The position numbers and the translations under genes are program-made. A DNA stretch of 64,000 nt from contig NC_067403.1 of NCBI RefSeq assembly GCF_016432865.1, forward strand, positions 258,664,001 through 258,728,000. The letters run 5' to 3'. Shown in pieces: positions 1 through 64,000 of the stretch (positions within the stretch are counted from its first letter, which is position 1; every line of letters starts with the position of its first letter). The stretch comes from Antechinus flavipes. Its lineage: Eukaryota. The notes beneath the pieces are model-generated. The model was given only the letters and a program-made list of their open reading frames with translations. It was not told the origin of the DNA and searched no databases.

Positions 1-1185
1 ATGTATGGGTGTGAAATGATGTGTCTCCTTCCCTTGTATTGATCTCATTAGGTTGTGCCCTGTCATATATCACCCCTACAACACCTGCATTCATCAGAAA
101 CTGGGGCATGAAGAGTGCAGAGAGATTGGAATAGAGTCAGAGAAACTCAGAGAGACCTGGACAGAGAGGACACAAGAAGGGATGCTGAGCTCCAGCCTTG
201 CCCTTTATCTAGAGAAAAGGATTTGGCTCAGCTGGAGAGGAAAGGATGGGGAGAAGGGAAAGAGCCCTGGCAGGGAAGGGAGGGGGACATGGCTAAGCTG
301 AAATCTCTTTTCCTGGCAGAGCACAGAGTTGGGGTAGGAACCCAGAGGCCTGAAGGAACTTAGTGGATCAAATCTGAGAGGAGACAAGGTTTGCAGTCAT
401 AGTTCCTAGAATCATGAAGAGTCTGACCTGAATCCATGCCTTCACTTACAAAATGACAGGGTGGCCTGTCCACCAAGGATGGATTCCTTCTTCCTGTACT
501 GTTTAGGACAAGGGTCATTTCTTGTAGAAGTTTCCTCTGGGCTGATGGCATATGAGACCCTGGACCGCACTTCCTAGGTAAAGACGCCTCCAGCAAGCTA
601 GAGGGCTTCAAAAAGCACAGAGCACAGGGCCTGGGTCAAGAAGCTCTGAATTCCAGTCTAGTCTCACATACACTGAATCTCTTCCTGCCTCAGTTTCCTC
701 AAGTGTAAAATGAATATCCTGAGAGCACTTACCTCTCAGGTATATTGTGAGGATTAAATGAGATATTTGTAAAGCACACAAGAGGTTTCCTGGTATTTTT
801 TCTGGTAAGTTTGTTCTTCAGTCATATGAGTGACTCATCTGGAGTTTTCTTGGCAGAGAATGGAGTGTTTTGCCATTTCTGTCTCTAGCTCATTTTTCAG
901 ATGAGCAAATTGAGGCAAACAGAGTTAAGTGATTTGGTCAGGGTCACAGAGTTGGCAAGTGTCTCAGGCCAGATCCCAGTTGTTTCCATTCCAGATCCTG
1001 GAGCTCTACCTTCTGCCATCCCCACCTGCCTGGCTTACACTTAATAAATGTTTGCTCATCCCTTAGAATGGAAACTCTGGACACAAACCTAAAGAATGAC
1101 AGAGGGAATTGTGATTTTCCTGGCAGGGAGGTGGGAAGGGCTGCAGGTGGCCTGGAGCAGGGACTTATTTCTTGGGCCTCTAGCC

Positions 1186-2163
1186 TCATGATGAGGTCTC
1201 CTGGGTGTTGGTGTGGGGGATGTCCCTCATCCCACCTCCCACCTCCTGCTCCTCCCCCAGGGCTCTCTGCAGGACCAGCCTGAGAGACTCCCTCCCTTTA
1301 TGCCCTTGTTTGCCCACAAAGAAATAAATGAAGGGGTTCATGCAGCTGTTCACGCAAGCCAGGGACTGAAAGAGGCTAAAAGGCATGAAATCTATTTTGA
1401 AGCGATCATTTATGAAATCTTGGAGCCCCAGTGGCAGGCCGAAGAGCAGGAACACAAGGACTGTGAGCATGACCAGGAGGTAGAGCCTGGGGAGCCGCCG
1501 GCGCCGGGAGCTGCATTGGACCCTCAGCAGCAGAGTCAGGCTGGACACGCACATCACACAGGTGAGGAGGAGAAACCACAGGAAGTGGATGATGAAGAAG
1601 TTGGGACAGAAGGAGTGAGGAAACACATAATTCCGAGTGACAAACTCTATGACTTCTGTCATGCCGGCCAGAGCCCAGATCCCAGAGCAGACCTTGGCCG
1701 ACATGTGCTTGGAGCGGAGACATTGGTACCAGATGGGGAAGAGCACGGAGAGACAGCGCTCAGTGGTGATCGCGGACAGGAGGTTCAGGCTCGCAATGTA
1801 GAACATGTATTGGAGGTAGGCCACTACGTTGTACGTTATAGGATAAACACAGGTAAGAAGGTTCATTAAGGACAACAGCAAGGAGCAGCAGAGGAAGAGG
1901 GTGTCGGCCCCCGCCAGGTTGAGGATGTAGACAGAGAAGGGGGTCCTCTGAATGCGGAAGCCCAGGAGCCACAGGACCGTGCCGTTCCCCAGCAGCCCAA
2001 GGGAGGCAACAAGCAGCGAGAACACGTGCATCCAAACGTCCAGAACATGTTCAGAAAAATGAAATCCTCCAGGTGTTCCAGAAACCTCACTCTCATTTAG
2101 CCTTCCCTCCGTAGCACTGCCATTACCATATTCCCGTTGCTGGGGTGTAGGGGACACAGCCAT
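1186..2163 (-). CDS. Mas-related GPCR (MRGPR family) copy 1, 325 aa, intact single coding exon
   Basis: Seven hydrophobic segments and MRGPR motifs: GLLGN (TM1), YILNLAGAD (TM2), TERCLSVLFPIWY (TM3/ICL2), FGLP with Gly at 6.48 (TM6), NSCMNPFIYFF (TM7). N-terminal NGS/NES sequons. Pyrimidine tract + AG acceptor 45 nt upstream of the ATG. Subtype not assignable by eye. Confidence 0.93.
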   Translation of the reverse strand: MAVSPTPQQREYGNGSATEGRLNESEVSGTPGGFHFSEHVLDVWMHVFSLLVASLGLLGNGTVLWLLGFRIQRTPFSVYILNLAGADTLFLCCSLLLSLMNLLTCVYPITYNVVAYLQYMFYIASLNLLSAITTERCLSVLFPIWYQCLRSKHMSAKVCSGIWALAGMTEVIEFVTRNYVFPHSFCPNFFIIHFLWFLLLTCVMCVSSLTLLLRVQCSSRRRRLPRLYLLVMLTVLVFLLFGLPLGLQDFINDRFKIDFMPFSLFQSLACVNSCMNPFIYFFVGKQGHKGRESLRLVLQRALGEEQEVGGGMRDIPHTNTQETSS

Positions 2164-4089
2164 GATGGGGGGTCCCAGCCCCAGAAAGCCTTGTTCCTCT
2201 CAGACGCCCTAGGGATGCAGAGACAGAAAAGGGCTTACTCCCATCTCCACCTTCAAGAGTTAGAGCCTCTCCTCCCCCAGAATTGTAGGTCAAGGGTAAG
2301 CAATGAATAATATTCTAGTCTCACTTACTAGTGAGAGAAAGGGCTATTTCACTCATCTTGGTAACCAATTATCCAATTAGGATGAAGACTTTTTCATTCC
2401 TATTTACTCATTCAGAAACCAGCCCCTTGTAGGTTATTAAATCAGTTTCCAAAGGACATTGTTGATAGATGAGGCATATGGAGTTTTATTGATCAATCTC
2501 TCAAGATCAGCTTAGAACATTGCTAAACTCTCCATCATTTTCATGTTTTCTTCCTGTGGTTACACTTAGGCAAAAAGTCTAGAGATATGGAAATTTAGGC
2601 AGCTCTTCTATATACTAGAGATTGAACCAAAACAGCCCTTTCAATGGGTGAATCCACTTGGCAAATTTGACTAAAGCAATTTTGTTCCCCAATTACATCT
2701 TTTGATAAGATTCTAAAAGAATTGTTTCATAAAATACATCCTGATTAATTGATTGATAGAGAAAGGATTATCTCTTAACTCTGGCTTTGTTCTGGGATTT
2801 CTTTGGGTAACTGAAAGAAACAAGGAAGCAGTAATGGGAAAGTGGGAGAGTTACCATGAATTTTTTTTAAATATATAAGCAACAAAAAATAATGGAAACA
2901 TTTGCAATGAGGTTTGGGTATTGTCACTAATCATTATAAATCAAAATTGATTGGACTGAAAATATTTTAATGGCAGGAAATTAGAGAATTGAATGAGTTC
3001 TTATATGTAGAAAAGGAATAAAATATATTTGCACCTATTTCCCAGGAGTAAGATCTGAGGGGACCACAGACCCTTTAATAAACTGCCATTGGCTCAGAGC
3101 TTTTCCCTATCTTATTGCAGTTTGGATATTTTAAATTTCCAAATCACCACAACTAACCATCATATGAGCTAAATCCTACATGCTTCACATCCTTAGTCAA
3201 CCACTCCTAGAAAGGAAAAAGGAAATGAAACAGTTTCTTCACTAATTTTCTTTATCACACTGCAGTAAACATTTGCTCAGTACTTACCTCTTGGAGATTC
3301 TGGGCCCAGACTCATTTTTACCACTGAGCTTAGCATTGAAATACAAAGACAATGAAATTGTCCCTATCCTGAAGTAGCTGATATTCTATTGAGAGGAGGC
3401 AGAGGGGAGCAGGATGCAGCCCCAGGTGCTCCCCTTATGCCAAACCAGATAATTGATCAGCACAGAACATACCTAACAATAGATGTCTGGGATTGTTGAT
3501 TGCTATGGCTTCAGTTTCTCTTTATGGACAAATGATGAGATTTAGGGCCAAATGTCTGGGAAAGGACAGATCAGTTAATTCAGACCAAGAATAAGAAAAA
3601 AAATTAAGGAGATGTGGGATTCACTCATACCCTGCATTTGGAGGATTGGGAACATGGTCTTTCACACCATTGTTCAGAGACTTCTTAAGCACTCCAAACT
3701 TGTTCTCTCTTCCAGCTGGGGACATATTACAGAGTTTCAAGGTTGGGTGTTGCTCTTGCCCTCCAAGGGAAAAAGAAAACATCAGAATACAGAAGCCGAA
3801 ATTTCTGCTGCTCCCCACTTCCCAGGCTAAGATTTTCTAGCTGTGCACATTGGTGGAAATACACAAAGTTATAAAAGATTAAACACAAATTTTTAAAGGG
3901 TTAAACTCACCAAAATCTTTAGTAGATTCGAGGATGACAAATAACGATGAAGAAAGGGTACAGTCTTTGAACTTCCCTTTTTCCTCCTCAGATTCCTGTC
4001 CCTGGTTCTTCTGTTGAGGCACGTATCTGTCCTTCTCACTGGGATATGAGAGTGGAGATAGAAGCAAGATTCAGGAGAGTTCCTCTCTT

Positions 4090-4545
4090 TCCATTATATA
4101 CTGTCCCCTCCCCTTCTCCTTGTTACACTTACTAGTCTAAAAGACATTCTATTTGCTTTCATATTGTAAAGGTGGAGATTTTCCAAACACTGACCTCAGG
4201 TCACCAATTCCCTAAAGTCTTCAAGTGCAGATAAAGCTTCCTAAATGGTGTTGCTCTGGACAAGACTTTGATTCTCTGTAAACACCAACTTCTACAATAG
4301 GACTTAAGAGGAATTACTGTTAGATTAATATGGCCCATTATCCTCTATTAACTGGTCTTTTCCATTATCTTTGCATATTTATCAGTCATGGTAGTTACAA
4401 CTTGAGAGAAAAAAAATTCCCTGTTGTTCACATGGTACATTAAGTCCTTTTCTACCTTTTACAAAACTGTTCTGAAAACAAATTGTGTATTCTCTTGTTG
4501 GCAGAGTTTTATAGATATTGAAGAGGCTCAGATTTTTTCAAGCTA
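4090..4545 (-). promoter_or_regulatory. Conserved upstream module of MRGPR units (also at 16260, 35085, 45475, 49905 and partially at 40485)
   Basis: A recurring ~450-bp block (ttctatttgcttt...gataaagcttcctaaat...ttagatt...ccattatcc) lies 2-3.4 kb upstream of each intact gene. A regulatory role is inferred only. Confidence 0.4.
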
Positions 4546-7189
4546 CAAGCCAGTATCGGAATGAAGTTTTGAGTGGCTGGAACCATGGCTTTCAAGGTTG
4601 AAATAAGGAAAAATTTACATACTGTTATGAAGACAGATATAGACATATAAACATATATATATGTGTACACTTCTTCATTCACAAAATACATAATACAATA
4701 TACATATATCTACAAGAGCATATAGTAATATACACAAATAAGCATACAATATAATGTGCCTTTTTATAATTACTCATTTTTATAATTTCTTATTTTTCTA
4801 AAAAATAGCTTTATCATTAAGGATCATGCCTAAGTTTGAAGGGACAGGTGGATTCTCCAAGGGCCTCCACATCTGTGAATATAACCCACTTGAAGGAATT
4901 GCAAAACAGCCTTTACTGATGCAGATGTGGCTTGTGAATTTGAGAATGAAATAAATTGGAGGCAAGAGGGAAGAAGGGAGAGGTCACAGAATGAACTGCC
5001 TCTCAGTCTCCTTGTATCCTTATCATCCTCTACATGAAAGGATCTGTTCTGCTGGTCAGAATTAGATCCCCAGCAGCCACAAGCAGGTGGCTCCCATAAC
5101 ACTTTATATCTTCAAAATATAGGCAAAGATAGTTTTCAACTTTCTTTCTTGCAAAACCTTGTCTTCCAATTTTTCTCCCTCTGTTCCCCCTTTTTCCTCC
5201 CTTTGACAGCAAGTAATCCAATATATGTTAAATATATGCCATTCTTCTATATGAATTTCCACATTTATAATGTGGCACAAGAAAAATCAGATCAAAAAGA
5301 GGAAAAAATTAGAAGTTTAAAAAAGCAAGCAAACAACAATAAAATGGTAAAAATATTCGGTTATGATCCACGTTTTAGTCCTCTCAGTCTTGTCGGATGC
5401 AGATGGCTCTCTCGATCCCAAGTCTATTGGAATTGTCCTGAATGGCCTCCATGAGCTCTTATTTCCAAATCTAGTAATCTTTTCTTAATTCTTATTCTCT
5501 TTGATATTCTTGCCTCCCTAAATTTTTGAATAACCTCTCCTTGTTGCACTCTTTCACATCTGACTGTTCCTTCTCAGTATCCTTTCCTAGATTCTAATCC
5601 AGATAGTACCATTTAACCACGGTTAATCTTTGTTTTTTTTTTTTTTTTTTAACTCCCACAGCTTAGCAAAGTGCCTGGCACACAGAAGGTACTTAATAAA
5701 TGGTTACTAACTTCCTGACTGACTGTTGATGCCATCAGGACTGTAGAGAAAGGTCATCCATATAATTCTCTTTGAAACTATTATAGGGTTTTGTTTTGGG
5801 AACCTGAAACTTACATTTTGGCAACTGAAATATACTGGGATTTGAGGTGTTATGATGCTCAAATGAGATAGTGGAGGTGTAACTTTTGGTAAGGTACTTC
5901 TATCATTTTTAAGTACTATAGAAATGCCAATTAAAGTAATAATATATGATGGTCAGTGTTAATAATACTGGTGATGATGATGATGATCATTTAGTCACCC
6001 ACCCTCCCTTTTCTTTATGTTCTCTTTCTTGGAGGCGAAGTTGCTTTACCTTACTGTAGATGTGGTGGAACTATATTCCTTACTATAACTGCTGTTCCAG
6101 TTTACTCCAAATCATACATGACCATCCCTATTCTAGGTGTTAGGAAGGAATATATAGCTGTGCATGAGGACTCAAAGTGGGGTTAACAAGGATAAGAATG
6201 CGTAGCATATATGAGGCTGGGCAGATGATGTCGCATTGGGAGGTTCAGAATAGTATCTTTCTTGTGGTACTTGCACAGTTCTGGAAATGAGTATTTTTCA
6301 ATCACTGACTTTTTAAGTGGTGAATATGTATGGAACTAACATATTATACCCACTTTCACAGAGTGAATAAAAAAGTAAAATCAAAGTAATCTAAGATCAG
6401 GACTAATCAGACATTAGGAGATTTGATATGTGGCTGTACTTTGGTTCTAGTGTCTTGTTAGGATTTGTATCTCAAAGCAACATCAGATCAAACATCTCTT
6501 GACCATAGCTTTTTGTTCCTGAGATTGTGTGTGCCTCTGATACCCCCCTTTCAAGGCAGATTATTGACCTTTCTTTATCCTATATTTGGATAATCTTCAT
6601 CTATGATGCCCCAATGCCATATTTTTTTTCTCTTCTCCTCCTATCTTCCTTTCCATTATCACTTTAATGAACATGGGATCTCTAAGCTTGGCTTTCTTTT
6701 TTTCCCCCTCAAAAATTCTTTGGTAAGAGTAGACTCTTAAAGAAGAGTATAATTTCTCCCAAATTTCAGCATAAAAGCATTTGACCCTCATTTAGTCCAA
6801 TGAAAATATTCAAACTTGTTTGCCTTTTTTTTCCTGAGGTAATTGGGGTTAAGTGATTTGTCCAGTGTCACATAGCTAGGATGCGTTAAGTGTCTGAGAC
6901 TTTCTTAAACTGTAAAACAAGGAGCTTTTTTTTTCCCATGGCAAATGCTCAGCCTTTCTTTAAATCTGCATGACTGTGCCTGGATACTATTACTCTTGTG
7001 ATCTAGTCACTACTGAAGAGTACCTATGTGGAAGAATCTTTATGCATTTGACTTAGAATTTTAACTCTTTCTCTACTTCTCTCTATATACAGCTAATGAA
7101 CTATTTCACCTTCATATCTGTTACTATATATTTCCGTGTAAATTAAAGTCTTTTAATTTCTCATAATTGTATGGGGATGATTAGACAAA

Positions 7190-7302
7190 GGATGCAAAGG
7201 AAGTAAATGAAGGGGTTCATGCAGGTGTTCATACAAGGCAGGTGAGAAGTGAGCCAGTTATGCATGAGCATATTATACATGCGCGCGCGCACACACACGT
7301 AC

Positions 7303-7333
<31 letters not shown>

Positions 7334-8021
7334 CACACACAGAGCAGGAGCAAGAAGCTGGTAAACAGAGTCAGAAGCTAGAGCCTGAAAGCATGCCAGT
7401 GCCAGGAATTGCACTGGACCCTCAGCAGCAGAGTCAGGCTGGACATGCACAGGATGCAGGTAAGGAGGGAGGAACCACAGGAAATAGATAATGAAGAACT
7501 TGTCGCAGGCACGGCCAGGAGACACATAATTCTGAGCGACAAACTCTGTGACTTCCATCATCCCATCCAGAGCCTAGAGCCCACTCCTCTGCAGACTTGT
7601 GCTTGGGGTTGTGACATAGCTACTAGATGGGGAGGAGCACAGGTGGACAGCGCTTGGTGCTGATCACGGCCAGGAGACTCTGGCCCATATTGTACAATAG
7701 GTATCTGAAGTAGAGCATGATTTCAAACTTTCAACAGTCACGCAAATATCCAATAAATCTAGTGATGGAGATCAGAAGGGAGCAGTAAGGCAAGAAGGCA
7801 TCAACTCCCACCAGATTGAGGATGTAGATCTAGAAGGGGTTCCTCTGAATGTGAAAACCCTGGAGCCACACACTGTTCCAGTCCAAGCAGGGCAATGAGC
7901 AGAAAGGGGATCTACGTCCAGTTATATCCACAAAATTTTCCAGCCACACTCCCATTTGCTCCTCTCTCAATGGCACTGTCATTAACATATTCTCATTGCT
8001 GGGAGTGGGGGACACAGCCAT
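7190..8021 (-). pseudogene. MRGPR pseudogene A
   Basis: Starts MAVSPTP then frameshifts. TM2 (IYILNLVG), TM3/ICL2, TM5 and TM7 (MNPFIYF) remnants lie in different frames. TM6-ECL3 is replaced by a microsatellite and there is no C-tail. Confidence 0.9.
7274..7341. repeat. Compound (CG)(CA)(TA) microsatellite inside pseudogene A
   Basis: 68-bp unbroken purine/pyrimidine alternation. Confidence 0.95.
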
Positions 8022-8133
8022 GGGAGGTAATCCCAGCCCCACAAAACCTGCTCCTCTAAGATGCCCTGGAGACACAGAGACAGAGATGGGTATTAGGGCT
8101 ATTTACTCCCATCTCCACCTTCAAGAGTGAGAG

Positions 8134-8865
8134 CATGATGCAAAAATTTTAAATAAAATATTAGCAAAGAAATTGCAGCAACTTATCAGCAGGATAATAC
8201 ACTAAACCAAGTGGGATTTATACCAGGAATGCAAAGTTGGTTCAGTATCAGGAAAACTATTAATATAATCAACCATATCAATAACAAAACTGAAAGAAAT
8301 TATATGATAATCTCAATAGATGCAGAAAAAGATTTTGACAAAATATAGCACGCATTCCTATTAAAAACAGTAGGGAACATAGGGATAAAGGGAACTTTCT
8401 TTAAAATAATGAGCAATATCTATCTAAAAGCAGAGCAGCAAGCATTATTTGTAATGGAGAGAAGCTGGATGCATTCCTAATTAGATCAGGGGATGATACG
8501 AGGATGTCCATTATCACCACTATTATTCAACATTGCACTAGAAATATTGGCTTTAGCAATAAGAAAAGAAAAAGAAATTACCACTATTAGAATAGGCAAT
8601 AAGGAAATAAACCTATCATGCTTTGTAGCTGATATGATGATTTACTTAGAGAATCCTAGAAAATCATCCAAAAATTTAGTGAAAACAATTAACAGCTTTA
8701 GCAAAATTGCAGGATATAAACTAAACCCACACAAATCACCAGCATTTCTATGTATTACTGACAAAGCCCACCAGCAAGAGATAGAATGAGAAATTCTATT
8801 TAATAGTCTGCAGACAAAATAAAATACTTAGGGATCTACCAGACAAGACAAAACTGAAAATTTTT
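8134..8865 (+). mobile_element. L1 ORF2 (RT) fragment
   Basis: [17 protein letters not shown] and FVADMMIYLENP motifs. Duplicated at 20580-21300. Confidence 0.9.
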
Positions 8866-9733
8866 AAGCCCTCAGTGTTCTCTAGGGACTTTAACTTCTA
8901 GGAGGGACACTGACCTGCAAGCACATGACCTTTAATTACTTAGGGAATTATGGAATTTTATTGAACAGTCTCCCAAGAGTAGTTTAGAACAAATTGGTGA
9001 GGTTTGAAAGGGACCCCAAAAGGTTAGGTTCATAGACCAAATCGTGTTGTGAGGTATCTCAAAAGAATTTGCAGGCTTGAACCCATTTCCAGGTCAAAGG
9101 ACAAAGTTTATTGTAAATGCCAATTGAAGCAGTCTAAATTTCAGGAGAAGCAAGGAGACAAATTTATAAAATTAATCATATTATTGATATGCTAACTTAG
9201 TGCCCTAGAGGTAGAACCAAATGATCTCAAGAATTTGATTATCACTGATCAGAAGATCTAGGAATATCTTAAAGCCAGAAGATTTTGGAATCATTGACAG
9301 ATAAAATTATTAGAACAATAGCATTCTTTGATCTCAGGGCCTCAGGATTGATTCCAGAGCCAGAAGATTTAGAGTCATTGACAGATTGTTAGAAGAGAAG
9401 CCCCCCTAAAGTTAGGGGACATTAAAATTATTGATGTCTCCCCCAGAAGCTATATTGCATCAAAAGGAAGTATCGGTATTGCTAAATTCATTTTCATTTT
9501 TTCTTCCTGAAGTTACCCTTTGGCAAAAAGTCCAGAGAAATAGAACTTTAGTTGGCTCTTCTGCATACTAGAGACTAAACAAAATATCACTCTAAATGGG
9601 TGAATCTAAGTGGAAAATTTGATCAAAACTTTTTGTGTTGTTGATACAAATTGTTACAAAATTACATTTTTGATAACTCTAAGAGAATTAGTAAAATTAG
9701 GCTGAAAACCTAAACCTTAGCTACAAATGGTGA

Positions 9734-10345
9734 TGTGTGGGATGGGGAAGACCCCTACCCAAAATGACTACTTAGATATCATTCAAAGAAGAAAGCAGAA
9801 TGATTGTTTATTATAGCATCTCATAAGAGGTAGGGCAGTCCAGCTGCTAGAGATAAAGGAAAATGAAACTACTCACAGTAGGAGCGTCCAAGAATTAGTG
9901 AATATATACAGCTTTTATAGATTTTGTTACTAGGAACTACACCACAAGTAAGAGAGCATTAATGGAAGTGTATCTAATTAGTTGTTGCTGTCCCAAGAGA
10001 TTGGAATGAAAGGTTTCTGACTTAGGCCTCCAGGCTTTAGATAATCCTGCTGACAGTGATCAACTAATAGACTAAATATCAATAAATGTCAAACACTGAT
10101 AAATGTTACCAACTGAGGTTAAGTAAATATGCCTGTAACTAACAAAGGGTTAAGTAAATCTAGGCCTGCACATATTGTACTTATGCAGGTCATATGGAAA
10201 CACAGGAATAATGAAAATAAAGAAAAAGGATTCACACATTACTCTAAGTTCTTTATCTCTCCATTCCCTACAGGGATAGGGTAGTCACTGGGCCACAGAG
10301 CTGTAGCAGGATACCTGGATCCAAATTTTTCCAACCTTCTTCCTC
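9734..10345. mobile_element. Possible LTR-like repeat
   Basis: Starts TG exactly where unit 1/unit 2 homology ends. Composition is LTR-like. Family not recognised. Confidence 0.35.
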
Positions 10346-10369
10346 CAGGGTCTTAAAGCATGCCGATTT

Positions 10370-10770
10370 CTTTTTTTAATTAAAGCTTTTTATTTTTCAA
10401 AGCATATGCATGGATAATTTTTCAACATTGACTACTGTAAAACCTTGTGTTTCAAATTTCCCTCTCCTTTCCCCCATTCCCTCCCCTAGATGGCAAGTAA
10501 GCCAATATATATTAAACATGTTAAAATATGTTAAATCCAAAAATATATGTATATGTATACACACACACATATTTATACAATTATCATGCTGCACAATAAA
10601 AATCAGATCAAAAAAGAAAGAAAAAATGAGAGAAAACAAAATGCAAATAAACAACACCCAAAAGAGTGAAAATGCTATGTGCTGATCCACACTCAGTTCC
10701 CACAGTCCTCTCTCTGAGTATAAATGGCTCTCTTCATCTCAAGCTCATTGGAACGTGTGTCCACCAATTT
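10370..10770 (-). mobile_element. L1 3' UTR fragment
   Basis: Poly-T start. Homologous to 59430-59800. Confidence 0.8.
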
Positions 10771-11119
10771 CTTAAAGCCCTATGGATGGAATTGAAAGGG
10801 TCATTTTTCTGCCACCTTAAATTTTGGGGCTGTGTATGTTTATATTGGAATCGTTATTCTGAAACTGAATAGATTATTACTATAAAACTAGCACATGTTA
10901 AACTTGTTAACTTGCTTATTCTGGTATAAGACTTTAGAAATATATGTGCATTGAAGTATTGTTACTAGACATTTAAATACATATTTGATTTGATTTTAAA
11001 TTAAAAAAATTTTTGGTTCTCTGGTAACTTACCTGAAGAGGTCACATGTTTACATGTTCTAATTAGATGAAACACATGGGGAAAATAGCAGCACCCATAT
11101 TCCAGGTATAATTTTGTGA

Positions 11120-11575
11120 CAATTCATTCAAAGTGTTGGAGATGCTGCTTCTAGATGTACTTGAGGGAGTGAAGAGCTTTATCTGCCCCCTTTAGAATAT
11201 GGACAGGAATTCCTTGAGAGGATCTTCTTGACTTCTGGTAGGATGATGAAATTCCCTTTTTTTGCTGGTGTCTACATTGGTACAAGGCAGAGCACACTGT
11301 GCATGCTATGAGTACTTGGCTCATTTTCAGGCTACACAAAGTTGTTTACAAACCTTTTTGTCACTTACAATTATTTTACTAAAGTAAAATAAAGTTTAAC
11401 AACTTGTCACCAAACTGCTGTTCAGAAACCCGGTTTATGCAGCAACAACTTCATGCTGAGCAATTTCCTGGCCTCTCTCTGTTCCATCAGCTTCCTTCTG
11501 CTAGCCTCTCCCCCTTGGTCAAACATTCCCCTTTGTGTTCAGATTCCTAAATAAATTCGTTGCTCCTGTGCTCCC
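11120..11575 (-). repeat. Interspersed repeat of uncertain family, second copy at 62600-63090
   Basis: Clear local homology with 62600-63090. Minus-strand ACTVCSALYQC is reminiscent of a LINE ORF1 zinc motif. Confidence 0.55.
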
Positions 11576-11844
11576 CTTTTAACAGGAACCGTTATATACA
11601 TTGTACATTATGACTAAGGGGAAGTAATACCAGGAATGTTGAAAGGGTTTAACATAAAGAAAAATATCAGCATAATTGATCACATGAATAATAAAGGTTA
11701 AGAAGAACCATGAGTTTACACCATTTGGTGTCTGAACCAAGTACAATATGGAATTTGAAATCACTAAGAAAAAAGGTCATCGTCACTTGAGGAATCAAAT
11801 GGGGCTGAATGATTTTCACACTTGAGATATTACACAGGAAATGG

Positions 11845-11940
11845 TTGTTCAGTGTGTTTCTCTGTGTGTGTGTGTGTGTGTTTCCTGTGTGGTATACATG
11901 TTGTAATGTATGTTTGTGTGGTGTGTGTGTTATGTGTGTG
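11845..11940. repeat. Degenerate (GT)n tract at the left edge of unit 2
   Basis: Directly visible. Confidence 0.85.
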
Positions 11941-12978
11941 AAATGATGTATCTCCTTCCCTTGTATTGGTCTCATTAGTTTGTGCCCTGTCATATATCAC
12001 CCCTACAACACCTGCATTCGTTAGGAACTGGGGCATGAAGAGTGAAGAGAGATTGGAAAAGAGTCACAGAAACCCAGAGAGACCTGGACAGAGAGGACAC
12101 AAAAAGTCTTGCCCATTATCTGAAGAAAAGGATTTGACTTAGCTGGAAGAGGAAGAGGTGGGGGGAAGGGAAAGGAACCCTGGTAGGGAAGGGAAGGGAA
12201 CAGAGGATAGAATTGGAATAGGTTCCCAGAGGCCTGAAGGAACCTAGTGGATCAAGTCTAAGAGGAAACCAGGTGGGCAGGGTCATAGTTCCTAGAACCT
12301 TGAAAAGACTGACCTGAATCCATGACTTCATTTACAAAATGACAGGGTGGCCTGAGACCTTCAAGGATAGATTTCTTCTTCCTGTACTATTTAGGACAAG
12401 GGCCATTTGTTGTAGATGTTTCCTCTGGGCTGGTAGCAGGTGAAACCCTGGACCTCACTTCCTAGGTAAAAAAACTCTCCAGCAAGCTAGAGGGCTTCAA
12501 AGAGCACAGAGCACTGGGTCTGGATCAAGAAGATCTGAATTCAAATCCAGTCCCACATACACTGAACCTCTTCCTGCCTCAGTTTCCTCAAGTGGAAAAT
12601 GGATATCCTGAGAGCACTTATTTCTCATGTAATATTGTGAAGATTAAATGAGATATTTGTAAAACATACAGGTTGGTTCCTTGTATAATTTTGTTCTTTA
12701 ATCATGTGAGTCTTTGTCAACTTGGCAGCGAATGGAGTGTTTTGTCATTTCTGTTTCTAGCTCATTTTGCAGATGAGTAAATTGAGGCAAACAGAGTTAA
12801 ATAATTTGGCCAAGGTCACAGAGTTGGCAAGTGTCTCAGGTCAGATCCCAGTTGTTCCCATTCCAGATCCTGGAGCTCTACCTTCTGCCATCCCCACCTG
12901 CCTGGCTTACACCTAATAAATGTTTGCTCATCCCTTAGAATGGAAATTCTGGACCCAAGCCTTAAGAATGACAGAGGA

Positions 12979-13241
12979 TTTTCGTTCCGAGTTGTTTTTA
13001 CCTTTTGAATCCAATTCTCCCTATGTAACAAGAGAACTGCTCGGTTCTGCAAACGTATATTGTATCTAGGATATATGGCAACATATCTAACATATACAGG
13101 ACTGCTTGCCATCTAGGGGAGGGGGTGGAGGGAGGGAGGGGAAAAATTGGAACAGAAGCGAATGCAAGGGATAATGTTGTAAAAAAAATTACCCTGGCAT
13201 GGATTCTGTCAATATAAAGTTATTATAAAATTTTAAAAAAA
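12979..13241 (+). mobile_element. 5'-truncated young L1 3' end, just downstream of MRGPR copy 2
   Basis: TSD aa(g/t)aatgacagagga at 12964-12978 and 13242-13256. Empty site in unit 1 at ~1091. Confidence 0.9.
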
Positions 13242-13356
13242 AATAATGACAGAGGAAATTGTGCTTTTCCTGTCAGAGAGGTGGGAAGGGGCTGCAGGTG
13301 GCCTGGAGCAAGGGGTTATTTCTTGGGCCTCATCCCTGGGCCTCTTGTTCTTAGCC

Positions 13357-14307
13357 TCATGGTGAGGTCTCCTGGGTGTTGCTGTTGGAGATGTCCCTCA
13401 TCCCACCACCCAACTCCTGCTCCTCCCCCAGGGCTCTCTGCAGGACCAGCCTGAGGGGCTCCCTCCTTTTATGCCCTCGTTTTCCCACGAAGAAGTAAAT
13501 GAAGGGATTCACGCTGCTGTTCACACAAGCCAGGGACTGAGAGAGGCTATAAGGCATGAGTTCTATTCTGAGGCGATGATTTATGAAATCCTCGATCCCC
13601 CAGGGCAGGCCACAGAGCAGGAACACGAGGATGAGCAGGACCAAGAGGTAGAGCCTGGGGGGCCGCCGGAGCCGGGAGCTGCACTGGACCCTCAGCAGTA
13701 GAGTCAGGCTGGACAAGCACAGGACGCAGGTGAGGAGGAGGAACCACAGGAAATAGATAATGAGGAAGTTGCCACAGAAGGGTTGAGGAGCCACATACAA
13801 CACAGTGACAAACTCTGTGACTTCGATCATCCCGGCCAGAATCCAGAGCCCGGCGCAGACCACAGCAGACAAGTGCTTGGGGCGGCGACATCTGTACCAG
13901 AAGGGGAAGAGCACGGAGAGACAGCGCTCGGTGCTGATCGCGGCCAGGAGGCTCATTCCCGCAGTGTAGGACGTGTATTGGAGGTAGACCACGGCCGTGT
14001 ATATTATAGAATAAAAATAGGTAGCAAGTCTTCTCAAGGAGATCAGAAAGGAGCAGCAGAGGAAGAGGGCGTCGGCCGCCGCCAGGTTGAGGATGTAGAC
14101 AGAATAGGGGGTCCTCCGGATGCGGAAGCCCAGGAGCCACAGGACGGCGCTGTTCCCCAGCAGCCCAAGGGAGACAACAAGCAGAGAGAACACGTCCATC
14201 CAATCATAAAAATGAAATCCTCCAGGTGTCCCAGAAGCCTCACTCACATTTAGCTTTCCCTCCGTAGCACCATATTCCTGTTGCTGGGGTGTAGGGGACA
14301 TAGCCAT
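13357..14307 (-). CDS. MRGPR-family GPCR copy 2, 316 aa, duplicate of copy 1
   Basis: YILNLAAAD, STERCLSVLFPFWYRC, LCGLP and NSSVNPFIYFF motifs. Flanks are homologous to those of copy 1. Acceptor 45 nt upstream of the ATG. One-codon deletion in TM6. Confidence 0.92.
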   Translation of the reverse strand: MAMSPTPQQQEYGATEGKLNVSEASGTPGGFHFYDWMDVFSLLVVSLGLLGNSAVLWLLGFRIRRTPYSVYILNLAAADALFLCCSFLISLRRLATYFYSIIYTAVVYLQYTSYTAGMSLLAAISTERCLSVLFPFWYRCRRPKHLSAVVCAGLWILAGMIEVTEFVTVLYVAPQPFCGNFLIIYFLWFLLLTCVLCLSSLTLLLRVQCSSRLRRPPRLYLLVLLILVFLLCGLPWGIEDFINHRLRIELMPYSLSQSLACVNSSVNPFIYFFVGKRGHKRREPLRLVLQRALGEEQELGGGMRDISNSNTQETSP

Positions 14308-17300
14308 GGTGGGGGGTCCCAGCCCCAGAAAGCCCTGCTCCTCTCAGACGCCCTGGGGATGCAGAGACAGAGAAGGGCTTACTCCCATCTCCACCTTCAA
14401 GCATTAGAGCCTCTCCTCCCCAGAAGTGTAGGTCAAGGGTAAGCAATGAATAATATTCTAGTCTCACTTACTAGTGAGAAAAAGGGTTATTTCACTCATA
14501 TTGGTAACCAATTATTCAATTAGGATGAAGACTTCTTCGTTCCTATTTACTCATCCAGAAACCAGCCCCTTGTAGGTTATTAAGTCAGTTTCCAAAGGAC
14601 ATTGTTGGTAGATGAGGCATATGGAGTTTTATTGATCAATCTCTCAAAATCATCTTAGAACATTGCTAAACTCTGCATCATTCTCATTTTTTCTTCCCGT
14701 GGTTACACTTGGGCAAAAAGTCTAGAGATATGGAAATTTAGCCAGCTCTTCTATATACTAGAGATTGAACCAAAACAGCCCTTTCAATGGGTGAATCCAC
14801 TGGCAAATTTGACTAAAGCAATTTTGTTCCTCAATTACATCTTTTGATAAGATTCTAAAAGAATTGTTTCATAAAATACATCCTGATTAATTGATTGATA
14901 GAGAAAGGATTATCTCTTAACTCTGGCTTTGCTCTGGGATTTCTTAGGATAACTGAAAGAAACAAGGAAGCAGTAATGAGAGGGTGCGAGAGTCACCATG
15001 ATTTTTTTTTATGTATATAAGCAACAAAAAATAATGGAAACATATTTGCAATGAGGTTTGGGTATTGTCACTAATCATTATAAATCAAAATTGATTGCAT
15101 TGAAAATATTGTCATGGCAGGAAATTAGAGAATTGAACAAATCCTTACATGTACAAAAGGAATAAAATATATTTGCACCTATTTCTCAGGAGTAAGATCT
15201 GAGGGAACCACAGACCCTTTAATAAACTGCCATTGGTTCAGAGCTTTCCCTCAGCCTATCTCATTGCAAGTTGGACATTTGAAATTTCCACATCACCAAA
15301 ACTAACTCACATAAGCTAAATTTGTTATGTTCCACATCCACAGTCAACCAATTCTAGAAAGGAGAGATGGAAATGAAACTGTTTCTTCTCTGATTTTCTT
15401 TGTCAAACTGCAATAAACATTTGCTCAGTACTTACTTGGAGATTCTGGGCCCAGAACAATTTTTACCACTAAGCTTGGCGATGGAATACAAGGACAATGA
15501 AATTGTCCCTATCCTGAAGTAGCTGGTATCTTACTGAGAGGAAGCAGAGGGGAGCAGAATGCAGCCCCAGGTGTTTACCTTGTGCCAGACCAGACAATTG
15601 ATCAGCACAGAACATGTCCAACAGTAGATGTCTGGGATTGTTGATTGTTATGGCTTCAGTTTCTCTTTATGGACAAATGATGAGATTTAGGGCCAAATGT
15701 CTGGGAAAGGATAGATCAGTTAACTCGGACCAAGAATAGGAAAAAAAAATTAAGGAGATGTGGGATTCACTCATACCCTGAGCTAGAACCTGCATCTGGA
15801 GAATTGGGAATATGATCTTTCATATCCTTGTTCAGAGACTTCTTAAGCGCTCCAAACTCATTCTCCCTCCCAGCTGGGGGCCATGTTACAAAAAGTTTGA
15901 AGATTGGGTATTGCTCTTGCCCTCCAATGGAAAAAGAAAGCATAAGACCTCAGAAGCAGAAATTTCTGCTGCTCCCCACTTCCCAGGCTGATGTTTTCCA
16001 GCTTTGCACATTGGAAATACACAAAGTCATAAAGGATTAAACACAACTTTATAAAGGATTAAACACAATTTTATAAAGGATTAAACTCACCAAAATTCAA
16101 TGATGAGAAATAACGATGAAGAAAGAGTACAGTCTCTGAACTTCCCTTTTTCCTCCCCAGATTCCTGTGCCTGGTTCTGCTATTGAGGCATGTATCTGTC
16201 CTTCTCACTGGGACATGAGTGGCAATAGGAGTAGGATTCAGGATAGTTCCTCTCTTTCCATTATATACTGTCCCCTCCCCTTCTCCTGTTAACATCTACT
16301 AGTCTAAAAGATTTTCTATTTGCTTTCATGTTGAAAAGGTGGAGATTTTCCAAACACTGGCCTCAAGTAATAAATTTCCTGAAGCCTTCAAGTGCAGATA
16401 AAGCTTCCTAAATGGTGTTGCTCTGGAAAAGACTTTAATTCTATGTAAATACTAACATCTACTCTAGGACTTAAGAGGAATTACTGTTAGATTGATGTGA
16501 CCCATTATCCCCAATTAACTGGTCTTTTCCATTATCCTTGCATGTTTTTCACTCATGGTAGTTACAACTTGAGTGAAAAAAAAAATTCCTTTTTGTTCAC
16601 ATGGTACATTAGATCCTTTTCTAGCTCTTAGAGAACTTTTCTGAAAAGAAATTGTGTATTCTCTTGTTACCAGAGTTTTATAGAGATTGAAGAGGCTCAG
16701 ATTTTTTCAAACTACAAGTGGGTATTGGAATGAGGCTTTGGCTGAATCCATGAATTTCAAGGTTCAAATAAGGAAAACTGTATATACAGTTATGAAGGCA
16801 GATATAGACATATAAATAAATATATACATATATATATGGTGTGTACATTTCTTCATTCACAAAATATATACATACAATATACATATGTCTATGAGAACAT
16901 ATAGTAATATCACAAATAAGCACACAGTATAATGTACCTTTTTATAATCACGTATTTTTATAATTTCTTATTTTTCTAAAAAAAACAGCTTTATTGTTAA
17001 GGACCATGCCTAAGTGTGAAGGGACAGGTGGATTCTCCGAGGGTTCCCACATCTGTGAATATAACACACTTGAAGGAATTGCAAAGCAGCCTTTACTGAT
17101 GCAGATGTGGCTTGTGAATTGGAGAATGAAATAAATTGGAGGCAAGAGGGAAGAGGGGAGAGGTCACAGAATGCAACTGCCTCTTAGTCTCCTTGTATCC
17201 TTATCGTCCTCTCACATGAAAGGATCTATTCTGCTGATCAAAATTAGATCCCCAGCAGCCACTAGCAGGTGGCTCCCGTAATACTTTTATATCTTCAAAA

Positions 17301-18987
17301 TATATGCAAAGATAGTTTTCAACTTTCTTCCTTGCAAAACTTTGTCTTCCAAATTTTTCTCCCTCTGTTCCCCCTTTCTCCTCCCTTTGACAGCAAGTAA
17401 TATATGTTAAATATATGCAGTTCTTCTATATGTATTTCCGCATTTATCATGTGGCACAAGAAAAATCAGATCAAAAAAAGGAAAAAAATTAGAAATTTGA
17501 AAAAGCAAGCAAACAACAACAAAATGGTGAAAATACTCAGTTATGACCCACATTTTAGTCCCCACAGTCCTCTGTTTGGATCTCTTGATGCTCTCTCTCG
17601 ATCACAAGTCTATTGAAATTGTCATGAATGGCCTCCATGAGCTTTTGTTTCCAAATCTAGTAGCCTTTTCTTAATCCTTTTTCTCTTTGACATTCTCACC
17701 TCCCTAGATTTTGGGGTAACCTCTTCTTGTTGTACTTTTACATATCTAACAGTTCCTTCTCAGTATCCTTTCCTAGATCCTCATCCAGATAGTACCATCT
17801 AACGATGGTTAACCTTTGGGATTTCTTTTTTTATTCCCTCAGCTTAGCATAGTGCCTGGCACATAGGAGGTACTTAATACATGGTTACTGACTTCCTGAC
17901 TGACTGTTGATACCACCAGGACTGTAGGCAAAGGTCATCCATATAATTCTGGCAGAAACTATTATGGGGTTTTGTTTTGGGAACCTGAAACTTATGTTTT
18001 GGCAACTAAATATTCTTGGTTCCTGAGGTGTTATGAGGTTCAAATGAGGTATAACTTTTGGTAAGGTACTTCTATAATATTTAAAGTACTATAGAAATGC
18101 CAATTAAAGTAATAACATATGATTTTCAATGTTAGTAATACTGATGATGATGATGATGATGATGATGATGGTTTAGTCACCCAGCCTTCCTTTTCTTTAT
18201 GTTCTCTTTCTTGGAGAGGAAGTTGATTTACCTATTGTGGATGTGGTTGAACTATATTCATTAGTATAACTGCTGTTCCAGTTTACTTCAAGTCATACAT
18301 GACCATTCCTATTCTAGGTGCTAGTAAGGAATATATAGCTGTGCATGAAGACTCAAAGTGAGGTTACTAAGGATAAGAATGCGTAGCATATATGAGGCTG
18401 GGCACATGATGTCTCATTGGGAGGTTCCGAAAAGTATCTTTCTTGTAGTACTTGCACAGTTCTGGAAATTAATATTTTTCAATCACTGACTTCTTAAGTG
18501 GTGAATATGTATTCACTGACATATTATACCCACCTTCACAGAGGGAATAAAAAAGTAAAATCAAAGTAATCTAAGATCAGGACTAATCAGGCAGCAGGAG
18601 ATTTGATATGTGGTGGTACTTTAGTTCTAGTATCTTGTTAGGATTTGTACCTCAAAGCAACATCAGATCAAACATCTCTTGACCATAGCTCTTTGTTGCT
18701 GAGATTGTGTGTGCCTCTGATACCCCCCTTTCAAGGCAGATTATTGACCATTCTGTATTCTATATTTGGATAATCTTCATCTATGATGCCCCAATGCCAT
18801 ATTTTCTTTCTCCTCTCCTCCTATCTTCCTTTCCATTATCAATTTAATGAACATGGGATCTCTAAGCTTGGCTCTTTTTTGTTTCTCCTCAAAATTTCTT
18901 TGACAATATTGGACTCTTAAGGAACTGTATAATTTCCCCAAAATTTCATCTTATAAGTATTTGATCATCATTTAGTCCATTCAAAAT

Positions 18988-19354
18988 TATAATGTCTGGG
19001 CTAGCTCTCTGGAGGGTCTCAGGATCAAAGTCTTTGGTCTTTAGGAGGAGAAGTGAAGGAAACAAGCAAACTACCACGTGATTCTTCAAAGATGGATCCT
19101 GGACTCTGGAGTTTAGAGTCTGAAATCTTCTCTCCTGAGCATGCTGTGGCAGAGAGACTCTGACTTTCTCCCTCAGCCCTCCAATCCAATCCTTCCTGTG
19201 ATTACATCATTACAACACATTCAGCTGGCACCAATCTTGAGGAGAACCATCACATCACCATATCATCTAAGAATGTGTGTATGGGACCTGCTGATTAGAT
19301 TCAAGTAAATCCTTTCAGAGTTCCAGCCCTTTGCAATCTTTCCAGCCCTCTACA
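18988..19354 (-). mobile_element. Solo LTR, unit 2 specific
   Basis: Perfect 6-bp TSD caaaat (18982-18987 / 19355-19360). Empty site in unit 1 at ~6800. Shares its terminus (ctagcccagacatta) with 26495-26845. Confidence 0.88.
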
Positions 19355-19689
19355 CAAAATATTCAAACTTGTTTGCCTTTTTTCCCTCAGGTAATTGGGG
19401 TTAAGTGACTTGCTCAGGGTCACAGAGCTAGGAGGTGTTAAGTGTCTGAAGCTTTTCTTAAACTGTAATACAAGGAACTTTTCTTTTTCTCTTGGCAGAT
19501 ATTGAAGAGTACTCATGTGGAAGAATCTTTATACATTTGACTTAGAATTTTAACTCTTTCTCTATTTCTCTTTATGTACAGCTGACTAATTAAATATTTC
19601 ACTTTGATATCTATTGTTAGCTCTATATTTCTATATAAATTAAGGTCTTTTAATTTCTTATAATTGTATAGGGATAACTAGCAAAAGAT

Positions 19690-20473
19690 GCGAAGGAAGT
19701 AATTGAAGGGGTTCATGCAGTTGTTCACACAAGGGAGAAAGGAGACAGTCAGGCATGAAATGTTTGTGGGAGTGATAATTTATGAAATCCCAATCCCCCA
19801 GGGCAGGCCACGGAGCAGGATCAAGAAGCCGGTAAGAAGCCAGTAGGTAGAGCCTGGGAGGCTGCCAGCACCAGGAGCTGCACTGGACCCTCAGCAGCAG
19901 AGTCAGGCTGGACATCCATGGGATGCAGATGAAGAGGAGGAACCATAGGAAATAGATAATGAGAAAGTTGAGACAGAAATGTCGAGGATACACATAAATC
20001 TGAGCAACAAACTCTGTGACTTCTATCATCCTGGCCAGAGCCTAGAGCACACCCCGAAGCAGACTTGTGCTTGGGGCAGTGGCATAGGTACCAGATGGAG
20101 AAGAGCACAGGTGGATAGCGCTTGGTGCTGATTATGGCCAAGAGGTTCAGGCCCATGTTCTAGAAAAGGTATCTGAGGTAGAGTATGATCTTGAACTTTA
20201 AATTGTCACACAAATATTCAACAAATCTAGTTATGGAGATCTGAAAGAAGCAGCAAGGCAAGAAGGTGTCAGTCCCCCGCCAGGGTGAGGATGTAGACCG
20301 AGAAGGGATTCCTCTGAATGCTGTTCCTCACCAGCCCAAGCAGGGCAATTAGCCGAGGGGGATCTGTGTCCAGTTATATCCACAAAATTCTCCAGGCAGA
20401 CTCCCATTTGCTCTGCTTTCAGTGGCACTGTCATTAACATATTCTCATTGCTGGGGGTGGGGAATACAGCCAT
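19690..20473 (-). pseudogene. MRGPR pseudogene B, duplicate of A
   Basis: Same early frameshift as A (MAV.PTPSNENMLMTVPL). Fragmented TM3-TM7 ORFs at 19658-20029 and 19821-20156. Confidence 0.9.
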
Positions 20474-20579
20474 AGCAGGTAGTCCCAGACCCACAAAACC
20501 TGCTCTTCTCAGAGGCCCTGCAGACACAGAGACAGAGCTGGGTACTAGGGCTATTTACTCCCATCTCCACCTTTTTAAA

Positions 20580-21300
20580 AAATAAATATTTTAAATAAAA
20601 TATTAGCGAAGAGATCACAGCAACTTATCAGCAGGATAATACACTAAAACCAAGTGGGATTTATGCCAGGAATGCAGGGCTGGTTCAGTATCAGGAAAAC
20701 CATTACTATAATTGACCATATTAATAACAAACTGACAGAAATTATATGATAATTGCAATAGATGCAGAAAAAGGTTTTGACAAAATACAGCACCCATTCC
20801 TATTAAAAACAGTAGAGGGCATAGGGATAAAGGGAACTTTCTTTAAAATAATAAGCAATAGCTATCTAAAACCAACAGCAGCAAGCATTATTTGAAATGG
20901 AGAGAAGCTGGATGCATTCCCAGTTAGATCAGGGGTGATGCAAGGATGTCCATTATCACCACTATTATTCAACATTGCACTAGAAATATTGGCTTTATCA
21001 GTAAGAAAAGAAAAAAGAAATTACTGGAATTAGAATAGGCAATAAAGAAATAAAACTGTGATGCTTTGTAGATGATATGATGATATACTTAGAGAATCCT
21101 AGTAAATCATCCAAAAACTTAGTGGAAACAATGAACAGGTTTAGCAAAATTGCAGGGTATAAAATAAACCCACACAAATCATCAGCATTTCTATATATTA
21201 TTGACAGAGCCCATCAACAAGAGTTAGAAAGAGAAATTCTATTTAAAATTCTGTAGACAAAATAAAATACTTAGGGGGTCTACCTGTCAAGACAAACCTA
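20580..21300 (+). mobile_element. L1 ORF2 (RT) fragment, duplicate of 8134-8865
   Basis: Same sequence and same junctions as the unit 1 copy. Confidence 0.9.
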
Positions 21301-21359
21301 AAAAAATTTTAAGCACTCATTGTTCTCCAGGGACTTTGACTTCCAGGAGGGTCAATAGA

Positions 21360-21468
21360 TGTTGGAAACTTTACAAACTGCTAACTCATTAGAGTTGATA
21401 GATTATTGATCTGATCTTACAAGAAGATGTTTTGGGCCAGAACCTGAAACAAGGTACTAAATAGAACT
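21360..21468 (+). mobile_element. 5' fragment of an ERV LTR
   Basis: Homologous to the start of the solo LTR at 25115, including the inner tgtt(a/t)tgggccagaac motif. Confidence 0.75.
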
Positions 21469-21768
21469 GGAGAAGTGTACAAGGTACATACAAAATAGAT
21501 TTTAAAAAGTAATCCTGGAGAGGGAGCCTCCTTTAGAAAGAGGGATGTAAGCCAAGTACCTGAAGAGGAAGAAGGTATAAGAAAGACTAGAAAGGTAGGA
21601 AAGAGCCATGTCATCAAGGATTTCAGTTGCCAAACAGAATTTTATATTAGATGCTTTATATTAGGGACTCACTGGAATGTATGGAATGTGGGCAATGAGG
21701 TGTGTCACATGGTCTACCTGTATTTTAAGAAGATCCATTGGAAAGCTGAGTAGAGGATGGACCTGTTA
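21469..21768 (+). repeat. Direct repeat X, upstream copy (L2-like sequence)
   Basis: About 97% identical by eye to 24428-24905 once the L1 insert there is removed. Both copies end in ggacc-tgtta. Confidence 0.9.
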
Positions 21769-22200
21769 TGGGCCAGAACTTGAAACAAGGTGTTAACTCA
21801 CTGGAATGGATAGAGACAATGTTCATGTACTTAGTTCACGCCTTTAAGTGTTCACACATTAGCGTTCCAGATTCACAAGTTCAGTGGAGGAGATTCACAA
21901 GTGACAACTCCCACAATCCCACTCTTGGAGGAGAAGTCAACTTTTGAGTTCACACCTCTAAAAGAACATATAAAAGGACAAGCCCACTAAAAGCTCTCAG
22001 AACCTCAGCCAAGAGTCAGTGGGGGAGATTGAGACGAAGGATTCGGAAGAGGAGAAGCTGAAGCTGGCAGAGGCAGAGGCAGAGACAGAAGCAAAGGACT
22101 AGCAACAGGAGCTCTTGGAACCAAGGAGGGAGATAGGCCTCTAAGAAAGCTAACTGGGCCCAAGGAAGGGGACAAGACTTGGAAGGAGAAAATAAAGATT
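21764..22200 (+). mobile_element. ERV LTR (U3-R), truncated just after its AATAAA
   Basis: Homologous to the LTR at 25216-25840 but lacks the last ~140 bp (U5). TATA at 21969, AATAAA at 22191. Confidence 0.85.
21969..21975 (+). promoter_or_regulatory. LTR TATA box, candidate promoter of the R3HCC1L retrocopy
   Basis: TATAAAA at the expected U3 position. There is no ATG between it and the R3HCC1L start at 22212. Confidence 0.6.
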
Positions 22201-22211
22201 GAGGTAGCATC

Positions 22212-24242
22212 ATGCAGCCTGATGTTGAGAAATGCACACCTCGGGCCAGAAAGCCAGATATGGCCCTTTATGTACCCAAAGCTCGAAGAGATTCAGTACT
22301 TCCTTTATCAAGTCATCAGGAAATGAATTATAGTCACCTGAATGCTATAGTGAAGCAAGGGCAAGAAGAAAGTCATGTGCCCTCGAAGAATGATGTCTTC
22401 AGAACTAGTTCTGAACTTCAGAGACCTATTAGTAATCCTAGCAGACAAGAGCACAAAGCTAGGGATGGAAAGAGACCTAATTCAAAATCAAAAAAAGGTA
22501 CATACTTCAAAGAAAGAAACAGAGGAAAATTCCATGCTCAAAAGGGAACTGCAGAGTCCAAAGAAATGTTCAACAAAAATCAACAAAAGATCCTAAATCC
22601 TAGTAGTTTTTCCAAAGTACCTTCACAAATACATTTTAAACCAAAGAAAGAAGAGAAATTTATGGATTCCAAAAGCAACGATATGACAGTATCACAAGGA
22701 CTACTTATTTCACAATCTAGTATGGAAACCTGTGAGACTCAGACTTCAAGTATACCATTCCAAAGTGTGAAATTATGTGATTTCAGAAAGGAAGAACTAA
22801 GTGGGACGAGTTATGCAGAAGGAGACTTGAAAAACAGTGTAAACGCTGATTGTAAGGTAGTAGAGATGGTGTCTACTTCTCAGTTTTCAGATGATCTGGT
22901 AGGTTGCAATTCTATTTTGAATCCTGACCATGTGCTAGCATCTAGCACAAAAGATGATGCACCCATGTGCTATGACCCTGATAATTTAAGTGACTTTGCT
23001 GATGAAATATTTACAGGTAGGGAACAGCAGAATGACAGTGACAACACTAACCAAGCATGTATGAGCATTACAGATGGCATATCTGATGAGACATGTGTGG
23101 GCAGCACCTCGACAATTGTGGGCGGAATCACTGAACAGGCTTGTAGCAACATCAATAGTTTGCTAGACTGTATGGGAGTAAGTACTTACTTAACCCCTCT
23201 TCTAGTAGCTAATAGCACGGAGTGTGAGAATGAAAATTCAAGCCGCTTGACAGTTTGTGCAGACAGTTACACTGAAGATAGTTCATCCAGTTATCAGGAG
23301 TCCATGGGAGGACTAACAAAGGACTTGTCAGAGTATACCTCTTTAATACCTATAAAGGAGGAAGCATCCAGCAATCATGGTTCCTGTTTAGACTCCGAAC
23401 TCTGTATGTTAAATAAGCCTGAATTGCTTTCCAGCAAGTCCTTGAACAGTAATCTGGATGGTGCAGATGACATCACAGAGTCTTTGAATAATCTAAGAAC
23501 TGGTGAAGAGTTCAAAACAATTGAGAATGATGCCCCTGGGAAAGTAGAATATACAGTATCTTCAGAACAACAATCAGAACTGAAAGCTCCTCATCCTTCC
23601 TCCAATGCTGAAAGTGCTTCTACAGAGGAAAGCTGGGAGTCTTTATTTAATGATGATGGAGACTGCCTGGATCCGCGACTTCTAGAAGAGTTATCGGGGA
23701 ATTCGAAGAACGGGAAGAGTCTCCAGGAACCTAGATTTGATTATTACAACTGTGAAGTTCCTGAGCTTGACATCAGCGATTGTGAACTTCCTCATGTCAT
23801 TGAAATCTATGACTTCCCTCAGGAATTTCGCACCGAAGACCTCCTACGAGTCTTTTGCAGCTATCAAAAGAAGGGATTTGCTATCAAATGGGTGGATGAC
23901 ACACATGCTCTAGGAGTGTTCTCCAGTCCAATTACAGCCCGCGACGCCCTGAGCAGTAAGCACATGATGGTGAAGATCCGGCCGCTCTCTCAGGCCACAA
24001 GAGCAGCCAAGGCCAAAGCAAGAGCTTGCGCTGAGTTTCTCCAGCCCGCCAAGCCTCGCCCTGAGACCTCGGCGGCCCTGGCCCGGCGGTTAGTGATCAA
24101 TGCTCTTGGGGTGAGGAGTCAGCGCACCAAAGCGGAGCGGGATGCCGAGCTCAAGAAACTGCAGGAAGCTCGTGAAAGAAAGCGGTTGGAAGCAAAGCAA
24201 AGGGAGGACATCTGGGAAGGCCGGGACCAGGCCGCTGTGTGA
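22212..24242 (+). CDS. R3HCC1L: Intronless, intact retrocopy of R3HCC1L (GIDRP88), 676 aa
   Basis: The N-terminus RARKPDMALYVPKARR and the C-terminus EESWESLFNDDGDCLDPRLL...PHVIEIYDFPQEFRTEDLLRVFCSYQKKGF...KWVDDTHALGVFSSPITARDAL...ERKRLEAKQREDIWEGRDQ match the R3HCC1L protein as I recall it. It is one continuous ORF across what are several coding exons in the parent gene. Kozak has A at -3. Confidence 0.95.
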   Translation: MQPDVEKCTPRARKPDMALYVPKARRDSVLPLSSHQEMNYSHLNAIVKQGQEESHVPSKNDVFRTSSELQRPISNPSRQEHKARDGKRPNSKSKKGTYFKERNRGKFHAQKGTAESKEMFNKNQQKILNPSSFSKVPSQIHFKPKKEEKFMDSKSNDMTVSQGLLISQSSMETCETQTSSIPFQSVKLCDFRKEELSGTSYAEGDLKNSVNADCKVVEMVSTSQFSDDLVGCNSILNPDHVLASSTKDDAPMCYDPDNLSDFADEIFTGREQQNDSDNTNQACMSITDGISDETCVGSTSTIVGGITEQACSNINSLLDCMGVSTYLTPLLVANSTECENENSSRLTVCADSYTEDSSSSYQESMGGLTKDLSEYTSLIPIKEEASSNHGSCLDSELCMLNKPELLSSKSLNSNLDGADDITESLNNLRTGEEFKTIENDAPGKVEYTVSSEQQSELKAPHPSSNAESASTEESWESLFNDDGDCLDPRLLEELSGNSKNGKSLQEPRFDYYNCEVPELDISDCELPHVIEIYDFPQEFRTEDLLRVFCSYQKKGFAIKWVDDTHALGVFSSPITARDALSSKHMMVKIRPLSQATRAAKAKARACAEFLQPAKPRPETSAALARRLVINALGVRSQRTKAERDAELKKLQEARERKRLEAKQREDIWEGRDQAAV

Positions 24243-24417
24243 ACATCATCCAGAGAAAGAGATAATTTCACGGATTCAGAAGGCTCCAGGCTAAAAGACC
24301 TTACTGAGTTTCCTTTGTTTGTGAGCAAGGCAGAGACTATGGGAACAGAGAAAAAGTAATATGCTCCATCGGTCAGCTCGGCTTTCTGGATTTGGAAGGA
24401 ACTTATGTTCTAAAAGT

Positions 24418-24434
24418 GAGGGGAGAGGGAGAAG
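24418..24434 (+). other. Polypurine tract at the left edge of repeat X'
   Basis: 17 purines (gaggggagagggagaag) followed by TG. Its function as a PPT is inferred. Confidence 0.45.
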
Positions 24435-24476
24435 TGTACAAGGTACATACAAAATAGATTTTAAAAATTAATCCTG

Positions 24477-24639
24477 TATACTGTAACCTATTCAACATGT
24501 AAAGGATTGCTTGCCATCTGGGGGAGGGGTGGAGGGAGGGAGGGGAAAAATCGGAACAGAAGTGAATGCAAGGGATAATGTTGTAAAAAAAAAAAAAACT
24601 ACCCTGGCATGAGTTCTATCAATAAAAAGTTATTAAAAA
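24477..24639 (+). mobile_element. Short 5'-truncated L1 3' end inside X'
   Basis: L1 3' UTR with G-rich tract and A tail. TSD aaaaa(t/g)taatcctg at 24463-24476 and 24640-24653. Absent from X. Confidence 0.88.
24621..24626 (+). terminator. AATAAA from the L1 insert, candidate poly(A) signal for the retrocopy
   Basis: Sense-strand AATAAA followed by an A-run, ~380 nt after the stop codon. Confidence 0.45.
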
Positions 24640-25114
24640 AAAAAGTAATCCTGGAGAGGGAGCCTCCTTTAGAAAGAGGGATGTAAGTCAAGTTCCTGAA
24701 GAGGAAGAAGGTATAAGAAAGACTAGAAAGGTAGGAAGGAGCCAAGTCATCAAGGATTTCAGATGCCAAACAGAATTTTATATTAGATGCTTCAGGTTTA
24801 GGGACTCACTGGAATGTATGGAATGTAGGCAATGAGGTGTGTCACATGGTCTACCTGTATTTTAAGAAGATCCATTGGAAAGCTGAGTAGAGGATGGACC
24901 TGTTAAATAACCCTGCAAGCACATGACCTTTAATTATTTAGGGAGTTATGGAATTTTATTGAACGGTCTCCCAAGAGCAGTTTAGAACAAAATGTTGAAG
25001 TTTGGAAGGGACCCCAAAAGGTTGGGATCATAGACCAAAGGGTGTTGCGAGGCATCTCCAATGAATTTTCAGCCTTGTCAAGGGACAAAGTTTATTGTAA
25101 ATGCCAATAGAAGC

Positions 25115-25840
25115 TGTTGGAATCTTTATAAAGTGTTAAGTCATTAGAATTGACAGAGACAATAATTCTCTAATTTAGCATGGTTCAGTATGATTGATCT
25201 GATCCTACAAGGAGATGTTATGGCCAGAACTTGAAACAAAGTACTAAGTGGAATTGATGGAAGCAATGCTTGTGTGCTTGGGTTTGTACCTTTAAGAGTT
25301 TATACATTAGAGCTCACACATTAGAGCTTACACATTAGAGTTCACAAGTACGGGAGATACACAAAGTTAAATTTGTAACTTTGTGAAGTCACACCTCCCA
25401 TAATCCCACTCTGGGAGGAAGAGTCGACCTTTGAGAGAGCATAAAAACAGCTGAGCTCAGTCAGCAGAGTTCAGTTGAAAAGATTGAGAGGGGAGCGTCA
25501 GTCAGTTCAGAAGAAGTCACGAGTCGGAGTTGAGCTAGAGCCAGGAGTCACTTTGGAAGATTGACAGAGCGAGAGTTCAGTTTGGGAGACTGAGAAGCTA
25601 ATCGGCAGTTGGGCAGAACCAAGATTCAGAGAGAGGCTGAGCTAGCAACAAGAGCTCCTGGAACCAAAGAAAGCTAACTGAGCTATTTTGGGAGAAACAA
25701 TAAAGAACTACTTTAACACCTGGCTGCATTTGGAGTGATGATTACGTTGAACTGAAACTAAGGTTGCTCCAGAGAACCTCCCCAAGAAACCTGCTCCCAG
25801 AGAGAACCATCAAATATATTATACAAAAGAGAACACCACA
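25115..25840 (+). mobile_element. Solo LTR (ERV2/ERVK-like by TSD length)
   Basis: TG...CA termini and a 6-bp TSD agaagc/tgaagc. The empty site in unit 1 reads aat-tgaagc-agtc (~9124). Contains a TATA-like cataaaa and AATAAA. Confidence 0.88.
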
Positions 25841-26494
25841 TGAAGCAGTCTAAATTTCAGGAAAATTTAGCAAAGAAACGGGAGGAGACAAATTTATAAA
25901 TTTTATCATATTATTGATATGCTAACCTAATGGCCTAAGGGTAGAACCAAGGAGTGGTCTCAAGAATTTGATTATCACTGACCAGCAGACCTGTGACTAT
26001 CCTAAAGCCAGAAGACTTTAGAATCATTGGCAGATTAAATTGTTAGAACAATAGTATTTTTAGATCAGAGGGCCTCAGGATCAGATTCCAGAGCCAAAAG
26101 ATTTAAAGTAATCAACAGATTGTTAGAACAGAAGTCAGGGGACCTTAAAATTATTGATGTCTCCCCTAGAAATTATATTACATCAAAAGGAAGTATCAAT
26201 ATTGCTCAATTCTTCATGATTTTCATTTTTTCTTCCTGTAGTTATATTTAGGCAAAAAGTCCAGAGAAATAGAACTTCAGTCAGCTCTTCTGCATACTAG
26301 AGACTAAACAAAATAGCACTTTAAATGGGTGGAAATTTTGACCAAAACTATTTTGTATTGTTACAAATTGCTACAAATTGTTCTAAAAATTACATTTATT
26401 TGATAAGACTAAAAGAATTAGTAAAATTAGGAGGAAAAAGAATTCTCTTAGGCTGACAACATAGACCTTAGCTACAAAAATGGTGTTAAGTTCT

Positions 26495-26845
26495 TGTTGA
26501 GGGCTGGAAATCTATGCTTGAAACAAGGTGTTAACTCAGTGGAATTGATGAGGTGATGGTTCTCTAGTTCATATATAAACTTAGTGCTTAGCATGGTGAT
26601 GTAATGGTTCTCTACACATATTCAGCATGCTGTAATGATATAATTGTACAAAGGTATATAAGGGCTGAGGAATGGAAATGAGACATTCCTGGTGGCTTTC
26701 CTGCCTCCTATACGCCTCCACTAAGGCCAAGACTGGGCCAGAAGAAAGATTCTAGACTCTATTGTAGACCATTCTCGTGGTGTCTATCCTGCTGAAGTGA
26801 AGGCCCATCCAAAGGACCTCCAGAAAGCTAGCCCAGACATTAGAA
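26495..26845 (+). mobile_element. Solo LTR
   Basis: Begins tgttgagggctgg..cttgaaacaaggtgttaactca like the other LTRs. Contains tatataag and ends agcccagacattaga. No TSD found. Confidence 0.75.
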
Positions 26846-29043
26846 TGATATTTCTTCAAAAAGGAAAGTATAAATTAACCAAGCTATCAGATACTGTTTT
26901 CTATCCTTATCTACCCAGCCCATACATTGAGAGCATGTCTCAGAGTCAGCAAAAGTATAACTTTGTTTAAATTTGAACTTATGTGTTACTTCCCCATTTG
27001 TTGTAGCTTTTGTGCTTAGAATTTAAGGCCACGTTCTCAGCCAATGAGGATGAACCAACAGGGAGAGGATGGTGTTGCTGGGAATATATCTATATATTGT
27101 CTATGCTGCCTATGCTGGGAGCCTCATTTTCACTTCTTATTCGCTAGGAATGACACCCATTTCTCATGAGAAATTAATAAAACTTTTTCTTTACACTTTG
27201 AGAGATCTCTGAAATTTATTGAACGGGTTATGCACCACACAGTTGTATACTTAAAAGAGGAGGCAGATAAAATCTTGACTTTGATATGTCCTATAGAACA
27301 ATTTAGAAATTCAGCTTGATTTAATGCAGGGTTCGAGAAATGAATGGACATTTGTTTTCCACAGGTATGAAAATTAAATTGAAGAAATGAAATTTAAATT
27401 AGAAAACTGAAACCCATAAGGACATCAAGAAATAATCAAGGGTAAAATTTATCTTGCCCCCAAAGAATGTAAGCTCCTTGGGGGCAGGCCCAGCCTTTTG
27501 TAATCATATTTCTGTGGCCTGAGATTTGAAGAGAATCTTTTGTTCTTTGCCCTTAGCCCTTCTTTGTTATCTTTCCCTCCCTCTAGAATGGAAGCTCCTT
27601 GGGAGGAGGGATTGACTGTGTAATGAGAGGTAGAGATTCTTGACATGTAACTGCTGTAACATTCAATTGATGGGGAATCAGGAGAGAGATTCGTACTTCA
27701 GGATAGGAAATAAAATGCTGCCCTTGAAGTCTCAAATGTGTTTATTCAACACATTCTTGTAAGAATGTAAAATAAATCTTTCCTGCATTCATCAGTGACT
27801 TCCCCAGAATCACACAGCTAGTAAACATCAATGTCCAGTTTTGAACTCACCTCTTTCAGACTCCAGATTTGGAGCTCTATCCTCTCCACTACTTTTCTTT
27901 CTTTTTTTTGACATTCTGGTTTACCTGCCAATTTTTATCTTAGAGGCAAACTAGCAGGGTCTCTTTTCCTATATATTTTTCCTAAACAGATTATTTAATA
28001 TTAAAATAGTTGCAAGAATTTCACAAAAGTAATTTTTTAGTTGATCTGATTTCATTTTCCCCACTTTAGGAGCTCCTACATTTAATATACATACATATTC
28101 ATACCCACAATATCAATAGGAAAGAATCTCAGAGGGAAATCATTAGCAATGGAGGAGGTCAGGAAAAATGTCTAGAAGAAAAAAGGATCTGAGCAATTGG
28201 AGGAAGCCAGGAGGCAGAGGTTTGGGAGAGAAAATTCCAGAGCTGGGGAAACACAGGGAAAAAGTCTACGGGAAATGGAATGTCCCATATCACTGGCGAG
28301 TATAGCTGGTAGGAAAAGGTCAGCTTGGGAAGGGCTTTATAAGTGGATGATTGTTCGGTGTGATGGGAAGTCACTGGAGTTTATTGAGGGAGGGGGAAGA
28401 AGGACATGACATGAGCTGATCTGTACTTTAAGAAGTTCAAGTTGGCATCTGAATAGAGGAGAGATCCCAAGGACCAAGTAGAAGGCTATTGCAATTGCCC
28501 AATGTGATGGGATGTGGGCACCAGGTGGCAGCTAGGTGGGGGGAAAGAATGGGATTATACAATGAAGGAAATAATCCCTTGGCAACACATTGGAGATGGG
28601 AGGTGGATGTGAGTGAAGAAGGGGGATACCAAGGTCATTTGTAGCCTGGGTCACTAATCATGATGATGGCACTGGGTTGAACATCTTAGAAATATTGTCT
28701 CCTTTGACCTCCCAATAATACTGTGAGATAGGTGATTGTCTTTTATTTACATTTTGGAAAACTGACAAATATATCAAGCATCCATGGCTAGGAAGTGTCT
28801 GAGACTGGATTTGAACCCAGTTATTCCTAACTCCAGACCCAGTGAGGTCATCAGAGGACAGTTCCTTGTACTTAAAAAGGAAAACACTTTTTTGGCAACT
28901 ACAAAAGTGCTCAGATGGAAAATGAAATATTATAAAATTATCAACCCTTTATTCTCTCCAGGACACAGAAGAAGCATCATTATAGCAAGAGGATTGGCTA
29001 AGAGGTTCCATGGAGTTAATTACTTTACAAAAAGCCAAGGACT

Positions 29044-29172
29044 GGGGCAGCTAGATGGTTCAGAGGAGAGAGCACTGACCTGGGGTCAGCAGGATCTGAG
29101 TTTAAATCTGACCTCAGACATTTAATACTTACTAGCTACGTGATTCTGGGAAAATCACTTAATCTCAATTGC
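29044..29172 (+). mobile_element. Short tRNA-derived marsupial SINE (WSINE1/MAR1-like)
   Basis: ggggcagctagatgg head and gagtttaaatctgacctcagacac core. Confidence 0.75.
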
Positions 29173-29389
29173 TGGGGGGGTGGGGGATGGAACTAAGGAT
29201 TAAAACAAATGTTCTGTCCTCTCTAAAGGATCTCCATCCTTTGGAAATTATTCATGCCTCAGTTACACACATTGTAGATCCAGGATCATGGGAATTCTGT
29301 GTTGGGACCAAAGGTCATCGAGAGGGAGTTTCCCGGCTCCCTCTAGTTCTCTCTTAGCTTATCCTCATCTCTTGGTACGTTCTTCATGT

Positions 29390-30086
29390 GTGGCACTTGC
29401 TTTTGTCATTCTCTCCCTCCCATGTGGACTGATGTGCACACCATCTTTCATACAGTGACTGACTTTCAGCATATATCAGCACCATCCCCTCCCCTTGACT
29501 TTGTGGTTGTGAATACTAACATCTCTACCCCCTCTCAGATCCCATTACATCACTACCACAGGGCCCTTCATCATGGTGGGGCCAGTATCCTAGCAGCTAT
29601 GGGAATAGGAACAGGAGGCCTGATATCCTCAAATGAGGTTTTCAGGAATCTATCCTGGCAGATGACAGACATGAAAGATTAGAGAGCTGAATGGTAAAAT
29701 CAACTCCCTGGCCAAAGTAATTTTGCAAAATTGGGGGGTACTTGCCGCCCTCTTTGCTTCTGAAGGGAGTGTATATTTTTCTTAAGTAGGAACATTTCTT
29801 TAATATCAACAAATCCCAACAAATCCAGGATAACATAGGTTCTTTTTGCATACATATCACTCAGCTGTGGGAGCAGGCTACTGGAAACCAGTGGATTGGT
29901 GTCTTTACCTCTCTTTCCCCAAGGGTGGGAGATCTCATTCTATCTAGCCTATCTTGGGGCTCTCCTAGGCACAACTTTGACTTATAAATGCTTTACCCTC
30001 TTAGGGAACAAAATAACACTTTCTGTGGGTGTTTCCCCTTGGTCTTGGAGAAATACCCCAGCTGTTTTCCTGACCAAAGGAGGGAA
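29390..30086 (+). pseudogene. Degenerate ERV env (SU/TM junction and TM ectodomain)
   Basis: HYHR/A cleavage-like site, fusion peptide (ILAAMGIGTGGL), heptad (FRNLSWQM), ISD-like KINSLAKVILQNWGVLAALFASEG at 29696, then FFNINKS..IQDNI. Stops and frameshifts are present. Confidence 0.75.
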
Positions 30087-30688
30087 TGTGCAAATGGAGT
30101 AATTAATGATTTTACTAACCAGCTTAATTTTCTTGAGCTCCCTCACCATCCAGAGGAGGTCAGACTGACCTGGATGTCAGAACTAGCTGATCAGGAAGTA
30201 TCCCCCAAGCTTGACATACAGAGATCCTTGGCCATATTCATCCCCTCATCCTGTGCTGATGACCACAGAACTGATTTAAGATGGTTCATACCAACTCATG
30301 AAGTGAATTTGCACAAGCATCCTAGTTCTGGGATCTTAGAGACTTTTTATTCTGACTTTCTTTCCTGGTCTATGTAGGCATCTCAGAATCTGTATGAAAT
30401 GGCCCCTCTCTGGAAAAGGAAAATAAACCCAAGAAATTGTGTCAGCCCGATTGGACCATTCCACCACCCTCCCCTCCCAGATTTCTGTTGTTTTTATAAT
30501 CCTTGTCACTTAAACCCCAGATGGGCTCATTCAGACTATAGCTCCACATGTATGCTGCTAGCTTGAGAGAAGGAAAGCATACATGAAATCTAATTCTGTT
30601 CTTCCTTAGGCCAAATTCTGGAATTAATAAAAGTTCTTTTGGCACTTGTCATTGTCTTGGCCACTTGTCTTGGCACTTTGTCACCACA
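30087..30688 (+). mobile_element. 3' LTR of the env-bearing ERV remnant
   Basis: PPT aaaggagggaa (30076-30086) directly before TG, AATAAA near 30626, ends ...accaCA. Confidence 0.7.
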
Positions 30689-31894
30689 TGGCTATAAAAC
30701 AAAAAGGAAACATTAATGTATGGATAATCTTTTTCTTTTAAAATTCTAAGAATATATTGGGATTTAGAAATCAAAATCTTACCATTAGGGTTTTATAAAT
30801 CTGTATTTGATTTGATATAAGTAAAAATCTGTCCTGAAGGAAATTGGAATGGAGTCTGACTGTGTGTTCCATTATCAGAAATAATATGTTAAATTACAAC
30901 CTAACAGTAAAAGCTACTTATTATCTGGCATTAGGAAATTTACTAGCAGTAGGGCCCTCCAAAAGTTCTATTTATCTCAGTTTACTGTTCTGTGTGGAGA
31001 TAGTAATAGAACCCATTTCACAGGGTTGCTTCGAGGATCACATGATTATAAAGTGCTTAGCCTAGGGTAAAGAGTAAGTAGTGGATCCCATAATATAAAA
31101 AACTTATAATAACTAACCTTAATTTCATAACCTTTAGGTAAGATAGATAAGATAAAATTCTATGTGTTAAATATTATATTGTTGTTACATTGTTTGTTGT
31201 TATAGTATATAGTGTTGTTGTAGTTTGCTATATTGATTATTATATTGTTGCCCTGAATCTTACTATCTGGGTTAGGGAGCCTCCAGCAAGCTAGGGGGCT
31301 CCAAAGTGCACAGGGCATTGGACCCGAGTCAGAAAGATCTGAGTTCAAATCTAGACTCAGACACTTACTTGCTTTGGGATCCTGGGCCATTCAGTGAACC
31401 TCTGTCTGCCTCAGTTTCCTCAGATGTCAAATGGATATCCTGAGAACACCTACTTCCCACGTACATTAAATGACATATTTGTAAAGCACTTAGTACAGTG
31501 CCTGGTATCTTCTTTTTCTGTCATCTGACTCTCTGTGACTCCTGGAGTGTTTTGCCATTTCTTTTGATAGCTCATTTTACAGACGAGAAAACTGAGACAT
31601 AGAGAAGTTGCTCAGGATCATACAGCTGGTAATTGTGTCAGGCCAGATCTGACCTCAGTTCTTTCCATTCAAGGCCCTCCAGCTCTATCCTCTGCACCGC
31701 CCAGCTGTTTGGTCTATAATAGGGAAGTCATATATTCTTATTCATAACTTAGATTTCAGAATCTAGCCTCTACGTAAGAATGAAAGGAGGGATTCTGGTT
31801 TTTTTCTCCCAGGAAGGTGGGAGGGGGGTAAAACTGAGTCTGGGGCAGGGGGCTCATTTCAACGTTCCTGTGTCTGAATGTCTTGTTCTTAACT

Positions 31895-32848
31895 TCACAA
31901 TGTCATCTCTTGGATGCTGGTGTGGGGCATGTCACTTGTCCCACCTCCCAATTCTTGCTCATCCCCCAGAACCCTCTGGAGGATCACTCTGAGGGGCTCC
32001 CTCTTTCTTTTAAAGCTTTGGCTGCCCAGGAAGAAGTAAATGAGGGGGTTCATGCTGCTGTTCACACAAGCCAATAATTGAAAAAGCCAGTGAGGCAGGA
32101 GCCTTCCCTTGAGGTGATAACATATGAGATCCTCGATCCCCCAGGGTAGGCCACAGAGCAGGAACACGAGGACCGTGAGCAGGACCAGGAGGTAGAGCCT
32201 GGGGGGCTGCCGGCTCTGGGAGCTGCACTGGACCCTCAGCAGCAGAGTCAGGCTGGACACGCACAGGACACAGGTGAGGAGGATGAAACACACACCCTCC
32301 AAGATATTAAAGCGACAGAGAACATGCCAGGATATATGAGAGCAAGTGACAAGCCCATTCACCCAGAGTGATCCGACCAGAGCCCAGAGGACAGCGCAGA
32401 CCGAAGCCGACGTGTGCTTGGGGCGGTGACATCGGTACCAGATGGGGAAGAGCACGGAGAGACAGCGCTCGGTGCTGATCGCCGCCAGGAGGCTCATGCC
32501 CGTAGTGTAGAATAGGTAATTGAGGTTCAACATTATTTCATGCTTGAAAAGATCGTGAAAATATCGAACAAAGTTTTCTATGGAGTCCAGCAAGGAGCAG
32601 CAGAGGAAGAGGGCGTCGGCCCCCGCCAGATTGAGGATGTAGACGGAGAAGGGGGTCCTTCGGATGCGGAAACCCAAGAGCCACAGGACCACGCCGTTCC
32701 CCATCAGCCCAAGGGGGGCAATGAGCAGAGAGGGGATCTGCATCAATTCACTCCCCAAAACGGATCTATTACATCTCACTGCTGCCTTGTCATAAACATG
32801 TTCCACGTGCTCAGGTGTGGGAGACGTAGTCATGGTGGGTGCTCCCAT
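31895..32848 (-). CDS. MRGPR-family GPCR copy 3, 317 aa (the ATG at 32833 may be the real start)
   Basis: YILNLAGAD, STERCLSVLFPIWYRC, LCGLP and NSSMNPLIYFF motifs. The TM4/TM5 Cys pair is present. The second ATG has a CCACC Kozak context. Confidence 0.92.
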   Translation of the reverse strand: MGAPTMTTSPTPEHVEHVYDKAAVRCNRSVLGSELMQIPSLLIAPLGLMGNGVVLWLLGFRIRRTPFSVYILNLAGADALFLCCSLLDSIENFVRYFHDLFKHEIMLNLNYLFYTTGMSLLAAISTERCLSVLFPIWYRCHRPKHTSASVCAVLWALVGSLWVNGLVTCSHISWHVLCRFNILEGVCFILLTCVLCVSSLTLLLRVQCSSQSRQPPRLYLLVLLTVLVFLLCGLPWGIEDLICYHLKGRLLPHWLFQLLACVNSSMNPLIYFFLGSQSFKRKREPLRVILQRVLGDEQELGGGTSDMPHTSIQEMTL

Positions 32849-34325
32849 CCCTTGTTCCTCTCAGAAGCCCTGGGGACACAGAGACAGGGATTGGATCAGG
32901 GACTTTTCTACAGATTTATTCCAATCTCCATCTACAGGAGCTGGAACCTCTTCCCCACTGCCTCTCTCGGGTACCGCTAGGCGGCTCCATACTGCAAAGA
33001 GGTGTCAGAACCTAGAGTTACCAATGAGTTATAATCTAGCTTCGCTCACTTAGCTCATTGAGAACCAGCCCCCTCTAAATTATTCAGGCTGAGGGACATT
33101 GCTAGTGGATGAGACTGTCCAAATCCTCACGTTACAAGCTTTTTCCATCATGGCGGGAGGGGCGGGGAAACTCCCACCCAACTAGAAGCTGTTACAAAGA
33201 CTAACTTCAGTAGGTGTTCTTCTCACCCCATCATTATTCGCGGTTCATTGGCTGAGGAGAGATGGAAGCCTTTGTCCAGATACCTGGAGGCAGCTGAAGC
33301 TCCTCATGCCCTCAGCAGGTGGGGATAAAAGCTCTCAGCCCAGTTCCTGGTGATTGTTGACCAATCAGAGTTGATTTCCACCCTCAGTCACCCCCTTTTT
33401 GCCAAGATTTTTTCAGCATTCAGTGCTCTTCACGTGGCATCTTTGACTTCCAGACAGCCTCTGACCTCAATCTATGATTTATTAGCTGTAGTTAATAAAT
33501 TAATTATTAATTACCCAGAAATTATATCTCCAGGATTTTTCATCAGTAACCCTAGATGTCACTTAATATCCCTCAGGCTTCTTAACTACAAAATGAGGCT
33601 AATAACAGCACCCAGGGTTTTTCAGAAGATCAAATGAAGCACTTATAAATTCTTGAACATATAGTAAGCCCTTAGAATTGGCTTCATTATCCCCATTTCA
33701 TCCTTTCTCTTGCCATGATTTGACAGTGAGATAGAGAAGTGAGTCTTCTCTATGGGAGTACACTTGTCTTTTCTTCTCTGATCACATGCCATCTTACCCT
33801 TTGTTTCCCTATCTCTTCTGCTCTTTTTTTTTTTTTAATATATGGGGGTTTGGCTTCCTTCTACAACCTGTGTGGACAGGCCTAAGGAGGGGCTTTAATA
33901 AAGTACCATTGGCTCAGAGCTCCACCTCAGTCTCTTTTATGATAGGCTGGACAAATTTAATCCCCACATCAGCACAACTCACCATAATATGAACTGAATC
34001 CAACAGTATACTCAGTAGACTATATTTCACACCCACAGTCACACATTTCTAGAAAAGAGGGAAGGAAATGCAATAATCTCTTCCCTGATTTTCTATGCCA
34101 AACCAATAAACAATTCCTCAATACTTAGAGTTTTAAGAAACTGGGTCAGAATAATTCTCGCCACTAGGCTTGGTGCTGGGAATGCAAAGATCCTGAAACT
34201 GTCCCTACCCTGAAGAAGCCAATATCCAACTGAGAGTAGGCAAAGGGGAGCATGATGCAGCCCCAGGTTCTTACCTCATGCCAGACTAACCCAGAACCTG
34301 GCTAGCTGAAGATGGCTGAACTATT

Positions 34326-34472
34326 CTTTTTTTTTTCCTTAGGCAATTGGGGTTAAGTGATTTGCCAAGGATCACATAGCTAGGAAATATTAAGTATCTG
34401 AGGCTAGATTTGAACTCAGCTCCTCCTGACTTAAAAGTTGGTGCTCTATCCACTGTCCTATCTAGCTGTCCT
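34326..34472 (-). mobile_element. Short marsupial SINE with TSD
   Basis: Poly-T start. TSD agatgg(c/t)t(g/a)aactatt at 34310-34325 and 34473-34488. Confidence 0.8.
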
Positions 34473-35779
34473 AGATGGTTAAACTATTGATTGTTATGGC
34501 TTCACTTTTTCTCAATTGATAAATGATGTGCAATAGGATCAAAAGTCTACAAAAGGGTCCATATTAGGAAGAGGAGAAAATCAGAGAGCTATAGGGTCCA
34601 TTCATCATGAGCTAGAACCTAGTCCTGGAGGACTGGAAACAAGAATTTCATACTCTCAGGTTGTAGGGGCTTTAGAAGCATTCAAACAAAACTTTCTTTC
34701 TCTTGGGGGACTATATTACAAAGTGTCTGAAATTTGGGAGCTGCTCTCTCCCGTCAAGGAGAAAAGAAAACATCAAAACATCAGCAGAATCTTTTGTGGC
34801 TCCCTATTTCCCAGACTGAATTGTTTTTGCAGTTAGACACATTGAAAGGATCAATGGAAATGTAAAAAGAAAGGATTAAACTCACAGTTAAATCTTCAGT
34901 AGATCCAATGATGACAAAGAGTTAGAAGGAAAGGCCCCAGATTGAGAACTTCCCTATTTCTTCTCGGTTCCTGATGTCTCCTGCACCTGCTGCTGCTGCT
35001 CCCACTTGCTCTTTTCAGGAATTTCCTGGTCAGACACTGGGGCATGAGGGAGGGAAAGGAGCAGGAATCAGAGCAGTTCCTCTCTTACCCTTATAATCCC
35101 CTCCCACTTCTAATTATACAGGGCTAGCCAAAAAGACTTTCTATTTGCTTTCAGACACCAAGGGTGGGGATTTCACAAACACTGACCTCAGGAAATGGAC
35201 TCCCCAAAGATTTCAAGTCCAGATAAAGCTTCCTAAATGATGTTTCTCAGGTAAAGACTTTCATTCTCTCTAAACATCAACCTTTACACAAGAGCATTAG
35301 AGAAATTACTGTTAGATTGCTATAGCCTATTATCCCCAATTCACTAGTCTATCTCATTATCCTTGCATAATTATCACTTATGGCTCTAGCAGCTTAAGGA
35401 AGAAATATTCCCTCTGGACTACCTGGTTCATCAGTTTCCTTTCTAGCTCTCACAGAACATTTCTGAAAGAGAAATTGGGTATTCTCTTGTTGCCCCAGCT
35501 TTCCATAGAAATCCAAGAGCCTCAGATTTCCCGTCTACAGATGGGTAATGGAGTGAGTCTTGAACTGGGAGGTCTAGATTTTAATATTCCAATAAGTAAA
35601 AAAGGATATACAATTATGAAGACACACACATATATATATTCATATATGTTTTATTCATTTGCAAAATGTATAGTATAATATACATATAAAACATACAGTA
35701 ACAATAAACATATATATATAAATGCACACATATACGCACACAATATAATATACATATTCTTACTCACTGATATACGTAA

Positions 35780-36002
35780 ACATATTTCTGCCAGAAAGAG
35801 GAGGGGAGAGAGAGGGGATAGAGAGAGCGGGGAGAGAAAAAGAAGGGGAGAGAGAGAGGGCGTCTCATATATACAGAGAGATGAAAAGAGTCACAGAGAG
35901 AGACATAGACACACAGCCAGACTGAGTGACAAAGACAGAGACAGAGAGACAGAAACAGAAATACATAGACACAAGCACAGAGACAGATTCAGAGAGAGAG
36001 GA
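35780..36002. repeat. GA-rich low-complexity tract
   Basis: Degenerate (GA)n/(GACA)n. Confidence 0.8.
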
Positions 36003-36349
36003 AAAGGCAAGAATAAGCACTGATACTGTGCTTACTGTATGTTAGTCACTGTACTCAAGATCTTACAAATAATATTCCATTTGATCTTTATCATAGCCTT
36101 GTGAAGTAGATGCTATCATTATCACTATTTTATAACTGAATAAATTGAGCCAGTAAGTTTTAATGATTCACATCACTAGGATCTGTGATTGGACCTTTTT
36201 GACCCAGTGCTCTATCCACCATACTGGTTTCTTAGATAGATAGTTAAAGAGAGAGAGAACCATAGAATTAGAATATATCATTTCAAGAAATAATGAGACA
36301 AAGAAATAGATACTCTTTACTTCCTCCCTAGAACATAAATGAGTCCCAT

Positions 36350-37100
36350 TTGCTTTAATAAAATGCCTTCGTGTGAATTATCCCCAAAGAATTATTAAAC
36401 TTCTTATACCCCTTGACCCAACAATGCCACTACTTGATTTATTTCCAAAGATGATTCAGAAAAAAATGAAAAGAACCTCCATGTTTTAAAATTTTTAGAG
36501 CATGTCTTTTTGGGATGGCAAGGAACTGGAATTCCTAAGGATGCTCATCAGTTGGAGAATGGTTGAACACATTGTGATATATAATTTCAATGAAATACTA
36601 TTGTGCTATAAGAAATGATGATTCCATGCTTTTAAAAACATGAATAGAAGAACAAAATAATGAAGCGTGAAATAAGCAGAAACAAGAAGATACTGTGTAC
36701 AGTAACAAGAATTTTGTTTTAAGAATGATTTTGAGTGAATTAATTATTTGGGCTATTATAAGTACCCATATTAATTATAAAGAGCAAAAGAAGAAAGAAA
36801 GGTACTCTCTGTATCCAGAGAAAGAACTGATAAATAGAAGTATGTATAGAATAATTTTGCATATATGTGTGTATGTGTGTGCGTGTACATGCACATACAT
36901 CTATTTGTGTCTACTGGTAGCCATCTCTAGGATGAAGAGAGAGGAAAGGAAAAAAAATACAAAATAGTTATATTGCATATTTGAAAGGAATAACAAATTG
37001 TACATAGCAGATTTGCAACTTCATGTATGATTCTCTTTTTTATTGTATTATGTTATGAGATTCTTGTTTTATTACATAAATTAAAGTGAAAATGAACAAA
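36350..37100 (+). mobile_element. Old L1 ORF2 C-terminus / 3' UTR
   Basis: cttataccc-ttgaccca, tactattgtgctataagaaatgatga and similar L1 3' hallmarks. Confidence 0.75.
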
Positions 37101-37379
37101 AATCCAATAAAATGCCTTGGCTGTCCTCAAAGCTCTACTCATGTGTCACCTATTAATTTTTTCAGTTAGTCTCTCCTTGCCCCCTCAAAGCACAACCTTT
37201 ATTTTTATTTTTTGTTACTCTGGATTTATTATCTGTGGTAAGATTGAATCCCCTATTTATCTTGTAAATACCTTATTAGAGAAGGTTCTTTTACATTTGT
37301 ATATGTAGACCAGCATAGAGCAGTGATCAACACAAATAAATGCCTATTGATTGAATGGTAACCTCAAGAGAACCTTTTT

Positions 37380-37852
37380 TAAAAAATTATTTATTTTATA
37401 ATAACTTTTTATTGACAGAACCATGCCAGGGTAATTTTTTACAATATTATCCCTTGCACTCACTTCTGTTCCGATTTTTCTCCTCCCTCCCTTCACCCAC
37501 TCCCCTATATAGCAAGCAGTCCCATATATGTTAAATATGTTGCAGTATATCCTAGATACAATATATGTATGCAGAACTGAACAGTTCTCTTGTTGCACAG
37601 GGAGAATTGGATCCAGAAGGTAAAAATAACCCGGGAAGAAAAACAAAAATGCAAATAGTTTACATGCATTTCCCAGTGTTCTTTCTTTGGGTGTAGCTAT
37701 TTCTGTCCATCATCGATCAATTGAAATTGAGTTAGGTCTCTTTGTCAAAGAAATCCACTTCCATCAGAATACATCTTCATATAGTATCGTTGTTGAAGTA
37801 TATAATGATCTCCTGGTTCTGCTCATTTCACTTAGCATCAGTTCATGTAAGT
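37380..37852 (-). mobile_element. Young 5'-truncated L1 3' end
   Basis: 14-bp TSD aagagaaccttttt at 37366-37379 and 37853-37866. Same subfamily as 48948-49741. Confidence 0.9.
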
Positions 37853-37979
37853 AAGAGAACCTTTTTGATTTATTTTTAGTAGGTGTAATAGTATTTCAAG
37901 AAGATAGGGAATTTAGCAATCAGTTTGGCCAGAGGCACTTAACTTTATTTGACATAAGAACTCCTTTGCCAGTCTGACC

Positions 37980-39540
37980 AAACCATGGTATCTAATCTAT
38001 TCTACTGATCTACCACTCTATTTCTTAGCCAGTATCAAATGATTTTGATAAGTGCTGCTTTATAATATAATTTTAGGCTTGGCACTGCTAAGCCCCAATA
38101 TTTCATTTTGTCTATAATAATGTTAAATGAAATTTCTTTTTCTCTCTTGCTGATGGGCTTTCTCATTAATATAGAGAAATGCTGATGATTTGTGCGGATT
38201 TATTTTATATCCTGCAATTTTGCTAAAGCTGTTAATTGTTTCCAATATGTTCCTAGAGAATCATCTAGGATTGTTTAAATATATCATGTCATCTTCAAAG
38301 AGTGATAATTGTATTTCTTATTTGTCTATTCTAATTCCTTTCATTTCTTTTTCTTTTCTTATTGCTGAAGCCAACATTTCCAGAATTACGTTGAATAGTA
38401 GCAGTGATAATGGACATCCTTGCTTCACTCCTAATCTTATTGGGAATGCGTCCAGCTTCTCTCCATCACAAATAATGCTTGCTATTGGTTTTAGATAGAT
38501 ACTGCTTATTATTTTAAGAAAAGCTCCCTTTATCCCTCTGCTCTCTAATGTTTTTAATAGGAATAAGTGCTGTATTTTGTCAAAAGTTTTTTTTGCATCT
38601 GTTGAGATTATAATGTGATTTCTATTGGTTTTGCTATTTGTATGATCAATTAGAGTAATTGTTTTCCTGACATTGAACTAGCTCTGCATTCTTCATATAA
38701 ATCCCTCTTGGTCATACTTTTTCTGCCTTTCTACATTTGATTGTGAAGATTTTAATGCCATTACACATAGTCGGTTTTTGTGTGGTGCCATGTACTGCTG
38801 AGATAAAAATGTATTCCTTTGTGTCCCTATTTAATTTTCTAAAGAAGTCTATCATATCATATCATAGATTTTCTAGGATTCTATTAACCTCCTAGTTTCT
38901 TTCTTGTTTATTTTGTCATTAGATTTATCTGATTCTGAGAGGGGAAGTTTGAGGTCCTCCACTAATATAGTTTTGCTATATATTTCTTCCTGTAATTGAC
39001 TTAATATATACCATTTGGTAGATATTACTTCTTTGTTAGGGTACCTTTTATCAAGATGTACTTTCCTTCCTTATGTCTTCTAATTAGATCTATTTTTGCT
39101 TTTGCTTTATCTGAGATCAGAATTGCTACCCATACCTTTTTTTAATCTAGTAAAGATTGTGGTGAGTTTAATCTTTTCTTTTTTCCATGCTAGTGATTTA
39201 CTTTTTTCCTTTCCTTTTTCTAATAAAATTAATCGAAAGTTTATCTATTCTGTTGTTTTTTCATAAAACCAATTCTTAGTTTTATTAATTAGTTCAACAG
39301 TTTTCTTAGTTTCAATTTTACTAATCTCTTCTTTGAGTCTCAGAATTTTCATTTATTTTTTACTTCAGCTGAAGCATAACAAATTCTGTTCCTGCCTTTT
39401 ACCTTTACTCTGTGTCTCTCTGTGTCAAATATGTTTCTTGTAAACAACATATTGTAGGATTCTGTTTTTTAATTCATTCTGCCATTTGTTTCCATTTTAT
39501 GGAAGAATTCATCCCATTCATATTAACAGTTAATGTATAT
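37980..39540 (-). mobile_element. Degraded L1 ORF2 fragments
   Basis: Antisense L1 RT and endonuclease sequence. The + ORF at 38190-38498 is the usual antisense frame. Confidence 0.8.
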
Positions 39541-39559
39541 ATTTGTATATAACGTATAT

Positions 39560-40440
39560 ATGTATATATCTACATATGTATACATATCTTGACTATTGCC
39601 ATGCCTTGACTATTGGGGATGGGGGGAATGAAAGGGAAAAAAATAGTGTAGAAAAGGTGCACAGAAGAGAACAAAAGAAAACAATTTACAAGGAAGTAAG
39701 AAAAAATGGACATCACATTTCTTCTACTAATATATATGTGTGTGTGTATCTATATCTATATTTATTTCTATATACTTTCTTGAATTGGTATTTTGTTGTT
39801 ATACATGTTGAATCCTCCTTGATGTCCTGCTGGAGACATATCAATGGAAATTATCTGACTCAAATTCACCTGATTCAAAAAAGGCAAGGATAGCAATCAT
39901 GATCTCAGAGGCAGCTAAGAATAAAATAGATATAATTAAAAGAGATAAACAAGATAACAGTATTTTGATAAAAGATAACATTAACATTGAGGAAATATAA
40001 ATTCTGAATTATATGCCCCATATACAATAGCATCTACATTTTGAAACATATGAAAATATGAGAATTGAAATGAAAGTCTGAGAATTCTTTTCAGATCACA
40101 ATGCAATGAAATTATATTTAATGAGGGACCACAAAAACAGCTTAAAAACTCATTGAATAATAACTTAATTTTAATATTGAGTGAGTTAAAGAAACAATAA
40201 TTTCACTAAAGAAAGTGCCATTAATGAACTATGCCAAAATCTATAGGATGCAGTAAAAACAAAAATGAAAGGAAAATGTATCTCTCTCAAATACACCAGT
40301 AATACAGAGAAAAATAGACCAGTATATTAGTTATGCAGTTTAAAAAACTAGAGAAAGTACAAATAAAAAAATCCCCAATTAAACACTAAATTGGAAATCC
40401 TAAAAATTAAAGATCAGATCAATTGTGTTGATTATTTTTT
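39560..40440 (+). mobile_element. Degraded L1 inter-ORF / endonuclease fragment
   Basis: Recognisable aaaagagataaacaag..attttgataaaag, ttcagatcacaatgcaat and ctataggatgcagtaaaa segments. Confidence 0.7.
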
Positions 40441-41178
40441 TAAAATCCCACTGAATCAATAAATAAAACCAGTTGATTTTAAGGGGAAAATATCCCCTCT
40501 GGTCCACGTGGTTCATCAATTTCTATTCTCTCACAGAACTTTTCTGAAGGAGAAATTGTGTATTATCTTATTGTCTCAGTTTTCAGAGATCCAAGAGCAT
40601 CAGATTTCCCTAGAGTACGACTGGAAGTGAGGCTTGGACTGGCAAGAACCCCGAACCTTCAGGTACTAATAAGGAAAAAAGTATCTACACTTATGAAGAC
40701 ACACATGCACACACTCATATACATGTATGTCTTCATTCACAAAATATACACATATAAAATACATGTACGTTTAGGAACATATACAAATGCACACATATAA
40801 TCATTCAATTTAATATACATGTGTATACCCACTTATGTGCACACACATAATTCTCTTTATGTCAGACATACTTTACCTAAGTTCATGCATATAATTTTGT
40901 TAAACATTTCTCATTCACAATTTAATCTGGGTTGGTGCACACAACTGAATCTAGGGGCTTATGTGCAGTTCTTCTATACATATTAAATCAATTTTCTAGG
41001 CACTAATATAAGGGATGTAAGGGGAAATCCTGGTTTCCCTCTTAGGGAGGTTGGAAAGGGGCTGAAGCTGGGACTGGGCAGAAGGCTCATTTCGGGCACT
41101 GTGACCCAGCTTCTTCTTCTTCGCCTCAGAATTAAGTTCTCGAGTTATTGGTGAGTAGGGTGCCCCTCATCCCACTCC

Positions 41179-42090
41179 CTATTCTTGCTCTTCCCCCAGA
41201 GCCCTTTGGAGGACTAGCCTGAGGGGCTCCCTCCTTTTACGCTTTTGGCTGCCCAGGAAGAAGTAAATGAAGGGATTCGCGCTGCTGTTCACACAGGCTA
41301 GTAGTGAAGAGAGCCATTGAGGCATGGACTTTAATTGGAAGCGATTATTTAAGAAATCCCCAATCCCCATGGGCAGGCCGCAGAGCAGAAACACGAGGAC
41401 AGTGAGCAGGACCAGGAGGTAGAGCCTGGGGGGCTGCCGGCGCTGGGAGCTGCACTGGACCCTCAGCAGCAGAGTCAGGCTGGACACGCACAGCACTGGG
41501 GTGAAGAGGAGGAACCATAGGAACCGGATGATGACGAAGTGGGGACAGAAATGGGGAGCAAACTTAAAAAAACATAGGACAAAATTTGTAACCGCGGGCA
41601 GGGTGATCAGAACCCAGAGCCCAGCGCAGACCACAGCAGACGTGTGCTTGGGGCGGTGACATCGGTACCAGATGGGGAAGAGCGCGGAGAGACAGCGCTC
41701 GGTGCTGATCGCGGCCAGGAGGCTCAGGCCCACAGTGTAGGAGATGTATCTGAGGCAAAGCGTTGCCATAAAGACGAAAGAGGAATAAAGAAATCTAACA
41801 GTTTTATTTATGAAAATCAGAAAGGAGCAGCAGAGGAAGAGGGCGTCGGCTCCCGCCAGGTTGAGGATGTAGACGGAGAAGGGGGTCCTCTGGATTCGGA
41901 AGCCCAGGAGCCACAGGACCACGCCGTTCCCCAGCAGCCCAAGCGCGTCAATGAGCAGAGAGGAGATCCGTATGCACTTACCGAAGTCAAATCCTCCAGG
42001 TGCTCCAGGAACTAAAGTCCCATTTGCACTTCTCTCCGTTGTGTTGTCAGAAACATATCCCAGCTGCTCAGATGTGGAGGACATAGCCAT
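41179..42090 (-). CDS. MRGPR-family GPCR copy 4, ~303 aa from MAMSSTS, with a short C-tail
   Basis: All 7 TMs and motifs present (STERCLSALFPIWYRC, LCGLP, NSSANPFIYFF). The ATG at 42090 has CCACC context and aligns with the paralog starts. The ORF track extension to 42282 starts at a TTG and runs through the splice-acceptor pyrimidine tract. Stop follows EEQE. Confidence 0.88.
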   Translation of the reverse strand: MAMSSTSEQLGYVSDNTTERSANGTLVPGAPGGFDFGKCIRISSLLIDALGLLGNGVVLWLLGFRIQRTPFSVYILNLAGADALFLCCSFLIFINKTVRFLYSSFVFMATLCLRYISYTVGLSLLAAISTERCLSALFPIWYRCHRPKHTSAVVCAGLWVLITLPAVTNFVLCFFKFAPHFCPHFVIIRFLWFLLFTPVLCVSSLTLLLRVQCSSQRRQPPRLYLLVLLTVLVFLLCGLPMGIGDFLNNRFQLKSMPQWLSSLLACVNSSANPFIYFFLGSQKRKRREPLRLVLQRALGEEQE

Positions 42091-45000
42091 GGTGGGTGGT
42101 CCAGCCTCAGGAAGCTTTTCTCCTTTCAGACGCCCTGGGAACACGAAGACATAGGAGGGAATCAGGGATTTTTCTCCAGATTTAGTCGTATTCCTATTTT
42201 CAAGAGTTAAAACCTCTTCTTCCCCACTCCCTATCTCTAGGTTGCAGTTAGGTGGCTCCACAGTGTGCAGAAGTTTGAGCATAGAGTTAAGACTTGAATC
42301 AAAAACCTAGTCTCAGACACTAGTGAAAGGAGTAATTCACTAACATTAATAACAATTCATTTACGATTAAGACTTTTCCTTCTGATTTCCTCATTCAGAA
42401 ACCAATTTCCGAAGGACATCAGGATGAGATTATCCAAATCCTCAAGGTACCTGCTTTTCCATCATGAGTGGGACTCCAAACCAACCAGAAGATGTTACAA
42501 AGAGAATCTTATATAGGTGTTATTCATTACCCCCCAAATTCTCCCCCCACGTGGTTTATTGTTCATTGACTGGGTAGAGATGAATGCTTTAGTCCAGATA
42601 TCTGGACCCAACCCAAGCTCATCATGCTCTCCCTAGGTGCAGCTGAATGTTTTCAATTCACCTTTTTGATTGTTAACCAATCAGAGTTGATTTTCACCCT
42701 CAGTAACATACTCTTTTCCAAAGACTTTTTAAGTTTTCAATGTTCTCCAGGGTACATCTTTGGCTTCCAGTCGGGACATTGACCTCAATCCATTATTTGC
42801 AAGCCATAATTAATAAATTTATTAATTATCCAGAAATTATGTCTCTGAAACTTTTCATTCATCACATAAAACGTGTGACCCCAGACAAAATGTAAGGAAT
42901 TCAGCATAGGTTATACATGTATAGTTTTGTAAAATATTTTCATAAAAATCATATTGGGAAAGAAAAAAACAGACCAAAAAAAACATCTCAAGAGAAATAA
43001 ACTTTTAAAAAGTATGCTTCAAACTGTATCCAGACACTATCAGCTCTTTCTCTAGGTGTGGATACAATTTTTCCTAAGTCCTTCAGAGTTGTCTTGGATC
43101 ATTGAATTATTGAGTTATGTCATTCACAGCTTACAATATCTTACAATATTGTTGATAAAATGTACACAATGCTTTTCACATTGTAGTAAGTCATGGAAGT
43201 CTTTCCAGGTTTTTCTGAGAATATCCTGCTCATTCTTTCTCATAGCACAATAGTATTCCATCATAATTACATACTACAATTTACTCAGCCGTTCCTTAAT
43301 TTATAGTTATCTCCTCAATTTCCAATTATTTGCCCCCCCAAGAGAGATACTAAAATATTTTGTACATATAGGTCATTATCCTTTTTTAAAAATCTCTTTT
43401 GATATACAAATTTTGTATTGTTAGTAAGTTAGATTTTTTAAAATAAGATTCTAAAAGCTTAGGAAACAGAAGAATTCTCTTGGACTAACAGCATGATCCC
43501 ACTTATGTGATGTTCATAAATTCTATATTTAATAGAATTAAACATGATATATTTGATAGAATTAAATATAATATATTTAATAGAATGTTAATTCTATTAA
43601 CTTCAAAATTGCCTAGAGAAAAATTAGGAGAAGTTCAGGGCTGATTTAATGTTGAGTCTTGTTATATGTTGTATCTGTATCTGTTTTCTAAATGAAGAAC
43701 TAAGTTTAAGAAGGTTAGATTCTTTATTTCAGATAGAAAAGGACCTTATGTGATTAGAAAATCTTTAAGAGAATCGGAAATAAATGTCTGTTTTATTTGC
43801 TTTGTTTGTGGTTTGGGCTAACTAATAGGTGTTTTATTTATGCCTTTTCTTTTGATGTGATCAATCAAAAGAAACATGTTACAAAAAATACACTTTCAAA
43901 AAGAGGACAAATCTCTTTTCCCTCCCTCCATTTCCAATACTGGCCATGTTGGAGATTGCTGAGATAAAAGAAGGATATTGAAAACTAATATGCCAAAAAA
44001 AAGATTAGAAACCAAATTTGTGACAAAGTATTAATCAGTTTTTTCTTTTAGTTTAATTCATTTATTGATAGAGAAAAGATTATCACTTTCCTCTAATTTA
44101 ACTAGTCATATTAAAGGATGAGCAATTTAGAAAATTTAAAAGAATTGGTTTGGTTCTTTGGATAACTCCAAGAAACAAAGTAGTAATGGAAAATTGGGAA
44201 TATCACCATTTTTAAAAAAATATAAGCCAACTAAAAATTATAAAATCTTGTCCAAAATAAGGTTTAGTTATTGCTAAATTTTTAGTTATTAGAATTTTAA
44301 AATATTGTAATTGTAGCAAATTAGAGAATCTAATCCATCCCTGTATGTAAAAAGGAAATAATAAATATTTATAACTATCTCTCAGGAAGAAGATTTGAAG
44401 ATCTCTTCATTAGATGAGACCATAGACCCCTTAAAAAAGTGTCATTGCCTCAGAGTTTTGCTTCAGTTTCTTTTATTGTAGGCTGGACAATTTTAACCCC
44501 CACATCAGCACAACTAAGCATCATATGAACTAAATCCAATAGTATACTCAGTGTTCCACAACCATAGTCACCCAAATCTAGGAAGGAGGGAAAGAAATAA
44601 TTCCTTTAATGGTTTTCTGCACCAAACTGCAATAAATACTTGCTCAATACTTACTGTTTTGAGATACGGGGTTTGGAATGATTTTCACCACTAGGTTTGG
44701 AACACAGACAATGAAACTGTCCCTACTCTGAAGTAGCTGATATCCTACTGAGAGTAGGCAGAAGGGAGCAGAGTGCAGCACCAGAAGCTCACCTCATGCC
44801 AAACCAGATAATTGTCCAGCACAGAACACCACTGACTGCAAATATCTAGATTTTGATTTCTATAGCTTCAGCTTTTCTTAATTGGTAAATGATGTGCTTT
44901 AGGGACAAATATCGGTGAAACAGTGGGTCTGTGAATCTAGCCTGAGAATAGGAGAAAAGCAAGGAGATATTGGATATACTCACCCTGAACCAGAGTCTGG

Positions 45001-46274
45001 GCCTGGAAGATTGGGAATAAACACTTTCATACCCTCAGTGGGACTTCAGAAGCATTCAGAAGCATCTAAACAAAACTCTTCCTCCTTCCTGAGGTCCATA
45101 TTACAAAGTATCTGAAGATTGGGAGTTTTTATTTCCCTCCAAGGAAAAAAGAAAACATCAGAATACAGCAGTAGAAACTTCTGCAGCTCCCCATTTCTCA
45201 AACTGACCAGTTTTTCAGCTGTGCAATTGAGGGAATCAATACAAATATATAAAGGAAGGATTCAACTCACACAGATAACTTCAGTAGATCTAAGGATGAT
45301 AAAGAATTACAAAGCAGGTTCCCACATTGAGAACTTTTGATTTTTCCCTCTCCAGGTTCCTGATTCCTGTGCCTGGTCCAGCTGTTGGTACTTGAACCTA
45401 TCCCTCTCAGGAATCTCCTGGCTAGACACTGGTGCATGAGAAATGGTATAGGAGCAGGATTCAGAATAATCCCTCTCTTGCTCTTATATTCCCTTCCTTT
45501 TTCTCCCAATTCATAGGCTTGGTCAAAAATATTTTCTATTTGTTTTCAAGCACTAAGGGTAGAGATTTGCCAAACCCCAGCCTCAGGAGATGAACTCCCC
45601 AAAGCACTCAGGTCCAGAGAAAGTTTCCTAAATGATGTTTCTCTGTTCTCTTTGATTCTCTCTAAATACTACCCGTACACTAGGGCATTAGAGGAATTAT
45701 CTTTAGATTGATATGGCCCAATCCACTGAATAATCTTTCCCATTATATTTGCCTACTTATCAGCCAGACTTCCTGGCACTTAAGGAAGAAATATCATTTG
45801 TGAACCACACTTTCTAACTCTCACAGAATTTTTCTGAATGAGACAGAAACAGAGAGAGAAATAGAGAGAAAGAAAAACACACACACAGAGGAAAAGGCAA
45901 AGGGTAAGAGGATAAGCATTGATACAGTGCATACCGAATGCTAGGAACAGTGCTAAATATATTACAAACATTATTCTATTTGATCTTCACCATACCCTTG
46001 TATAGTAAGTGCTCATATTCTTGCTATTTTGTAGTTGAGTAAATTAAGGCAGGAAGAGATTTATTGCCTTGTCCAGAGTCACATAGCTAGGATCTGAGCT
46101 TGGATTTGAACTCAGACCTTTCTGACTCTAGACCTAGTACTCTATTTACTATATAACCTTGTTGCCTAGATAGATAGGTAGATGAATAGATCTAGAAAGC
46201 ATCTTATTTCAGGAATAATGAGACAAAAGGATGATATCTCTATTTTGTTCCTAAGGACATAAATAAAGTGAGCA

Positions 46275-46852
46275 TTTTTCTTTTTTTTTTTTTAGGTGTA
46301 TTCCATATCTTTTTTTAAAATAGCTTTTTATTTACAAGTTATATGCATGGGTAATTTTACAGCATTGACAATTGCCAAACCTTTTGTTCCAATTTTTCCT
46401 CTCCTTCTCCCCACCCTGTCCCCCAGATGGCAGGATGACCAGTAGATGTTAAATATATTAAAGTATAAATTAAATGCAAAATAAGTATACATGACCAAAC
46501 CATTATTTTACTGTATAAAAAGAATCAGACTCTGAAATATTGTACAATTAGTCTGTGTAGAAAATCCAAAATGCAGGCAGGCAAAAATATAGGGATTGGG
46601 AATTCAATGTAATGGTTCTTAGTCATCTCCCAGAGTTCTTTCGCTGAGTGTAGCTGGTTCAGTTCATTCCTGCTCCATTGGAACTGATTTGGTTCATCTC
46701 ATTGCTGGAAAGGGCCAGGTCCATCAGAATTGATCATCATATAGTATTGTTGTTGAAGTATATAATGATCTCCTGGCCCTGCTCATTTCACTCAGCATCA
46801 GTTTGTGTAAGTCTCTCCAGGCCTTTCTGAAATCATCCTGTTGGTCATTTTT
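46275..46852 (-). mobile_element. L1 3' end
   Basis: Poly-T start, L1 3' UTR and ORF2 end. Confidence 0.85.
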
Positions 46853-46854
46853 TC

Positions 46855-47780
46855 AGATAATGAAAATAAAGCCATCTGAAGTCATATGAAAAGATACTCT
46901 AAGTAACTATTGAATAGAGAAATTCAAATTAAAACAATTCTGAAGTGCTACTTTATACCTTTCAAATTGACTAAAATGACAGGAAAAGACATAAACGATA
47001 AAGACAGATTTAATGATAAATGTTGGAGTAGATGTGGAAAAACTGGGACAATCAATGCATTGTTGGTGGAGTTGTGAAGTGATTCAACCATTCTGGACAG
47101 CAATTTGGAACTCTACCCAAAGGGCTATCAAACTGTGCATACCTTTTTGATCCAGCACTGCCATCCTGAATCTGTATCCCAAAGAAATCACAAAAGAGGG
47201 AAAAGGATCAACATGTACAAAAATGTTTGTAGCAACCCTTTTTGTGGTGACTTGGAATTGGAATTGGAACTTAAGTGGATGTCATCAACTGTAGCATGAG
47301 TGAATAAGTTGTGGTATATGAATATAAGGGAATATTATTATTCTATAAGAAATGATCAGCAGGCTGATTTCAGAAAAACCTAGAAAGATTTACATGAAAT
47401 GATGCTGAGTGAAATAATCAGAACCAAGAGAACATTGGACATAGCAACAGCAAGATTATGTGCTGATCAACTGTGATGGACTTGGCTCTGCTAAGATCAA
47501 GACAATTCCATAAGCTTGGGATGGAAAATGCCAAAATCTCCAGAAAGAGAACTATGGAGAATGAATGTGGATTGAAGTATATTATTTTCACCTTTGTTTG
47601 CTTGGTTGTTTTCTATTTCTCTTGTTTTTTTCCCTTTTTGTTCTGATTTTTCTTCACAATATGACAAATATGGAAATATGTTTAAAAGAATTCACATACT
47701 TAACTTATCTTGGATTCTTTGCTATCATGAGGAAGGGGAGGTAAGGGAGAAAAATTTGGAACACAAAGTTTTACAAAAAC
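46855..47780 (+). mobile_element. Older L1 ORF2 C-terminus / 3' UTR
   Basis: atgcattgttggtggagttgtga and actgtgcatacc..ttgatccagca motifs. Confidence 0.85.
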
Positions 47781-48464
47781 AATTCAGCTGAGGGTATAAG
47801 CAAAGCTTGATTGAATGCCTTATTGAAAGTGAATTCCAGCATGCTCCCAGGAAAAGGAAAGTTGTTTTGAAATCAGAAATCAACAAAGCTAAGTGAAATT
47901 GACAATACTATTGCAGTTTAATAAATTGGTAAGGTAAATTAGAAACAGTCTATACTTTTCATATACATTCAAGGTTTGAAACTAAAGGGTCTTGGAGTTT
48001 TGAAAAATATTTTTCAGAGAGAGTCTTAATCTCACTGAAATAAAAAGATTTAGGAATTTTTAAAAGCAATGCCCCATTGATAGAGACAGCATGTCTCCCT
48101 TTCCAAATCATTATAAGACTGCAAAATATGATACATTAAATGAATTAAATTTAATTGATTTGTGGAGAAAATTTTTTTCCTTACTTTGTTTTAAATAGTC
48201 ATGCTAAAGGATGAGTAATTCAGAAAATTTAAAGGAATTGCTTTAGCTCTTTAGTTAACTCAAAGAAAAACAAAAAACAAAAACAAAACAAAGACGCCAT
48301 AGTGGGAAGTTAAGAGTGAATGAATGAATTTTTTGTAATATAAGGCAACTAGAAAATAATGGAACCTTGTGCAAAATGAGGTTTAGTTATTGCCACCAGT
48401 TAATATAAATCAAAAGTAATTGAGTTTAAAATATTATAATGATAGTAAATTAGAGATTCTTATA

Positions 48465-49880
48465 TATTCTTGGTTGTAATCCTAGCATTGCTCTCCAGAA
48501 TATTATATTCCAAGCCCTCCTATCCTTCAATAGCTGTTAAATCTTGTGTTACCCTGACTGTGACTCTACTATACTTGAATTTGTTTCTTTCTGGATGCTT
48601 GCAGTATTTTCTCCTTGACATAGGAGTTTTGAAATTTGGCTATGATATTCCTGGGTTTTCATTTTGAGATCTCTTTCACGAGATGATTGGTGGATTTTTT
48701 CAATTTCTATTTTATCATCTGGTTCCAGAATATCAGGATAGTTTCCTTGTTAATTTCTTGAAAGCTGACATCCAAACTCTTTTTTTGATCATGACTTTCA
48801 GGTAGACAAATGATTTTCAAATTATCTCTTCTAGATCTATTTTTCAGGTCAGTTGTTTTTCCAAAAAGATATTTCACATTTTTCCTATCTTTCATTTTTT
48901 TTTATTTTGCTTTATTGTATCTTGATTTCTCATAAAGTCATTAGCTTGCAATCTGGAATTATGTCCAAAAAGTTATCAAACTGTGCATACCCTTTGATCC
49001 AGCAGTGTTACTTCTGGGCTTATATCTCAAAGAAATACTAAACAAGGGAAAGGGACCTGCATGTGCCAGAATGTTTGTGGCAGCCCTGTTTGTAATGGCT
49101 AGAAACTGGAAATTGAATGGATGCCCATCAATTGGAGAATGGCTGGGTAAATTGTGGTATATGAATGTTATGGAATATTATTGTTCTGTAAGAAATGACC
49201 AGCAGGATGAATACAGAGAGGCTTGGAGAGACTTACAGGAACTGATGCTAAGTGAAATGAGCAGAACCAGGAGATCATTATACACTTCAACAACGATATT
49301 GTATCAGGATGTATTCTGATGGAAGTGGATTTCTTTGACAAAGAGACCTAACTCAGTTTCAATTGATCAATGATGGACAGAAGCAGCTACATCCAAAGAA
49401 AGAACACTGGGAAATGAATGTGAACTATTTGCATTTTTGTTTTTCTTCCCAGGTTATTTTTACCTTCTGAATCCAATTCTCCCTGTGCAACAAGAGAACT
49501 GTTCGTTTCTGCAAACATATATTGTATCTAGGATATATTGCAACATATCTAACATATATAGAACTGCTTGCCATCTAGGGGAGGGGGTGGAGGGAGGGAG
49601 GGGAAAAATCGGAACAGAAGTGAGTGCAAGGGATAATGTTGTAAAAAATTACCCTGACATGGATTCTGTCAATATAAAGTTATTATAAAATAAAATAATA
49701 TATATATATATGTATGTATGTGTGTGTGTGTGTGCGTGTGTATAAAGTCATTAGCTTCTGTTTGCTCAATTCTAATTTTTAAAGAATTATTTTCTTCAGT
49801 GAGTATTTGTACCTCGTTTCCCATTTGGTCCATTTTGTTTTTTAAGGCATTCTTCTCTCATAAGCTTTTTGTAAAGCAAT
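48465..49880 (-). mobile_element. L1 ORF1 fragment split by a younger L1
   Basis: ORF 48707-48895 reads GKTTDLKNRSRRDNLKIICLPESH (ORF1p RRM start). It resumes at 49742-49880. Confidence 0.85.
48948..49741 (+). mobile_element. Young 5'-truncated L1 with a microsatellite tail
   Basis: 16-bp TSD ataaagtcattagctt at 48932-48947 and 49742-49757. ORF2 C-terminus at 49005-49319. Confidence 0.92.
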
Positions 49881-51412
49881 ATTAGCATAAGTCAGGACAG
49901 TTTATCTCTTACCTTTCTATTCTCCTCCCTATTCTCCCAATTACATAGGTCTAGACATAAAAACTTTCTATTTGCTTTCTGGCACCAAGAGTAGTGATTT
50001 CTCATACACTGATCTCCAGAGATGAACTCCCAAAGGCTTTTAAATTCAGATAAAGCTTTCTAAATGATTTTTCTCTGGTAAAGACTTTGATTTTCCCTTA
50101 AATATCAATCTGTACACAAGGGCATTAGAGAAATTATTGTTAGATTGGTGTGGGCCATTATCCCCAATCCACTGATCTTTCCCATTATCCTTGCATACTT
50201 ATCAGTCATGGTAGCCACAATTTAAGGAAGAAATCCCTGTGGGACATCTGGCTCATCAGCTTTCTTTCTAGCTCTCACCGACTATTATGAGAGTGAAATT
50301 GGGTATTCTTCTGTTGACTCAACTTTCCATAGAGATCCAAGAGCCTCAAATTTCCTATATTACAGATATGTATTAGAGTGAGGCTTGACTTGGGAGGAAT
50401 GGATTTTAAAGTTCTATTAAGAAAAAAAATGTATATATACTTATGAAAACATACATCCATGTATATGAATATATATATCCACAAAATATCGACATATATA
50501 CATATATAAACGTGTAAGAATGGACAAATATATGTATACAACATTATATATATATATATATATATATATATACCCATTTATGCATATGTACACATTTCTA
50601 TTTATGCAAGGCATTCCTAATCTAAAGGCCATCAATAGCTTTTCCATGTTCTGTAAACTTGGAAAGAGGGAAATTATCTTTGTTTTCATTAACTTCAAAT
50701 TGAATTTCAGTATTTTCTTCAATTATTAAGAAATTATTCTTAAGATTAGGAGTCCATAGGCATGATGGGATACAAAAAATATTCATAACTCAAAAATACA
50801 CAATATATTTATGTGCAAGTATGTTCATGTAGATATATGATCACAAAACTATAGTAGCATTGTACATTTGTTGTACATGCACATATATACATTTATGTGT
50901 GTGTTTAAGTGCCTCTATCACAATCTTTCCTGCAGGTAAGCAAAGATAAAGGTGCTAGGTCAATCATAACTAATAGCACAAACTGATACTGATGCTCTTG
51001 CCCTCTACGTGATCTCAGATTTTGTCTTGGTGACTATTCCTGGTCATTTGGTATCTATAACATTTTGTTCTTGAGAAATATGCTTATAAGGCACACTAGA
51101 TACAGTTAATAGACTAACATACTTGATCCTGGAAGAGATTTGGATATAAATCCTGCCCCCAAATTGTATTTCTGAATGACTATAGGCAAGTTACTTTCTT
51201 TTCCTTAACCTCACTTTACTTTTCAGTCAAATTGAGGTCCATTAATCAAGCAGAATTTTGTGAAACATCTACTAACAGCCAAGGAGCTCTGCTAATTACT
51301 GGGGATAGCAATTCAAAAAATAAACAGTCTCTACTTTCAAAGAGAATTACTATAGTGTTGGAGGCAGTGAAAACACATATATGGGTGTGTTTAAGAAAAT
51401 GTATGTATAGGC

Positions 51413-52746
51413 ATGACCTAGGCATAAAGAACGAGATTATAAATAAATTAGAGGAACATAGGATAGTTTATCTCTCAGACTTGTGGAGGAGAAAGAAATT
51501 TGTGACCAAAGATGAACTAGAGACCATTACCAATCACAAAATAGAAAATTTTTATTATATCAAATTAAAAAGCCTTTGTACAAACAGAAAGAATGCAAAC
51601 AAGATTAGTAGGGAAGCAACAAACTGGGAAAACATCTTTACAATTAAAGGTTCTGATAAAGGCCTCATTTCCAAAATATATAGAGAACTGACTCAAATTT
51701 ATAAAAAATCAAGCCATTCTCCAATTGATAAATGGTCAAAGGATATGAACAGACAATTTTCAGATGAAGAAATTGAAACTATTACCACTCACATGAAAGA
51801 GTGTTCCAAATCACTATTGATCAGAGAAATGCAAATTAAGACAACTCTGAGATATCACTACACACCTGTCAGATTGGCTAAGATGACAGGAAAAAATAAT
51901 GATGAATGTTGGAGGGGATGCGGGAAAACGGGGACACTGATGCATTGTTGGTGGAGTTGTGAACGAATCCAGCCATTCTGGAGAGCAATCTGGAATTATG
52001 CCCAAAAAGTTATCAAACTGTGCATACCCTTTGATCCAGCAGTGTTTCTATTGGGCTTATACCCCAAAGAGATACTAAAAAAGGGAAGGGGACGGTATGT
52101 GCCAAAATGTTTGTAGCAGCCCTGTTTGTAGTGGCTAGAAACTGGAAAATGAATGGATGCCCATCAATTGGAGAATGGCTGGGTAAATTGTGGTATATGA
52201 ATGTTATGGAATATTATTGCTCTGTAAGGAATGACCAGCAGGATGAATACAGAGAGGCTTGGAGAGACCTACATGGACTGATACTAAGTGAGATGAGCAG
52301 AACCAGGAGATCATTATACACTTCGACAACGATATGGTATGAGGATGTATTCTGATGGAAGTGGATTTCTCTGACAAAGAGATTTACTGAGTTTCATTGG
52401 AGAAATGATGGACAGAAACAGCTACACCCAAAGAAGGAACACTGGGAAATGAATGTGAACTATTTGCATTTTTGATTTTCTTCCCGAGTTATTTTTACCT
52501 TCTGAATCCAATTCTCCCTGTGCAGCGGGAGAACTGTTCGGTTCTGCAAATATGTATTGTATCTAGGATATACTGCAACATATTTAACATATATAGGACT
52601 GCTTGCCATCTTGGGGGGGGAGGAGGGAGGGAGGGGAAAAAACGAAACATAAGTGATTGCAAGGGATAATGTGTAAAAATTACCCTGGCATGGATTCTGT
52701 CAATACAAAGTTATTATTAAATAAAATAAAATTAAAAAAAAAAGAA
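51413..52746 (+). mobile_element. Young 5'-truncated L1 (ORF2 C-terminus + 3' UTR + A tail)
   Basis: Perfect 20-bp TSD aagaaaatgtatgtataggc at 51393-51412 and 52747-52766. ORF2 with CWRGCGKTGTLMHCWW is open apart from one frameshift near 52090. Confidence 0.95.
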
Positions 52747-54574
52747 AAGAAAATGTATGTATAGGCTCTAAATATGCGTGTTGAGTAAATATATAGACAT
52801 AGTTGACATGGATAGATATGATCTGAGGTCAAGTTCTCCTCTGAAGAGAGTATGAGATGGGCCATCCTCACATTACCTGTGCATATAAAGATCAACAGAA
52901 ATAGCGAAGAGTAAGTAAGTCATTTGACTAAGCAAAAGCCAACAAAAATCAGAGAAGTTCTACAGATGAGAATGACCTAGAATAAGTGAACTCTTTGATT
53001 TAGAGAGAGATTGGATCTCAGCTCAAATCAGGAGAGAGAATTCCCTCACCAAGGGATACTCTTAGAAAATCCGTAGGTCTATAAATCTTGAAATTCAAGG
53101 GACATAGTGAGTTAGACTTTCAAACCAATTTATAGTTAGAAAGGCCTGAGGGTGCAAGTCAATCTCTGTCTTGAACCATTCTCCTAGACCATCTCTGTAG
53201 ACCTGCTTCTAAACACCTCAAGTGAACGTTTTATGGTAGATATGAAATATCATGGTCCACATTTTCCAGTTGAGGGCCAGGCCTTTCTTTCAAAATAGTT
53301 CACACAGCACACAACACACAACAATTGGGTTACTAATTCATGGGGTAGACACTACTGGGGTGGAAGGCAGTGGTAATTGGAGGGAAGCCCATGCAGTCAA
53401 CGTTTATTTGAACTGAGTCTTGAAGAACATGAGGGATTCTGAGGAATGGAGGTGGGAATAGAGTGCATTCTTGACAGTGGGGACAGTTACCACAAATGTA
53501 CAGATGAAAGAGAATGCTAGAAATGATGAGAAACAATAAGAAGCAATTTTGGCTGTGCTACCACTAGTATAGAGAAGAGGGGAGATTGATAAAGCTGGAA
53601 AGTGGCTCTGACTTAGCAATGGCTGTTAATCCCTAATGGGAAAGTTCATATTGGCTCCTGGTCATCAGAGGGAACCATGGGGGTTTATGGAAATTAGGAA
53701 GAGATGTGTGCAGATTTATCCTGTAGTAAAACACATTTGGGTGCTGAGGGCCTGACCAATAATTGCCATTGTTTGGGGGAAGAAATGGAAGTTAACTTAG
53801 TGAGGTCATGAGGTAGAAACAAGGCTCAGAAATAGTTTGAATACATGGAGTTAGTGAGAATGAAGAGTCCAAGATGAACCCAGAGTTTTCTGTCTGGTCA
53901 CTCCCAGTTCAGGCTTGACTCTTCATGCTTTATTTCTCCCTAGTGTTTAGATACTTCTTGGTTTCCTGTCTCCACTTGTTGCCTCAGAAATGGCAGAGTC
54001 AGAAGCAACATTTCCCTTGAGACTTTTCTCTGCTTATAATTGTACCGATTTATTGTTTTGGGTAAGACCTTCTCTTTTCCTCCTCACTCACAAGTGACTC
54101 ATAAGATCTGTTCTGGAGGGAAAAGACTTATTTTTAATATTTCTTATCTATGGACAAGAGGATTAAGTAAGAGGCATTGGCCCTGAACTGCCCCACATTG
54201 CTGGTGGGCAGCAGAGGGAGTGCCGTGGGTAGAGAGCTGGGCCTGATCTCAGGAAGACTGACCTGATTTCAAATCCAGTCTCAGATTTTGCTGATTTTGT
54301 ACAAGATACTTAACCTTCATCTTCATCTCCTAAATTGTAAAATGGAGATCATAATATCTATTTTCCAATATTGTTGTGAGGATTAACTTATTTTGTTTCC
54401 ATTTTGATTTTTCTACTATGTCTTTTTCTCACATGATTGATAAAGCAGTTCTCACACTATATAAAATAATCATAGTCATAAGTGGCTGGGTGATATAATG
54501 GATAGAACACTGCTCCTTGAGTCAGGAAGACCTAAGTTTAAATCCTGTCTGAAGCTAGCTAGCTATGAATGCTC

Positions 54575-54990
54575 ACAGCACTAACCTTTCAGGGCTATTA
54601 TGAAGATTCGGTGATATACTGGTCAAGTGATTTATAAACCTTACAATGCATAACATTAATGGTTGTAGTTGTGGTGGTGGTGACAACAGAGGTAATGGTA
54701 GTAGCAGTAGTAACAGCAATAGCAGCACTAGTAGTAATTGTAGTAGTAGTAGAAGTAGAAGTAGAAGTAGAAGTAGCAATAGCAGCAGCAGCAGTACTAG
54801 TAGTAGTAGTATTACTACTACCAGTAACAGTAGTAGTAATAATAGTGCCACTAGTAGTAATAGTAATACTAGTAGTAGTAATAGTACTAGTAGTAGTAAT
54901 GGTGATAAGAGTGATACTTGTTTTATCTCTGAACTTTTTGAAAAGACCTCAAGTTTATTTCTATTATGTGTAAATATCACTTTGGGCTTC
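54575..54990 (-). mobile_element. Old L1 RT fragment with an internal trinucleotide expansion
   Basis: KPKVIFTHNRNKLEVF..KQVSLLSPLL aligns with the L1 RT segment before GCPLSPLL. Confidence 0.65.
54660..54905. repeat. Compound (AGT)n/(AGC)n/(AAT)n microsatellite
   Basis: Directly visible. Confidence 0.95.
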
Positions 54991-55557
54991 ATTTGACTTT
55001 GGGAGTGATAATGATGACAATGACCTTCATGGCATTACAGGCTAAGAGAGCATTCATTTATACCTCTGCCTCTGTTAGATTGGATTTATATTCTTACAAT
55101 ATTGTAGCCCAGCATATTTTAAACTAACTTGATGATAACAGGTATAATTTTCGACTGTTTAAAAACTTGATATATATTTCCTAACATATACAACTTGAAA
55201 CTTCCAGAAGAATGGAAATGGGCAATGGAAATATTCTTTATTTGGGCAGCTCCTTATATCATAAATCTCAAAGGAAGAGACAGGGAATCCTAGTGCTTTA
55301 AGAAGAAGAAAGGTTATTTGGATCTGGGAATTGTTACCACATATCTTTCAAAAATGGGAGGGAAGAAATATATGGATTTATACATAATTTTCTTTTTTCT
55401 CTTGAAGTACTAAGAATATTGGCTCTTAAAAATTAAAATCTTACCACTAGTAATTATAGATCAGTATTTAATTTGATTTAACCCAAAATCTAAATTCCTG
55501 AAGGAAATTAGAATGGGGTCTGAATGTGTGCTTTTCTATCAAAATTGTTATAATAAA

Positions 55558-55589
<32 letters not shown>

Positions 55590-55605
55590 GTATATATATA
55601 TATAG
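55558..55605. repeat. (TA)n microsatellite
   Basis: Directly visible. Confidence 0.9.
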
Positions 55606-56112
55606 TAAATAAAAGTAAAATCACAACCTACCTGGAAAAGACATTTGTTACTTGATGGTAAAAAACTTACTAGCTGTATGGCTCCAATGAAGTTTTGGTT
55701 AATTCAGTTTACTGTTCTTCAAAGGGGTAATAATAGAATACACCACTACGGATTGCGTTGAGGATCAAAAGATTATAAATTTGTGAAAAATGCAATTGCT
55801 CTATGAATTTCAACTGGTTTTATTTTATTACTACGCATGGGTTTTTAGATGTGAACAGTGTACAATGTCAATATTATATGAATGACAAATGAATGACATT
55901 TGGAAGTTGTGCTTATTTTAAAAGGAAGATTTACACCTAAAATTACTTGGCCATCACTTAAGAAAATTATGAGATTGTTAATTAAGTTATTTGGAGTTAG
56001 AGTTTTAATCAAGTCTTAACATAGCTATTTTAAAAGGAAAAATAGGTAAATATACTAAAGTTAACATCGTCTTTGTTAAACTATAAGTATTCTTAGAACT
56101 ATATAGTCATAA

Positions 56113-56251
56113 TTTTTTCCCTAAGGCAAGAGGGGTTAATTGACTTGCTCAGGGTCACACAGGAAGTGTTCAGTATCTGAGATCTGATTTGAACTCAGGT
56201 CCTCCTGACTTCAGGGCTGGTGCTCTATCCACTGGCCCACTTAGCTGCCCC
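56113..56251 (-). mobile_element. Short marsupial SINE
   Basis: Same consensus as 34326-34472 and 63551-63699. Confidence 0.8.
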
Positions 56252-57399
56252 TAGACATAAAATTTTTATCAATCCTGTGCAAGAGCTTGTTGCCTTGTGG
56301 AATTTCTACTGAGAAAATGGAATATATTTTTTGCAATGGGAGTGAAATTTTTCCAGTCTTATAATATAGAGTGAGTTTCATCTAAGACTATTTGTCCATA
56401 ACTTGTGGAGATTATATATATCTTCAAAAGATTTAATATTGATAAATTCCAATTTTAAAGATTTATTTTTACTTTAAGATTGAATAAAAGAGAAGTGTCT
56501 GTCATTTTAAAGATCTCCAACTAATTGATTTCATAAAATCTTGTTAACTTTTTAACATCAGAACAAAATTTAGGCTATTTTTTTTAAAAAAAGGGAAATG
56601 CTTTTAGGAAGGAATGTTTAAGGAAAGAGAAAACTTCTGTTAAAAAAAAAAACACAAATTTTTGTGTGATTTTGTTTAAGAAGGCCCATTTAATTTTATT
56701 TGTAAGCTAATTTATTTCAGTATTTTGATATCAATAATAATTGTGTTCTAATGTACTGTGATTAGTGAGATTTTATTATTTTGGGGGAAAACTTTTTTTG
56801 AGATTCAAAATTAAGTTTCCTATGCTCTTGGACCATCCTTAAATAGACTGCAGTCAGCAGGTCAATGGAAGCAATTACTTGAGATGTAAGTCTAGTGAAA
56901 TATCAGGTCTTGGGAAACCAAGTAGCAAGCTTATTTTGGAAAATCTCAGTCACTCCCACCCAAGAAATCTTTTTACTTAGTTCCATCTATGCAAGGCTAC
57001 TTGTGGTGGTGTAGGTCTGGAGGACAAGTTGTTATGCAAAGAATTTAATCTATCTATGGAAGTCCATTATGTTCTGCTCAGACTTACGTGGGGTTTGCTG
57101 TCTTTGATAGCCTAAATCTATGGATAGTCTGGTATAGAGATATATAGAAATAAAGAGAAATATTCAGGTTAGAAATATATAGAAATAAAGAGAGATAGTT
57201 AGGTTTCATTGTAATATAGCCCATCTCCCAAATCGAGTCAGCCAATTAGATTTGATTGCTGTTTTATGGATCATCTAATATTTTGTAGGCTATATAAGCT
57301 ATGAGCCTGACAACATGGTAGTCTTTGATCAAAGAGAAATGGTCAAATGACCACCCTTTATTAATAATCTGCTGGCCTTGCTAATAAAATGATTAAATT

Positions 57400-58110
57400 A
57401 TCCAGAAACTACATCTCTCAAACCTTTTAAAAGTCATATACATCCATTTTCAAAGATGATTAGGCAAAAAGGAAACTAATTTACATGTTATAAAATGTTT
57501 ATAGCAATTTTTTTTGTAGTGGCAAAAAAATAGAAATTGCAGGGATGTCCATCGTAGGAAAATGGCTGAGTAATTTGTGGCATGTATTTGTGCTGGAATA
57601 CTACTACACTGTAAGAAATGATGAGCTCAATGGATGGAAAAATTTGAATGAAATAATGAAGAGTAGAATGAGCAGAGCTAAGAGAATATTGTTTATAGTA
57701 ACAATAAAACAGCAATATTATTTTATGAATAACTTTGAGTAAATAAGGTTTTTGTTATTATATATCTCCAAATTAATTATAAAGGACCTATGAAGAAAGA
57801 CACTCTCTGAATACAAGAAAGAAGTGATAAATATAAATATGTATAGGATAATTGTACATTCATATATATGTGTGTGTCTATATTTATCTATCAATTAATC
57901 AATCTCTCCCCATTTGAGTCTAATGATAGCTATCTCTAAGGTGAGGAGTTGAGCAGGGAAGAAAAAACATATGTAAGTGATAATTTTGTTATATACTTGA
58001 AAGCAAGAACAAGTTGTATAGAGTGGATTTGAAAATTTATGTACAATCATCTTTTTTAATGTTCTATATTAATGAAATCCTTGTTTTATTCCATTAATCA
58101 AAAATAAAAT
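57400..58110 (+). mobile_element. Old L1 3' end
   Basis: ttttgtagtggcaaaa..gggatgtccatc..tactacactgtaagaaatgatga. Confidence 0.75.
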
Positions 58111-59429
58111 AAGAAAGAGACATATTAGCTGTATGATTCTTAGCTAGTCACTTAACTCTGTTTGCCTCTGTTTCTTCATCTATAAAATGAGCTGTAGAAG
58201 GACATGGAAAACTATTCCAGTGTCTACCAAGAAAATTCCAAATAGGAACACGAAGAGTCAGATATAACTGAAATTATAGAAGTGAAGAGTGATAGTTCTT
58301 ATTTTTCCCAGGTAAAGCGATTGTTAGTTAGGCCATGTTTGGAAGAATCCTGGCTTTGATCTGGAGGACAGTTGAATGTCTCCAACTGAGTTCCTGTTTT
58401 CTTTCTATGCTCAGAAGCAGACAGTAATGAGGGAGAAGGACATGGAGAAACTTGAGTGAGCTTCACTCTTATTCTTCTGATGATGGCTACATAATGGCCC
58501 TGGGAATGGAGTAGGGCCATTGGGTCACTTCTGAAAGTGGAGAGTTTAGGTGCCTGTGATTCCCCCTGGTCTTGTTTACCATAATTCTGGCTCTAAGCCA
58601 TGTTAGGATTTCTAAGGCTGTTAAAAACAGAATCTTTTCTAGAGATTCTCATGGCAAGGCTACCATGGGATCTGTTAAAAACAGTCATATCAGCAGCTTT
58701 TGTTACCTGGGTTCAAGGAATAGTTCATTGAGGAGGTGTTTCTTCTGTGGGCTGAGCAAGAATAAACATACTTATATTAGTCATTTTGGAAAATGTTTAT
58801 CTTAGTAATTTTCATAAGCTTATCTGGGTTTACTATATCCCCTATATTACCAGAATAAATTGAGTCATAAAGTGCAGAGTTCCATGAGACAAGCCTGAAA
58901 CAGACCCCTGGGGAAAACTCTCAGCTTGAAAATGATGATGAGATACTGAGATAAAAACAGCGTTAGATAGACTTGGAACACTTTAAGTGCATTGAACAAA
59001 TAAATAATTATTTGCACAACTGTATCTTGTTAAGTGGCTTTTATCAGTGATTTGGATGAAAAGCCAATTGGCTTGAGAAGCATATGAACAGACAATCCAA
59101 TCGAGAGGCAGGATACTTGATCATATAATCAAAATATATTTAAAAAGATAAGAATTCTGCTCTTCTATATTTATGAGATCTGCAACAGGTTCAAATTGCT
59201 GAATCATCTTGGCCTTGGTTTCCTTTTCTGTTCAGTGAGAGGGATCTTGAAGTGTCTTCCAGCTTCAAAGAAGCTATGTTCACATGATTAAGTAGGTCAT
59301 AGGATATTGGGTCAATTATTATTTAAAAGCTGAAATGGAAAAGAAATTCATGTAAAGTCTTCTGCTTGGAAACTACTTTTTAGTAATTAGATAATGAAGG
59401 TATGCCCAGGCGAGACACTTATAAGATTC

Positions 59430-60640
59430 TTTCTTTTTTTCCCCTTTTAAATTTTATTTTCAAAACATATGCATGGATAATTTTTCAACACCAACCCTTG
59501 CAAAGCCTTGTATTCTAATTCCCCCCACCACTCCTAGAGGGTATATAATCCAATATATGTTAAACATAGTAAAAATATATGTTAAACCCAATATATGCAT
59601 ACATATTTATACAATTATCTTGCTGCACAAAAAGAAAATCAAATCAAAAAGGAAAAATGAGAAAGAAAATAAAATGCAAATAACCAACAACAAAAGGGTG
59701 AAAATGCTATGTTGTGATTCACACTCAATTCTCACAGTGCTCTCTCTGAATGTAAATGGCTCTCTTCATCACAAGATCATCGGAACTGGCATCAATCATC
59801 TCATTGTTGAATTGATCATCATATAATCTTGTAGTTCCCGTGTACAATAATCTCCTAGTTCTGTTCATTTCACTTACCATCAGTTCATGTAAGTTTTTCC
59901 AGTCCTCTCTGAAATCATCCTGTGGATCATTTATTATAGAACAATCATATTCCATGACATTCATATAGCATAATTTATTCAGCTATTCTCCAAATGATTC
60001 AGTCATTCAGTTTCCAGTTTCTTGCCATTACAAAAAAGACTGCCACAAGTATTTTGCATGTGTGAGTCTTTTCCCCTCTTTTAAGATCTCTTTTGGGATA
60101 TAAGCCCAGTAGAAATACTGCTGGGTCAAAGGGTACGCACATTTTTATAGCTCTTTGGGCATAGTTTCAAATTGCTCTCCAGAATAGTTGGATTAGTTCA
60201 CAACTCTACAAACAATGTATTAGTGTCTCAGTTTTCCCACATCCCCTCCAATATTCATTATTATCTTTTCTTGTTATCTTAGCCAATCTGACAGGTGTGT
60301 AGGGGTATTTCAGAGTTGTCTTAATTTGCATTTCTCTGATCAGTAGTGATTTAGAGCACTTTTCATATGATTAGAAATGGTTTTAATTTCTTCATCTGAA
60401 AATTGTCTGTTCATATCCTTTGACCATTTATCAATTGGAGAATGGCTTGAATCCTTATAAATTTGAGTCAGTTCTCTCTATATTTTTAAAACGAGGCTTT
60501 AAACAGAACCCTTAAATGTAAAAATGTTTTCCCAATTTATTGCTTTCCTTCTAATGTTGTCTGCATTAGTTTTGTTTGTATAAAAGCTTTTTAATTTAAT
60601 ATAATCAAAATGATCTATTTTGTGTTCAATAATGAAGGTG
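59430..60640 (-). mobile_element. L1 ORF2 C-terminus + 3' UTR
   Basis: Antisense to 51413-52350 type sequence, with a poly-T start. Confidence 0.88.
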
Positions 60641-62599
60641 CATTTCTTTCAATCAGTAAGTTATCAAGCATATATTAATCACTTTCTGTCATATATCTTA
60701 GATATGGTGCCAAATGTTGGTGATGATAAGAAAGGCACAGAAAAACAAAATAATAGACCCCTCTTTTCAGGAGCTACAAGCTTAATGAGGCAGAGAAAAT
60801 AGGAAAAAATACTGGAAGAAGATAGAAAGAATTCAAATATTAAAAGGTCATAGTAAGTATCAAATTTAGTTCTAGAGTTGTTGTGAGGATCAGATGAGAT
60901 AGTATTTATAAAGTTCTTCATATAATGTCAGATGTATGGTAGATTAATAATAAATCTTCCCTTTCCTTCCCTTCCCTCCCCTTCTCGTCCTTTCCCTTCA
61001 CTTTCATTTCTCTTCCTTTTAGCTTCACTTTCATTTCTCTCTCCCTCTCTCCTTCCTTCCTTCCTTCCTTGCTTAGGAAGAATAAAAAATTGAAGAGGGT
61101 AATATACACCAATGTGTACTGTAGGGTCATAAAGAATATCTATTACCTCTACTCTAGCAAAAGATTGTGTTTGCCAATATGTATAGCCATCTCTTCTGTT
61201 TTTTTCCTCTAAAACAATGAGTAATTCCCTGATTTAATAGTCCCAACTTTTTAATCTTTTATTGTGATTGACTATTAATAAGGAGAGATACAGATTAAAT
61301 GATAATCTTATTGCCTTGTTATTTTTTTAATCAATGGTCTTTTTTATGGGTTTCTACATTATTGTCCTAAAGGTTCTATCTAGAAGAGAAAGCAAATAGT
61401 TGGTGATATTCTTTTAATGACATTTTTAGCAGTCACAAATTTAGCATTTACAAATTTACCATGATGTTTTCCCTCCAAATCTCAGGGATGCTTCTAGCCC
61501 CATAGAGGAGTTTTGGCGACCAGGATTATAGGGGGATGCTGTCATTTCCAGGAGGGAGAATTCAGATGAGACTGGTTGTTCCTGGGCGCGCCTGTCTGAG
61601 TCATCCCATAGAACATGTTCATGTTCTCCCTATTTACCTTCCTCCCTATATTCTGGCTAAAAACTTTGGCATTTCTGAGATGATGAACCCTTTGGTTGCT
61701 TCCAGTCACGGAGTGACTCAATGCTGAGGGATAAAATGATTTGAAATGATGAAGCCATTGTCTCATTGGCATAGAGGAGGAGGCCTTGCTGTTCCATAGA
61801 CATGTAAAAAGAGGTAACAGCTCCCACCTTAGACTCTTTATTCAAATCTGCTTTATGAAAATCAGTGACTCAGTCTCCAGATTTCTCATATTGAGGGCAA
61901 TGCATTTTTTTGCTCTTATAAATGCTGCTATTGAGATGTGGAAAGTAGCTTTAATCAAACACATTAACGTCAGCCTTTTCTGCTTCTCCTTTCCTATCAT
62001 TAGGAAATATTAACTTGTAGGGAATGTGTCCATTGTATAAAGCAACCTCCTGATTTCCTGAGGTCCAGAGTCCAAAGTGTAGACCTGACTTTGATTAAAG
62101 AAACCTTCTTCATTAGTAAAATTAGCTATTAACTAGGAAAGGGAGGAAAAAAGAAGGGGAGAGAAAGGCAGTAGAGCAGAGAAGAAAAAGATTTTGTTCA
62201 TTTTACTATCAAGCCTATAACACACTTGGTGTGGACAATATGGAGAATGAATTAAAATTGCCTAAATCGTAAGTATAAAAACAGCTTTTGTTCTTTATAA
62301 ATCTCCTGGTAGTAATGGAGATCAGAAACATCACTCACTTTTTTCTTATGTCCAGAACAACCCAGTCACTTTAGCGCCAACTTGTTTTATATGCATATGA
62401 TTCAATCCCATTGCATTAGCTCATTTGGAATATGTGAGGAACTCTGAAATAATGGAGAGATTTCTGGATTTGTAATCAGGGAAATCTGAATTCAATTTTT
62501 TCCTCTTACTAAATATGTGACCCTGGATGATTATTGCAGCTTCTCTAATTCTCTCTGAGTTTCCTCGTGTCTAACATGGGGAAAAGAATAGAATTGCAT

Positions 62600-63090
62600 T
62601 CTAGGTATGATGAGGGAATTGTCCATCTTCTGACAACTCATTCAGAGATTTGGTGAAGCTGTTTTTAGATGCTCTTGATGAATTAAAGACTTTATCTGAT
62701 CCCTTCATAACATGGACAGCGATTCTCTGAGTGAGTCTTCTTGGTTTCTGATTGAATGAAGAAATTCCATTTTTTATCGGTATCAGCACTCTGCATTGAT
62801 ACAAGAAAAGAGCACAGTGTGCATACTCTAAGCAATCAGCCCATTTTCAAGCTATGCAAAGTTATTTATTAGTTACAATTTTTATTCTTTGCTAAGTTTT
62901 TAAACATTTTTTACCAAACTTCTCTTCAGAACCCCATTTATGCAGCAACACCTTCCTGACTAATTCTCTGGCCCTCTGGTCAGTGAGCATCCTCCCACTG
63001 CTCTTTGGGTCTCTCTTCCTAGATCAAAAATTCCCCTGTTGGGTCTAGATTTCTAAATAAATTTGTTGTTCCTGGATTTCCCTTCCTATA
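62600..63090 (-). repeat. Second copy of the uncertain repeat at 11120-11575
   Basis: Local homology, e.g. gagcacagtgtgcat, tttatgcagcaaca, taaataaatt. Confidence 0.55.
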
Positions 63091-63550
63091 AGGAGCTACT
63101 TGAACCACAAACAAATAGGAAATATTCATTTCTTGGGATGTTTATTGATCATTTCTCAAAGCAGCCAAAGCTATGCTTAATGAGCTTGTTCCACATGTAG
63201 AGCTCACCTCCAACTCTCCTCTTGGTAACACATCATTGACATGAAAATAGATTATTTCATATTAAAAGTTATAATTACTAGTGGTGAATTACTCTCCATC
63301 TTATTGTTCTCCTCAGTCTGTTGTAAACACTATTCCTGTTACCTCCATCCTCTCCCTTTATGCTTCTATTGCTTTTTCTACCCATCCCTTTAAGAATCCC
63401 TCATTTATCCTTTCCCTTAGCCTCTCAAATTTTAATCTACACACACTTCTAAAAATCCCTCCTTTTTATTGTTCTCTCATTCTCTTATTTCTTTAGAAGT
63501 TTAGAAGAATTTTATACCCTCTTAATGTATATGTTGTTCATTGACTCTTT

Positions 63551-63699
63551 TTTTTTTTTTTTGGCTGAAGCAATTGGAGTCAAGCAACTTGCCCAGGGTC
63601 ACATAGCTAGGAAGTGTTAAGTGTCTGAGATCAGGTGTGAACTCAGGTCCTCCTGACTTCAGGGCTGATGCTCTATCCACCAGGCTACCTACCTGCCCC
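63551..63699 (-). mobile_element. Short marsupial SINE
   Basis: Poly-T start, SINE consensus, flanking repeat ttgactcttt. Confidence 0.85.
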
Positions 63700-64000
63700 A
63701 TTTCTTGACTCTTTAACCCAGATAATAAGAGTAAGGTTCCAGCACTACCAGCCCTCCACTCTCTATCTGTTCCCTTTATATCAGTTCTCTTATTTTTAAA
63801 ATAAATTTGGCTCAGTTCCCTATACACTTGAGACATGAGAGCTCCATCAGGGAAACTTGTTTCAAAATTCATTTCCCAATGACTATTTCTAACTGAACCC
63901 CCCCCCCATTTATTCTATTCTGTCTTTTCTTCTATCTTGTCCCTCCTCAAAAGTGTTTTCCTACTGGCCACTTCCTCCCCCAATATGCTCTCTCTTCTAT

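Follow-up and report, generated by a model that had tools for sequence, protein, structure and literature searches.

A rearranged, spliced R3HCC1L copy

A 3.5-kb insert in the genome of Antechinus flavipes, at 21360–24905 of the 64,000-nucleotide stretch analysed here (the window), is a single, spliced, internally permuted copy of the host gene R3HCC1L that carries 300-nt direct repeats of host sequence. We think it probable (roughly 0.6) that retroviral-type reverse transcription of a host mRNA made these terminal repeats de novo and that a one-ended integrase insertion followed. Plain positions are window coordinates on the (+) strand; positions in the parent gene, which lies on G000:C2, are prefixed C2.

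Alignment to the parent confirms the 2,031-bp spliced R3HCC1L open reading frame without stop or frameshift that an earlier note on this DNA had reported: it spans 22212–24242, encodes 676 aa and lacks five coding introns, and six GT–AG introns are removed in the copy as a whole. The same note had called the host gene intact, which holds for the open frame and not for its length, as 106 codons are missing. Where the large exon of the parent has 328 nt, the copy carries a 10-nt filler (22943–22952), giving a net in-frame loss that shortens the protein from 782 aa in the parent; exact 10-nt matches to the filler occur in parent introns only and are uninformative about its source. The 3′ UTR (24243–24402) is also shortened, with the parent running about 400 nt further to its first ATTAAA. 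Copy and parent show 3–4% independent divergence, with a pairwise pN/pS of 0.38–0.53, 16 amino-acid changes on the retrocopy lineage versus 12 on the parent lineage, and 6 versus 1 in the conserved C terminus. The neutral chance of a stop-free frame is 0.18–0.38, and that of a frameshift-free one roughly 0.04–0.2 (a hand estimate from 6 non-coding gap events in 1,219 nt, some at alignment edges). We regard the copy as a probable pseudogene-in-waiting, relaxed or neutral, and not as one that can be called functional.

Upstream of the frame lie the 5′ part of an LTR different from the one at the insert's left end (21764–22197), intronic in the parent and exonised up to a GT donor, and the 5′ UTR portion of the large parental exon (22198–22211; splice junction 22197/22198). 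The earlier note had taken this LTR–ATG junction for the site where a retroelement captured the mRNA. The same LTR, 94% identical, already sits in the parent's intron and runs to a GT donor that splicing joins to the ATG exon, 14 nt ahead of the start codon; the junction is therefore a normal GT–AG splice inherited from the parent and not a capture junction. The parent's intronic LTR and a second intronic repeat, X, are joined by splicing to the coding exons. Nor does the suspected dispersed family, expected to share this junction at other loci, materialize: the junction has one match genome-wide with up to two mismatches allowed, no second locus, and one young copy stands among the candidates scored (9/9). 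A family of non-autonomous LTR elements was accordingly rejected on the single match and single young copy, the repeat searches covering the best 40 candidates.

The earlier note overlooked that X (21469–21768), which in the parent lies upstream of the frame, recurs beyond the 3′ UTR. X corresponds to C2:614928172–614928472, inside a parent intron, and is an old, L2-like interspersed repeat. Instead of being colinear with the mRNA, the copy passes from the 3′ UTR back to where the transcribed region begins, 50.8 kb upstream, at a 7-nt microhomology (24396–24402), a heptamer common to the parent's 3′ UTR and C2:614928140. The 300-nt host segment is thus present at both ends, the right repeat X′ (24428–24905) ending exactly where a primer-binding-site (PBS) mimic begins in the parent. 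X′ also holds a later insertion (24477–24639), a 163-nt 3′ tip with an A-tail and a 14-bp target-site duplication (TSD) that we take to be L1-type, partly for its likeness to L1 copies in the window. X, X′ and the parent form a star (private differences over 301 columns: 7, 3 and 5, respectively), and the duplication of X therefore dates to the copying event. The repeats start with GG and end with TA; they contain only 'U5-like' leader sequence, with no TG…CA and no U3–R–U5 content. A G-to-A skew was considered and dismissed: 21 G>A stand against 10 C>T, yet 16 A>G and 18 T>C occur, and the changes are not polarised.

The heptamer occurs just twice in the 3.75-kb model transcript, and the chance of at least 7 nt of microhomology at the jump is 0.00075. 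In the parent, TATAAA lies 33 nt upstream of the jump point, as is true of 0.7% of parent-locus positions; the landing point itself resembles a polypyrimidine-plus-AG splice acceptor (2.3% by chance). No additional homology from the upstream 5′ UTR exon was seen at the jump. In an unlikely alternative, the template was a circular RNA comprising the X–LTR exon and everything up to and including the last exon; reverse transcriptase went round it about 1.1 times, which would give the permuted order and the terminal repeat, and the product was inserted with LTR help. This alternative accounts for the star-like repeats and the acceptor-like landing site, and the circRNA-derived pseudogenes of Dong et al. 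2016 (PMC4897178) share the non-colinear order, the lack of poly(A) and a nearby LTR, LTRs being enriched in their flanks. The R3HCC1L copy differs from them in that its junction falls mid-3′ UTR, its length exceeds one unit and a canonical back-splice donor is absent at the jump, where the parent reads GA and two old retrocopies AA, none having GT. The 7-nt microhomology moreover points to a template switch, and a circular template does not predict the PBS-like and polypurine-tract (PPT)-like borders described below.

The two ends of the insert

The insert starts exactly at the TG end of an LTR, as the earlier note had stated: 21360–21468 are the U3 start, the first 109 nt, of an LTR whose family is young and has 6-bp TSDs, and at least 39 other family copies are 97–99% identical over nt 1–109. 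Likewise correct were the absence of the block from paralogous unit 1, against which the flanks are clean and colinear, and the lack of poly(A) between AATAGA and AATAAC flanks; a long TSD is also absent. The flanking hexamers (21354–21359 and 24906–24911; the right copy with four exact positions and one indel relative to the left) form an imperfect, degenerate candidate 6-bp duplication. The unit-1 empty site is only 83% identical, which makes the hexamers a putative TSD. Among the best 40 of 535 candidates we found unit 1 (84%) and one partial match, and no closer empty-site paralogue. The description of the insert as LTR-bounded fails at the right end, which consists of host sequence and 5 nt (TGTTA) belonging to the LTR in the parent's intron and has neither a CA end nor a right LTR. 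Viral sequence at the insert's true LTR end amounts to 109 nt, on the left side only, and its join to X (21468/21469) lacks microhomology. Of the integrase-type features, the left TG is exact, the TSD has 6 bp and is imperfect, and the right end lacks CA.

The earlier note had drawn the 6-bp TSD length from both neighbouring solo LTRs. One of these has AGAAGC/TGAAGC and the other no clear 6-bp duplication; better support comes from copies of the left-end LTR family, where a TSD was located in 11/19, of 6 bp in 10 and 5 bp in 1. The family's median singleton divergence (1.6%) matches that of the cassette (about 1.8% per lineage). The copies nearest to the left-end LTR, L101 and L103, are identical to it at 104–106/109 positions and carry a different Lys-type PBS, and LTRs with the best-matching PBS are only 81–83% like it (9/10 matched).

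Because of the exact U3 start, the family-like 6-bp duplication and the lack of poly(A), LTR machinery is favoured over L1. To this extent the earlier proposal of an LTR-type mechanism stands; its LTR-bounded element, capture at the LTR–ATG junction and family do not. L1 processed retrocopies have TSDs of roughly 7–20 bp; of their hallmarks the R3HCC1L copy shows intron removal and lacks poly(A) with TSD as well as colinearity with the mRNA. It is quite unlikely that L1 made a retrocopy of the LTR-exon isoform that was later rearranged, by a tandem duplication at the microhomology and two deletions, beside a separate solo LTR. In the flank, TC/AATA bears a loose likeness to the consensus L1 nick site, the locus is a rearrangement-prone tandem cluster and the frame contains a deletion with filler; L1 also dominates mammalian retroposition (PMC5408686). 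Against this, at least four events are needed, and their ends would have to coincide with the TSD, the U3 start and the mimics of PBS and PPT; X and X′ have no excess of common changes relative to the parent; and no poly(A) or long TSD is left, though the L1 tip within X′ retains both.

An assembly chimera is barely credible. The largest share of sampled words in any listed sequencing run is 0.69, which leaves it some room, but 6/24 listed runs (3 organisms, 2 studies) hold 0.51–0.69 of the words, a suggestive figure only, and the parent and other compared loci explain just 1294/3671 31-mers (0.35); the runs used exclude 11 with shares of 0.20 or less and 4 that entered through their study or label. 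Mis-joining cannot give six precise splice junctions, a sequence diverged independently from its parent, clean colinear flanks or an L1 tip, TSD included, in just one repeat.

Repeat borders and a proposed course of copying

The layout of the copy is provirus-like, with a PBS after the left repeat and a PPT before the right, both as mimics whose strength varies with variant and length; all border tests were post hoc. Directly past the left repeat lies the PBS mimic (21769–21786; 10/12 nt match to the L109-type PBS, which has 1414 genomic matches after CATTT), a host version and not a tRNA copy. The right border of the repeat lies directly ahead of the 12-nt stretch of the transcript that best mimics this common Lys-type PBS, ranking 1/3691 positions at 12 nt and 3, 4 and 2 at 10, 14 and 18 nt. 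After correction over 13 PBS variants × 4 lengths, 12/3731 positions are as good, or 34 with ±1; 16–91 positions score as well with the PBS of L100, L101− or L103, and up to 151 with L101+. By duplex energy the mimic ranks 2, 5, 11 and 11 of 70 TGG sites for the L109 type and 3–41 of 71 for other variants. The PPT mimic (24404–24426) includes 12 nt identical to the pre-PPT sequence of the ERV copy L094. The left border is 1 nt off the rank-1 PPT mimic among 3738 positions at 16 nt, and 9/3753 positions come as close as 1 nt to any rank-1 PPT end; the rank depends on length, falling to 11–139 at 12 and 20 nt.

In the course of copying that we propose, with an endogenous-retrovirus reverse transcriptase as the likely enzyme, a minor parent transcript would begin at the heptamer, about 33 nt after TATAAA, and a packaged tRNA-Lys would prime at the PBS mimic 333 nt downstream. 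Minus strong-stop DNA would run off the 5′ end and transfer to the sole other heptamer, in the 3′ UTR, the 7 nt serving as 'R'. The PPT mimic would then prime the plus strand, and a second transfer or re-copying would place X at both ends. A non-homologous jump or join may have brought in the 109 nt of viral U3, providing one true att end, which integrase would insert; either integrase or host repair would join the unprocessed right end. The loss of 318 nt in the frame and the arrival of the L1 tip would date to insertion or later. The copying steps agree with the textbook scheme (PMC3185662), and integrations with one good end do occur: those in PMC5041404 likewise have one normal integrase end and one poor-substrate end. 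They involve viral DNA and variable bad-end duplications, whereas the R3HCC1L copy is mostly host DNA with its LTR family's normal 6-bp duplication. Counting against the proposed origin are the U3–X join, which without homology is unexplained, the imperfect TSD with an empty site only 83% alike, the duplex-energy ranks of the PBS mimic, the different PBS of the copies nearest to the left-end LTR, the host version of the left PBS, the length dependence and 1-nt offset of the PPT mimic and the acceptor-like jump point. It is an even call whether the copy is a germline fossil of retrovirus-type enzymes using a cellular mRNA as genome, with cryptic tRNA priming, strong-stop transfer on a 7-nt repeat and cryptic-PPT priming yielding host-derived LTR-like repeats.

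Relation to known gene copies

Linial 1987 and Dornburg and Temin 1988 reportedly described retrofection, in which retroviral particles produce cDNA genes in cultured cells. The R3HCC1L copy is similar in that cellular RNA would have been copied by retroviral reverse transcriptase and integrated without L1 hallmarks, and is set apart as a germline copy whose de novo repeats have PBS and PPT mimics at their borders.

LTR-mediated retrocopies (Tan et al. 2016, PMC5131818; FAM8A1/HERV-K and maize Bs1 are cited there) are also spliced mRNA copies without L1 hallmarks and with an LTR border end, and have microhomology at the switch point. Both viral LTRs flank those copies, with mRNA in place of the internal region; by this two-LTR definition the process is rare in mammals, with 3 human and 8 mouse cases. 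The R3HCC1L copy differs in having 109 nt of viral sequence, on the left only, the inner LTR being parental; host sequence makes up both its terminal repeats and its priming-site mimics, and its 7-nt match joins host to host, with none at U3–X. Classical capture, in which an mRNA replaced an ERV interior between two viral LTRs that were later mostly lost, is nearest to the earlier note and very unlikely. It has in its favour such precedents, the true U3 start with a 6-bp TSD on the left, and, as a possible switch point, the 12 nt that host X has in common with the pre-PPT region of the ERV. Host sequence nevertheless runs on through that match with no switch, the viral PBS, leader, PPT and right LTR are all absent, the X/X′ repeat is left unexplained and the copy is single.

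Our literature search, with supplements outside its scope (similar cases may be listed in Supplemental Table 8 of PMC5131818), found no report of host-derived terminal repeats at PBS or PPT mimics, nor of this copy. The host lineage carries heavily amplified betaretrovirus-like elements (PMC11334065). The weight of a single copy is limited. If retroviral-type copying is the true origin, it would add a third way in which mammalian genes are copied, one overlooked by screens that require a viral LTR on each side or a back-splice junction. Direct repeats bordered by PBS and PPT mimics and permuted at microhomology provide a new searchable signature, and strand transfer may account for some of the pseudogenes described as 'circRNA-derived'. 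The R3HCC1L copy would then be a snapshot of host RNA acquiring LTR architecture.

A single permuted copy of R3HCC1L

The insertion lies among tandemly clustered 7tm_1 receptor genes, which we take to be of MAS-related type, arranged in 12-kb duplicated units (minus-strand genes at 1186-2163, 13357-14307, 31895-32848 and 41179-42282; degenerate copies near 7340-8130 and 19690-20330). Consistent with the earlier note, the block 21360-24905 is missing from the paralogous unit 1 (7011-9133), which otherwise matches the flanks on either side in colinear order, and the right end carries no poly(A). The closest relative of the cassette ORF is P0002, which its source names R3HCC1L of Antechinus flavipes and which is identical to the protein encoded by six GT-AG-spliced exons on G000:C2. 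The supposedly intact gene is open throughout 22212-24242 (676 aa) and is not full length: 10 nt replace 328 nt of the large exon, removing 106 parental codons in frame.

Window positions 21469-22197 match C2:614928172-614928889 at 94% identity, where an old interspersed repeat (X, presumably L2-like) is followed by an LTR, both intronic in the parent. Because the GT donor at which this LTR stops is joined to the ATG exon at its AG, the LTR-ATG junction, previously read as the capture point, is an ordinary splice; five further introns are missing beyond it. The 3′UTR breaks off about 400 nt short of the first ATTAAA. From there the copy returns to a point 50.8 kb upstream in the parent, C2:614928140-146, which lies 32 nt 5′ of the left X start (21469). 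The copy then reads X a second time (X′, 24428-24905), ending 5 nt inside the intronic LTR. Reverse transcription and insertion of a parental circular RNA would fit this permuted order (PMC4897178), but the donor reads GA, the two old retrocopies likewise lack GT there, and the junction microhomology is long. In the parent, the old intronic repeat with copy-specific TATAAA and an LTR whose donor lies directly 3′ of its AATAAA (together L036, G000:C2:614928107-614928890) make up an R3HCC1L exon, either an alternative first exon or a cassette exon, known only through the retrocopy.

Copy number and age

A C-terminal search (9 of 9 candidates scored) recovered the parent, the window copy and two old broken retrocopies at 64-76% (L043, G000:C4:370672000-370674700; L044, G000:C3:304333500-304334800). 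L043 has upstream 5′UTR exon C2:614903972-614904071 where the window copy has the LTR exon. Among 40 scored of 122 candidates for X, identity reaches 96% or more in the copy and the parent alone, and the LTR-ATG splice junction matched once with up to 2 mismatches allowed, contrary to the proposed dispersed family.

Copy and parent share seven amino-acid states relative to Sarcophilus and Sminthopsis proteins, with one conflicting site; dated by these states, the copy is younger than the split from those lineages. Non-coding differences from the parent number 43 of 1,219 nt. Private differences (X 7, X′ 3, parent 5) indicate that the repeat arose together with the copy and not by later duplication. 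The left-end LTR family appears similar in age (median singleton rate 1.6%, 19 copies; range 0.5-20%, wide because some copies align poorly). Pairwise pN/pS is 0.38-0.53. Amino-acid changes (16 in the copy versus 12 in the parent, 4 ambiguous; 6 versus 1 in the conserved C-terminus) suggest relaxed constraint, and the neutral probability of the ORF surviving stop-free is 0.18-0.38. Expression is possible, given the LTR promoter region upstream of the ATG.

Borders resembling retroviral primer sites

Only 21360-21468 is non-parental. It corresponds to nt 1-109 of a young LTR family, with 39 further copies at 97-99% identity among the 40 scored of 625 candidates. The cassette is not LTR-bounded, its right end being host sequence that runs 5 nt into the parent's intronic LTR. 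At the left, the cassette begins exactly where U3 starts; the U3-X join (21468/21469) has no microhomology. The 6-bp flank match (AATAGA/AATAAC) is present and imperfect as a target-site duplication (TSD); of 19 copies of the left-end family examined, 11 had a TSD that could be located, and in 10 of these it is 6 bp long. As an internal contrast, a 163-nt L1-type 3′ tip (24477-24639), inserted into X′ later than the copy, has an A-tail and 14-bp TSD. At the cassette flank, TC/AATA is loosely similar to the L1 nick consensus. An L1-made retrocopy rearranged afterwards would need several ends to coincide, and classical LTR capture of an mRNA would need both viral LTRs (PMC5131818). An assembly chimera is very unlikely, being disfavoured by the cassette's internal features; 6 of 24 runs listed hold 0.51-0.69 of sampled words where parent and the other loci compared explain 0.35, a suggestive difference.

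In a provirus, the primer-binding site (PBS) follows the left repeat and the polypurine tract (PPT) precedes the right, and first-strand transfer joins the RNA 5′ end to the repeat near the 3′ end (PMC3185662). Here, the repeat border immediately precedes TGGGCCAGAAC. Genomic LTR ends read CA-TTT-TGGCG (56 matches), and one PBS type has 1,414 matches; mimic and LTRs are presumably of the Lys tRNA type. Against the 1,414-match PBS the mimic ranks 1 of 3,691 at 12 nt and, for the same type, 3, 4 and 2 at 10, 14 and 18 nt. When 70 TGG sites are ordered by duplex energy, it comes 2, 11, 5 and 11 at 12, 10, 14 and 18 nt. Across 13 PBS variants and 4 lengths, 12 of 3,731 positions equal it, and 34 do so when ±1 nt is allowed. 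With the family PPT derived from two 3′ LTR copies, the host purine tract preceding X′ ranks 1 of 3,738 at 16 nt (poorer at 12 and 20 nt), and the left repeat starts 1 nt beyond the tract's end; 9 of 3,753 positions lie within 1 nt of any rank-1 PPT end. Upstream of the host tract, 12 nt are identical to ERV copy L094. If independent, both borders would coincide by chance about 2 times in 100,000 (34/3731 × 9/3753), the tests being post hoc. The model transcript contains the junction heptamer twice, once at each jump point. The parent has TATAAA at −33, as do 0.7% of positions; it is absent from 11 other X-like copies aligned.

A proposed retroviral route for a host mRNA

The cassette is real and single-copy, a variant of LTR-machinery retroposition, best explained, at a probability of roughly 0.6, by ERV-type reverse transcription of host mRNA and one-ended integrase insertion. 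A minor parent transcript with a putative start at the heptamer would have been packaged by an ERV. Dasyurid genomes carry amplified betaretrovirus-like ERVs (PMC11334065). Primed by tRNA-Lys at the PBS mimic, a 333-nt strong-stop DNA would transfer to the 3′UTR heptamer, and the plus strand would start from the purine tract, leaving X on either side of the copy. The one true integrase end, 109 nt of U3, would come from a non-homologous jump or join; ASLV and HIV are known to insert DNA of which one end is good and the other poor (PMC5041404). Against this route, the LTRs most closely related to the left one have another Lys-type PBS of poorer fit, the retained PBS is the host version and not a tRNA copy, the route does not account for the U3-X join, the TSD is imperfect, and the jump point also resembles a splice acceptor (2.3% by chance). 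The literature searched, in which older retrofection work was covered by title at most, contained no such case.

Facing LTR 3′ ends linked through a near-palindromic PBS occur at L101/L102 (G000:C1:237913853-237913904), and other close inverted or paired PBS matches exist, for example at C1:87547692 and 87547745. A PBS-like word lies within U3 of both LTR types (window 21431-21451 and 21769-21786), preceded in the left-end family by TTT, as in the true PBS. Read-through transcripts across such LTRs could be primed at these words, and more cases are therefore predicted.

Follow-up and report, generated by a model that had tools for sequence, protein, structure and literature searches.

LTR-mediated retrocopies number three in human and eight in mouse (Tan et al. 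2016, PMC5131818), and the set includes human FAM8A1_r, which is carried by HERV-K. They lie inside one element having both 5′ and 3′ LTRs, are mostly partial mRNAs, and display microsimilarity at the switch points, one of which is near exon junctions. The mark of pseudogenes derived from circRNAs (Dong et al. 2016, PMC4897178) is a back-splice junction that connects annotated exons. One-ended retroviral integration (PMC5041404) is known from HIV-1 and ASLV vectors in cultured cells, where the truncated second end is joined by host enzymes and the host duplications are usually larger than in the case below.

Here, we analyzed a cassette of LTR fragments and an intronless R3HCC1L sequence in a 64,000-nt stretch of the Antechinus flavipes genome (the window). 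We conclude that it was probably made by the copying machinery of an endogenous retrovirus (ERV), and not by the usual LINE-1 route, and that it is an unusual single case.

Boundaries and composition of the insert

We defined the insert by comparison with an empty paralogous site, using as reference the paralogous MRGPR unit within the same 64-kb window. From the alignment blocks, the site that is empty for both the cassette and a neighboring LTR (LTR-C) was placed at 8900–9135: the region 7011–8909 matches the left flank (19500–21354) at 83%, 8914–9133 matches the segment between the two insertions (24912–25117) at 84%, and 9125–9708 matches the region to the right of LTR-C (25841–26438) at 81%. 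The whole insert thus spans 21360–24905, and all its features are on the forward strand. Relative to the empty paralog no host DNA was lost, and 6 extra nt are present. The 6-mers at 21354–21359 and 24906–24911, the latter preceding the restart of paralog homology at 24912, are candidate copies of a target-site duplication. They are identical at 4 of 6 positions; a match of at least 4/6 is expected by chance in 5.1% of cases (P 0.051), and a match of the first four bases in 0.6%. Target duplications of ERVs are typically 4–6 bp (PMC1779541). Upon inspection of the sequence, we observed no poly(A) tail at the right junction.

The insert consists of 109 nt of an LTR followed by 1.10 copies of one 2959-nt unit, in which the order is an LTR truncated at the poly(A) signal (LTR-B), the intronless R3HCC1L ORF, the 3′ UTR and a segment, X. 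Boundaries of the LTRs were judged against LTR-C (25115–25840), an independent 726-bp solo LTR (TG...CA) outside the cassette, which has a 6-bp target duplication matching at 5/6 positions. The first 109 nt, LTR-A (21360–21468), have their TG exactly on the left junction. This TG at 21360 is homologous to the 5′ end of LTR-C at 25115, and the two LTRs share 94 identical positions, with 15 mismatches and 34 gap columns. LTR-B (21764–22196) represents the 5′ portion of an LTR of a related type, and aligns from its base 1 with another LTR-like element at 26495. It has a TATA-like box at 21969 and ends directly after AATAAA (22191–22196), about 135–140 nt short of the LTR-C end, with neither a U5 nor a PBS behind it. 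A complete 3′ LTR ending in CA is absent from the insert, where just 5 nt of LTR-B follow the second copy of X.

The original prediction had placed an LTR start at three positions. The one at 21764 does resemble a true start, and TGTTA is present at both 21764–21768 and 24901–24905. The motif at 21428, which lies within LTR-A, had to be given up as a start. It recurs at 25216, about 100 nt inside LTR-C, and has 3 fuzzy matches within the window, and so it is internal to a different LTR, whose 5′ end at 21360 is the left junction. The "unit 1" and "unit 2" of that prediction are not tandem duplicates: the empty paralog shows that each LTR inserted separately, at points about 200 bp from one another, and "unit 2" is the independent solo LTR.

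The terminal repeat and the R3HCC1L copy

The terminal repeat is 300 nt long. Its 5′ copy, X (21469–21768), has the LTR-B start as its last 5 nt, and the 3′ copy, X′ (24428–24905), ends with the same first 5 nt of LTR-B. Their identity of about 97%, as originally reported, was borne out: 292 of the 299 aligned bases are identical and 7 are mismatched, with 180 gap columns. X′ spans 478 bp because of a single later insertion (24477–24653), absent from the original prediction, which accounts for 177 of these columns. This is a short A-tailed repeat with AATAAA at 24621 and a 14-bp target duplication (24463–24476 and 24640–24653). It has four further copies in the window at 81–85%, and we take it to be an L1 3′ end or a related SINE. 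The 3′ part of X resembles old interspersed repeats of the window (nhmmer match to 28365–28463, E 0.0008), so X is host DNA, and a polypurine tract at its edge would be a cryptic one. We found no old repeat spanning the edge between the UTR and X′ in a search of the window (24243–24476, best score 120; shuffled sequences 116–120), and a metagenome pattern scan for a UTR/X repeat gave 3 loci, all at about the shuffle level. The UTR and X together may resemble an antisense L2, which would leave the purine run described below incidental.

X and X′ have diverged by 1.2% per branch (95% CI 0.5–2.4%), and the amino-acid-changing divergence on the branch of the R3HCC1L copy is 1.3%. By these figures, the repeat is about as old as the gene copy.

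A single open 2031-bp ORF (22212–24242; 676 aa) covers both the N- and the C-terminus of R3HCC1L, and the parental coding introns are absent. Human R3HCC1L has 10 exons, of which the five final coding exons are conserved to zebrafish (bioRxiv 2024.10.29.620958). The 15-nt leader (22197–22211) probably begins at the 5′ edge of the ATG exon. We base this placement on predicted isoforms of two eutherians, the N-terminally extended ones of marmoset and rat, which share the pattern of the window sequence over the five codons preceding Met but not further upstream. About 106 codons have been lost in-frame at residues 245–247 (around 22944–22955). When we asked by pairwise comparison whether this loss reflects a shared splice isoform, 40 of 124 proteins were flagged; as 39 of these are 746–806 aa long, the flags are indicative of alignment scatter. 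The 3′ UTR (24243–24427) has no AATAAA or ATTAAA and no A tail, and there is no poly(A) signal anywhere in the native UTR plus X; along the circle, the first signal to follow is that of LTR-B.

The protein has 18 private changes. Within the last 207 conserved residues, 6 changes are private to the copy, compared with 1, 0 and 1 in three parents. Its dN is close to the neutral rate, and the ORF would have stayed open by chance with a probability of 4–21%. As judged from these sequence comparisons, the protein is probably drifting, as a relaxed or neutral copy, and we have seen no sign so far that the host needs it. The TATA box of LTR-B lies 243 nt upstream of the ATG, and the copy may thus be transcribed from this putative promoter. 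We found no second copy among annotated proteins, the protein cluster having one member. No other close dasyurid copy was observed among the best 120 of 248 matches (371–1183 aa), nor in the 4 matches among 613 candidates of 30–274 aa, the search covering lengths on either side of 275–370 aa.

The purine run and the origin of the cassette

A 17-nt purine run followed by TG (24418–24434) is a candidate cryptic primer for the plus strand. In 21469–24476, 13 purine runs reach at least 11 nt, this one being the longest, and the terminal repeat starts 7 nt inside it, at 24428. Runs of at least 17 nt are common, with 48 in the window on both strands, 8 of them followed by TG. A breakpoint would coincide with a run by chance in 0.3% (runs of at least 17 nt) or 1.8% (at least 12 nt) of cases, both being post hoc estimates. 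The run followed by TG had been correctly recognized, and so had its tie to the edge of the duplication, which lies at the 3′ end of the longest run of the unit; the repeat does not begin at the TG, as had been stated. A circular or terminally redundant intermediate, also put forward earlier as a circular or tandem one, is the economical source of a 1.10-unit insert. The composite U3 of X plus the old LTR suggested at the outset is complete on the left, but at the right end X′ is followed by no more than 5 nt of LTR. The cassette thus does not qualify as a two-LTR element, and there is no indication of mobility.

We also tested for a cryptic tRNA-Lys PBS at 21769 and obtained no support for it. 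Among the 47 TGG sites of the unit it ranks 5th for Lys3 and 10th for Lys1,2, and 100 of 1025 sites in the window score equally. As the tRNA had been chosen by eye from a comparison of PBS types, the test of these two tRNA types was corrected for 20–25 primers, which gave 0.40–0.47. The window has no tRNA genes.

Our best explanation, to which we give somewhat less than an even chance, is that an R3HCC1L mRNA ending in LTR-B was copied in an ERV particle, with its plus strand primed at the purine run, and integrated in a single step by one sound LTR end; that an ERV was involved in some way is fairly likely. The parent transcript would have had the order CDS, UTR, X and LTR-B, ending through the AATAAA of LTR-B, and this end may also have lent it a likeness to viral RNA. 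As reverse transcriptase copied the transcript, the LTR-B end would have become linked with the beginning of the ATG exon, closing the template as a circle, either by a template switch at microhomology or, about half as credibly, by prior back-splicing. A few letters are shared at the joint, judged against LTR-C as a stand-in. Retroviral replication duplicates U3; in a similar way, priming of the plus strand at the purine run would put X on both ends. A switch onto a co-packaged ERV may then have supplied 109 nt of real U3 and so one integrase-competent end, while the other end, not being an integrase substrate, would have been trimmed and joined via host repair.

Several observations favor this copying in an ERV particle. 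The insert begins at the TG at 21360 without host loss, with 6 extra nt; for a later landing in a pre-existing solo LTR, about 600 nt would have to be deleted up to a point within about 6 nt of the LTR end. It is made of 109 nt plus 1.10 units, with the edge of the repeat in the last 7 nt of the longest purine run, and the joint between LTR-A and X has 4 nt in common with the LTR-C homolog, used as a stand-in for the true donor. The absence of poly(A) signals before that of LTR-B and the similar age of repeat and gene copy point in the same direction, as do ends having neither an A tail nor an L1-type duplication, both of which are present in the later insertion within X′. Precedents are the LTR-mediated retrocopies (PMC5131818) and one-ended integration (PMC5041404) introduced above. 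The explanation is weakened by the absent 3′ LTR, as LTRs are expected at both ends (PMC5131818), by the want of a U5 or PBS in LTR-B and of support for the tRNA-Lys site, and by a target duplication matching at 4/6, which is poor for an insert about 1.2% old. Moreover, the repeat begins 7 nt inside the run and not at the TG, the proposed route does not account for a right end 5 nt into LTR-B, several switches are required, and the prior is low, as L1 makes thousands of mammalian retrocopies, compared with about ten made by LTR elements (PMC5131818).

This dominance of L1, which outnumbers all other origins of mammalian retrocopies by a wide margin, is what recommends an L1 retrocopy, or an L1 template jump between two mRNA molecules, into an older solo LTR-A, with a local head-to-tail duplication and flanking deletions leaving 1.1 units. 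A-tailed insertions do occur within the window, the differences between LTR-A and LTR-C at 15 of 109 positions fit an older LTR, and the 4/6 target duplication also fits an older insertion. We consider this origin unlikely, as it takes three or four events with breakpoints falling by chance at the end of a purine run and at the poly(A) signal/exon start, and another within about 6 nt of the LTR-A end without host loss; the A tail is absent, and the repeat is, within wide limits, no younger than the copy. Rather unlikely, in our view, is a whole-ORF circle back-spliced from LTR-B to the ATG exon and reverse-transcribed for 1.1 rounds, with X as a new LTR-like repeat whose limits were set on one side by the purine run and on the other by a primer site where LTR-B begins. 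The joint of LTR-B and the gene does lie on the proposed exon edge and reads AAG|AT, the right end of the insert is exactly one base ahead of TGG in the 5′ copy (as are 1.6% of positions), and circRNA-derived pseudogenes have no A tails but an excess of LTRs in their flanks (PMC4897178). However, the LTR-C position homologous to the LTR-B cut has no GT donor (in this one relative), the tRNA-Lys test was unremarkable, the exon edge depends on the two eutherian isoforms, and the cases that we considered are circles of internal exons, not of last exons (PMC4897178).

The 1.10 units are also what a cut tandem or circular DNA is expected to yield, for example a piece of a tandem array, or of a circle excised from an earlier retrocopy elsewhere, that was patched in. 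We find such copying at the DNA level improbable: a second copy was seen neither in annotated proteins nor among the best 120 of 248 matches nor in the 4 short ones, and the left end at the LTR TG is left without account. An assembly artefact is highly improbable, since the two copies of the repeat are set apart by 7 substitutions and small gaps, X′ alone carries an insertion flanked by its own duplicated target, the flanks meet the empty paralog cleanly, and the protein has 18 private changes. Among public sequencing runs, 20 of 24 listed rows contain some of the stretch and 6 contain at least half, the highest share being 0.69; we gave these shares no weight.

Quite unlikely, but far-reaching, is the proposal that a host mRNA with its full ORF, closed into a circle, was made into provirus-like DNA by a retroviral reverse transcriptase, with terminal repeats derived from ordinary 3′ UTR sequence. 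If true, a cryptic purine tract would have served on one side and a cryptic primer site on the other, and the gene's own LTR, which supplied the poly(A) signal, would have moved in front as a ready promoter; the cassette would then be a marsupial fossil in which a new LTR arose together with a retrogene that had its promoter from the outset.

Comparison with known retrocopies and integrations

Most retrocopies lack a promoter when they arrive. Should the parent gene carry X and LTR-B at its 3′ end, permutation during reverse transcription would place a downstream LTR ahead of a complete ORF, and LTR-driven retroposition would extend to marsupials. A retrocopy preceded by a repeat of its own 3′ UTR would then be a structure to screen for. 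Being a single copy with a drifting protein, the cassette has modest biological weight. We found no evident literature on R3HCC1L retrocopies or permuted retrogenes, and no published case of LTR-driven retroposition in marsupials; in the main text of PMC5131818, the words "marsupial", "opossum", "circular" and "polypurine" do not occur.

Like L1-mediated processed pseudogenes, the cassette places an intron-free version of a spliced mRNA at a new site, but it lacks a poly(A) tail and a clear L1-type target duplication, and has a terminal repeat and an LTR end instead. It resembles the circRNA-derived pseudogenes (PMC4897178) in being non-colinear, without a poly(A) tail and close to LTRs, and differs from them in its LTR-to-exon joint, putative donor and complete ORF. 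A normal LTR end combined with a truncated, presumably host-joined end is shared with one-ended integration (PMC5041404), from which the cassette is set apart by a duplication of at most 6 nt. With the LTR-mediated retrocopies (PMC5131818) it has in common an intronless host sequence fused to an LTR, the absence of clear L1 hallmarks, what may be short shared letters at a joint and a putative LTR promoter upstream; it departs from them in its whole ORF, two LTR types, permuted order, host repeat at both ends and missing 3′ LTR. As the 3′ LTR is absent, the cassette is not a canonical member of this class, but it works like an LTR-mediated retrocopy.

Insertion boundaries and gene copy

The cassette (21360-24905) lies in a cluster of Mas-related GPCR genes with local duplications. 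Four open single-exon Mas-related GPCR ORFs (7tm_1; 1186-2163, 13357-14307, 31895-32848 and 41179-42282) are all on the minus strand, and the best match of one that we tested was MRGPRX1; broken MRGPR paralogs are located near 7340-8134 and 19690-20570. Segmental duplications with 81-87% identity link 4-6807 to 11931-18987, and 7011-9708 to 19500-26438, the latter pair being the source of empty sites. Compared with the empty paralogous unit 7011-9708, homology ends at 21354 and restarts at 24912 with zero host bases lost, and a second gap (25115-25840) corresponds to LTR-C, a solo LTR that runs from TG to CA between 6-bp target duplications matching at 5/6 positions. By this comparison, units 1 and 2 of the original note are separate insertions.

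The insert begins at TG 21360, which is homologous to the 5' end of LTR-C; LTR-A, the 109-nt LTR piece at 21360-21468, aligned there with 94 identical, 15 mismatched and 34 gap columns. Therefore, the motif at 21428, previously taken for an LTR start, is internal to the LTR. The alignment of LTR-B (21764-22196) with another LTR-like element, at 26495, begins at the very first base of LTR-B, and 21764 is probably the true start of a related LTR type. The 6-mers bordering the insert agree at 4/6 positions (P 0.051), the first four agreeing (P 0.006). In the LTR-A/LTR-C type (21360-21468, 25115-25330), an additional 5' module of 70-100 nt is in part a repeat of the LTR-B-type start, which suggests growth by internal duplication. 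Two more LTR-like elements of a related type, 26495-26846 and ~18976-19354 (minus), resemble each other, and three LTR-like insertions occur within a stretch of ~5.5 kb.

The core of the cassette is an open R3HCC1L ORF of 676 aa (22212-24242). As the human gene has 10 exons (bioRxiv 2024.10.29.620958), this single-ORF copy is a processed one. R3HCC1L of Antechinus flavipes is its closest named relative among the best 120 of 248 protein matches, with 37 differences over 676 aligned residues (devil 44, dunnart 50); informative sites, excluding residues 243-252, unite it with Antechinus seven times, with devil once and with dunnart never. The species carrying the copy is therefore probably an Antechinus. 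About 106 codons are missing in frame at residues 245-247 (~22944-22955), a position at which the devil parent also shows a small gap; a splice isoform, a reverse-transcription slip or a later deletion may be the cause.

Terminal repeat and its joints

The predicted ~97% repeat was confirmed: an alignment of X (21469-21768) to X' (24428-24905) gave 292 identical and 7 mismatched positions plus 180 gap columns. A single A-tailed repeat in X' (24477-24653) accounts for 177 of these columns and is bordered by a 14-bp target duplication. X holds one copy of those 14 bp, and therefore this insertion postdates the X/X' duplication. It is in sense orientation and brings the sole AATAAA in the 3' part of the cassette, at 24621, where a transcript of the gene copy could terminate.

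One repeat period is 2959 nt long; with the later insertion taken out, 21469-24905 spans 1.10 periods. The LTR-A joint is exactly where X starts, and X' stops 5 nt into LTR-B; local copying of a 300-bp piece would start at that joint only by chance. Both cassette ends are more readily seen as cuts across a longer template, circular or tandem, which would have had UTR-X at one side and X-LTR-B at the other.

X may be an antisense L2 extending into the UTR, an identity that sequence comparisons did not confirm. The 3' part of X has a match at 28365-28463 (E 0.0008) and a weak one at 53591-53747 (E 0.11); the best local score in the window is 201 versus 136-149 for five shuffles. The similarity to 28365-28463 breaks off where LTR-B starts; thus, judged from sequence, X is an old repeat of the host that LTR-B was inserted into or joined to. 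A signal scan found no AATAAA or ATTAAA in the UTR and native X, and the next poly(A) signal in circular order is that of LTR-B, at 22191. This arrangement fits a parent mRNA ending in X plus LTR-B.

Retroviruses prime their plus strand at a purine tract, a step that duplicates the sequence downstream of it. The joint between LTR-A and X falls within the final 7 nt of the longest purine run in the unit (24418-24434, 17 nt; 13 runs of at least 11 nt), a placement with a post hoc chance of 0.3-1.8%; four nt at this joint also occur in the LTR-C homolog. The run had been proposed to mark the start of the duplication; the edge is in those 7 nt and not at the TG.

The joint between LTR-B and the gene leader lies directly after AATAAA, 15 nt upstream of the ATG. 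In the five codons preceding the Met, but not beyond them, the window resembles N-terminally extended isoforms of marmoset and rat (such an extension is present in 2/129 proteins compared), suggesting that this joint is an exon edge. For LTR-mediated retrocopies, PMC5131818 reports that one switch site is always near exon junctions.

In the 5' copy, the base at the right end is followed directly by a TGG, as is true of 1.6% of positions. A tRNA-Lys primer site there was evaluated using Lys3 and Lys1,2 sequences from PMC8775094 (Lys3 is also printed in bioRxiv 2025.05.12.650695); its energy (-13.2 kcal/mol vs -39.9 for a perfect site), rank (5/47 within the unit; 100/1025 window sites equally good) and shuffled primers (10/400 matching equally well) gave no support. 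The unit's best match, 22155-22174, is inside LTR-B, 36 nt before AATAAA and at no joint; at -23.4 kcal/mol for both Lys primers, it is possibly a chance match.

Mode of formation

The strongest mechanistic clue is the left end at the LTR's TG with flanks intact. Had LTR-A come first, ~600 nt would have to be removed to within ~6 nt of its end; a chimeric DNA inserted in one step via its single good LTR end would need no such removal. One-ended integration of this kind, in which host enzymes join a truncated second end, is described for HIV-1 and ASLV vectors (PMC5041404). We tentatively favour, by judgement rather than calculation as for all the readings below, template switching that yielded an ERV-made retrocopy of R3HCC1L mRNA. 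Mammalian LTR elements are documented to have captured host mRNA, in 3 human and 8 mouse instances vs thousands by L1 (PMC5131818). An L1 retrocopy followed by local rearrangement is the first, though rather unlikely, rival. A reverse-transcribed circular RNA is slightly less probable still: circRNA-derived pseudogenes are a documented class (PMC4897178), but back-splicing is weakened because the position of LTR-C matching the LTR-B/gene joint, in this one LTR relative, has no GT donor. A DNA-level copy of an earlier retrocopy is doubtful, and an assembly artefact very improbable.

Age, function and relation to known retrocopies

X and X' diverge by 2.3%, i.e. 1.2% per branch (CI 0.5-2.4%), and the copy carries 18 private amino-acid substitutions over ~1423 sites (1.3%). 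The two values are in accord, which is what formation of the repeat at insertion and later drift of the protein would produce. In the conserved last 207 residues, we observed 6 private changes versus 1, 0 and 1 in three parents. The chance of the ORF staying open is 4-21% under assumed indel ratios, and weak selection on the copy is possible. A TATA-like box lies 243 nt upstream of the ORF start with no intervening ATG. The exact protein is present in NCBI collections as a one-member cluster, which is not a sign of expression. We judge the cassette to be real, unusual, known from one copy and probably neutral.

In open-licence PubMed Central and bioRxiv, we found no report of an R3HCC1L retrocopy, of a marsupial LTR-made retrocopy, or of this permuted form. 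The cassette works like the LTR-mediated retrocopies but departs from them in the two-LTR test, and therefore we have not filed it as a canonical member of that class.
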